A stretch of DNA of 32,000 nucleotides from contig NZ_WUUQ01000001.1 of assembly GCF_009831105.1 (NCBI RefSeq), forward strand, positions 270,001 through 302,000, given 5' to 3'. The position numbers and the translations under genes are program-made. Origin of the DNA: Copranaerobaculum intestinale. GTDB lineage: Bacteria; Bacillota_I; Bacilli_A; Erysipelotrichales; Erysipelotrichaceae. Every line of letters starts with the position of its first letter. Positions within the stretch are counted from its first letter, which is position 1. The notes beneath the pieces were generated by a model. That model was not told where the DNA came from. It made no database searches and worked only from the letters and a program-made list of their open reading frames with translations. Shown here piece after piece: positions 1 to 32,000 of the stretch.

Positions 1-1
1 G

Positions 2-253
2 AAATTGAAAACCAACTCGCTGGGAAACAACAATCCCCGTTTACATACTGATGAAGTATTAATTGCCTTGTCTATTTCCGCGACAACCAATCCGCTTTCT
101 CACTTCGCGCTCCAGCAGCTGCCAAAATTGAAAGGCTGTGAAGCTCATAGCACGGTCATTCTATCAGAAGTGGATCGCAATGTCTTTCGGAAGCTGAAAG
201 TCAATTTGACCTGCGAGCCTTCCTATCAAACAAAAAAACTGTATCATAAGTAA
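2..253 (+). CDS. C-terminal end of a gene entering from the left edge; conserved hypothetical protein (possibly DUF1846/UPF0371 family)
   Basis: The frame is open to the window edge. The 'M' at 5 in the ORF track is a TTG and an edge artefact. Stop TAA at 251-253, followed by a strong hairpin terminator. The family name rests only on my recollection of the C-terminal motif ...LPKLKGCEAHSTVILS... and needs a database search. Confidence 0.5.
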   Translation, partial: KLKTNSLGNNNPRLHTDEVLIALSISATTNPLSHFALQQLPKLKGCEAHSTVILSEVDRNVFRKLKVNLTCEPSYQTKKLYHK

Positions 254-261
254 ACGATATT

Positions 262-296
262 AAAAAATCGAGATCTTAAAACGATCTCGATTTTTT
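262..296 (+). terminator. Rho-independent terminator (potentially bidirectional)
   Basis: ATCGAGATC (267-275) pairs perfectly with GATCTCGAT (283-291) around a 7-nt loop. An A5 run lies 5' and a T-run 3' (292-296). Confidence 0.8.
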
Positions 297-431
297 ATTG
301 ATTCTTTCTGTATTATCAGCCTCATAACCAACCCCAATAGCATTTTCAGTAAATGCTTCAAAAATGGTTATCTTTTTACTTTTCAATAGCTTATTCTCTT
401 TTTATGAACCGATTAATCAAAAGGGATGTAT

Positions 432-466
432 ATAAAAATCTGCGCAGTCTTCCAACTGTGCAGATT
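432..466 (-). terminator. Rho-independent terminator ending the pur operon
   Basis: On the minus strand, ATCTGCACAG (465-456) pairs with CTGCGCAGAT (447-438) as a 10-bp stem with one G-U pair. A U-run follows (plus-strand A-run 434-438). It starts 8 nt after the purH stop. Confidence 0.7.
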
Positions 467-473
467 AAATTTA

Positions 474-2006
474 TCAATGTTTAAAATGGCGAATGCCTGT
501 ATATACCATTGCGATTCCATACTGATCACAGACATCAATGGAGTCCTGATCGTGAATACTTCCGCCTGGCTGAATAATCGCCGTAACACCGGCAGCGGCA
601 GCAGCTTCGCAGGTATCCGGCATCGGGAAATATGCATCTGATCCCATTACCGATCCTTTGGCTTTTTCACCTGCCTGCTCAATCGCAATTTTCGCCGCGC
701 CGACACGATTCATTTGACCGGCACCGACACCGACCGTCATATCATTACGAACCAGTACGATCGCATTGGATTTCACATGCTTCACCGCTTTCCAAGCAAA
801 CAAGAGCTGTGCAATTTCTTCCTCAGTCGGCTTGCGTTTTGTTACACATGTAAGTTCTTCTCTGGTTACTTTCTTATCATCAACATCCTGCACCAATAAA
901 CCGTCATTTACATTGGTTACCTTAAATTTTGTATGTACCGTTAATGTGGTATCCAATTCCAACAAACGAATATTCTTCTTCTTGGATAAGAGTTCAAACG
1001 CTTCCCGCTCATAGCCCGGGGCAATAACGATCTCTAAGAACATCTGTGACAGCTTTTCTGCGATCGGCATGGTTACCGCTTCATTGAAGGCTACGATCCC
1101 ACCGAAAATAGAAACCGGATCGGCCTCAAAGCATTTATTCCAAGCTTCTTCAATCGTCTTACCGATTCCAATACCGCATGGGTTCATGTGCTTCAGACCA
1201 ACCGCAGCCGGCTGACCTTCAAAATCTTTTAAAATTTCAATCGCCGCATTGCCATCCTGAATATTGTTATAGGACAATTCCTTACCGTGCAGCTGTTTGG
1301 CATTGGCAAGTGAATACTTCGGATCAAAATTTTTATAGAAGGCTGCGCTTTGATGCGGATTCTCACCATAGCGAAGATCCTGAACCTTTTCAAAAGTCAT
1401 CGTAAAGTTTTCCGGATATTTTTCACCGGTGCGTTCTGTCAGATACTGGGCAATAATGGTATCATACGCAGCTGTATGACGGAAAACCTTCGCAGCCAAA
1501 AATTCACGGGTAGACAAACTGGTATCACCCTTTTCACGCAGTTCCGTCAGAACCGATTCATAATCCTTCGGATCGACAATGACCGGAATAGACTGGTAAT
1601 TCTTAGACGCACTGCGCAGCATGCTCGGTCCGCCGATATCAATATTTTCGATAATTTCCTCATGGGTTACTCCATGCTTCATCAGCGTTTGTTTAAACGG
1701 ATATAAATTTACACAGACCAGATCGATATAATCAATGTTCAGATCCTGAAGCTGTTTGACATGCCCAGGATTGCTTCTCACACACAGCAATGCGCCGTGC
1801 ACACTAGGATGCAGCGTTTTTACACGACCGTCCATAATTTCCGGAAAACCGGTAATATCAGAAATACCGATGGTTTTGATGCCGGCTTCTTCTAAGGCTT
1901 TTTTCGTTCCGCCGGTAGAGATGATTTCATAACCCAATTCTACCAACCCGGAAACAAAAGGCACCAGACCGGTTTTGTCAGATACACTTACTAATGCTCG
2001 TTTCAT
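474..2006 (-). CDS. purH: bifunctional AICAR transformylase / IMP cyclohydrolase
   Basis: 510 aa. N-terminal MGS-like motif KRALVSVSDKTGL...STGGT...DGRVKTLHP, and full-length PurH architecture. Last gene of the pur cluster. Confidence 0.95.
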   Translation of the reverse strand: MKRALVSVSDKTGLVPFVSGLVELGYEIISTGGTKKALEEAGIKTIGISDITGFPEIMDGRVKTLHPSVHGALLCVRSNPGHVKQLQDLNIDYIDLVCVNLYPFKQTLMKHGVTHEEIIENIDIGGPSMLRSASKNYQSIPVIVDPKDYESVLTELREKGDTSLSTREFLAAKVFRHTAAYDTIIAQYLTERTGEKYPENFTMTFEKVQDLRYGENPHQSAAFYKNFDPKYSLANAKQLHGKELSYNNIQDGNAAIEILKDFEGQPAAVGLKHMNPCGIGIGKTIEEAWNKCFEADPVSIFGGIVAFNEAVTMPIAEKLSQMFLEIVIAPGYEREAFELLSKKKNIRLLELDTTLTVHTKFKVTNVNDGLLVQDVDDKKVTREELTCVTKRKPTEEEIAQLLFAWKAVKHVKSNAIVLVRNDMTVGVGAGQMNRVGAAKIAIEQAGEKAKGSVMGSDAYFPMPDTCEAAAAAGVTAIIQPGGSIHDQDSIDVCDQYGIAMVYTGIRHFKH

Positions 2007-2010
2007 GCAA

Positions 2011-2595
2011 TTACCTTCTTTCCTCTATCTGTTTACATACTAAATTGATCACTTCCGGAAACAGCTGATATTCCAAAGCATGAATATGCTCCTCCAGGGT
2101 TTCCAAACTCCAGGATGGATCAATCATAACTTTTTCCTGGCGGATAATTTCACCGGTATCAATTCCTTCATCAATATAATGAACCGTGACCCCGCTGTAT
2201 GTGACTTTTGCTTCATATGCATCCAGAATGCTCTGCTTTCCCGGAAATTCCGGTAAATAGGCAGGATGCAAATTGATGATGCGTTTCGGATACGCATCCA
2301 GCAGCACATGCGTGATAATCCGCATATAGCCGGCTAGTATAATCAGCTCGACTTGATCTTTTTTCAGGATTTCAAGCACTGCCTGTTCATATGCTTCTTT
2401 GTCCGCAAATTCTTTTGGCAGCACCACATGGTAAGCAATCCCGAGTCTTTTGGCCCGATCGATCACTTTAGCCTGTGCCTTATCTACAATCAAGGTGACA
2501 CATTTCGCGTTTTGAATGTTTCCGGTCTCCAAATTATGAATGATATTTTCAAAATTTGTACCGCTTCCGCTGGCAAAAACCGCAAATTTTACCAT
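2011..2595 (-). CDS. purN: phosphoribosylglycinamide formyltransferase
   Basis: 194 aa. Motifs [16 protein letters not shown] and NLHPAYLP are typical of PurN. The gap to purH is 4 nt. Confidence 0.93.
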
Positions 2596-3632
2596 TGCAG
2601 GTCAACACCCTCTCTAGCTGTAGTTTCACCTATGATATACGCTTTTTCATCAATTTCCGCCAATAAGTCAATGACTGTTTTGGCATCAGCCTTATCAACT
2701 GCCATGACAAATCCGATTCCCATATTGAAGACGTTGTACATTTCCTTATTTGAAATATTACCGGTCTGCTGAAGCAGATCGAAGATAGCCGGACGCGGAT
2801 AGGATTTGGTATCGATTGTTACACCGACTCCGGCTTTCAGCATTCTCGGTACATTCTCATAGAAACCGCCGCCGGTTATATGAGACATTCCCTTAATGTC
2901 AACCTTGCCGAATAGGTGTTTCATCGCTTTTACATAGATTCGGGTCGGGGTTAAAAGCTCTTCACCCAGTGGCTTCCCAAGGCTTGGAATGGTTTCATGC
3001 AGATCGAGATGACCGTCTTTCAGCAGCACCTTGCGGATCAATGAAAATCCGTTTGAATGCGTTCCTGAGCTCGGCAGTCCGATCAATACCTGACCGGGTG
3101 CGATACCTCGATTATCCATCAATTTGCTTTTATCAACCGCGCCGACACAGAAGCCGGCCACATCATAATGATGATCGCCGTACATATCCGGCATCTCCGC
3201 GGTTTCCCCGCCGATCAATGCACATTCCGCCTGCACACAGCCATCCGCCACACCTTTTACAATCTGCTCGATCACCTGTGGCCGGTTTTTATCCACAGCC
3301 AGATAATCCAGGAAGAAAATCGGTGAAGCACCCTGTACCAGCACATCATTGACACACATCGCTACCGCATCGATACCGATCGTATCATGCTTGTCCATCG
3401 CAAATGCCAGCAGCAGCTTCGTACCGACGCCGTCAGTCCCGCTCACCAGCACCGGTTCTTTCAACCCGAGCGCTGATAAGTCAAACATACCGCCGAAAGC
3501 ACCGATTGAATCTATCGCTCCTTTGATCTGGGTACGGGCAACATGAGATTTAATCAACCGCACCGACTCGTATCCGGCTTCTAAATCAACTCCCGCTTCC
3601 TTATATAAATCACTCTTACTGATTTCACTCAT
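2589..3632 (-). CDS. purM: phosphoribosylformylglycinamidine cyclo-ligase (AIR synthetase)
   Basis: PurM motifs are present ([30 protein letters not shown]). I moved the start from the track's 3710 to the ATG at 3632-3630 ([10 protein letters not shown]...). That ATG has a GGGAGG RBS about 7 nt upstream and removes a 76-nt overlap with purF. Confidence 0.93.
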
Positions 3633-3634
3633 GA

Positions 3635-5074
3635 TTAATCCTCCCTTACCAGCGTTTTCGCCAAACTGAATAAACGTGTCGGATAATTTCCGGTGAAGCA
3701 GGACAGACATAAATCTTTCGTTCCAAATGCTTCAACCAGTGAATCACAGGAGAGGAACTTTAATGAATCCGCCCCGATATACGCTCTGACTTCCTCCACG
3801 CTCATTCGGGCAGAAATCAGCTCTTCATATGTGGATGTATCCACCCCATAGAAGCAAGGATGGGTAATTGCCGGAGATCCGATACGAACATGAACTTCTT
3901 TTGCGCCAGCTTCCTTTAACAGCTGAACAATACGCTTAGAGGTCGTACCGCGGACGATTGAGTCATCGATCAGCATGATGCGCTTATCCTTAACAATATC
4001 ACGCACCGCGCTCAGCTTCATACGAACGCCGCGCTCTCTTTGTTTCTGCGTCGGCTGGATAAAGGTTCGGCCGACATAACGGTTCTTGATTAAACCCAGC
4101 TCATAGGGCAATCCGCTTTCTTCGGAATAGCCGATCGCAGCGGACAAGGAAGAATCAGGAACTCCGACCACGATATCCGCTTCAACCTTTCCCTTGTCTT
4201 CACGAGCCAGCATATGACCGCTGTATCGACGTGCCGTATGAACGTTGATATTGTTGATATTAGAATCCGGGCGGGAAAAATAAATATATTCCATCGCACA
4301 CATCTTATTTTGAATTTCCGTTGTATATTGAAAGAATTTCAGACCGTCATCAGCGATACGTACTACTTCACCCGGTTCAATGTCACGAATCGTTGTCGCA
4401 TTAACGATATTAAAAGCACAGGTTTCAGAACTCAGACAGTATCCGGCTTCATCAACATTGGCGATCGTCAGCGGACGCAGTCCGTTTTTATCGCGAATAC
4501 CATACATGCAGTCTTTTGTCATGATGATAAAGGCAAATGCCCCTTCTAATCGATTGGCCGCTTTTATAATCTTTTCAACAAAGGTTCCGGTTTCTTTTTG
4601 AATCAGATGAGCAATGACTTCAGAATCACTGGTACCCTGAAAGATCCGGCCTTCATTTTCCAGTTCAATGCGGATTTCTCGGGCATTCACGATATTGCCG
4701 TTGTGTACAACCGCAAAATTTCCGGTATGCGCACGCACCATGATCGGCTGTACATTTTCGATTTCATTCCCGCCGGCGGTTGAATAACGGACATGTCCAA
4801 CGGCATGTACCCCTCCAAGCCGATCAATGGTCTGCGTATCGAAAATTTCCGTTAACAGACCCTTGCCCTTATAGCACTCTACCTTTTGATTATCACTTGC
4901 GGCGATACCGGCGGCTTCCTGGCCGCGGTGCTGTAATGCATGCAGACCGTAATATGCCAAGGAGCTGGCATTATCAGATACATTATATACACCAAACACA
5001 CCGCATTCCTCATGCATTTCTCCGTCCAGGAAATATTCATTTTCCTTGATAAAATCTATTGACAAGTCTTTCAT
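3635..5074 (-). CDS. purF: amidophosphoribosyltransferase
   Basis: 479 aa. N-terminal Ntn-amidotransferase motif ECGVFGVY, a PRTase motif ([13 protein letters not shown]), and C-terminal Cys residues consistent with the Fe-S type. Confidence 0.95.
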
Positions 5075-5075
5075 C

Positions 5076-5786
5076 TTAAAACCCCATTCTTTCTTTTAAT
5101 CGTTTTGCGATTTCCTGATAAGCTGCTTCCACATTGCCCAAATCCCGGCGGAAACGATCCTTGTCCAGCCTCTCCTGGGTATCGCTGTCCCATAAGCGGC
5201 AGGTATCCGGTGATATTTCATCCGCCAGCAGGATCGTACCGTTGCTTGTTTTTCCAAATTCGATCTTGAAATCAATCAAATCGATGTGGATGCTATGAAA
5301 TAATTCACAAAGCTCACGGTTAATTTGCAGTGCATATTCATAAATCTGCTTCAATTCAGCCTTTGTAACCAGCTCCAGTGCCAATGCTTGATCGTCATTG
5401 ATCAATGGATCGTTGAGTTCATCACATTTATAACAGATTTCTTTGATCGTAACCGGTGAAATTCTGCCTTCTTCCACCCCCAGGCGCTTTGCGATAGATC
5501 CGGCAAAGCGGTTGCGGATGATCACCTCCAAGGGAATAATAGCAACCTTGATACAGAGCTGATCTCGGTCATTCAAGGTTTTTAAATGATGGGTAGGTAT
5601 CCCTTTAGTTTTCAAATAATCATAAAGCAAGGTCGTAATTTCATTGTTTAATACACCCTTATTCAAAATGGTTCCTTTTTTCGCGCCGTTACCGGCAGTC
5701 GCATCATCCTTGTACCGGATGATGACTTGATCTGGCTGATCAGCCTCCAATATTTGCTTGGCCTTGCCTTCGTACAGCAGCTTCAT
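5076..5786 (-). CDS. purC: phosphoribosylaminoimidazole-succinocarboxamide (SAICAR) synthase
   Basis: 236 aa. LLYEGKAKQI N-terminus and LADEISPDTCRLWD motif. Confidence 0.94.
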   Translation of the reverse strand: MKLLYEGKAKQILEADQPDQVIIRYKDDATAGNGAKKGTILNKGVLNNEITTLLYDYLKTKGIPTHHLKTLNDRDQLCIKVAIIPLEVIIRNRFAGSIAKRLGVEEGRISPVTIKEICYKCDELNDPLINDDQALALELVTKAELKQIYEYALQINRELCELFHSIHIDLIDFKIEFGKTSNGTILLADEISPDTCRLWDSDTQERLDKDRFRRDLGNVEAAYQEIAKRLKERMGF

Positions 5787-5796
5787 ACCGGTACTC

Positions 5797-8700
5797 CTAA
5801 CGGCCTCGGAAATAATTTACACCATTCAGAAAGATATCCTGAACCTTATTTCCGTCAATATTTTTCATAAGTCCTTCTTCGTAACGCTCACAGTGTCCCA
5901 TTTTACCGAAGATATGACCGTCGACCGAAGTGATGCCTTCAATGGCATAGCTGGAACCGTTCACGTTGAAGGCTCCGTTCATGGTCGGATTGCCCTCTAA
6001 ATCGGTATACTGCGTTGCGATCTGACCGTTGGCAAACAATTCTTTCGCTACCTCTTCATCAACCACAAATTTACCTTCACCATGTGAGAATGCAATGTTA
6101 TGCAGTTCTCCTGGCGTGAAGCTGGATAACCATGGTGATTTGTTGGAAGCGATCTGTGTCATCGCCATACGGGAAACGTGACGGTTGATATTGTTTCGAA
6201 ACAGCGTCGGCGAAGCTTCATCAAGCTTCGTGATGTCGCCGTATGGAAGCAGCCCGGATTTGATCAGCGCCTGGAATCCGTTACAGATGCCGAGAATTAA
6301 TCCATCATTGGCAAGCAGGGTTTGAACTGCCTGATATACCTGTTCGTTCTGCAAAACATTGGCGATAAATTTCCCGCTTCCGTCCGGTTCATCACCGCTG
6401 GAGAAGCCGCCAACAAGCATCAGAATCTGTGACGATGCAATTTTTTCACTCAATTCTTTCAAAGAGCGTTTTACCGCTTCGACAGAAAGATTATTAAAAA
6501 CATACACTTCCACCTCGGCACCGGCCCGTTCAAACTGCTGTTTCGTATCATACTCGCAGTTGTTGCCAGGGAATACCGGGATTATTACTTTTGGTTTATC
6601 AATTCTGGTACGAGCATGTTTATGCTCTTGGATATGATACAGCGGTGTTTGTACCGGCTTACCATCCGTATCCGTTTTCGTTGGATACAGCTGCTCATAA
6701 CGACTCATCCATTTTGCGATCGCTTCTTCCATGTTCAAGGATACACCATTGATGACAATTTCATCACCGCCGGTTTCACCCAGCAGAATGAAATTTTCGT
6801 CCTGTATATCTTCCGTTGCCTCCACCAGCAAAGAACCGATGGAAAGTGCGAATAACGCTTCTTCTGTATCAACGCGAATACCGATTTTATTGCCAAAGCT
6901 CATCTTGCATAAGGTTTCCGCAATACCGCCGAATTTCACGGTTGCGGCAGAAAGAATCGTTTTCTTTTTAATATACGAATGAACGGTATCAAAGTTTTTA
7001 TTCAGTGCTTCATAATCCGGAGTTTCATCATCATGGATCGGATGCTTGACCAAATAAATCTTGGAACCGGATTTTTTCCATTCGCTGGAGATGATATTGC
7101 CTGTATTGCCAGTCGCAACCGCAAACGTGATGATCGTTGGCGGAACGCTGATATTCTTATAAGTACCGCTCATGCTGTCCTTGCCGCCGATTGCCGGAGT
7201 CTTAAACGCCAGCTGTGCTTCAATGACACCCAATAGTGCCTGTGCCGGCTTGCCCCAGCGCACTTCATCCTGATGCAGCCGCTCGAAGTATTCCTGACAA
7301 GTCAAGCGTGCTTTATGTATATCGCCACCGACTGCCGCCACTCTGGCAAGTGCTTCGACAACTGAATAAGCACCGGCCAGATATGGCGAATAACAGCTCA
7401 CGCCTGGGTGAAATCCATAGGACATGATGCTGCAGGTATCGGTTAACCCCATAACCGGAAGCTTTTGGACGGATGCTTCACTCTCCGTCAGCTGATATTT
7501 ACCGCCGTAAGGCATGAGAACCGTTGATTTCCCGATCGTTGAATCGAACATCTCAACCAATCCCTTTTGTGAAGCGGTATTCTCTTTCGCCAAATTTTCC
7601 AGCAGATTTTCTTTGGTGCAGACTTCCTCATGGTGAAATGGATTTTCATCCTGTTCCACGGTGGTGATCGTTACCTTCTGATGCTGACGAACACCGTTGG
7701 TATCAAGAAAGGCGCGGGATATGTCGACGATTGTTTCTCCTTTACAGTGCATGACCAAACGATTATCATCGGTAACTACCGCAACTTTTGTCGCATCCAG
7801 ATTTTCCTGATACGCCAATTCTTTAAAGGCTTCAAACTGAGCAGCTTCAATAACCACAGCCATACGCTCTTGACTTTCGCTGATTGCCAGCTCAGTTCCA
7901 TTCAGACCGCGGTATTTTACCGGAACGACATCCAGATCAATATCAATGCCGGGTGCCAGTTCACCGATCGCAACACTCACGCCGCCCGCTCCGAAATCAT
8001 TGGAACGCTTGATCATACGCGTTGCTTCGGGATTGCGGAATAATCGCTGCAGCTTTCTTTCCACCGGGGCATTTCCCTTTTGAACTTCACTGGAGCATTT
8101 CGTTAAAGAAGATTCATTATGTTCTTTAGAAGAACCGGTTGCTCCGCCGATACCGTCACGTCCGGTTGCTCCGCCTAATAATACAACAATATCTCCGGCA
8201 CACGGCTCCTTGCGTACAACCCAAGCCTTCGGAGCTGCCCCGACAACCGCGCCAACCTCCATACGTTTCGCAACATATCCCTCATGATACAGCTCTTTTA
8301 CATACGTAGTCGCCAGTCCGATTTGATTACCATAAGAGGAATAACCCTGTGCGGCTGATTTTGATATCACGCTCTGCGGCAGCTTATTCGCTAATGTATC
8401 GTTCAAATCCTTATTAATATCTCCAGCGCCGGTAATCCGCATCGCCTGATAAACATAGCTTCTTCCCGACAGCGGATCACGGATCGCTCCGCCGATACAC
8501 GTACTGGCACCGCCAAACGGTTCGATTTCGGTCGGATGATTATGGGTTTCATTCTTAAACATTAACAGCCATGGCTCTTTCACCCCATTGACATCCACTT
8601 CGATTTCCACACTGCAGGCATTGATCTCCTCACTTACCTCCAGATCGTCCAAATAACCGGTTTTGCGCAGATATTTACCGGCTATCGTAGCCATATCCAT

Positions 8701-9501
8701 CAGGGTCATGTATTTCTTTTCCCCGTGTACTGCTTTCCGCAGTTCTACATAATCATCATAAACCTTTTGTAATTGATCATGAAACTTACCGGCTGTAATC
8801 GTTACTTCATCCAGCACCGTTTCAAAGGTCGTATGACGGCAGTGATCGCTCCAATAGGTATCAAGCACTTTGATCTCAGTAATTGTCGGGTCGCGCTGTT
8901 CTTCATTATCAAAATATTTCTGGATGTGCAGCAGATCTTCATCGCTCATCGCCAGACCTTCATTTTCCCGGTATGCGGCGATTTCTTTCTCGCTCCAACC
9001 GCAAAATCCATCGATCGTCAGCACCGGTTCGATCTCCACTTCTTCCTCACAGGCAAGCACAGATAAATCCTTTTCACGCATTTCTACCGGATTGATCAGA
9101 TATTTGCGTACTGCCTGCATGGTGACTTCATCCACAGCACCTTCAAAAACAACAAGTTTACCGCTCTTGATGATAACTTCTTCCTTATTATTCAGCAGCA
9201 TTAAGCATTGCTGCGCGCTGTCCGAACGCTGATCATACTGTCCCGGCAGATATTCCATCGCAATGTATGACTTTCCTTCCAAGGCTAGATCATTCAGCAC
9301 TTCATCCGTTACCACCTCGGACAGCACCCGCTGTTTTAGGAGTGCTATATCCTGATCATCCGCATGAAATACATCATAGATATTAAACAGCTGCAGTGAT
9401 GTAACGCCGGATAAATCAAAATTTGTTTTCAGTTCCTCGAAAAGTGACTGTGATTCGATTCGATAGGCAGGCTTCTTTGTAACATAGATACGTGTATTCA
9501 T
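5797..9501 (-). CDS. purL: phosphoribosylformylglycinamidine (FGAM) synthase, single-chain large form with fused glutaminase domain
   Basis: 1234 aa. It has an N-terminal PurS-like region, duplicated AIRS-type domains (DHCRHTTF, ETHNHP) and a C-terminal class-I amidotransferase (GICNGFQAL, HGEG). Confidence 0.95.
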   Translation of the reverse strand: MNTRIYVTKKPAYRIESQSLFEELKTNFDLSGVTSLQLFNIYDVFHADDQDIALLKQRVLSEVVTDEVLNDLALEGKSYIAMEYLPGQYDQRSDSAQQCLMLLNNKEEVIIKSGKLVVFEGAVDEVTMQAVRKYLINPVEMREKDLSVLACEEEVEIEPVLTIDGFCGWSEKEIAAYRENEGLAMSDEDLLHIQKYFDNEEQRDPTITEIKVLDTYWSDHCRHTTFETVLDEVTITAGKFHDQLQKVYDDYVELRKAVHGEKKYMTLMDMATIAGKYLRKTGYLDDLEVSEEINACSVEIEVDVNGVKEPWLLMFKNETHNHPTEIEPFGGASTCIGGAIRDPLSGRSYVYQAMRITGAGDINKDLNDTLANKLPQSVISKSAAQGYSSYGNQIGLATTYVKELYHEGYVAKRMEVGAVVGAAPKAWVVRKEPCAGDIVVLLGGATGRDGIGGATGSSKEHNESSLTKCSSEVQKGNAPVERKLQRLFRNPEATRMIKRSNDFGAGGVSVAIGELAPGIDIDLDVVPVKYRGLNGTELAISESQERMAVVIEAAQFEAFKELAYQENLDATKVAVVTDDNRLVMHCKGETIVDISRAFLDTNGVRQHQKVTITTVEQDENPFHHEEVCTKENLLENLAKENTASQKGLVEMFDSTIGKSTVLMPYGGKYQLTESEASVQKLPVMGLTDTCSIMSYGFHPGVSCYSPYLAGAYSVVEALARVAAVGGDIHKARLTCQEYFERLHQDEVRWGKPAQALLGVIEAQLAFKTPAIGGKDSMSGTYKNISVPPTIITFAVATGNTGNIISSEWKKSGSKIYLVKHPIHDDETPDYEALNKNFDTVHSYIKKKTILSAATVKFGGIAETLCKMSFGNKIGIRVDTEEALFALSIGSLLVEATEDIQDENFILLGETGGDEIVINGVSLNMEEAIAKWMSRYEQLYPTKTDTDGKPVQTPLYHIQEHKHARTRIDKPKVIIPVFPGNNCEYDTKQQFERAGAEVEVYVFNNLSVEAVKRSLKELSEKIASSQILMLVGGFSSGDEPDGSGKFIANVLQNEQVYQAVQTLLANDGLILGICNGFQALIKSGLLPYGDITKLDEASPTLFRNNINRHVSRMAMTQIASNKSPWLSSFTPGELHNIAFSHGEGKFVVDEEVAKELFANGQIATQYTDLEGNPTMNGAFNVNGSSYAIEGITSVDGHIFGKMGHCERYEEGLMKNIDGNKVQDIFLNGVNYFRGR

Positions 9502-9516
9502 AAGATTCTCCTCTGT

Positions 9517-10608
9517 TTATATAATCGCGGCTTCCGCTTCTTGAATCAATTCTTCCAAATTTTCACCCCAGAAGGTGATATGTCCCATTTTACGATTGAT
9601 CCGTGCTTCCGGTTTTCCATACAGGTATAAACGGGCGTGATCGGGAAGCTCATGACTGACTGCCGCTTCCAGATACTGCCCCAGGACATTCACCATCACA
9701 CATGGCTTGGTTATAGCCGGCTCCAGCACATCGCCGTTCAGAATTGCACGCAGAGCATTTTCGTATTGACTGACTTGATAACCATCCATAGTAAGGTGTC
9801 CGCTGTTGTGGGGACGCGGTGCGATTTCATTCACGTAAATCTCTCCGTCTTTCCCAACAAACATTTCAATCGCCACGATACCAATGAAATCAAGGCGATC
9901 CATTATCTGTATGGCAATCCGCTTCGCCTTGTTTTTCATCACATCATCGACTCTTGCCGGTGAAATGGACAAATGCAGAATGCCATTTTCATGAATGTTT
10001 TCGATCGGTTCAAAAGTAATCGTCTTGCCGGTCTTCCCGCGTACGGCAATTACGGATATCTCACATGCGAAATCGACCATCGATTCCACAATGTATTCAT
10101 TCGCTTTGAACTGGGTAACAAAATCATACAGATCAAAATCATTACGGATGACCCACTGTCCTTTTCCATCATAGCCGCCGGTACAGGTCTTGATAAGAAA
10201 AGGATATTCCATAAGGCGGGATAGCGATTGTGCTTCTTCAATCGTATGTAATGGTAAAAAATTCGCTGTCTTGATGCCTGCCTCATGAATGCTGGTTTTT
10301 TCGGTAATTCGATGCTGAGCAATTAACAGCGGCTTCTTTCCCTGCGGAACATTCGCATGTATGGATTTGAGAAAATCAATGACCTCGGCTTTGACATTTT
10401 CAAATTCATAGGTGATGACATCGCTTTGTGATGCAAGGATACTGAGCGCGTCATGATCATCATATTCCGCGCATACAAACTCATCGCTGTTTTGCCGTGC
10501 CGAAGCATCATGTCCCGGATCCAGCACGACCGTGGTATGACCGAGTGCATGAGCGGCATCGACCAGATACATGCCCAGCTGTCCGCCGCCGATAATACCT
10601 ACTCGCAT
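9517..10608 (-). CDS. purK: N5-carboxyaminoimidazole ribonucleotide synthase (ATP-grasp)
   Basis: 363 aa. [13 protein letters not shown]-terminus and ATP-grasp core ([19 protein letters not shown]). Confidence 0.93.
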
Positions 10609-11090
10609 ACTTCAATCAGCGCGTCATCCAGCACTGTCTGGGTTTGTTTATGACGATATTCCTGCAGCCGTTTCGCAACTGCTTCATCTTGAAGCCCCAC
10701 GATCTGCGCGGCCAGAATTCCAGCATTTTTCGCACCTGCGGTACCGATCGCAACGGTCGCAACCGGAATGCCTCCCGGCATCTGAACGATGGAAAGCAGC
10801 GAATCCAAACCATTCAGCGCTTTCGACTGAACCGGAACACCGATTACCGGTAAGGTAGTCATGGCCGCAACCATGCCCGGTAAATGAGCTGCCCCTCCGG
10901 CGCCCGCAATGATCACCTGAATGCCGTTTCTCTTTGCTTCTTTTGCATACTCAACCATCGAATGCGGAGTACGGTGAGCGGAAATCACTTTTACTTCATA
11001 GGAAATCTGAAATTCTTTCAGCATATCCACAGCGTTCTGCATTGTCGCAAGATCGCTGCGGCTACCCATAATAACACTTACTTTTGCCAT
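10599..11090 (-). CDS. purE: N5-carboxyaminoimidazole ribonucleotide mutase
   Basis: 163 aa. Motifs [15 protein letters not shown] and [19 protein letters not shown] upstream. Overlaps purK by 10 nt. Confidence 0.95.
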
Positions 11091-11213
11091 CGTAACTACC
11101 TCCTAAATTAAAAAAACATATTGTGAAAAATACTCTCAATATGTAGCGTGAAAATAGATTGTCGAATCCTTTATAGAGTACACATTCATATTTCGCATAA
11201 AAGCTGTACCTCC

Positions 11214-11266
11214 TATAAAAAAGAAAAAACGTAAAAGCATGCCTAGCAAGCAAACTTTTACGTTTT
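11214..11266 (-). terminator. riboswitch expression-platform terminator
   Basis: Minus strand: AAAACGTAAAAG (11266-11255) pairs with CTTTTACGTTTT (11237-11226) as a 12-bp perfect stem with a 17-nt loop, followed by TTCTTTTTT. It lies between the aptamer and the purE RBS. Confidence 0.85.
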
Positions 11267-11291
11267 CAAAAGTCGAAAAAGCAAAAATCCG

Positions 11292-11358
11292 CTTGTAGTC
11301 CGCCGATTTACGGTCAGCAGGTAGAAACTTGTCATCCATATCATGACTATTATACAAG
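11292..11358 (-). promoter_or_regulatory. purine riboswitch aptamer, guanine/hypoxanthine-specific type
   Basis: The minus strand reads CTTGTATAATAGTCATGATATGGATGACAAGTTTCTACCTGCTGACCGTAAATCGGCGGACTACAAG. P1 is CTTGTA/TACAAG. P2 is GTCAT-GATATGG-ATGAC. P3 is CTGCTGA-CCGTAAA-TCGGCGG. The conserved junctions TATAAT, GTTTCTACC and GACTA are present. The specificity position is C (GAC-TA), as in xpt-type guanine sensors. Confidence 0.93.
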
Positions 11359-11377
11359 CATAACTATTTACATTTTT

Positions 11378-11406
11378 ATTTTACAAGAGATATATGTATA
11401 TATCAA
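11378..11406 (-). promoter_or_regulatory. sigma-A-type promoter of the pur operon
   Basis: Minus strand: TTGATA (11406-11401), 17 nt spacer, TAAAAT (11383-11378). This places the TSS about 13 nt before riboswitch P1. Confidence 0.6.
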
Positions 11407-11463
11407 GGAGAAAATCAGAAATTCCCACATGAAAAAGATTGTATTTTAGTGTAAGCATTTCCA

Positions 11464-11793
11464 TTATTTTTCTCGTAAAGCGCGATATGTTGCGATCATA
11501 GTAAGAACAAAAATGAATACTACACTTTGCTTCGTGATGATCCATTCCAAGTGCGGATTCTCAAATAAACCAAGCAGAACACCAATACTGATTCCTGCAA
11601 ATAAGAAGAGATCCACGAAAAAACGCTGTCCCGTTCCATACATCACCCATTCAAGCGCAACCATCATGGTAAGCATCAGCAGTATCATTCCGGCATGAAA
11701 AACCAAGACGAAATTTGGTACACAAAAGACTGACAGCAATATAATTCCAATAAATCCAAACGTATAGATCATCATTATCTGTTTGTATCTCAT
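11464..11793 (-). CDS. small integral membrane protein, function unknown
   Basis: About 109 aa with three or four hydrophobic helices. I trimmed the start from the track's TTG at 11817 to the ATG at 11793 (MRYKQIMMIY...), which has an AAAGGAGG RBS 8 nt upstream. I recognise no family. Confidence 0.6.
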   Translation of the reverse strand: MRYKQIMMIYTFGFIGIILLSVFCVPNFVLVFHAGMILLMLTMMVALEWVMYGTGQRFFVDLFLFAGISIGVLLGLFENPHLEWIITKQSVVFIFVLTMIATYRALREK

Positions 11794-12166
11794 AAGCCAA
11801 GCCTCCTTTACAAGCAAATTGACTATGATTCCATCTTCACCTATAAATTTTATAATATGAATATAAATATATTTCAGATATTAAGATATGCAAGAGGATT
11901 AATCTAATATTTGTCTAAGTGGTGATTTGCCAAAAAAATTTGAATAACTATATTTCTATATAATACCTTTATCCATCAATTGTAAAGTAAAAACAATGAT
12001 CATAGTACGAAATGCTATTACATATTCAAAACATTAAACCGAAAGAAATGAAACGATCCCTCTTAAAAAGCATAAACTCACTTATTTCATATGTATGTCA
12101 GTTAACTCTAATTTTTATCTGGTTATCACTATCTAAATTTTATTGTTACATACTTTAAATGTATAG

Positions 12167-12195
12167 TTGACAAACTTGTTATAATAACTTAGAAT
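12167..12195 (+). promoter_or_regulatory. sigma-A-type promoter of the GntR/PTS locus
   Basis: TTGACA (12167-12172), 17 nt spacer, TAGAAT (12190-12195), 33 nt upstream of the GntR start. Confidence 0.65.
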
Positions 12196-12209
12196 GTTGT
12201 TATAATAAG
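12176..12209. promoter_or_regulatory. two candidate GntR/HutC operators (direct repeat of a short palindrome)
   Basis: The 12-nt sequence TTGTTATAATAA occurs at 12176-12187 and again at 12197-12208, offset by exactly 21 bp. Each copy contains a GTTAT-A-ATAAC/G palindrome (12178-12188, 12199-12209) of the GT...AC type used by GntR-family proteins. The first lies in the promoter spacer and the second just after the -10. Confidence 0.5.
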
Positions 12210-12227
12210 TGTGAAAGGGGTTTCTTT

Positions 12228-12971
12228 ATGGCTGTGATTGACAAGCAAACAAACGTGCCAATGCACGCACAACTATATCAGATTCTTCAAAAGCGTATCA
12301 CTGAGGGGGTATATCCCGTTAATAGTGTTATGCCTTCCGAAGCAGATATACAGTCAGAATTTGAAGTAAGCCGAATTACCGTACGCCGGGCTGTCAGTGA
12401 TCTTGAACGTGATGGCTACGTTCGCAAGAAACGTGGTTCCGGCACAATTGTTCTGCCACAGAAGACTTATCATGACCGATTCCAATTCACTGGGTATAGC
12501 GAGGATGCGATTGCGCACGGGAATCATCCTGGTTCCATCGTGCTGGAATGCGTTGATCTTCCCGCCGACATCCGCGTTAGTGAGATGCTGAAAGTAGAAC
12601 CTGGGGAAACCGTTACCTATTTAAAACGACTGCGTTTATTGAACGGAAAAATCAATGGGCTGCATGAAACCTATATCTCACATCGTTATGATTTTAGGAT
12701 CAGGATAACGGATTTTGATTCCATGACATCGCTATACGATTATTATGATAAGCATGGCATCATACTGGACAGTGCGGATGAGAGTATCTCCGCAAAAATG
12801 CCGAATTCGGCAATTCGTAAAGAGCTATATATGGACGAGAATCAACCCGTGTTTTATCGAGAGCGTGTTACGTATGACAGTAAAGGAGGGGTTGTGGAAT
12901 ACTCTCGAAACTATTATCGTGCAGACGACTATAACTATTTTGTTCATTTGACGAAAGACAAAGTAAATTGA
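12228..12971 (+). CDS. GntR-family transcriptional regulator, HutC subfamily (wHTH + UTRA effector domain)
   Basis: 247 aa. N-terminal motif LPSEADIQSEFEVSRITVRRAVSDLERDGYVRKKRGSGTIV is the GntR wHTH. The C-terminal ~160 aa have the UTRA-like pattern. AAAGGGG RBS. Confidence 0.88.
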   Translation: MAVIDKQTNVPMHAQLYQILQKRITEGVYPVNSVMPSEADIQSEFEVSRITVRRAVSDLERDGYVRKKRGSGTIVLPQKTYHDRFQFTGYSEDAIAHGNHPGSIVLECVDLPADIRVSEMLKVEPGETVTYLKRLRLLNGKINGLHETYISHRYDFRIRITDFDSMTSLYDYYDKHGIILDSADESISAKMPNSAIRKELYMDENQPVFYRERVTYDSKGGVVEYSRNYYRADDYNYFVHLTKDKVN

Positions 12972-12987
12972 AGAGAGGAGGAATTGA

Positions 12988-13719
12988 ATGAAGATATATG
13001 ATGTTCACGCACATCTGGGAAAAACAAGCTCCGGTGAATCAAACAGCGCCGCCATGCTGGTGGAAGAGTTGAAGAGTTTCGGCATTTCCAAGGTGGGGAT
13101 CAGTAGTTTATCCGGTACGGTAACCAAAGAACAGAACGATCTGGTTCATGATGCCATGACAGAATTTCCGGAATTTATTAAAGGGTATGCATTCATCAAT
13201 CCAAAAGCACCCGATGTTTATGAAGAAATTGAACGCTGTCTTGGTTTATATAACATGAATGGTGTGAAATTTCATCCTTGGAAACATGGTTATTATTCCG
13301 ATAACTGCTCCCAAATTGACGGTGTGCTGAGTGCTATTGAGAAATATGGTGTTCACATTCAGGTTCATGTAGGAACTAGTCCGCTGTGTACACCATTCCC
13401 ATGGATTCGTTATGCTAAACGTCACCCGAATTTGCGTGTACTATTCACTCACATGGGATGCCGAGAATTCGGTTACAGTACGATTGAAGCAATCAAGAAT
13501 GTAGAAAACATTGTAGTGGAAACATCCTGTCAAAATGAAGTTGAGAACCTGAAGCTTGCGGTTAAGGAGCTTGGTTCAAAACGCATTGTACTTGGAACGG
13601 ACTGGCCGTACAAGCCAACGAATATGGAAATTGAAAAAATGTACATGTTAGGTTTATCAGAAACTGAACTCGAAGATGTTATGTATAAGAATGCTGAATT
13701 ACTTTGGACAAAAAAGTGA
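12988..13719 (+). CDS. small metal-dependent hydrolase, amidohydrolase-fold (Amidohydro_2-like), copy 1
   Basis: 243 aa. The ligand pattern is complete: HxH near the N-terminus (DVHAHL), later His motifs (IQVHVG, LFTHMG) and a C-terminal Asp motif (LGTDWPY). GAGGAGG RBS. Confidence 0.75.
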   Translation: MKIYDVHAHLGKTSSGESNSAAMLVEELKSFGISKVGISSLSGTVTKEQNDLVHDAMTEFPEFIKGYAFINPKAPDVYEEIERCLGLYNMNGVKFHPWKHGYYSDNCSQIDGVLSAIEKYGVHIQVHVGTSPLCTPFPWIRYAKRHPNLRVLFTHMGCREFGYSTIEAIKNVENIVVETSCQNEVENLKLAVKELGSKRIVLGTDWPYKPTNMEIEKMYMLGLSETELEDVMYKNAELLWTKK

Positions 13720-13741
13720 CTCGGTGGGAAAGGAGAAAACG

Positions 13742-14233
13742 ATGAATATCACGGTAATGCGAATTGATGATCGTTTGATTCACGGACAAATCGTTACCAA
13801 ATGGATCGATTATGCCAATGCGAAAAAAATCATTGTGGTAGATGACAAGGCGGCCGGCGATCCGATGCAGCAGATGCTTTTGAAGCTTGCGGTGCCAAGC
13901 GGCGTAAAACTGGAAATTTTAACTAAGGCTGATGCATTAAAAATGATTCAGGAAGATACTTCTTCCATTAACGTGCTGCTGATGGTGAGAAATCCTAAAG
14001 AAGCAAATTCTCTGCTGGAAATGGGTCTAAAGGTTGATACGATCAATGTCGGAAACATCAGCAATTCCAAATCCGAAACCGGTCGAAAAAAGATGCTGGA
14101 TTTCATTTACCTGGAACAACAGGATGTGGAAGAATTACAGTCGATCGGAGCCAAAGGTGTGACATTGGAAATTCGTGCCATTCCTACCGATCGCAGTAAA
14201 GATATATTGGAATTGATCAAAAAGCACTATTAA
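13742..14233 (+). CDS. PTS mannose/sorbose-family EIIB component
   Basis: 163 aa starting MNITVMRIDDRLIHGQIVTKW, the phospho-His motif of Man-family IIB. I moved the start from the track's 13676 to the ATG at 13742, which follows an AAAGGAG RBS. Confidence 0.9.
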   Translation: MNITVMRIDDRLIHGQIVTKWIDYANAKKIIVVDDKAAGDPMQQMLLKLAVPSGVKLEILTKADALKMIQEDTSSINVLLMVRNPKEANSLLEMGLKVDTINVGNISNSKSETGRKKMLDFIYLEQQDVEELQSIGAKGVTLEIRAIPTDRSKDILELIKKHY

Positions 14234-14280
14234 TATATAGATTAATCGAGAACTATCAAAATAATAGGAGGATATGAAAT

Positions 14281-15027
14281 ATGAGTTTGTTATTGCAAGC
14301 TGTTTTAGTCTCGCTCGTTGTATGGATCGGCTTCCTCGATAAAGCGTTCCTACACACTTTTATTTACCGCCCCATCATTGTTGCCCCGGTCGTAGGATTA
14401 ATCATGGGCAATGTCAGTATCGGCTTAGAAGTCGGTGTCGCAGTTGAAACGATGTTCTTAGCCATGGTCTTCGTTGGAACAGCTGTTCCGCCTGATGAAA
14501 CCGTAAGCTCAGGTTTAGCCGCAGCCTATGCCTGTTTAGCCGGAAGTGCCGCAGTCGGTATCGCTACTGCCCTGCCGATCGCAATCATCGGTCAGATTTT
14601 CCGTCAGACCCGTAACGCGACCATCTATGAGTTTACCGTTAAACGTATGGAGCACTACGCACAGGAAGGTAATACGCACGGAATTATCATGTATACGACA
14701 ATCATTCCAAGTATCATTGAATATCTCTGTTTTGGTTTACCGACTTTTATCGGGGTTTACTTCGGTGCAGAGTACATTCAGGATTTCATCAATTTTATTC
14801 CGAAAGAAGTTATCTCCGGTATCGCAGCGGGAGCCGGCTTGATCGGTGCGGTTGGTGTGGCGCTGCTGCTAGGAACGATCAAGGATAAAACTACCTGGCC
14901 GTACTTCTTGGTAGGATTCTTTGTAGCATCCTATCTGGGCGTCAATATGATTGGTGTTGCCGTTGTGGCAATCGTATGCGTAGCGTTGAATTACTACAAA
15001 GATAAACTATCTCAGGAAGAGGAATAG
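14281..15027 (+). CDS. PTS mannose/sorbose-family EIIC component
   Basis: 248 aa polytopic membrane protein with a Man-family IIC-like sequence (FLDKAF..., GLEVGVAVE, MVFVG). TAGGAGG RBS. Sits between IIB and IID. Confidence 0.85.
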   Translation: MSLLLQAVLVSLVVWIGFLDKAFLHTFIYRPIIVAPVVGLIMGNVSIGLEVGVAVETMFLAMVFVGTAVPPDETVSSGLAAAYACLAGSAAVGIATALPIAIIGQIFRQTRNATIYEFTVKRMEHYAQEGNTHGIIMYTTIIPSIIEYLCFGLPTFIGVYFGAEYIQDFINFIPKEVISGIAAGAGLIGAVGVALLLGTIKDKTTWPYFLVGFFVASYLGVNMIGVAVVAIVCVALNYYKDKLSQEEE

Positions 15028-15036
15028 GAGGATATC

Positions 15037-15888
15037 ATGAGCGAAACTATTAATAACGAGGTTCAGTCTAATGATGTAACACTGACTAAAAAAGATCTCT
15101 GGAAAATATTGATTTATTCATCTGCGATTGAGAGTGGATGTAATGTTACCAAACAGGAAGCTCCTGGATTTACTCAGGGTATGATTCCTGTTATCGAAAA
15201 ATGCTATGATAAGGATGAAGATAAAAAAGAAGCGTATACACGTCATACTCAATTATTCTTAACGGAAGGCCATCTTGCTGAGTTCTGCGTTGGAGTATCC
15301 GCCGCAATGGAAGAACGCTATGCAAATCATCGTGATATTGATCCGGATTCAATCAATGCGGTAAAGGTTGCGCTGATGGGACCGCTTGCCGGCATTGGTG
15401 ATTCGATTATTCATGGCACGCTGCGTCCGATCATGGCAGGCATCGCATGTTCATTAGTAACTGCCAGCTCCAATACCAGTGCACTAGGACCCTTGCTGTT
15501 CTTCATCGTAATGGCTGCGGTAACGCTGACCATTCGTTATCTCGGTGTCTTTAAGGGTTATGAAAGCGGTATGAAGCTGGTTGCCAGCATGCAAGAAGGC
15601 GGTTTGCTGAACAAACTGACAAAATATGCAGCCATCGCTGCCTTCATTGTCTGCGGTGGGTTTATTTCTTCATTGGTTTATTGTTCTACACCGCTTACGT
15701 ATACCAGTGGAAAAACAGTTATCAGTGTTCAAGAAATGTTGGATGGCTTGATGCCTAACCTGATTCCACTTCTGTATACCTTATTGATGTATTGGCTGAT
15801 TAACAAGAAACGCGTTTCTGCAGTCCTGTTGATGCTGGCAACTATGATACTCGGCATTGTCTTGGTTTACTGTGGTATTCTAGCATAA
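15037..15888 (+). CDS. PTS mannose/sorbose-family EIID component
   Basis: 283 aa. Hydrophilic N-terminal region (LTKKDLWKI...) followed by membrane helices, which is the IID architecture. TAGGAGG RBS 9 nt after the IIC stop. The usual SWNYERMQ-type N-terminal motif is divergent here. Confidence 0.85.
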   Translation: MSETINNEVQSNDVTLTKKDLWKILIYSSAIESGCNVTKQEAPGFTQGMIPVIEKCYDKDEDKKEAYTRHTQLFLTEGHLAEFCVGVSAAMEERYANHRDIDPDSINAVKVALMGPLAGIGDSIIHGTLRPIMAGIACSLVTASSNTSALGPLLFFIVMAAVTLTIRYLGVFKGYESGMKLVASMQEGGLLNKLTKYAAIAAFIVCGGFISSLVYCSTPLTYTSGKTVISVQEMLDGLMPNLIPLLYTLLMYWLINKKRVSAVLLMLATMILGIVLVYCGILA

Positions 15889-15918
15889 CTGTATGATTCA
15901 GAAAGGAGGTTTTATCCT

Positions 15919-16647
15919 TTGATTATTGATTTTCACGCGCATTTAATACGCGATATGATAACTAAGCAGTATGATGTAGAAGACTGTCTGAATGATATGG
16001 AGAAAAATCATATCAATAAACGAGTCATTTCGACCTTGGAAGGAAAATCGACACGGGATCAAAACGATTTCATCGCTTCCTTAGTTGATCAGTACCCGGA
16101 TCGCTTTATAGGATGTGCGGCCATTAATCCAAAAGAAGATGACTGTGTAGAGGAAGTAAAACGGCTTACAACGATACCGCAGATCAAGATTTTGGAATTT
16201 GACCCATGGGAGCATGGTTTCTTACCGGAACGCTATTCCTATCACTTGGATCAAATTTTCGAAATTGCTCAGGAGCATGGATTTATTATCAAAATGTTTG
16301 CGGGCTGGGGACCGCGCACGATGCCGGAGCAATGGACCCGTTATTGTTTGAAATTCCCCGACTTAACCTTTGTCGTACTCCACATCGGCGGTATTGATTT
16401 CGGTTATGGAGCGATTGACTTCATTGAAGAAATGCCAAATGTGATGACCGAAACATCTGATCAGACAGAAATTCAGGTTTTGCATAAAGCGTTTAAGAAA
16501 CTGCCAATCCAGAAGATGTTATTTGGATCAAATTATCCGAAGAACTTTACCAAATGCTCCATTGATACCTTCGATTGTCTGCACTTGAGTAAAGAAGATC
16601 AGGCATATATGTTTTATAAAAATGCAGAAGCATTGTTCAAGAAATAG
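15919..16647 (+). CDS. amidohydrolase-fold protein, copy 2 (paralogue of 12988-13719 with altered ligand positions)
   Basis: 242 aa. TTG start 9 nt after a GAAAGGAGG RBS. Collinear with copy 1 (DFHAHL, QND, AINPK, DPWEHG, FGY, ETS.Q.E, YKNAE.LFKK). IQVHVG is replaced by IKMFAG and GTDWPY by GSNYPK. Confidence 0.75.
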   Translation: MIIDFHAHLIRDMITKQYDVEDCLNDMEKNHINKRVISTLEGKSTRDQNDFIASLVDQYPDRFIGCAAINPKEDDCVEEVKRLTTIPQIKILEFDPWEHGFLPERYSYHLDQIFEIAQEHGFIIKMFAGWGPRTMPEQWTRYCLKFPDLTFVVLHIGGIDFGYGAIDFIEEMPNVMTETSDQTEIQVLHKAFKKLPIQKMLFGSNYPKNFTKCSIDTFDCLHLSKEDQAYMFYKNAEALFKK

Positions 16648-16651
16648 TGAG

Positions 16652-16680
16652 AATGGGATAGATTACTCGGCTATCCCATT
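16652..16680 (+). other. intra-operon stem-loop (possible partial terminator or mRNA processing/stability element)
   Basis: AATGGGATAG (16652-16661) pairs with CTATCCCATT (16671-16680) as a 10-bp perfect stem with a 9-nt loop. It is followed by TATATAGAGG rather than a clean U-run. It sits in the 50-nt gap before the eIF2B-like gene. Confidence 0.5.
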
Positions 16681-16697
16681 TATATAGAGGTGAGGAA

Positions 16698-17648
16698 ATG
16701 GATAGAGAAACAATCCGCAGCATGCTGAGTGTTGAAAATCAGCAGCTGTTTGATCAAATTGTTACCGGAGCGGTGCTGGGAGCTGGTAATCATATCAGAA
16801 TCATCGGCAATATTATTTTGAATATTGCTCAAAAAGAAGAGGCTCCCATCGAAATTAAGAAGCAGAAAATTGAAGCAGTCAGTGAATTTTTTAAAGCGAC
16901 CCGCGGCAAATCCAGTTATGCTTTTATCAATGCAATGAATATTATGACATCTTTTCTCCATAAGGAAAACTGTACCGTAGCCGATATAGAAACGGCGGTG
17001 CTGTCTTATGATAAAGGAAACGAAGCGAATTGTGAACGAATCATTACCTATGCAAAACGTGCAGTTGCCGGAAGTAAGACAATTATGCTGTACGACTATT
17101 CCAGCACCGTCGAGAAATTTGTAAAAGCATTGGAGCCGGGCATGGTTATTTATATTCCGGAAAGCCGTACCATTGACGGCGGCCGACCATTTATCGAACC
17201 ATTAAAAAAAGCGAGACATGATCTGCGTTATATTCCCGATGCTTGTATGATGAGCGTGCTGAAAGATTGTGATGCGGTATGTATCGGAGCAGAAACTTTA
17301 TATCCCGACGGCACTAGCTTCAATACCGCCGGATCAGATATTCTGGCTGTGCTCTGTAAAGAGTTCAATATTCCTTATTACGTATTAACGCCCCTTTTAA
17401 AAATTGACATGCGGGCTTTACAGGGAATTTATAAAGATGTGATCGCAGCAGATCTGAAAGTAAAGCTAACAGCGGGATGGGAAGCGGAACAAGCTGATGC
17501 CGTTGACTGTTACAGCATTGAACTGGTTGGGGTAAAACCTCAATACATCTCCGCAGTGATTACTGAAGCAGGTATCCTTCCTCCCGCTGCTGTTTATACA
17601 GAGGCACTTGCTTATCAAGAACGCATTACGAAAGGAGGATCTCTATGA
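16698..17648 (+). CDS. eIF2B-like (IF-2B family; MtnA / ribose-1,5-bisphosphate isomerase-related) protein, divergent
   Basis: 316 aa. Family-typical motif order: TIMLYDYSSTVEKFV, IYIPESR, DAVCIGAETLYPDGTSFNTAGS, IPYYVLTPLLKID. GAGGTGAGG RBS. Confidence 0.7.
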   Translation: MDRETIRSMLSVENQQLFDQIVTGAVLGAGNHIRIIGNIILNIAQKEEAPIEIKKQKIEAVSEFFKATRGKSSYAFINAMNIMTSFLHKENCTVADIETAVLSYDKGNEANCERIITYAKRAVAGSKTIMLYDYSSTVEKFVKALEPGMVIYIPESRTIDGGRPFIEPLKKARHDLRYIPDACMMSVLKDCDAVCIGAETLYPDGTSFNTAGSDILAVLCKEFNIPYYVLTPLLKIDMRALQGIYKDVIAADLKVKLTAGWEAEQADAVDCYSIELVGVKPQYISAVITEAGILPPAAVYTEALAYQERITKGGSL

Positions 17649-18457
17649 ATATGAAAGAGGTTAGGCTGCCGCTGGCATTGGTGATGATTCAGCCGGATCC
17701 GCTGCCGGGCAGCTATCTGCACCAAGGAGACAGCTTTGAAGCGATCCAAAAACGAGTCATGGACGAAGCAGAAATGATCGTGAATACCGGATTTGACGGG
17801 TTCATTTTGCAAAATATGCATGACGGACCGATTGGACAAACCGCAAACCCGGAAACAATTGCATATATGACGGTTCTCGCGAAATACTTAAAGGATCGTT
17901 ATCCTGACAAAGTGCTGGGAATTCTTGTGAATTGGGATGGTGTCGCATCGCTTGCGGCAGCGGCAGCGGCCAACGCGGATTTCATCAGGGTTGAGCATTT
18001 GTATACCGGAGTTGCGGTCGGCAATGTCGGCTTCATGCAGGGTCAATGTCGTGAAATTTGTGAATTTAAGAAACGGCTTGGATTGAATATTCCAGTCTAT
18101 GCCGATGCTCAGGAAGTAAACAGCACGTACGTTGCGCCAAAACCAAAAGTACAGACTGCGGTCGATGTCGTAAAAAGTGCGTTTGCGGATGGACTGTTTA
18201 TCAGCGGTAGTGATACTGAAGAGAGCTTACAGTTGATTAAAGATGTGAAAAAACGCCTTCCCAACACGTTGACGTTTCTAGGCGGCGGAGCGAATGGCGA
18301 TAATATTCGTGAATTAATGAGATATTATGATGGGGTTAGCGTCGCTACTTGGATCAAGAACGGAGACATGAAAAATCCCATTGATCCAAAACGTGCTGAG
18401 ATATTCTTAAAAGAGATTGAAAAAGCCCGTGAAGATCGAAAAAGAGGCAATCTATGA
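17645..18457 (+). CDS. BtpA/SgcQ-family TIM-barrel protein, function unknown
   Basis: 270 aa. The N-terminal pattern ...QPDPLPGSYLHQGDSFEAIQKRVMDEAEMIVNTGFDGFILQNMHDGP matches my recollection of the BtpA signature (LPGSP...GvDgiivEN..D.P). ATGA overlap with the upstream gene. Confidence 0.65.
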   Translation: MNMKEVRLPLALVMIQPDPLPGSYLHQGDSFEAIQKRVMDEAEMIVNTGFDGFILQNMHDGPIGQTANPETIAYMTVLAKYLKDRYPDKVLGILVNWDGVASLAAAAAANADFIRVEHLYTGVAVGNVGFMQGQCREICEFKKRLGLNIPVYADAQEVNSTYVAPKPKVQTAVDVVKSAFADGLFISGSDTEESLQLIKDVKKRLPNTLTFLGGGANGDNIRELMRYYDGVSVATWIKNGDMKNPIDPKRAEIFLKEIEKAREDRKRGNL

Positions 18458-18858
18458 TCGGCATTATTTTGACCGGACATGCCCAATTCGCATCCGGTTT
18501 AACCAGCTCTATGCATTTATTAGCCGGTGAAGTGGAACAGTATGCTTATGTTGATTTTCCCGCAGGTATGGATCAGTATGATCTGTTAGAAAAAATTAAG
18601 CAGGCAAAAGAACAGCTGTCTGACTGTAAGGAATGGATTCTTCTCACTGATATCGTCGGGGGAACTCCCTTCAAAATGAGTGTCCTCTATTCCATGCAGG
18701 AAGAACATGTGCGGGTTCTGACAGGAACCAGTCTGCCATTGTTATTACAGATGGTTCTATCCCGCAGCACGATCAAAAATACCGATGAACTGATTCAATC
18801 TTCGATTAAGGAAGCAGCCGGTTCCATGGTTGAATTTCATGCTAAGGATTATCAATAG
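18454..18858 (+). CDS. PTS mannose-family EIIA component (stand-alone)
   Basis: 134 aa starting MIGIILTGHAQFASGL, the EIIA-Man N-terminal phospho-His motif, with a later DIVGGTPF motif. ATGA overlap with the BtpA-like gene. Confidence 0.88.
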   Translation: MIGIILTGHAQFASGLTSSMHLLAGEVEQYAYVDFPAGMDQYDLLEKIKQAKEQLSDCKEWILLTDIVGGTPFKMSVLYSMQEEHVRVLTGTSLPLLLQMVLSRSTIKNTDELIQSSIKEAAGSMVEFHAKDYQ

Positions 18859-18891
18859 GTCTGTATATTAACTTCTAACTGACAGTTATGT

Positions 18892-18931
18892 AAAATCAGT
18901 ATCGCTCTCACAAGGTGCATACTGATTTTTT
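18892..18931 (+). terminator. Rho-independent terminator of the GntR/PTS locus
   Basis: AAAATCAGTAT (18892-18902) pairs with ATACTGATTTT (18919-18929) as an 11-bp perfect stem, followed by further Ts. Confidence 0.85.
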
Positions 18932-19107
18932 AGTGCTTCTTTCCCTAAATATCCCATTCATTGTCTGCAAAGACTTGTCAATTACCACCCAGCGATGGAA
19001 AGCACAGGTAATTTATTCTTTTATAAAACGAACTTCCGCATAATTATAAAAGTTAAACGAAAGAAACGACAAAGCGATAAGCGTATCTAAATATTAGATG
19101 ATGCTTA

Positions 19108-19357
19108 TTAATCAATCATAAAACGAATAATCATCATTATTACTCCCAATAGTGCTAAAGTTTGATAAACTTTAAAATCACTGCTCCGATTCAATTTCTG
19201 AGCTCGATATGCTTCCCCAATACCCAATATTGTCAACGTCGTAGCACCAAGCACTTCAGACGTTTTAGAGTCTAAAATAAATTAACATGTAATAAAAGTA
19301 TTCCAATGAAAATAATAATTAATAAAAATGTAGTTAGCAGCTTATGCTTTTTTTCAT
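19108..19357 (-). pseudogene. frameshifted remnant of a small membrane protein, weak paralogue of 19772-20038
   Basis: The ATG at 19357 is followed by an A7 run and a stop after 7 codons. The +1 frame continues EKKHKLLTTFLLIIIFIGILLLHVNLF-stop. A third frame then reads ...TSEVLGATTLTILGIGEAYRAQKLNRSSDFKVYQTLALLGVIMMIIRFMID-stop (19108-19110). Both pieces are collinear by eye with KKYGSLIVLLICIVISGVLYFN and TSTVIDALAGLGWIIYEARKAKLENRT of the 88-aa neighbour. Confidence 0.35.
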
Positions 19358-19523
19358 GTTAATCATCTCTCTTTATAATCATGCGTATATATATGGTTTT
19401 CTCTTCAATAAAGAAAGGCGTATTGTCTATTATTGCATTGTACTTTATTTTGTATATCAATAAGAAAGCACCCTGTGTTTATCATATAATTCATTATTTT
19501 GATAGATTACTTTTTCTTTTTTA

Positions 19524-19772
19524 TTACAAAAAATAAAATACAAACATCAAAATGAATACTATTTTAAAAACGATCAAAAACCTATTGAGATGGCCGGTTA
19601 TACAATAACTTAGATTCGATCTTACACCAAACATATTCATGCTTATGATAGGAAATGAATATAAAATGTCAGCAATCCCTAAAATAATGATTCTAGCAAG
19701 AAAATCAAGTTACTATTTAATAACTTCATCTAATTCTTCATAAGAAAAATTTTCATCTTTCTTTGATGTCAT
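19524..19772 (-). pseudogene. small ORF interrupted by tandem in-frame stops (19-codon peptide plus hydrophobic remainder)
   Basis: The ATG at 19772-19770 overlaps the stop of the 88-aa ORF (TAATG). It reads MTSKKDENFSYEELDEVIK, then TAG TAA (19715-19710). The same frame then continues for 61 codons as LDFLARIIILGIADILYSFPIISMNMFGVRSNLSYCITGHLNRFLIVFKIVFILMFVFYFL, ending in TAA TAA. Confidence 0.3.
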
Positions 19773-20038
19773 TACAATAAATCAATAATCAGCATGATTG
19801 CCTCTATACACACACCGATGAAAAAAATTTTAGCGACGATAGTACGATTTTCCAATTTTGCTTTTCTAGCCTCGTAGATAATCCATCCAAGACCCGCTAA
19901 AGCATCAATGACTGTACTTGTTTGATGATTAATAATTTTATTGAAGTAAAGTACTCCTGAAATGACTATACAAATTAATAATACGATAAGGGATCCATAT
20001 TTTTTTATAAACGTTTCCTCTTTTATCTTTTTTTCCAT
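19772..20038 (-). CDS. small membrane protein (88 aa, about three hydrophobic helices), function unknown
   Basis: Intact ORF with a purine-rich RBS (GAAAGGAAAAAGGG) upstream. The N-terminus is charged and is followed by hydrophobic segments. I recognise no family. Confidence 0.5.
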   Translation of the reverse strand: MEKKIKEETFIKKYGSLIVLLICIVISGVLYFNKIINHQTSTVIDALAGLGWIIYEARKAKLENRTIVAKIFFIGVCIEAIMLIIDLL

Positions 20039-20397
20039 AATCTTAAACCCTTTTTCCTTTCTAAATATTTGTGCTAATTATCATAATAGCTCATCGTTTA
20101 ACAGATTTAAATTATCCAAATTCAATTATTGATCCCATCAGATAAATCATGATAATTGCCTCCCTTCGCACCCATTAATCAACCTTAACTCTGACAACTT
20201 TATTGTATCAAGTTATCTATATATGTGAATAGATTTGGTATGAGATGTCACTTTTTATGTATGAAATGCATTATTTTTGATTTTCTTAAAACTCATCATT
20301 ACTAAAAACTACAACCTTATTAAAAGCTTATTGAATTATGTTAAGATTTGGATTGAGAATCTAAAGATGTGTTTCAGAAACTATTTTCAGGAAAGTG

Positions 20398-20426
20398 TTG
20401 CAATTATTTTCATTTAGGTTTATGAT
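20398..20426 (+). promoter_or_regulatory. sigma-A-type promoter of the aro operon
   Basis: TTGCAA (20398-20403), 17 nt spacer, TATGAT (20421-20426). Confidence 0.6.
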
Positions 20427-20448
20427 ATACATGCTTGGAGTGATAAAT

Positions 20449-20490
20449 ATGAAAATCCAAACTCAGAACTATTATTTTTATTTTAGATAG
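20449..20490 (+). CDS. candidate aromatic-amino-acid leader peptide MKIQTQNYYFYFR
   Basis: GGAG (20437-20440) lies 8 nt upstream of the ATG at 20449. The ORF has 13 sense codons plus TAG. Codons 8-12 (20470-20484) are Tyr-Tyr-Phe-Tyr-Phe. It lies between the promoter and aroB and abuts a set of alternative hairpins. Confidence 0.55.
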   Translation: MKIQTQNYYFYFR

Positions 20491-20580
20491 TCCCAAATAA
20501 ACCATCAAAAGATTGTATGGTTATTTTGTTGTTTATTTGGGACAAAAAAAGCACAGACGATTAAGTTGGTGCTTTTTTTT
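20490..20580 (+). promoter_or_regulatory. candidate attenuator: mutually exclusive hairpins plus terminator-like stem
   Basis: A perfect 13-bp helix forms between GTCCCAAATAAAC (20490-20502) and GTTTATTTGGGAC (20531-20543). The same 5' arm can alternatively pair with 20517-20528. U-rich 20521-20529 is complementary (8 of 9) to 20542-20550. A7-GCAC (20544-20554) and GTGC-T8 (20569-20580) form a terminator-like hairpin that ends 19 nt before the aroB ATG. Confidence 0.45.
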
Positions 20581-20599
20581 CATTAAAGGAGGGCAGATC

Positions 20600-21601
20600 A
20601 TGAAACTAACAATGGACTTAGAGACAAATAGCTATGATATCCATTTGGATAACGGACTTCTTCATAAAATAGCAGATTTTATGGACGTCCACCGCAAAGT
20701 GATGGTTGTAACCGACAGCGGGGTTCCAGGTCAATATCTGGATACGGTTATGAAGCAGCTTTCTCACCCTTATTCCTATTGTTTAAAGGCCGGTGAATCC
20801 AGCAAAACTCTGGAAAATTTCAAAGCGGTATGTAAAGCTATGCTTGATCACCACTTTACCAGAAAGGATGCTGTGCTTGCGCTGGGAGGCGGTGTAGTCG
20901 GTGATTTGGCTGGGTTTGCGGCGGCGAGTTATATGCGGGGCATTGACTTCATTAATATTCCCACTACTACCCTCGCTCAGATTGACAGCAGTATCGGCGG
21001 TAAAGTGGCGGTAGATCTGGATGACGCAAAAAATATCATCGGTGCTTTCTATCAGCCGAAAACGGTTATTATCGATCCGCTTGTACTTTCCACATTATCA
21101 AAGCGGCATTATCGTAACGGACTTGTAGAAGCGTTGAAAGCAGGACTGATCTATGATCGTGAGTTATTTGAAATCTTTGAGAATGAGGATATTCACGCTT
21201 CCTTGGAAACAATTCTCGAGCGATCACTGAGGGTTAAAAAAGCCGTGGTTGAAGCGGATGAAAAAGAAAAAGGTATACGCAAAATTCTGAATTTCGGACA
21301 TACGATCGGACATGGTATTGAGAGTGCCGGCGGACTGACAGCGCTCCTGCATGGAGAGGCGGTTGCGTTGGGCATGCTGCCGATGATTGAAGATGAGCAG
21401 CTGCGAAAGCGATGCCGAGATATCTATAAAAAGTTAGATCTGCCACTTACCTATGACTTGTCTAAGGAAGCTATTTACGAATGGATGCTGAAAGATAAAA
21501 AAGCAGATGGCGAAGATCTGATTACCATCGTCAAGGTGGCAGAATGCGGAAAAGCAAAACTGGTTACTGTCCCATTCATTGATTTATATAACTATCTGTA
21601 A
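20600..21601 (+). CDS. aroB: 3-dehydroquinate synthase
   Basis: About 333 aa. Motifs GGGVVGDLAGFAAASYMRGIDFINIPTTTLAQIDSSIGGKVAVDL and the metal-site pattern LNFGHTIGH...HGEAVA. I moved the start from the track's 20513 to the ATG at 20600, which follows an AAAGGAGGG RBS. The track's extension runs through the leader hairpins. Confidence 0.93.
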   Translation: MKLTMDLETNSYDIHLDNGLLHKIADFMDVHRKVMVVTDSGVPGQYLDTVMKQLSHPYSYCLKAGESSKTLENFKAVCKAMLDHHFTRKDAVLALGGGVVGDLAGFAAASYMRGIDFINIPTTTLAQIDSSIGGKVAVDLDDAKNIIGAFYQPKTVIIDPLVLSTLSKRHYRNGLVEALKAGLIYDRELFEIFENEDIHASLETILERSLRVKKAVVEADEKEKGIRKILNFGHTIGHGIESAGGLTALLHGEAVALGMLPMIEDEQLRKRCRDIYKKLDLPLTYDLSKEAIYEWMLKDKKADGEDLITIVKVAECGKAKLVTVPFIDLYNYL

Positions 21602-21611
21602 GGGGAACAAT

Positions 21612-22712
21612 ATGAAAAATACATTTGGAACAAATATCACCTATACATTATTTGGAGAAAGCCACGGCGAGGCAGTTGGCATTGTCATCGACGGTCTGCC
21701 GGCGGGCATTCTCATCGATCAAAAGTTCATCGCTGAGCAGATGGATAAGCGCAAAGCAGTCGGTAAAATATCCACCCAGCGTCACGAAGCGGATAAAGTG
21801 GAAATTATCAGTGGGTTGTTTGAAGGACATACAACCGGAACACCGCTTACTATGCTGATAAAAAATACCGCTCAGCATAGTAATGACTATCAATCACTGC
21901 GATACCGAGTGCGCCCCGGTCATGCAGATTATACAGCACATGTAAAATATCATGGTAATCAGGACTATCGAGGCGGCGGACATTTCAGTGGACGTCTGAC
22001 CGCTCCTATCGTAGCTGCCGGGGCAGTGGCTATGCAGCTGCTGCAAACCATGAATATCGATATGGGTACTCACATATTGCAGTGTCATCAGATAAAGGAT
22101 AATTCGTTCAGTGATAACAAAGCAACGCTCAAGGATCAAATACAACGGCTGAAAGAAACCGAATTTCCGGTTCTTGAGCCTGCTATTGGCAAGGATATGA
22201 TTCAGTTTATTGAGAAAACTGCCCATATGAAAGACAGTGTCGGCGGCGTACTCGAAACGGCTGTCATCAATGTACCGGCGGGATTGGGAGAACCATTCTT
22301 CAATTCTATGGAAAGCACTCTCTCACAGCTATTATTTTCAATTCCCGGTGTAAAAGGAGTAAGCTTCGGATCAGGCACTGCTTTTGCAGATCATTACGGC
22401 AGTGAAATGAACGATTCCTTTATATATGAGGAAGGTGTAAAAACAGCTACCAATCATAACGGAGGTATCAATGGCGGTATTACCAATGGAATGCCTTTAC
22501 GGTTTACAACGATTATAAAACCAACCCCATCTATCTATAAGCCGCAAAATACTATTGATTTGGAAACAAATAAAGAAGTATCATTAACCATTCAAGGCAG
22601 ACATGATCCTGCTATCATCCACCGCGCTCGCATCGTCGTAGATGCCGTTACCGCAATCGGAATATTAGAAGCAATTACATGTTCACAGGCGATTGAGCCG
22701 TTCTATTCATAA
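21612..22712 (+). CDS. aroC: chorismate synthase
   Basis: Motifs FGESHGEAVGIVIDGLPAG, RPGHADY, GGGHFSGR and GRHDP. I moved the start to the ATG at 21612 (MKNTFG...), which follows an AAGGGG RBS. Confidence 0.93.
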   Translation: MKNTFGTNITYTLFGESHGEAVGIVIDGLPAGILIDQKFIAEQMDKRKAVGKISTQRHEADKVEIISGLFEGHTTGTPLTMLIKNTAQHSNDYQSLRYRVRPGHADYTAHVKYHGNQDYRGGGHFSGRLTAPIVAAGAVAMQLLQTMNIDMGTHILQCHQIKDNSFSDNKATLKDQIQRLKETEFPVLEPAIGKDMIQFIEKTAHMKDSVGGVLETAVINVPAGLGEPFFNSMESTLSQLLFSIPGVKGVSFGSGTAFADHYGSEMNDSFIYEEGVKTATNHNGGINGGITNGMPLRFTTIIKPTPSIYKPQNTIDLETNKEVSLTIQGRHDPAIIHRARIVVDAVTAIGILEAITCSQAIEPFYS

Positions 22713-22728
22713 GAGGAAGGAAACTATC

Positions 22729-23745
22729 ATGATTATAACAATGAAAAAAGACGCACCAAAAGAAGAAATCGACCGTATTATCCAAAGCATTGAAAATAAA
22801 GGACTCAATGTTAATATGATATCAGGAACAAATTACAATGTATTTGGGGTGGTTGGTGATACGACCATTCTGGATGCGAAACAAATTGAAGCAAATAAGC
22901 ATGTCGAAAATGTTGTACGGGTTGCCGCTCCTTACAAGAAAGTAAATCGTTTATTTCACCCCGAAGACAGCATTATCGATGTCGCAGGCATCAAAGTAGG
23001 AGGCAAGGAAAATATTGTTGTTATCGGTGGTCCTTGCAGTGTTGAAGGTCAAGAGCAGATTACTGAAATCGCAAAAGAAGTAAAAGCAGCCGGTGGCGTT
23101 ATGCTTCGCGGCGGTGCTTACAAACCGCGCACTTCTCCTTATGCCTTTCAGGGTATGGGAAGCGAAGGAATCAAATGCATGGTAAATGCCCGAAAAGCGA
23201 CTGGGCTGCCAATCGTCAGTGAAATCATGAGCATTGATAAAATAGATGAATTTGTTGAAAATGTTGACTTGATTCAAGTCGGAGCCCGCAATATGCAGAA
23301 TTTCGATCTGCTGAAAGCACTAGGTAAGATCAACAAACCGATTCTGTTGAAGCGCGGATTATCCAATACGATCGAAGAATGGCTGATGTCTGCTGAATAT
23401 ATTATGGCCGGCGGAAATGAGAATGTAATACTGTGTGAACGCGGTATTCGTACGTTTGAAAAATACACTCGTAATACCTTGGATCTCAGTGTTGTTCCGA
23501 TCGTGAAAAAGAAAAGTCATCTGCCGATCATCATTGATCCATCTCATGCGACCGGTGACTGGGAGCTTGTAGAATCAATGAGCTTAGCGGCTATTGCCGC
23601 CGGGGCTGATGGTCTGATTATTGAAGTTCATAATTGTCCGGAATGCGCATGGAGTGACGGCATGCAAAGCTTAAAACCGGAACGATTTGCTGAGGTAATC
23701 CGTAAAGGCAGAGCAATCGCTCAGGTTATCGGCAGAGATATCTGA
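22729..23745 (+). CDS. aroF: 3-deoxy-7-phosphoheptulonate (DAHP) synthase, type I-beta with N-terminal ferredoxin-like regulatory domain
   Basis: The catalytic barrel has GPCSVEG, RGGAYKPRTSPY.FQG, KRG and DPSH motifs. An N-terminal extension of about 70 aa (MIITMKKDAPKEEIDRIIQSIENKGLNV...) resembles the Thermotoga-type regulatory domain. I moved the start to the ATG at 22729, which follows an AGAGGAAGG RBS. Confidence 0.9.
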   Translation: MIITMKKDAPKEEIDRIIQSIENKGLNVNMISGTNYNVFGVVGDTTILDAKQIEANKHVENVVRVAAPYKKVNRLFHPEDSIIDVAGIKVGGKENIVVIGGPCSVEGQEQITEIAKEVKAAGGVMLRGGAYKPRTSPYAFQGMGSEGIKCMVNARKATGLPIVSEIMSIDKIDEFVENVDLIQVGARNMQNFDLLKALGKINKPILLKRGLSNTIEEWLMSAEYIMAGGNENVILCERGIRTFEKYTRNTLDLSVVPIVKKKSHLPIIIDPSHATGDWELVESMSLAAIAAGADGLIIEVHNCPECAWSDGMQSLKPERFAEVIRKGRAIAQVIGRDI

Positions 23746-25016
23746 TGAAAGCAGTAGTATATCCGTTTCACCCTGCCGGTACCGTTACTGTTCCACCCAG
23801 CAAAAGCATGTCACATCGCGCAATCATCTGTGCTTCACTCGCTTCCGGAACCAGCATAATCCGTAATATTGCATGGTCTGAAGATATTCTGGTTACATTG
23901 GAAGGAATGAAAAAATTGGGTGCGCACATCAATCAATATGATGATTATGCGGAAATCACCGGCATCCAAAGCTTTCAGGATATTCAGGATACAAATATCT
24001 TCTGTAATGAATCAGGCAGTACCCTTCGATTTTTCATTCCGATATTTTCTCTTTGTAAGCAAGCAATTACATTTCATGGACAGGGAAGACTAATGCAGCG
24101 GCCGCAGAGTGTATATAAAGAGATATTCGATCGGCAACATTTATCCTTTCAACAGGATCAAGATCATATCAAAATAAACGGTCAGCTGCAAGCCGGTGAA
24201 TATACCGTGCGAGGTGATATCAGCTCTCAATTCATCAGCGGCCTATTATTCACCCTTCCTCTCTTGGATAAGAAATCAATTATCCATATCATGGAGCCTT
24301 TTGAATCTCGTTCCTATATTCAACTGACAATTGATATGCTGAAACGGTTTCAGATTGATGTTGAATGGCTGGATGAAAATACGATTGCAGTTGAGGGCAA
24401 GCAACACTATCAACCATGCGATTATACGATTGAAGGAGATTTTTCACAGTTTGCTTTTTTTGGAGTATTGGCGGCAATCAATCATGATCTCTGCATTAAA
24501 GGTATGGATATTACTTCTAAACAGGGTGATAAGGCAATTCTTTCAATATTGGAGCAGGCTGGCATTACTGTTCATACCGAGGAAAACGGCTATCAGATCC
24601 AACATGGTATCATCAATCCGATAACCATTGATTTGCAGGATTGTCCTGATTTAGGACCAATTCTGACCGTTCTGGGCATGTATGCAAAAGGAACGATTCA
24701 AATCATTCATGCCGGCAGATTACGCATCAAGGAAAGTGATCGGATTGAAGCCATGGAAACAGAGCTTCGTAAATGCGGAGTCAATATTCATTCTACGCAG
24801 GATACTATTACCATATGTGGTAAAACACAGTATCAGGGCGGTGTGCATTTTAACGGACATAATGATCATAGAATTGTCATGAGTCTAGCAATAGCGGCTT
24901 CTCGAATGGAACAGCCATGCACCATCCATGGTGCTCAGGCTATACGAAAGTCCTATCCGAATTTTTTCCAAGATTTACAGAAAATCGGCGGCAAGGTGGT
25001 GATCTCAGATGATTGA
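23745..25016 (+). CDS. aroA: 3-phosphoshikimate 1-carboxyvinyltransferase (EPSP synthase)
   Basis: 423 aa. Motifs PPSKSMSHRA, NESGSTLRF, RMQRP-like LMQRPQ, SSQFISGLL and KESDRI. ATGA overlap with the preceding gene. Confidence 0.93.
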   Translation: MKAVVYPFHPAGTVTVPPSKSMSHRAIICASLASGTSIIRNIAWSEDILVTLEGMKKLGAHINQYDDYAEITGIQSFQDIQDTNIFCNESGSTLRFFIPIFSLCKQAITFHGQGRLMQRPQSVYKEIFDRQHLSFQQDQDHIKINGQLQAGEYTVRGDISSQFISGLLFTLPLLDKKSIIHIMEPFESRSYIQLTIDMLKRFQIDVEWLDENTIAVEGKQHYQPCDYTIEGDFSQFAFFGVLAAINHDLCIKGMDITSKQGDKAILSILEQAGITVHTEENGYQIQHGIINPITIDLQDCPDLGPILTVLGMYAKGTIQIIHAGRLRIKESDRIEAMETELRKCGVNIHSTQDTITICGKTQYQGGVHFNGHNDHRIVMSLAIAASRMEQPCTIHGAQAIRKSYPNFFQDLQKIGGKVVISDD

Positions 25017-25890
25017 TAAGGATACAAAATTTCTAATTGTTGGATTAGGGTTGATCGGCGGCAGCTATGCAATGGGCTTAACCCGTCAGGGATATCATGT
25101 CAGCGCGCTTGACACCAATGAAGACAGCATTCAATTTGCACTAGATCATCAATATATTGAGAATGGTGCTGTTTTCGATGAAAAATTGATTCAGGATGCA
25201 GATGTTATTATTTCTGCATTATATCCACTAACCATGATTGATTGGATTTCCACCTATCAGGAATTCTTCAAATCAGGTATTCTCATCACTGATGTTAGCG
25301 GGGTCAAGCAGCATATCGTTGAGACCGTTCAGCGAAATCTCAGAAAGGATGTTGAATTTATCGCTTCTCATCCAATGGCCGGAAAAGAAGTCAGCGGGGT
25401 AAGAAACAGTGATGATCATATTTTTGAAATCGCAAATTTCATAATCACGCCAACTCCAAACAATTCCAAAAGGGCAATCGCATTTATGAAGGATTTTGCG
25501 GCAATTCTGAACTTTCACCATATTACAACGTTAACGCCTAAACAACATGATGAAATGATCGGCTTTGTATCCCAGCTAACACATGTAATCGCGGTTAGTC
25601 TCATGAATACCAACGACAATACTCATCTTGTCGAATACACCGGTGACAGCTTCCGTGATCTAACCCGTATTGCAAAGATCAATGAAAATATGTGGTCAGA
25701 GCTATTTTTTCTAAACAAGGATAATCTTATTCGGGAAATCGAAGATTTTGAGAAAGAGCTCAATCACTTAAAACAAAAGCTGGCAGACAATGATGAAGCC
25801 GGTTTAAAAGCACTTTTCCGTCAGTCTACCCAGCGTCGTACGCTTTTCGACAAAATTGATAAGCCTGATCAGCATAAAAGCAATCAATAA
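25009..25890 (+). CDS. tyrA: prephenate dehydrogenase
   Basis: 293 aa. Rossmann motif IVGLGLIGGS, then ASHPMAGKE, then the PDH dimerisation domain (FRDLTRIA..N..MW). Overlaps aroA by 8 nt. Confidence 0.9.
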   Translation: MIDKDTKFLIVGLGLIGGSYAMGLTRQGYHVSALDTNEDSIQFALDHQYIENGAVFDEKLIQDADVIISALYPLTMIDWISTYQEFFKSGILITDVSGVKQHIVETVQRNLRKDVEFIASHPMAGKEVSGVRNSDDHIFEIANFIITPTPNNSKRAIAFMKDFAAILNFHHITTLTPKQHDEMIGFVSQLTHVIAVSLMNTNDNTHLVEYTGDSFRDLTRIAKINENMWSELFFLNKDNLIREIEDFEKELNHLKQKLADNDEAGLKALFRQSTQRRTLFDKIDKPDQHKSNQ

Positions 25891-25928
25891 ATGAATGTAT
25901 GATCAGTATATATACAGCTATCTGCGTA

Positions 25929-25961
25929 TAAAAGCCGTTTCTTGTTATGACGGCTTTTTTT
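25929..25961. terminator. bidirectional Rho-independent terminator between convergent tyrA and the VanY-like gene
   Basis: AAAAGCCGT (25930-25938) pairs with ACGGCTTTT (25950-25958), with an A-run 5' and a T7 run 3'. Confidence 0.85.
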
Positions 25962-25963
25962 GT

Positions 25964-27109
25964 TTACTGATAATATTCTTCAAGCGTTTGACCACTGCTT
26001 TTCAGCTGTTTCGCTAAACTTGGTCCTACATATCGATAATGCCATGCTTCATATGCATATTGGGTTATATTGGTTTTGTTGCTAGGATACCGCAGTATCC
26101 ATCCATACTCATGGGCATGTGCAGAAAGCCATTTACCGGAAGCTGTACTTTCAAAATCACTGTGCAGCTGATAATCGCCGTTACTAATATCCAAAGCCAA
26201 TCCCATCTCATGTTCGCTTCTTCGTGGAAGTGCACTCAAAAATGGTGTGTTGACTGGATCTGCTGCATAATATTGATTATATAGATTCGCTTGATATGCC
26301 TGCGTTCGATAAGCACTGACCGCATTAATCGTAATTCCATCCTGTTCTGCCGCGTTCATCATCGCATTCCATGCCTGAGCCGCAACAGCCCTAAGCAGAA
26401 ATCCATTCTGGATAGTAACCAAATCAGAAGGTGCCCAGCCATCCGGCAGAATGTTCTGTTTATTTACCAGTGCGGTAATATCATTGGGATCAGCAACGAC
26501 ACGGACCTGAACATGAGATACAGATGGAGCTTGGACTGCTCCCTTTTTTAGAACCGTAACCTTTACCGTGAATACTGCCTGATTACCTGAGGAATCTTTT
26601 ACTGTATATGTGAGTTCATAATCACCCGGGGTATTACTGTCGACAGTTCCTTCCTGCTTTATTTGATCACTCATATCACCGTCATAATTATCTTCAGCTT
26701 TCAGCTCAAGCTGTTTCATATCAAAGCTGCTTCCCTGTTCAATTTCCAAAGTATTCTTTCCGGTAATCACTGGTGCTTTTTTATCTTCAACTGTTATATA
26801 GCGGTAAAACCTTTTCTCCTTATAAGAATACGTGATTTTATATGTACGCAGCTGTTTGAAATTCACTTTCGTATATATTAGCTTATCGGTTATGTCAGTA
26901 TTGCCTTCCTTCGCCGTTAGATGAAAAGATGTGGGTTTCAAAGACACTGTCTTACCATAGGAAATGGTTTCCCTGCACTCTTTTGCTTTTCCATTTTTTA
27001 TATAAAAAGCAATTTGCGGCTCATTGGATTGAAGCAAACTTATGATGACTGCCGCAAGCACAGCTATAATTCCAATAACAATACCAATTATGAGCTTCTT
27101 ATTTTTCAT
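25964..27109 (-). CDS. membrane-anchored D-alanyl-D-alanine carboxypeptidase (VanY / peptidase M15B) with Ig-like middle domain
   Basis: 381 aa. N-terminal TM helix (LIIGIVIGIIAVLAAVIISLL). The middle segment KAPVITGKN...GDYELTYTVKDSSGNQAVFTVKVTV resembles bacterial Ig-like/DUF5011-type domains. The C-terminus has the VanY pattern SAYRTQAYQ...SEHEMGLALDIS...EAWHYRYVG. Confidence 0.85.
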   Translation of the reverse strand: MKNKKLIIGIVIGIIAVLAAVIISLLQSNEPQIAFYIKNGKAKECRETISYGKTVSLKPTSFHLTAKEGNTDITDKLIYTKVNFKQLRTYKITYSYKEKRFYRYITVEDKKAPVITGKNTLEIEQGSSFDMKQLELKAEDNYDGDMSDQIKQEGTVDSNTPGDYELTYTVKDSSGNQAVFTVKVTVLKKGAVQAPSVSHVQVRVVADPNDITALVNKQNILPDGWAPSDLVTIQNGFLLRAVAAQAWNAMMNAAEQDGITINAVSAYRTQAYQANLYNQYYAADPVNTPFLSALPRRSEHEMGLALDISNGDYQLHSDFESTASGKWLSAHAHEYGWILRYPSNKTNITQYAYEAWHYRYVGPSLAKQLKSSGQTLEEYYQ

Positions 27110-27195
27110 AATCCTACCTCACTTCTAAACCGATATACGTACATTATATAGAATAACCTAAACAAAGGAAATGCTTTCACAAGATAACTTGTAAT

Positions 27196-27220
27196 AAAAA
27201 AGTCCGAAATAAATCGAACC
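27196..27220 (-). terminator. possible weak terminator after the lipoprotein gene
   Basis: Minus strand: GGTTCGA-TTTATT-TCGGACT, a 7-bp stem with two G-U pairs, followed by TTTTT. Confidence 0.35.
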
Positions 27221-27226
27221 TTATTA

Positions 27227-28384
27227 TTATTTCCGGAAAGTAATACTGAAATCGGTCATTTCTCCTTTTTTATTATATTGAAAGCTGGTTTGCGCACCGA
27301 TATCATAATCATCTGTATATAAAGCATAATTCATTTCCAACCCATCCTTTGTATAGTACAGGCTGTGTGCCATGCCATATTGTTTCATAATATCCTTGGC
27401 TGAGGCAGAAGTATTCAGTCCCCCGGGAAGAACCATCTCAATATCATCTAAACCGATGATCTGCACATTTATACTTATGATTGGCATGGTTTTATCGATT
27501 TGAGTGCCTTCCTGATATACACCAGCAGCTGTTACACTCAGCCATGCATCATCCTTCGTAAGATAAATTTCAGTTGTGGTTTCATCCCCATAAGTGCTGT
27601 CAATCATCCAACCTTCATCCATCAGCGTACCCAGGGCGGAGTCTTTTCCTATTTCTATCGATCCGATTCTCACCTTCCCATTTAGCAATACATCATCATA
27701 TATCACCGAAGGTTCTGTTATATCCGTAAAGGCTTTATATCCAAATACATCCTTGAATGTAAATACCGTACTTTTATTTGCTTTCTTCTTCTTTTCAGCT
27801 CCCTCAAAATCAACCCTTTTCAGTTTAGTATTTTCAAATGAAAATGTAATCATCTCGCGTTTTTGATAATCTCCTTTTGATTCATAAATTAAGTAACTAT
27901 CCACGCTGCCCATAAACGAATTTACATAATAAGCGGAAGGCTGTCCATAAGCTTTTATTACATCCCTGATTGTTGATTTTTCCGTTATTTTTTTAGGAAG
28001 CTTAATCTTCATTCCGATTTCTTCCATATGGCTGATCGAAAATCTGGCGATTTGGGCGTCATTTACCTTAACAGCGTCATCCTCCCAATTCTTTAATAGA
28101 ACATTAATTTCTTGGTTTTCATCCTCTTTATTAGTTATGGTTGCGTATAGTTCCCCCAGATCATCAACCTTCTTTTTATCATTTTCAGTGTAGCTGATTT
28201 TCCAGTTATTCTGCATAAATTCATTGGCTGTTCCATAAATCTGCAGCGTACTGCCATTGATTTCAACTGCCATATCTGCTAAGGAATCAGTTTTCTTCGG
28301 TGTATCCTTTCCCCCAGAACCGCAGGCTGCAAGCATCGAAATCGATAACATCACGCAGACTGCATAAGCTGCTTTTATTTTCAT
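27227..28384 (-). CDS. lipoprotein of unknown function with two related halves
   Basis: 385 aa. Signal peptide plus lipobox (MLSISMLAAC-GSGG). AAGGAG RBS. Each half ends in a similar module (STIRDVIKAYGQPSAYY... and ASAKDIMKQYGMAHSLYY...). Confidence 0.75.
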   Translation of the reverse strand: MKIKAAYAVCVMLSISMLAACGSGGKDTPKKTDSLADMAVEINGSTLQIYGTANEFMQNNWKISYTENDKKKVDDLGELYATITNKEDENQEINVLLKNWEDDAVKVNDAQIARFSISHMEEIGMKIKLPKKITEKSTIRDVIKAYGQPSAYYVNSFMGSVDSYLIYESKGDYQKREMITFSFENTKLKRVDFEGAEKKKKANKSTVFTFKDVFGYKAFTDITEPSVIYDDVLLNGKVRIGSIEIGKDSALGTLMDEGWMIDSTYGDETTTEIYLTKDDAWLSVTAAGVYQEGTQIDKTMPIISINVQIIGLDDIEMVLPGGLNTSASAKDIMKQYGMAHSLYYTKDGLEMNYALYTDDYDIGAQTSFQYNKKGEMTDFSITFRK

Positions 28385-28476
28385 GATTCTTCTCCTTTTC
28401 TTTTATTTTATCATAGAAGATATTTTTTGGTAAATTAACAACTTTGCCATAAATTACATTTATCACAAAACAATGA

Positions 28477-28503
28477 TAAAAAAAGCAATGAATGATCATT
28501 GCT
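28477..28503 (-). terminator. Rho-independent terminator after nrdG
   Basis: Minus strand: AGCAATGA-TCAT-TCATTGCT, an 8-bp stem (28503-28496 with 28491-28484), followed by T7. The stem begins at the stop codon. Confidence 0.75.
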
Positions 28504-29024
28504 TAAAATTGATTCGATTTGTCATAGGATGAAAGAACAATCTTTTCATTCTTCAAGCTTTTCTGCACATCGATGATACGCTGATTTTTTGATCCTTTAA
28601 AATGAAGCCGATAGTCTTTTTGATCTTCCATGAATCGGCCGTCTACCAGAATATCAATTTCTTCAAGCAGCTTCTTGCGTGTTGGTTCCTTTACCAATTC
28701 TTCATATGTATAACCGCTGTAAGCCCACACAGAGAGGCCATCTTTCTTTGCTTCCTTGACGATTTCTAACAGGGCAATCGGTTGGTCAAATGGTTCTCCG
28801 CCGGATAAGGTCAATCCGGTTTGAAGCTGTGCATCGTGAATGGCCTGTATGATGACAGACGTATTTTCCTGAAACCCGCCTGTTACAGAGTGAGTCTGCG
28901 GATTGTGACAGCCTGGACAGTGATGCAGACATCCCTGTGTCCATATTACCATGCGGATCCCCGGTCCATCGACAATACTGTCATAGGTTAGCTTAGAAGC
29001 AAGCTGCAGCTGATTAGATTCCAT
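28503..29024 (-). CDS. nrdG: anaerobic ribonucleoside-triphosphate reductase activating protein (radical SAM)
   Basis: 173 aa. GPGIRMVIWTQGCLHHCPGCHNPQTH contains the CxxxCxxC-type cluster motif. Overlaps the nrdD stop by 11 nt. Confidence 0.92.
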   Translation of the reverse strand: MESNQLQLASKLTYDSIVDGPGIRMVIWTQGCLHHCPGCHNPQTHSVTGGFQENTSVIIQAIHDAQLQTGLTLSGGEPFDQPIALLEIVKEAKKDGLSVWAYSGYTYEELVKEPTRKKLLEEIDILVDGRFMEDQKDYRLHFKGSKNQRIIDVQKSLKNEKIVLSSYDKSNQF

Positions 29025-31365
29025 GTTTTACACGATCGTGCTCTTCAGCTGCTTTGGCATTGTTGAAGCGATCAACCGTTCCCACTAAATAGCCAGTAAT
29101 GCGTCTGATTTTTTCAAATTTACAGGCGCTCAATGTTTCATCTCTGCCACATTTCGGACAAATATGTGATTCAATGACACCGCTGTAGCCACATACTGGA
29201 TCGCGATCAACGGGATGATTAATACTGCCATAACCGATTCCGGACTCCTTCATACAGCGAATAATGGATTCAAATGCTTCTAAGTTTCCGCTGGGATCTC
29301 CGTCTACTTCTACGTAAGAGATATGGCCGGCATTTGTAAGGGTATGATACGGTGCTTCCTTCTGTATTTTGGCAAATGCAGTTATCGGATAATACACTGG
29401 TACATGGAACGAATTTGTATAGTAATCTCGATCCGTAACTCCCGGTAAGATGCCGTATGCTTTTTTATCCATGCGCGTGAAACGTCCGGATAATCCTTCG
29501 GCCGGTGTTGCAATCAATGAGAAATTTAACTGATACGTTGCTGACGCATCCTCCATTCGCGCTCTCATATGAGAAATAATTTTGATGCCGAGCTCCTGTG
29601 CTTGTTCACTTTCACCATGATGCTCTCCAATCAATGCCTTTAAGCATTCAGCAAGTCCGATAAATCCGATTGTCAGGGTTCCCTGTTTGATAACTTCGTT
29701 TAGCGTATCTTCCGCACCAAGCTTATCAGCACCGAGCCAAACCCCCTGTCCCATCAAGAACGGAAAATTTTTCACTTTTTTATTGCCCTGAATGACCATG
29801 CGTTCCAGCAGCTGTTCGATGACAGCATCAATTTTTTCATCCAGTTCATCAAAAAAACCACCTTCATCAAATTCACCGCCTAACACCACACCATGCTTGA
29901 TTCCCAGACGCGGCAGGTTGATGGTTGTGAAAGAGAGATTACCTCGTCCGGTAACAATTTCATCTCCGCATACATTACCGACTACACGGGTACGGCATCC
30001 CATATAGGTTGCTTCTGTTTCCGGATGACCCTCTTTATAGTACTGCAAATTAAACGGTGCGTCGATAAAGCTGAAATTCGGAAATAAACGCTTGGCGGAA
30101 ACTCGGCAACTCAATTTAAATAAATCATAATTGATATCCTGTTCATTAAAGTTTACACCCTCCTTAACTTTAAAAATAAGGATAGGAAAAATCGGAGTTT
30201 CTCCGTCTCCGAGCCCAGCCTCCTGAGCCAGCAGAAGATTACGGCTTACCATACGTCCTTGAGACGATGTGTCCGTACCGAAGTTAATGCTGGAGAACGG
30301 AACCTGTGCCCCGGCCCGAGAATGCATCGTATTCAAATTATGGATAAATGCCTCCATTGCCTGATACGTTTTTTTGTCTGTTTCCACATATGCTTCCTTA
30401 TATACAAATGCCTCAATTTTCTGAAGCATTTTCTCATCCAAACAAAATTCAGTTCTTAAATACTCACGCTGAATGTCGAGGTATGCATCATCCATATCAA
30501 GTGCCGGATAGGATAAATGTTCTGCCATTAGACTTTTCAACGCTTCTTTCACATCAATATCCGCATCGATGAATAAACGCAGAGCGCGATTCATATTGTT
30601 GATATATTCACGGCGGAATGTTTTGGTAATGCCCGGTGCCATATAGTAGTCAAATGCCGGAATGCTCTGTCCGCCATGCTGATCATTCTGATCACTCTGG
30701 ATTGCAATCGCTGCCAGAGCCGCGTAGCTTGTAATATCCTGCGGTTCCCGCAGAAAACCATGACCTGTGGAAAAGCCTCCTTCAAACAATTTATTTAAAT
30801 CAATTTGACAGCAGGTTAGTGTTCCCATATTCATAAAATCCATATCATGAATATGAATATCACCATTCTCATGAAGCTGAGCATGTCTTGGACTCATCAG
30901 CTCTGACATACAGAACTCACGCGATACTGTGCTGCCGTACTGAAGCATGGTACCCATTGCAGTATTGCCGTCAATATTGGCATTTTCACGTTTCACATCA
31001 GCATCTTTTGAATCCGCAAAGGTAATCTCACTGATATTTTTCATCAATCTGGTTTTCATGCTGCGAACACGGCTGCGTTCAGCTCGATACAGGATGTATG
31101 CCTCACTGGTTTTTGCATGACCGGATTCAATCAACGTTTTGACAACAGCATCTTGAACCTGCTCCACCGTTGGTTTACCGTTAGGATACAAGCGCTCAAG
31201 CATCCCTACTGCTTTAGCGGTCAGTGCTTCGGCAGTCTGATAATCTGCATCGCTTCCCTTTTCCTTTGCTACACTGGAAGCGGCAAGAAAAATAGCTCTG
31301 GTTATCTTCTCCGGTACAAAATGTATTTCTCTTCCATCTCGTTTTTGAATATGTGTAATCATCAT
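29014..31365 (-). CDS. nrdD: anaerobic ribonucleoside-triphosphate reductase (class III, glycyl radical)
   Basis: 783 aa. N-terminal ATP-cone (ITHIQKRDGREIHFVPEKITRAI). A C-terminal Zn-ribbon Cys pairs (CGYSG...CPKCG). Glycyl-radical motif RRITGYLVG. GGGAG RBS. The start could be either of two adjacent ATGs. Confidence 0.93.
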   Translation of the reverse strand: MMITHIQKRDGREIHFVPEKITRAIFLAASSVAKEKGSDADYQTAEALTAKAVGMLERLYPNGKPTVEQVQDAVVKTLIESGHAKTSEAYILYRAERSRVRSMKTRLMKNISEITFADSKDADVKRENANIDGNTAMGTMLQYGSTVSREFCMSELMSPRHAQLHENGDIHIHDMDFMNMGTLTCCQIDLNKLFEGGFSTGHGFLREPQDITSYAALAAIAIQSDQNDQHGGQSIPAFDYYMAPGITKTFRREYINNMNRALRLFIDADIDVKEALKSLMAEHLSYPALDMDDAYLDIQREYLRTEFCLDEKMLQKIEAFVYKEAYVETDKKTYQAMEAFIHNLNTMHSRAGAQVPFSSINFGTDTSSQGRMVSRNLLLAQEAGLGDGETPIFPILIFKVKEGVNFNEQDINYDLFKLSCRVSAKRLFPNFSFIDAPFNLQYYKEGHPETEATYMGCRTRVVGNVCGDEIVTGRGNLSFTTINLPRLGIKHGVVLGGEFDEGGFFDELDEKIDAVIEQLLERMVIQGNKKVKNFPFLMGQGVWLGADKLGAEDTLNEVIKQGTLTIGFIGLAECLKALIGEHHGESEQAQELGIKIISHMRARMEDASATYQLNFSLIATPAEGLSGRFTRMDKKAYGILPGVTDRDYYTNSFHVPVYYPITAFAKIQKEAPYHTLTNAGHISYVEVDGDPSGNLEAFESIIRCMKESGIGYGSINHPVDRDPVCGYSGVIESHICPKCGRDETLSACKFEKIRRITGYLVGTVDRFNNAKAAEEHDRVKHGI

Positions 31366-31386
31366 ATTATCTCCCTATGTCTTCAT

Positions 31387-31418
31387 AAAAAACGGCACAG
31401 TAATATTTTCTTACTGTG
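31387..31418 (-). promoter_or_regulatory. terminator-like hairpin in the nrdD 5' leader
   Basis: Minus strand: CACAGTAA-GAAAATA-TTACTGTG (31418-31396), then CCG and TTTTTT (31392-31387), ending about 14 nt before the GGGAG RBS of nrdD. Confidence 0.4.
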
Positions 31419-31496
31419 TTCGTTCTTTTGTCAGAATTATTTCTGCCTGTTTATTTTACCATAAATCAAAGGAAAATCGATTTGAAATTAATTTCA

Positions 31497-31525
31497 TTAG
31501 TACCGATAATCGGTTACATTCACAA
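31497..31525 (-). promoter_or_regulatory. possible nrdDG promoter with an embedded 13-bp palindrome
   Basis: Minus strand: TTGTGA (31525-31520), 17-18 nt spacer, TACTAAT (31502-31496). The perfect palindrome ACCGAT-A-ATCGGT (31502-31514) fills the spacer. Confidence 0.35.
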
Positions 31526-31560
31526 GGCAAAGCAATAGGTTATCTGTATCTTCGAGTATG

Positions 31561-31583
31561 AAAAAAAGACTGCCTGGCAGTCC
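31561..31583 (-). terminator. Rho-independent terminator after rsmI
   Basis: Minus strand: GGACTGCC-A-GGCAGTC followed by T7, starting directly after the rsmI stop codon. Confidence 0.88.
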
Positions 31584-32000
31584 TTACTGTTGATGATATA
31601 GCTGATAAAGCTCATTCTTAGATACTTTATGAAGATCGGCTGCAGTTTGTACGGCAGCTTTTGCCCGCATTCCATCATTGACAAATTGCTGTACATCAAT
31701 CAAAGCCTTTTGCAGCAAATCATCCTTTGATTCACAAGCAGCCGCCCCGGCAATCACAATTACCATTTCTCCTTTCAGCTCTTCATCAATATTCAGTATT
31801 TCAGATATTGTTCCGCGGATAAACTCTTCATGCTTTTTTGTCAGCTCCCGAGCAAGACACATTTTTCGATCACCTAACTCTCGAAGACAGCTCATCAGCA
31901 TTTTACGCACTCGATGAGGAGCCTCATAAAAGATCAGAGTCTGAGGATACTGCGCCAATGCATGCAGCTGTACCGTACGCTCCTTTTCACTGCTTCCCAA
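31584..32000 (-). CDS. rsmI: 16S rRNA (cytidine1402-2'-O)-methyltransferase, C-terminal part (gene continues beyond the right edge)
   Basis: The motifs TLIFYEAPHR and ARELTKKHEEF are RsmI-typical. The frame is open to the window edge, so the track's start is an edge artefact. Confidence 0.8.
   Translation of the reverse strand: MGSSEKERTVQLHALAQYPQTLIFYEAPHRVRKMLMSCLRELGDRKMCLARELTKKHEEFIRGTISEILNIDEELKGEMVIVIAGAAACESKDDLLQKALIDVQQFVNDGMRAKAAVQTAADLHKVSKNELYQLYHQQ

Follow-up and report, generated by a model that had tools for sequence, protein, structure and literature searches.

We found that nine co-directional genes in the window, i.e., the whole 32,000-nucleotide stretch of DNA that was analyzed, form a real operon that would take up a sugar derivative and convert it by means of four enzymes of uncharacterized subfamilies. 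We put the probability that this single transcription unit encodes the complete catabolic route of a sugar derivative, by the steps proposed below, at roughly 0.5. The first-pass annotation had read the locus as an uncharacterized, GntR-controlled mannose-family PTS catabolic system with non-canonical enzymes, and profile searches, co-conservation, and the literature supported that reading. No function was assigned to the locus by NCBIfam equivalogs or in the searchable literature, placing the gene set outside characterized pathways, as had been suggested.

Organization of the operon

The ORF list contained nine ORFs at the positions given earlier, all on the plus strand (12228–18858) and separated by gaps of 9–50 nt (Table 1). 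The IF-2B-like and BtpA genes, and the BtpA and IIA genes, are joined by ATGA overlaps, both read directly in the sequence. The nine genes probably form one transcription unit. The mechanical ORF of IIB opens at 13676; we chose 13742, which matches the gene called in locus L001. AH2 was given a TTG start, and the resulting N-terminus, MIIDFHAH, agrees with its orthologues.

Table 1. Features of the nine-gene locus and its control regions (window coordinates).
Feature	Position	Strand	Evidence
Sigma-70-type promoter TTGACA-17-TAGAAT	12167-12195	+	-35 TTGACA 12167-12172, 17-nt spacer, -10 TAGAAT 12190-12195; read directly
Operator O1 (putative), ACTTGTTATAATAACT	12174-12189	.	within promoter spacer; exact TTGTTATAATAA at 12176-12187; fits family palindrome ACtTGTTATAACAaGT
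Operator O2 (putative), TGTTGTTATAATAAGT	12195-12210	.	from last base of -10 hexamer downstream; exact TTGTTATAATAA at 12197-12208
GntR/HutC-type repressor, winged HTH + UTRA effector domain, 247 aa	12228-12971	+	PF00392 57.9 bits, PF07702 108.9 bits
AH1, metal-dependent Amidohydro_2 enzyme (predicted), 243 aa	12988-13719	+	PF04909 90.5 bits
PTS EIIB, mannose/sorbose family, 163 aa	13742-14233	+	PF03830 153.7 bits; RIDDRLIHGQ phospho-His motif in translation
PTS EIIC, mannose/sorbose family, 248 aa	14281-15027	+	PF03609 192 bits
PTS EIID, mannose/sorbose family, 283 aa	15037-15888	+	PF03613 293.7 bits
AH2, diverged Amidohydro_2 paralogue, 242 aa, TTG start	15919-16647	+	PF04909 69.9 bits
IF-2B-fold protein, distinct subfamily, proposed sugar-phosphate isomerase, 316 aa	16698-17648	+	PF01008 94.6 bits
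BtpA/SgcQ-family phosphate-binding TIM barrel, 270 aa	17645-18457	+	PF03437 155 bits; ATGA start overlaps IF-2B stop
PTS EIIA, mannose family, 134 aa	18454-18858	+	PF03610 73.6 bits; TGHAQF phospho-His motif; ATGA start overlaps BtpA stop
Intrinsic terminator (predicted), A+T-rich hairpin then T run	18892-18931	+	fold -17 kcal/mol, z = -2.68; sequence read

The Pfam profile search placed GntR with UTRA, Amidohydro_2 (twice), PTSIIB_sorb, EII-Sor, EIID-AGA, IF-2B, BtpA, and EIIA-man above their gathering scores, and the amidohydrolases, the IF-2B protein, and BtpA fell into the families named earlier. The mannose-family PTS is complete, as claimed; its four proteins (IIA, IIB, IIC, and IID) are encoded beside their own HutC-type GntR regulator. 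As the first-pass annotation had stated, the expected sugar-enzyme partners were missing: Pfam and NCBIfam profile searches detected no SIS, kinase, aldolase, glycosidase, or NagA/NagB domain in the cassette. The GntR protein met no NCBIfam equivalog cut-off. The top NCBIfam match of EIIC was AgaW (133.8 bits vs a cut-off of 300), and the model nearest to EIIA was AgaF (125.6 bits vs 130).

The promoter was the top-scoring match (11/12) in a 9-kb scan, in which promoter-like sites as a class were not enriched. It is overlapped by two exact copies of TTGTTATAATAA, at 12176 and 12197, spaced 21 bp apart; with one mismatch allowed, three copies were found in the window against 0.37 expected. The palindrome ACtTGTTATAACAaGT was present upstream of 31/47 orthologous cassettes, and TGTTATAACA-type sites occurred there at 1.31 per kb compared with 0.13 per kb overall. 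Paired palindromes approximately 21 bp apart were frequent upstream of cassettes (L011, L039, L045, L049, and L069). The consensus-like promoter with paired GntR-type palindromes described earlier was thus found again, and the operator palindrome travels with the cassette into other species. We suggest that the repressor on the paired operators blocks its own promoter and would be released once its UTRA domain binds an intermediate of the pathway, probably the substrate in phosphorylated form. At the distal end, the terminator called previously was recovered as a hairpin followed by a T run; however, it was absent from the consensus-scan list because its stem is A+T-rich, and therefore the label "strong" was slightly generous.

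Conservation of the cassette and its core pair

We compared 75 related loci drawn from 185,579 species genomes. The full cassette, with the same content and order, was found in 47 of them, in Bacillota, Actinomycetota, and Chloroflexota, so that the gene-neighborhood check raised earlier showed a cassette kept together across phyla. Identical gene sets and order occurred in Dielma, Neobacillus, Blautia-like, and Anaerolineaceae contigs, and the GntR gene was present in 44 of the 47 full cassettes. The flanks varied with the host: purE/aro here versus rpoC/rpsL in a common gut member of the Clostridiaceae. The cassette is passed on and moves between genomes as a single block, being horizontally mobile and tightly conserved. 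A chance juxtaposition of unrelated genes beside a mannose-family PTS in this genome has practically no probability and is refuted by the comparative data, i.e., the same content and order in 47 loci of three phyla with different flanks, the translational overlaps, and the co-travelling operator. One Seinonella cassette had no IF-2B-like gene; therefore, that step is dispensable there.

In 74/75 loci, the IF-2B-like gene was immediately followed by BtpA, and the two genes overlapped in five of seven annotated cases. Elsewhere, this pair accompanied an ECF transporter and a ribokinase-like kinase, PfkB (293 bits vs a ribokinase cut-off of 299.65), an rbs-like ABC transporter, also with PfkB, or a beta-glucoside-type PTS. 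The true conserved unit is the IF-2B-like protein with BtpA, and this pair also serves uptake modules other than a PTS. The pair thus always acts after uptake that is coupled to phosphorylation.

The accessory genes beside the pair in other loci encoded a CE4 deacetylase-like protein, M20 AllC-like, M28, and M42 peptidases, a ureidoglycolate-lyase-like cupin, NagB above the TIGR00502 cut-off, and double-SIS GlmS-C-like proteins. In some loci, the pair was adjoined by uridine-phosphorylase-like genes, DeoC, an NT5C-guanylate kinase fusion, a nucleotide pyrophosphatase-like gene, and a ribokinase-like kinase. This heterogeneity, which extends to nucleoside phosphorylases, DeoC, and genes of the nucleotidase type, may mean that the loci serve several substrates.

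The IF-2B-like protein

The NCBIfam scores of the IF-2B-like protein were far below the MtnA and R15P-isomerase cut-offs, and its nearest solved relative was R15P isomerase (E = 7e-24). Compared with the T. kodakarensis enzyme, Cys133, Asp202, Lys213, and Arg20 were changed to Asp133, Glu199, Thr210, and Leu27, respectively, and Ser135, Asn212, Lys238, and Arg63 were kept; that is, the 1-phosphate ligands were lost and the 5-phosphate ligands retained. Both 1-phosphate ligands (Lys213 and Arg254) and the catalytic Cys were gone across the whole subfamily, whose signature was seen in approximately 80 clusters. D133, E199, K235, D237, and R239 were invariant polar residues at expected active-site positions. 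These alignments place the protein in a distinct small subfamily, in which the isomerase Cys/Asp pair is replaced by an invariant Asp/Glu. We propose that it is a sugar-phosphate isomerase for a substrate carrying a distal phosphate, and the loss of the 1-phosphate ligands with retention of the distal-phosphate site fits a PTS product. An IF-2B paradox had been pointed out previously, in that a C1 phosphate is needed but is not what a PTS delivers. It largely dissolves in this subfamily because of the same ligand pattern and the missing catalytic Cys.

A ribosyl or nucleoside-derived substrate would make the locus a bacterial counterpart of the pentose bisphosphate pathway of archaea, with the IF-2B-like protein as a ribose-1,5-bisphosphate-type isomerase and BtpA using the ketose product. 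The nearest solved relative and the nucleoside-type genes adjoining the pair in some loci agree with such a route, as does a 2026 study in which a subset of nitrogen-containing substrates induced the E. coli sgc module, whose activity also increased alongside hypoxanthine accumulation in starvation. However, we consider it quite improbable, given the absence of the catalytic Cys, Lys213, and Arg254 from the subfamily, the low NCBIfam scores, and a window cassette that has a PTS and neither a phosphorylase nor a kinase.

BtpA

BtpA scored 160.9 bits against TIGR00259 (cut-off, 153.4) and 122.8 against the photosystem-BtpA equivalog (cut-off, 400). Source annotations name it "membrane complex biogenesis protein". 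No solved relative was detectable by sequence; the nearest solved fold to its AF2 model (pLDDT 88) was ribulose-phosphate 3-epimerase, a weak match with a TM of only 0.56. Its invariant polar residues were Q16, D60, D98, E117, D154, and E157, together with a GGG phosphate loop.

BtpA, the IF-2B-like protein, or both may instead be non-enzymes that assemble, chaperone, or regulate the transporter, leaving the chemistry to AH1 alone. The legacy name of BtpA, the existence of eIF2B regulatory subunits, the "PTS chaperone-like features" given to SgcQ in the same 2026 E. coli atlas, the missing canonical Cys, and the Seinonella cassette are in line with this explanation. Nevertheless, we regard it as very improbable: both proteins have many invariant polar residues at expected active-site positions, and BtpA falls far below the photosystem equivalog. 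Moreover, the pair is conserved to the same degree where ECF or ABC transporters and soluble kinases adjoin it and is therefore tied to no single membrane complex.

The amidohydrolases and the proposed route

AH1 and AH2 were 31% identical over 241 aa and both matched PF04909, so the earlier description of two amidohydrolase-fold paralogues stood. The ACMSD-type metal site of AH1 (H7, H9, H127, H155, and D205) was complete and invariant in alignments. H127 and D205 line up with the His and Asp metal ligands of LigW, and H155 corresponds to the conserved His in the GHMGE motif of gamma-resorcylate decarboxylase. The best Foldseek matches of the AH1 model (AF2, pLDDT 92) were the gamma-resorcylate, LigW, and ACMSD decarboxylases and the LigJ hydratase (TMq 0.72–0.82); the nearest structures also included a LigI-like lactonase. 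Among 50 AH2 orthologues, H127 was replaced by Phe and K94 by Glu in 100%, and D205 by Asn or Ser; C66, E93, Q138, H155, D160, Y163, and E184 were invariant in AH2 itself. The metal site of AH2 is degenerate, with two metal ligands lost, and AH2 is not equivalent to AH1.

In the route that we propose, the PTS would take up the compound and phosphorylate its distal primary hydroxyl. AH1, which we purely infer to act in a heteromer with the catalytically degenerate AH2, would remove or open a substituent and thereby unmask a sugar phosphate. The IF-2B-like protein, with its distal-phosphate pocket kept, Asp/Glu in place of Cys/Asp, and no 1-phosphate pocket, would isomerize this sugar phosphate. 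BtpA would perform a second conversion, epimerization or a related proton-transfer step, to yield an ordinary central metabolite. Which of the two, IF-2B or BtpA, would act first is purely conjectural.

As a best guess, the substrate would be some N-substituted sugar, either an amino sugar bearing an N-acyl or aminoacyl group or a compound of the glycosylamine, ureide, or ketosamine type, because the accessory genes elsewhere encode amide/ureide-type hydrolases and amino-sugar deaminases and because IIA and IIC are nearest to the GalNAc/GalN type. The nearest relatives of AH1 and the lack of a deaminase or deglycase in the window cassette count against this guess. A route akin to L-ascorbate (Ula) catabolism, in which the PTS would bring in an acidic or lactone sugar, would accommodate the decarboxylase, hydratase, and lactonase structures nearest to AH1: AH1/AH2 would act as a lactonase or metal-dependent decarboxylase to give a pentose or pentulose 5-phosphate, and the IF-2B-like isomerase and BtpA epimerase would lead to xylulose- or ribulose-5-phosphate. 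It also draws on the epimerase fold nearest to BtpA, on the E. coli sgc operon, in which SgcQ occurs together with the RPE-like SgcE (2026 study), and on the position of the core pair elsewhere after a near-ribokinase kinase and an rbs-like ABC transporter, which fits a pentose-phosphate core substrate with decarboxylation unneeded. We judge this route unlikely, however, as the cassette has no dehydrogenase or other enzyme that makes the required beta-keto or enol acid, the accessory genes elsewhere are mostly of the amide/ureide and amino-sugar types, and the PTS components point to GalNAc/GalN.

Comparison with known systems

The 2026 study, the sole paper on SgcQ function that the literature search turned up, still described the E. 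coli sgc operon as biochemically unassigned. The present operon gives the long-mysterious BtpA/SgcQ family a testable metabolic role. By NCBIfam scores, IIA and IIC are nearest to the GalNAc/GalN system. The nearest characterized relatives of the amidohydrolases are decarboxylases and a hydratase, not amidases. Canonical IF-2B proteins carry C-H-S-S / D / K / R-P, whereas the window subfamily carries D-Y-S-S / E199 / T210 / R-G.

Organization of the cassette and its surroundings

The cassette comprises nine plus-strand ORFs in the order GntR, AH1, IIB, IIC, IID, AH2, IF-2B-like, BtpA and IIA, where AH1 and AH2 are two Amidohydro_2 paralogues. Intergenic gaps were 9-50 nt, and direct reading of the sequence gave two ATGA stop/start overlaps, at 17645 and 18454. 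The nine Pfam family calls of the first-pass annotation, made from the sequence by a model, were all recovered above gathering score in a profile search. None of the nine proteins reached an NCBIfam equivalog-level name, and AH1 and AH2 gave no NCBIfam match. No cre site was found at the cassette promoter (four weak matches in the whole window vs 3.0 expected), and no match to the cassette was found in PLSDB, which would have indicated plasmid carriage. The window locus was seen again in several sequencing runs.

Features of the window and scores of the cassette proteins (positions in window coordinates; scores in bits)
Feature	Position	Strand	Assignment	Score or remark
FGAM synthase	5797-9501	-		1234 aa
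purK	9517-10608	-
purE	10599-11090	-
Purine riboswitch aptamer	11276-11377	-	RF00167	86.9 (gathering score 37); leader of the divergent purE-purK-purL
117-aa ORF	11464-11817	-		hydrophobic, without assigned family
Promoter	12167-12195		TTGACA-17-TAGAAT	top site of 9-kb scan
Cassette	12228-18858	+		nine ORFs
GntR regulator		+	GntR (PF00392) + UTRA (PF07702)	57.9 + 108.9
AH1	12988-13719	+	Amidohydro_2 (PF04909)	90.5
IIB		+	PTSIIB_sorb (PF03830)	153.7
IIC		+	EII-Sor (PF03609)	192
IID		+	EIID-AGA (PF03613)	293.7
AH2	15919-16647	+	Amidohydro_2 (PF04909)	69.9
IF-2B-like	16698-17648	+	IF-2B (PF01008)	94.6
BtpA	17645-18457	+	BtpA (PF03437)	155.2 (threshold 30)
IIA		+	EIIA-man (PF03610)	73.6
Terminator	18892-18931		hairpin + T run	-17 kcal/mol, z = -2.7
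Gene-poor stretch	19000-20500			A+T-rich, GC 0.28-0.35
88-aa ORF	19772-20038	-		predicted membrane protein
Aromatic amino-acid cluster	20513-25890	+	DHQ synthase, chorismate synthase, DAHP synthase, EPSP synthase, prephenate dehydrogenase	complete-looking

The cassette is flanked by the purE-purK-purL operon and by an aromatic amino-acid (aro) cluster, whose gene identities are Pfam tags on L001, one of the loci compared. The GntR gene is preceded by approximately 410 bp of A+T-rich intergenic DNA, and the 117-aa ORF separates the purine riboswitch from the cassette promoter. The gene-poor stretch between the terminator and the aro cluster, in which the 88-aa ORF is the sole notable reading frame, might be a scar of cassette insertion.

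Conservation and spread of the cassette

We scanned one genome per species (185,579 species) and obtained 75 loci; two peptide patterns were used, and divergent loci are under-sampled in this number. ORF-by-ORF comparison with the window proteins identified a complete cassette, a count that requires both AH1 and AH2, in 47 of the 75. IIA closed the cassette at its 3' end in 22 loci and followed AH1 in another 22, and GntR was upstream in 33 and downstream in 11. The same gene set and order were found in Dielma fastidiosa, Neobacillus kokaensis, a Blautia-like organism and an Anaerolineaceae MAG; the only variations among these four contigs were GntR or IIA at the opposite end and an occasional fusion of IIC with IID. 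Judged by record titles, hosts included Erysipelotrichaceae, Lachnospiraceae, Clostridium, Oscillospiraceae, Bacillaceae, Isobaculum, Megamonas, Collinsella/Enorma and Anaerolineaceae, and the flanking genes differed in every case. Because the cassette recurs across hosts with differing flanks, chance juxtaposition of its genes is excluded; i.e., the cassette is a conserved, mobile unit. The relatives of the IF-2B-like protein, approximately 126 at 90% clustering, are all unnamed or labelled 'initiation factor 2'.

Three settings deviated from the usual one. A very common gut Clostridiaceae carries the entire cassette between rpoC and rpsL (L086/L087, 7996-15206), within the otherwise highly conserved rpoBC-str junction. 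In one Erysipelotrichaceae MAG (L039, 17803-20755, minus strand), a second, diverged set adjoins the canonical cassette and contains Man-PTS IIC/IID, an AH1-like protein (217 bits) and a BtpA-like protein (81 bits); the locus ends there and these contents are partial. Seinonella peptonophila (L085, 7352-12999) has BtpA beside GntR, together with AH1, AH2 and the PTS, and lacks the IF-2B-like gene; therefore, the IF-2B step is either dispensable in this organism or supplied from elsewhere in its genome.

The regulator and its candidate operators

The GntR protein combines an N-terminal winged HTH with a C-terminal UTRA domain, the architecture of the HutC subfamily. A direct pattern search revealed two exact 12-nt copies of TTGTTATAATAA, 21 bp apart, in the promoter spacer and just past the -10 hexamer, i.e., two candidate copies of a palindromic operator overlap the promoter, as is found for this subfamily. 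The repeat matches the palindrome TGTTATAACA (extended form ACtTGTTATAACAaGT) imperfectly, and the candidate GntR operator DNA is ACTTGTTATAACAAGT. Of the 47 cassettes, 31 had sites with at most one mismatch ahead of GntR, AH1 or IIB, at a density of 1.31 per kb vs 0.13 per kb across the same loci (ten-fold enrichment), and orthologous cassettes often carried paired palindromes approximately 21 bp apart, like the window. The conserved upstream palindromes and their overlap with the promoter suggest that the GntR/HutC protein represses the operon and thereby its own gene.

A catalytic-residue variant of the IF-2B fold

The nearest solved relatives of the IF-2B-like protein were ribose-1,5-bisphosphate (R15P) isomerases (3a11/3vm6; profile E = 7e-24), ahead of eIF2B subunits and MtnA. 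We carried the residue roles of the Thermococcus kodakarensis enzyme over by profile alignment. In that enzyme, Cys133 and Asp202 are catalytic, Lys213 and Arg254 bind the 1-phosphate, Ser135, the backbone amides after it, Lys238 and Arg63 lie on the 5-phosphate side, and Asn212 contacts the sugar hydroxyls O2 and O3 (PMC6423476). The window protein has invariant Asp133 for Cys133, invariant Glu199 for Asp202, Tyr134 for His134, Leu27 for Arg20 and, throughout the subfamily, Thr210 for Lys213; the position of Arg254 is not conserved, and Ser135, Lys238, Arg63 and Asn212 are kept. That is, both the catalytic Cys/Asp pair and the C1-phosphate ligands of the catalytic IF-2B isomerases are missing, and the NCBIfam cut-offs were not reached (TIGR00524, 59.4 vs 185.85; TIGR00511, 57 vs 314.1).

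An exhaustive HMMER search of 1.84 billion representatives returned 5177 IF-2B relatives, 102 of them with E <= 1e-30. An hmmalign table of 110 representatives confirmed the exchanges of Cys133 to Asp133 and His134 to Tyr134. The signature L27 / R-G / D-Y-S-S / E199 / N-T / K235 held from 436 down to approximately 129 bits, covering about 80 full-length clusters, and canonical C-H-S-S / D / N-K / R-P proteins started below that score. We therefore place the protein, on its residue pattern, in a separate subfamily that is a new catalytic-residue variant of the IF-2B family.

Such an active site would keep an acid/base pair and a distal-phosphate pocket, would leave no room for a C1 phosphate, and would thus be suited to PTS or ribokinase-type products. 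It had been pointed out in the first-pass annotation that the known IF-2B enzymes act on C1-phosphorylated pentoses, which are not PTS products. The apparent paradox would dissolve for a subfamily without 1-phosphate ligands.

R15P isomerase, MtnA and 5-deoxyribose-1-phosphate isomerase share with the window protein the fold, the overall alignment, the E-S/T-R motif, the equivalents of Arg63, Ser135, Asn212 and Lys238, and an acidic residue at the Asp202 position. Unlike them, it has no predicted 1-phosphate pocket, scores 57-59 bits against cut-offs of 186-314, and is accompanied by BtpA and a PTS instead of MtnK/aldolase or Rubisco.

The IF-2B-like and BtpA genes as a conserved core

BtpA directly followed the IF-2B-like gene in 74 of the 75 loci, and the two genes overlapped in five of seven annotated cases; this pair is the conserved core. 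By our comparison, 28 of the 75 loci were without a complete cassette (a few are contig-end fragments of one), and in these the pair was joined to other uptake and phosphorylation modules. Oceanobacillus, Gracilibacillus and Pseudogracilibacillus combine it with a DeoR or GntR regulator, a ureidoglycolate-lyase-like cupin, an ECF transporter (CD3073-type S component, CbiQ and two ATPases) and a PfkB kinase (293 bits vs a ribokinase cut-off of 299.65). An rbs-like ABC transporter and PfkB accompany it in L060, L066 and L091, and a beta-glucoside-type EIIBC with IIA-Glc in Amphibacillus, Peribacillus and Paenibacillus. Accessory genes near the pair encode a CE4 deacetylase-like protein of 485 aa (L062, L066, L068), an AllC-like M20 amidase (420 bits vs a cut-off of 399), M28 and M42 peptidase-like proteins, NagB (266 bits vs 236.9) and SIS proteins. 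These neighborhoods suggest one common denominator: the pair always acts downstream of the phosphorylation of an imported small carbohydrate.

Two further pairs of loci (L080/L084 and L070/L076) place the core beside uridine-phosphorylase-like genes, DeoC, an NT5C-guanylate-kinase fusion and a HAD phosphatase. For the window cassette, we consider it unlikely that a nucleoside-derived substrate takes a route like the pentose-bisphosphate one; we rejected this analogy, as the 1-phosphate ligands are lost in the subfamily.

Distant Asp/Glu members of the IF-2B subfamily were seen in L088 (3062-7148), L089, L090 and L091. A PfkB kinase lies beside those of L090 and L091, and a SIS-type gene is also present (double-SIS, GlmS-C-like in L088/L089). 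L088/L089 also contain an M42 SgcX-like gene, a distant BtpA, and a PhnS-like (2-aminoethylphosphonate-type) ABC system under a GntR/UTRA regulator; PfkB is absent from their called genes. Peribacillus loiseleuriae and a Paenibacillus have, directly 3' of the intact pair, what appear to be pseudogene fragments of a second IF-2B-like/BtpA pair (L081, 11273-12829; L036, 12601-13017).

BtpA is a predicted phosphate-binding-type barrel

In addition to PF03437, BtpA barely passed the family-level model TIGR00259 (160.9 vs 153.4); the photosystem I biogenesis equivalog NF045918 was not reached (122.8 vs 400), and the record titles name non-phototrophic gut and soil taxa as cassette hosts. No related solved structure was detectable by sequence, with the single protein or with a profile. 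The AF2 model (pLDDT 88) is a (beta/alpha)8 barrel for which Foldseek returned only generic phosphate-binding barrels (TM approximately 0.55), ribulose-phosphate 3-epimerase first (E = 9e-9), followed by the DPD FMN domain, DHPS, KDPG aldolase, GGGPS, TrpA and ThiE. Q16, Q56, N57, D60, D98, R115, E117, D154 and E157 are invariant and lie at, or just past, the C-termini of strands 1-5. Strand 7 is followed by a GGG loop and strand 8 carries G-V-S, which together would resemble the standard phosphate grip. We considered a class I or class II aldolase; nothing points to either, because the model and alignment contain no conserved strand-borne Lys and no His cluster.

A probable pair of active and degenerate amidohydrolases

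AH1 and AH2 are 31% identical and belong to PF04909 with its (beta/alpha)8 fold. The observation in the first-pass annotation that they bracket the permease genes extends to 46 of the 47 full cassettes, AH1 before and AH2 after; the exception is L027, where they are adjacent. The AH1 residues H7, H9, H127, H155 and D205 are invariant and supply the constellation of HxH (beta1), His (beta5), His (beta6) and Asp (beta8). The LigW counterparts of H127 and D205 in the alignment are its metal-ligand His and Asp, and H155 falls on the conserved His in the GHMGE motif of gamma-resorcylate decarboxylase. Structural searches with the AF2 model of AH1 (pLDDT 92; Foldseek E = 2.5e-14 and TMq approximately 0.8 to 2dvu/3s4t) placed it nearest (TMq 0.72-0.82) to gamma-resorcylate, 5-carboxyvanillate and ACMS decarboxylases, LigJ hydratase and several uncharacterized small members. 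AH2 keeps H6, H8 and H155; position 127 is occupied by Phe in all 50 sequences, Lys94 is replaced by Glu and Asp205 by Asn or Ser; i.e., the constellation is broken, and AH2 has invariant residues of its own. These patterns suggest that AH1 is the catalytic subunit and AH2 a degenerate one. Because ACMSD-type enzymes are obligate dimers, AH1 and AH2 may possibly form a heteromer.

We rejected the invariant Lys94 of AH1 as the carboxylated bridging lysine of a binuclear center, because the alignments and fold of AH1 fall among ACMSD/LigW-type decarboxylases, whose metal center is mononuclear, and because K94 does not match a ligand position in the alignments.

AH1 shares the TIM-barrel fold with ACMSD, gamma-resorcylate decarboxylase, LigW, LigJ and the small members 3cjp, 3irs and 6uvz, and the HxH / His / His / Asp constellation with ACMSD-related Amidohydro_2 enzymes. 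However, AH1 and AH2 are approximately 90 residues shorter than the decarboxylases, at an identity of only 14-19%, and appear to be a conserved active/degenerate pair in a sugar PTS operon, whereas the decarboxylases serve aromatic catabolism.

Proposed pathway and substrate

The four components of a Man-family PTS (TC 4.A.6) are complete. The phosphorylatable His is present in IIA (N-terminal GH) and IIB (RIDDRLIHGQ-type loop), and the translations show MIGIILTGHAQF and MNITVMRIDDRLIHGQ. The window PTS proteins missed the NCBIfam equivalog cut-offs for named Man-PTS specificities (AgaF, 125.6 vs 130; AgaW, 133.8 vs 300; AgaE, 133.9 vs 500; ManX, 111 vs 400), and the nearest named relatives of IIA and IIC were AgaF and AgaW.

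We propose a scheme that starts from the observed gene content, co-inheritance, operator conservation and residue patterns; its chemistry draws on homology, residue conservation and gene neighborhood. GntR would repress the operon through the paired operators, and the PTS would bring in the substrate and phosphorylate a distal hydroxyl. AH1, with AH2, would unmask a sugar phosphate, which the IF-2B-like protein would isomerize; BtpA would then make a second proton-transfer step, e.g., an epimerization, and the product would pass into central metabolism.

Our favored substrate is an N-substituted sugar, at a probability of roughly 0.3, because the accessory genes of the pair elsewhere are amide/ureide hydrolases, NagB and GlmS-like SIS proteins, and because IIA and IIC are AgaF- and AgaW-like. 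The main rival is an ascorbate-like catabolic route in which a sugar acid or lactone would be decarboxylated; the relatives of AH1 and the ribokinase-like contexts of the pair fit it, and we regard it as rather improbable. A glycosyl-ureide substrate is chemically attractive, and the cupin, AllC-like M20 and CE4 proteins near the pair would agree with it, but no Clostridium innocuum locus was among the 75 found, and we rejected it. Since the cassette is common in gut metagenomes, a protein of the gut Clostridiaceae variant being indexed in 778 blocks of the sequence collection, the substrate is probably a regularly available dietary or host-derived compound.

Starting from an N-substituted sugar, a broader and quite tentative reading is that the pair forms an unrecognized two-enzyme module. 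It would consist of an isomerase for omega-phosphorylated N-substituted sugars on an R15P-isomerase scaffold and the first enzymatic activity of the BtpA/SgcQ family, in a new catabolic route of gut and soil bacteria (for N-acyl amino sugars, glycosyl ureides or ketosamines), with AH1/AH2 as an active/pseudo-enzyme heteromer removing the substituent. If true, this module would also account for the orphan E. coli sgc operon and possibly explain the unassigned 'sugar-ureide splitting' activity of gut bacteria.

We found neither a solved structure nor a biochemical function for PF03437, the family of E. coli SgcQ and of cyanobacterial BtpA, a photosystem I biogenesis protein; its annotation still rests on a decades-old photosystem-biogenesis label. 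The cassette gives BtpA a clean metabolic frame, with phosphorylating uptake upstream and one constant partner, and its function can thereby be tested directly in hosts that grow in culture (Dielma fastidiosa, Neobacillus kokaensis, Enterocloster citroniae and Isobaculum melis). The locus opens the BtpA/SgcQ family to direct experiment, as well as the new IF-2B subfamily, whose catalytic-residue variant widens the chemistry to be expected from this fold; it would also supply a natural active/degenerate amidohydrolase pair.

Comparison with known systems

The proposal that this gene set belongs to no characterized pathway stood: none was found in NCBIfam or in a literature largely outside subscription journals. 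The searched literature, with few subscription-journal papers, likewise held nothing relevant on BtpA/SgcQ enzymology or this gene combination. The E. coli sgcXBCQAER operon also has a BtpA/SgcQ-family gene within a PTS operon under a local repressor, and a paper of July 2026 stated that the substrate and biochemistry of this operon, including SgcQ, 'remain to be established'. A distant relative of the window system has an SgcX-like M42 gene beside BtpA, as in sgc. We take sgc, from its EcoCyc annotation, to encode a galactitol-type IIA/IIB/IIC, a DeoR regulator, the RPE-like SgcE and the M42 protein SgcX, and presumably no IF-2B-like, Amidohydro_2 or IID protein. BtpA alone is common to both; RPE, M42 and Gat-type IIC domains are absent from the nine window proteins.

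The aga (GalNAc/GalN), gfr (fructoselysine/glucoselysine) and dga (glucosaminate) operons likewise have a four-component Man-type PTS and a dedicated regulator, and the window system would share their logic, i.e., phosphorylation on entry, removal of a nitrogenous substituent and isomerization to a glycolytic intermediate. They use an Amidohydro_1 deacetylase (AgaA), SIS deaminases/deglycases (AgaS, GfrE/F) or DgaE/DgaF, and many operons of this type are under sigma-54/LevR control. The window cassette has none of these domains and reaches no Aga equivalog cut-off of NCBIfam.

The frl/fra Amadori loci are likewise under a GntR/UTRA regulator, and their substrate is phosphorylated by a PfkB kinase or a Man-PTS; they consist of GntR-type FrlR/FraR, a PfkB kinase and a SIS deglycase and, to our knowledge, have no IF-2B-like, BtpA or Amidohydro_2 genes. 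Like these loci, the clusters around distant IF-2B subfamily members contain PfkB and (double-)SIS genes; the window cassette has no SIS deglycase. For the core pair, the working analogy is D-allose (AlsI and AlsE) and L-ascorbate (UlaD/E/F) catabolism, in which an isomerase and then an RPE-type TIM-barrel enzyme bring a phosphorylated rare sugar into central metabolism; this analogy is functional only, as the families differ and there is no sequence-level membership. The operon is thus of a familiar type, a substrate-specific PTS catabolic operon under a local repressor, and its enzyme set is unfamiliar.

Follow-up and report, generated by a model that had tools for sequence, protein, structure and literature searches.

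The leader that precedes the shikimate/tyrosine operon of Copranaerobaculum intestinale (Erysipelotrichaceae) is, judged by sequence comparison, very likely a transcription attenuator in which translation of a short leader peptide senses tyrosine and phenylalanine. We favour this reading because the leader peptides, the pairing of a hairpin at the end of the leader open reading frame (P1) and the terminator are conserved in related bacteria, and because no Rfam family covers the leader. The initial annotation of the window (the whole stretch of DNA analysed, 32,000 nucleotides from contig NZ_WUUQ01000001.1) had read the leader as a ribosome-mediated Tyr/Phe attenuator. Conservation upholds the type of device, but the switch proposed for it was not supported. 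Positions below are those of the window, and all features lie on its forward strand.

The leader opens with a sigma-70-type promoter (20398–20426), in which the −35 hexamer TTGCAA (20398–20403) and the −10 hexamer TATGAT (20421–20426) are separated by a 17-nt spacer. A promoter scanner also reported this TTGCAA-17-TATGAT pair, with 9 of 12 matches; the number of promoter-like sites in the window as a whole was not above chance (9 compared with 6.3 ± 2.3 in shuffles). The hexamers are kept in register in the related leaders L162 and L163 (TTGCAT-17-TATGAT) and L081 (TTGCAA-17-TATTAT). The transcript is predicted to start at about 20431–20433, which would leave a 5′ UTR of about 16 nt before the leader ORF. 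The Shine–Dalgarno (SD) region of this ORF is GGAGTGAT (20437–20444), with GGAG at 20437–20440 and 8 nt to the ATG. Most related leaders are preceded by the same sequence or a near variant, which we take to resemble the extended complement of the 3′ end of 16S rRNA. The leader ORF (20449–20490) has 13 codons and a UAG stop (20488–20490), reads ATG AAA ATC CAA ACT CAG AAC TAT TAT TTT TAT TTT AGA TAG and encodes MKIQTQNYYFYFR. Its codons 8–12, UAU UAU UUU UAU UUU (20470–20484), specify Tyr-Tyr-Phe-Tyr-Phe and are the candidate sensor codons. The promoter, the GGAG, the ATG at 20449 and the 13-codon ORF with its YYFYF run were all found as originally described.

The operon under the putative control of this leader (20600–25890) has the order aroB-aroC-DAHP synthase-aroA-tyrA. 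Pfam searches identified 3-dehydroquinate synthase (aroB, 20600–21601, E 5e-46), chorismate synthase (about 21579–22712, start uncertain, E 2e-122), DAHP synthase as the third gene (about 22729–23745, E 2e-78), EPSP synthase (23745–25016, E 2e-86) and prephenate dehydrogenase (25009–25890, E 1e-22). This confirmed the gene content on which the idea of a Tyr/Phe leader upstream of a shikimate operon with prephenate dehydrogenase had been built. A 338-aa protein of 'Clostridiaceae bacterium DONG20-135' matches the DAHP synthase with 100% identity. The aroB ribosome-binding site AAAGGAGGG (20585–20593) and start codon (20600–20602) together span 20585–20602, and the start is backed by the relatives, in which tblastn matches begin at residue 1 of the frame.

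Between the leader ORF and aroB lie P1 and an intrinsic terminator. P1 (20490–20543) begins with G20490, the last base of the stop codon, and its outer part is a perfect 13-bp helix (20490–20502 with 20531–20543) of five G-C and eight A-U pairs, which encloses a small inner hairpin region (20503–20528). The predicted stability of P1 is −20 kcal/mol. The conserved AUGGUUAUUUUG (20517–20528) provides the 3′ strand of the inner hairpin, with its CCA..UGG core, and then TTATTT (20521–20526). An alternative pairing of the P1 5′ arm, which had also been suggested, exists between 20494–20505 and 20517–20528, but it is only partial, with 10 of 12 pairs. We rejected a second ORF at the conserved AUGG (20517), which has no SD and whose frame and length differ among the window, L001, L003 and L081. 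Frameshift read-through at the U-rich codons was discarded too, both other frames of the window stopping within a few codons, and pairing of the SD with the aromatic codons, seen in minimum-energy folds of the window lineage, was not above shuffled controls.

P1 is joined to the terminator core by an A7 linker (20544–20550) that is able to pair with the U tract or with 20521–20529. The terminator (20551–20580) consists of GCACAGAC (20551–20558), the loop GAUUAA (20559–20564), GUUGGUGC (20565–20572) and U8 (20573–20580). It contains the GCAC (20551–20554) and GTGC (20569–20572) of the hairpin first described as A7-GCAC and GTGC-U8, and 19 nt separate it from the aroB ATG at 20600. If the A:U extension is left aside, the GCACAGAC/GUUGGUGC core, which has an A.G mismatch, amounts to about −7 to −8 kcal/mol. 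This stem is weak, and a simple terminator scanner did not call it; the initial annotation had already cautioned that it is A-U rich. A hairpin with a U tract was present at this position in every leader examined, with a core that is weak throughout (−5 to −9 kcal/mol). The leader as a whole folds with −41.7 kcal/mol (z = −3.8), a stability matched by 0 of 200 shuffles, in line with the structured leader first proposed.

We found the same arrangement in relatives. At the same position in related aro operons there were 31 distinct mini-ORF peptides of 8–18 codons. In these 31 peptides, aromatic residues make up 66% of the last seven positions (Y 84, F 59, W 1) compared with 5% elsewhere, which bears out the view that the Tyr/Phe codons are the sensor. 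Longicatena, Anaerorhabdus, Holdemania, Massilicoli and further Erysipelotrichaceae carry such leaders 130–200 nt ahead of aroB. The mini-ORF, the C-terminal aromatic run, the stop-abutting hairpin and the U-tract terminator recur in about 30 lineages of this family, and the conservation of mini-ORF and aromatic run on which the initial annotation had made its reading depend was thus found. N-terminal residues, hairpin arm sequences and the first operon gene vary across the family, and Tyr/Phe interchange as well as synonymous changes were seen among related leaders. The L174 leader, for example, precedes an aroE/aroK-DAHP synthase operon, where DAHP synthase is the second gene. Among the relatives' loci, no leader was found before aroB where aroB is not first in its operon, and in L006, which is a close relative, the leader ORF is degenerate. 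When mini-ORFs were defined by an ATG, an SD, 8–20 codons and at least four aromatic residues among the last seven, 32 matches were obtained in 432 kb on both strands, 29 of them being leaders, with a background of about 3. Matches in Faecalibacterium and Gemmiger, such as MPHVPFEYYFYVEL, belong to the C-terminal end of the gene that lies upstream and were not counted as leaders.

The hairpin is conserved in position and in pairing. P1 starts within −2 to +2 nt of the stop-codon end across the family. In 17 lineages its first seven pairs are 99% canonical with three to five pair types per position and 14 arm sequences, while canonical pairs dropped to 37–48% in a control in which the partner was slid. 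The perfect 13-bp helix that had been reported to open at the G of the stop codon is therefore present in the window and its pairing is kept in the relatives. Several features by which a leader-peptide attenuator is recognized are present: upstream of a biosynthetic operon lies a short ORF that has an SD and a start codon of its own, its codons for the pathway products are clustered (YYFYF) and kept as codons and not as peptide sequence, and an intrinsic terminator separates it from the first structural gene.

Next, we compared the leader with known systems. A search of the whole window with Rfam 15 at gathering thresholds found nothing in the leader and only a purine riboswitch elsewhere, a permissive scan of 20000–20650 gave chance-level matches only, and scans of 35 related loci gave no match in the leaders. 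A known RNA family covering the leader, which the initial annotation had named as grounds for giving up its reading, was therefore found neither in the window nor in the 35 loci. The Phe_leader model (RF01859) scored 18.6 bits in the window (E = 2) compared with a gathering threshold of 55 bits, and the leader is not a member of that family. No T-box was found in the window or in the leader-bearing and leaderless relatives among the 35 loci. T-box leaders, by which Bacillota usually sense amino acids, resemble the window leader in position and as terminator-controlling 5′ leaders that sense tRNA charging; however, the latter, at about 150 nt, is too short for a T-box and contains an ORF predicted to be translated.

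The Acholeplasma lineage is usually placed near the Erysipelotrichales. From Acholeplasma comes the uORFC-13-1 motif, which, compared by verbal description only, is the closest published relative of the leader. The motif has 24 representatives in Acholeplasma and environmental sequences, always upstream of aroF (DAHP synthase), and combines a −35/−10 promoter, a ribosome-binding site and a start codon with a short uORF in which a U run codes for Phe, one more base-paired substructure and, directly after it, an intrinsic terminator (Brewer et al. 2021, RNA Biol, PMC8632094). By this description, all of its elements are present in the window leader, which also stands before a shikimate-pathway gene. 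The two differ in that aroF lies downstream of the motif whereas the window operon starts with aroB and has DAHP synthase third, and in that the published text has 'at least one phenylalanine' (PMC8632094) whereas the window leader has a Tyr/Phe run. In Corynebacterium glutamicum, the Phe-Tyr-Phe leader peptide aroR precedes an operon with a DAHP synthase gene, and ribosome stalling enhances read-through (Neshat et al. 2014, as summarized in PMC11802643). According to this summary, aroR was correctly cited in the initial annotation as a Phe/Tyr leader upstream of aroF, and it is reported to respond to Phe and not to Tyr supply (PMC11802643). The aroR leader differs from the window leader in belonging to the Actinobacteria, in lacking a sequence relationship and in having three regulatory codons compared with a run of four to six in the window family. 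The enterobacterial pheL, trp, his and thr leaders are devices of the same kind, in which a short ORF rich in cognate codons comes before alternative hairpins and a terminator. In pheL and trpL, however, the regulatory codons lie inside strand 1, so that this strand is masked by the stalled ribosome itself, whereas those of the window lie upstream of P1, with the stop codon abutting it. Within the Bacillota, His leader-peptide attenuators have been predicted in Erysipelotrichales (six species), the Bacillus cereus group and Peptostreptococcaceae (Ashniev et al. 2022, PMC9413887), and the hisS/hisZ leaders of bacilli are leader-peptide attenuators (PMC2965389). These too have a leader peptide immediately before attenuator, terminator and antiterminator hairpins, but they carry histidine codons and belong to his operons, and neither paper has an aromatic counterpart (PMC9413887, PMC2965389).

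The family comprises two architectures with the same front end, one with a readable multi-strand relay and one with no visible antiterminator. In leaders of the first kind (class B), folding and complementarity revealed an explicit relay of P1, anti-antiterminator, antiterminator and terminator. Strands 2 and 3 were complementary in 8/8 leaders (mean z = −3.8) and strands 3 and 4 in 5/8 (z < −2), with controls near 0 in both cases. When a ribosome footprint was placed on the Tyr/Phe codons of L015, L020 and L028, the terminator probability was 0.02–0.33, and with the footprint at the last codon or stop codon it was back to 0.90–0.96. In the model, a closed P1 would leave the third strand free to pair with the terminator 5′ arm, and a terminating ribosome that opens P1 would allow the P1 3′ arm to capture the third strand, so that the terminator forms.

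The window leader has the other architecture (class A), and here the link from ribosome to terminator was examined by geometry and folding. When a Tyr/Phe codon occupies its A site, a ribosome needs the mRNA to be single-stranded no further than about +8 to +11 nt. From the first base of the last aromatic codon to the stop codon is a distance of 6 nt, and P1 sets in at the final base of this stop codon. Because of this limited reach, a ribosome stalled on a Tyr/Phe codon would leave P1 essentially closed, touching the first 0–4 pairs at most, and because the stop codon abuts P1, only a ribosome at the stop codon is predicted to open the 5′ arm. This geometry speaks against the switch first proposed, in which a stalled ribosome masks the 5′ arm and thereby allows the U-rich strand to sequester the A-tract and weaken the terminator. 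In its classical form, in which the U-rich 3′ half of P1, once free, binds the A-rich linker together with the beginning of the terminator 5′ arm and so permits read-through, we consider this logic unlikely. The complementarity on which it was founded is real, 20521–20529 (UUAUUUUGU) matching 20542–20550 (ACAAAAAAA) at 8 of 9 positions, and masking of the 5′ arm does lead to predicted pairing of the U-rich strand with the A-tract; nevertheless, the terminator GC core still formed with masks of up to 12 nt (probability 0.93–0.95), and with a simulated footprint at every codon the probability of the window terminator stayed at 0.93. The core is weak, so an A:U extension could matter, but the A7 is not kept in the closest relatives (AUAUACAA in L162, CACACAAA in L163 and AGACAAA in L167), which argues against the proposed switch. 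Opening of the P1 5′ arm replaced the terminator in silico in L167, L004 and L026. Across 16 class A leaders the effect was seen in 3, compared with 2.57 expected from shuffled controls, and the comparison of S3S4 with the P1 5′ arm gave z = +0.6.

Other pairings were considered and rejected. A classical antiterminator between the P1 3′ half and the terminator gave duplex z-scores that were not significant and was at chance in the masking test. The leader TIR/5′ UTR did not qualify as an antiterminator strand (mean z = −0.28 with the terminator, p = 0.21). Pairing of the P1 5′ arm with the terminator 3′ arm or loop was seen in L162, L163 and L081 but was not consistent, and that of the P1 3′ arm with the terminator loop, as a pseudoknot helper, was strong only in L167 and L025. 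By equilibrium folding, which misses kinetic effects and whose null result is not proof of absence, no competing helix linking P1 to the terminator was detected in the window architecture. Separately, we observed in a Longicatena-like subset a pairing, P0, of the leader TIR/5′ UTR with the 3′ half of P1 (z of −2.3 to −5.5).

The best explanation of these findings, to which we assign good probability, is that the attenuator sets expression of the shikimate/tyrosine operon by the supply of charged tRNA-Tyr and tRNA-Phe. Transcription would begin about 16 nt upstream of the leader ORF, with a strong ribosome-binding site for the leader, and a ribosome would translate the 13 codons of MKIQTQNYYFYFR, codons 8–12 serving as a timer of its progress. 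Having passed the aromatic run and arrived on the stop codon, the ribosome would hold the P1 5′ arm open, whereas a waiting ribosome would leave P1 closed. The inner hairpin and the TTATTT just before the P1 3′ arm would probably hold RNA polymerase until the position of the ribosome is decided. At the weak hairpin-U8 terminator the polymerase would then stop if amino acids are plentiful and read through if Tyr or Phe is scarce. That a terminating ribosome and a closed P1 form the operative signal in the window is a tentative proposal, slightly less likely than not. More speculative, and somewhat unlikely, is a 'completion-sensing' attenuator in which the effector is the stop-codon ribosome prying P1 open, the Tyr/Phe run is a delay line, a NusG-type pause in P1 times the race, and, in the window architecture, a closed P1 suppresses a weak, factor-dependent terminator without an antiterminator helix. 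If this were true, it would be a coupling of an upstream hairpin to termination that is undescribed for leader-peptide attenuators.

The RNA polymerase of Bacillota often runs ahead of the ribosome, and control by a leader peptide is then more difficult unless the polymerase pauses. All class A leaders keep the CCA..UGG and the U run, and in 12 of 17 lineages the inner hairpin is followed by an exact TTNTTT. TTNTTT is the NusG pause motif known from B. subtilis (bioRxiv 10.1101/2022.10.28.514324; PMC11602163). A NusG pause element is defined by TTNTTT on the non-template strand, often with a preceding RNA hairpin, and the TTATTT at 20521–20526 fits this motif. The hairpin with TTNTTT might thus serve as a synchronizing pause, a proposal that we put forward with reservation. 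With the pause a candidate recognized by its motif, outrunning by RNA polymerase weighs against the attenuator reading.

We also considered whether starvation could raise operon mRNA through stability. In this alternative the terminator is fixed and partial, and a ribosome stalled near the 5′ end, together with P1, shields read-through mRNA from 5′-to-3′ decay. The predicted 5′ UTR of about 16 nt would indeed place a stalled ribosome near the 5′ end, an antiterminator is not detectable in the window architecture, and the ermC leader of B. subtilis, in which stalled ribosomes act as 5′ stabilizers, offers a precedent. However, the clear antiterminator relay of class B argues that the family works by attenuation, and a stabilizer has no need of the strict juxtaposition of stop codon and P1, which makes this alternative quite unlikely. 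A further alternative is that a protein or small ligand binds P1, which would then belong to a riboswitch or serve an RNA-binding regulator in controlling the terminator, with the mini-ORF incidental or auxiliary. For a simple sensor helix, P1 is far more stable than necessary and its shape better conserved, the sequence of its inner hairpin is kept, and nothing in the folding explains how P1 acts on the terminator; but the outer arms vary freely (14 variants), a CCA..UGG hairpin with a U run is too little for a pocket, the aromatic run is kept as codons and is bound to the geometry of stop codon and P1, and there is no Rfam match, and we regard such a site as highly improbable. A chance ORF in AT-rich DNA, where TTT and TAT triplets are frequent in spacers, or a small peptide with a non-regulatory function is, from the comparison of leaders, already effectively refuted, since only about 3 matches per 432 kb occur outside leaders, since position, SD, stop-P1 geometry and terminator are all kept, and since the N-terminal residues of the peptide are not conserved.

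Amino-acid operons of Bacillota are the textbook examples of T-box, TRAP or protein control. The kind of switch that a Tyr/Phe-sensing leader-peptide attenuator represents is already known; it has not previously been described for Erysipelotrichaceae. These are common gut bacteria, and the attenuator would enlarge the small set of leader-peptide systems in Bacillota and fill a gap in the regulation of their common aromatic pathway. For about 30 or more lineages, in which gene calling passes over the mini-ORFs, it also supplies a rule for annotation. Hosts of related leaders such as Longicatena caecimuris, Holdemania filiformis and Massilicoli timonensis are on public record as named species or strains, and direct testing may therefore be possible. 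Together, the two architectures would offer a small natural model in which to study how the position of the ribosome is relayed to a terminator where the coupling of transcription and translation is poor.

All of the leader features listed by the initial annotation were found on direct reading of the + strand. A promoter (TTGCAA from 20398, a 17-nt spacer and TATGAT to 20426) is followed by a leader Shine-Dalgarno (SD) motif, GGAG, at 20437 and by an ATG at 20449, which opens the ORF ATG AAA ATC CAA ACT CAG AAC TAT TAT TTT TAT TTT AGA TAG, encoding MKIQTQNYYFYFR. The G of its stop codon, G20490, is the first base of P1, a hairpin whose outer helix is a perfect 13 bp (20490-20502 with 20531-20543). 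A7-GCAC (20544-20554) and GTGC-U8 (20569-20580) come next, and the aroB ATG (20600) lies 19 nt past the U8. Folding of the 169-nt leader predicted P1 and an A:U-extended terminator hairpin at -41.7 kcal/mol (z = -3.8 versus dinucleotide shuffles; 0 of 200 shuffles were equally stable). The promoter match in the window was by itself not above chance in a promoter scan, and a simple terminator scanner did not call the terminator hairpin there because of an internal A.G mismatch. In the minimum-energy fold of the window, the SD (GGAGUGAUA, 20437-20445) also pairs with the Tyr/Phe codons (UAUUAUUUU, 20470-20480) through many G-U pairs, likewise in the related loci L162 and L167; this pairing was not above shuffled controls and may be only a by-product of composition.

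The downstream genes encode 3-dehydroquinate synthase (AroB), chorismate synthase, DAHP synthase (with an FXD domain), EPSP synthase and prephenate dehydrogenase. This DAHP synthase matches proteins from 'Clostridiaceae bacterium DONG20-135' and Erysipelotrichaceae MAGs at 100% identity and those from Massilicoli timonensis, Traorella and Holdemania filiformis at 78-83%, whereas AroB is far less conserved (top matches 60-63% identical among species-representative genomes and metagenomes). The window has a single DAHP synthase gene (22729-23745), compared with two in tandem (338 aa each) in close relatives (L162, L163/L164, L165, L167/L168, L169-L173 and L175); some relatives carry aroE/aroK and type II dehydroquinase genes inserted in the operon. 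Upstream, an AT-rich spacer of about 360 nt with no feature identified (20039-20397) separates the aro promoter from an 88-aa ORF on the - strand (19772-20038) that has no Pfam match. A purine riboswitch (Rfam RF00167, 86.9 bits) at 11276-11377 on the - strand precedes purE (10599-11090), purK (9517-10608) and the FGAM synthase gene (5797-9501) and is an ordinary pur operon leader; the same riboswitch lies beside the aro leader region in L163. In L175, a tmRNA gene (256-601; Rfam RF00023, 158 bits) is located about 2 kb upstream of the aro leader.

Comparison loci were located via AroB or DAHP synthase, the leader playing no part in their selection. Upstream of the first aro gene, at a distance of 130-200 nt, Longicatena, Anaerorhabdus, Holdemania, Massilicoli and many other Erysipelotrichaceae carry a mini-ORF that has an SD and a Tyr/Phe run towards its C-terminal end. 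The nearest relatives encode MLFKKHSYYFYFR, MRKICRHSYYFYFR, MQKFSQFFYFYFES and MRNKKANNIVFRFYFR, and more distant ones include MIQKAYFYYFE, MHNKGFYYYL, MLFNRYYYYC, MRMSVYFYYYG and MKKPTCLKGFFYYFR. Among 31 distinct peptides, 8-18 residues long, aromatic residues occupy 66% of the final seven positions (Y 84, F 59, W 1), compared with 5% of the remainder, which is otherwise without conservation. A formal definition of the mini-ORF gave 32 matches in 432 kb on both strands, 29 of which are leaders. Where aroB directly follows another gene, no leader precedes it. In L174 (about 2070-2230), a leader of the same class (MYKNTSSTFYFTF, then P1 and a terminator) heads a different operon, an aroE/aroK (shikimate dehydrogenase/kinase) fusion followed by DAHP synthase, indicating that the leader follows the pathway and not aroB. 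Matches in Faecalibacterium and Gemmiger were rejected as the C-terminus of the upstream protein. The sole leader with a Trp codon, the 8-codon MKWRYTYY of L005, lies about 100 nt upstream of aroB; its near relative L006 has lost the aromatic codons and stop codon and retains the downstream hairpin and terminator; either decay of the leader or an assembly error may explain this.

Two architectures, class A and class B, share a front end of promoter, SD, ORF and hairpin abutting the stop codon. Class A comprises the window and about 20 lineages; the promoter hexamers of the window, L162, L163 and L081 are in register. The P1 outer helix of class A starts at -2 to +2 nt relative to the stop codon's end. 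Its first seven pairs are 99% canonical over 17 lineages, although the arms come in 14 different sequences and each position shows 3-5 pair types; setting the arms by folding each sequence biases this figure towards pairing, a bias limited by a control in which sliding the partner by 1-3 nt lowered it to 37-48%. The stop codon of most leaders is UAG, often within UUU AGA UAG. AT-rich genomes usually favour UAA over the other stop codons, and the choice of UAG may be explained by its G giving the first P1 pair. Inside P1 lies a small hairpin with a conserved CCA..UGG core and then a U run, which is TTNTTT in 12 of the 17 lineages (TTATTT at 20521-20526 in the window). In B. subtilis, TTNTTT marks NusG-dependent pauses, of which there are some 1600, about 20% of them in 5' leaders (bioRxiv 10.1101/2022.10.28.514324; PMC11602163). 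A linker of 1-10 nt joins P1 to a weak terminator (core -5 to -9 kcal/mol, loops up to 12 nt).

Class B (L015, L016, L020, L028, L048, L050, L054 and L059) has a smaller P1 and a third strand within a spacer of roughly 40 nt. We placed a ribosome footprint (-15 to +11 from the first base of the A site) at each codon and computed the terminator stem probability. L015, L020 and L028 switched: the probability was 0.02-0.57 (minima 0.02, 0.09 and 0.11) while the A site held one of the first four Tyr/Phe codons, and 0.90-0.96 when it held the last codon or the stop codon; ribosome-free values were 0.69-0.92. In the predicted structures, strand 3 pairs with the terminator 5' arm when P1 is closed; with a stop-codon ribosome over the P1 5' arm, strand 3 is taken by the P1 3' arm, and the terminator can form. 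Without a ribosome, the end of the ORF (UUAGAUAGCC) is predicted to be able to pair away strand 3 in several leaders. Compared with shuffles, 2:3 complementarity had a mean z of -3.8 (below -2 in 8 of 8 leaders), and 3:4 and 0:3 fell below -2 in 5 and 4 of 8, respectively; two of three control pairings averaged near zero. The link from P1 to the terminator is thus demonstrated in silico for class B only.

No such switching appeared when class A was folded, the terminator staying at 0.73-0.97 at all ribosome positions (0.93 throughout in the window). Apart from P1 and the terminator, the only strand pairing to stand out was that of the initiation region with the P1 3' half, seen in a Longicatena-like subset. 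In this subset (L001, L003, L009, L010, L025, L030 and L085) the SD/start region forms a duplex of -15 to -20 kcal/mol (z -2.3 to -5.5) that displaces P1 in the unconstrained minimum-energy fold, and it may be a one-shot translation lock or a third relay strand. It is not evident in the window, and pairing of the class A initiation region with the terminator was not significant (mean z = -0.28, p = 0.21).

Between the final aromatic codon and the stop codon, most leaders have exactly one sense codon; the final Phe codon of the window leader begins 6 nt before the stop codon, at whose last base P1 begins. A ribosome requires single-stranded mRNA about 8-11 nt past the first base of the A-site codon, according to toeprint and helicase data. 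A ribosome awaiting Tyr- or Phe-tRNA therefore leaves P1 closed, and one on the stop codon disrupts 7-10 of the 13 P1 pairs, among them those of the G-C-rich base. This geometry fits the class B relay. It contradicts the classical logic of the initial annotation, in which a stalled ribosome masks the P1 5' arm and a U-rich strand then takes the A7 tract, weakening the terminator. Masking that arm brought the terminator below 0.3 in 3 of 16 class A leaders, with 2.57 expected from shuffled interiors, and the three closest relatives have AUAUACAA, CACACAAA and AGACAAA in place of the A7 tract, so we consider this logic unlikely. Still less probable is that the stalled ribosome serves as an mRNA stabiliser. 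The switching detail is thus wrong or at least unsupported; the kind of element stands, as the leader is very probably a Tyr/Phe-sensing leader-peptide attenuator.

By analogy with class B, we tentatively suggest that the state of P1 could control the terminator in the window as well; this is the most likely of the workings considered, although the odds on it are slightly below even. The Tyr/Phe run would slow the ribosome, and a pause at the inner hairpin and TTNTTT, just before the P1 3' arm is synthesized, would allow its position to be read. If the ribosome were already on the stop codon, P1 would be unable to close and termination would follow; if it were still within the Tyr/Phe run, P1 would close, giving read-through.

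Neither the window leader nor that of any of 15 leader-bearing relatives is covered by an Rfam 15 family; on the window leader, Phe_leader scored 18.6 bits against a threshold of 55, and the Rfam scan found no T-box in the window or leader-bearing relatives. Among published elements the closest is uORFC-13-1, an Acholeplasma motif comprising a promoter, an RBS, a uORF whose U run codes for Phe, an extra paired element and a terminator upstream of aroF (PMC8632094); judged by that description, the window leader shares its architecture and is probably its Erysipelotrichaceae counterpart. The aroR leader of C. glutamicum, which contains Phe-Tyr-Phe, is a functional analogue (PMC11802643). His leader-peptide attenuators have been predicted in six Erysipelotrichales species (PMC9413887), and others are known from bacilli and staphylococci. 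A full-text literature search of incomplete coverage turned up no account of an aromatic leader from Erysipelotrichaceae. Together, these leaders represent a well-supported, unannotated regulatory family of common gut bacteria, whose read-out mechanism is possibly unusual.
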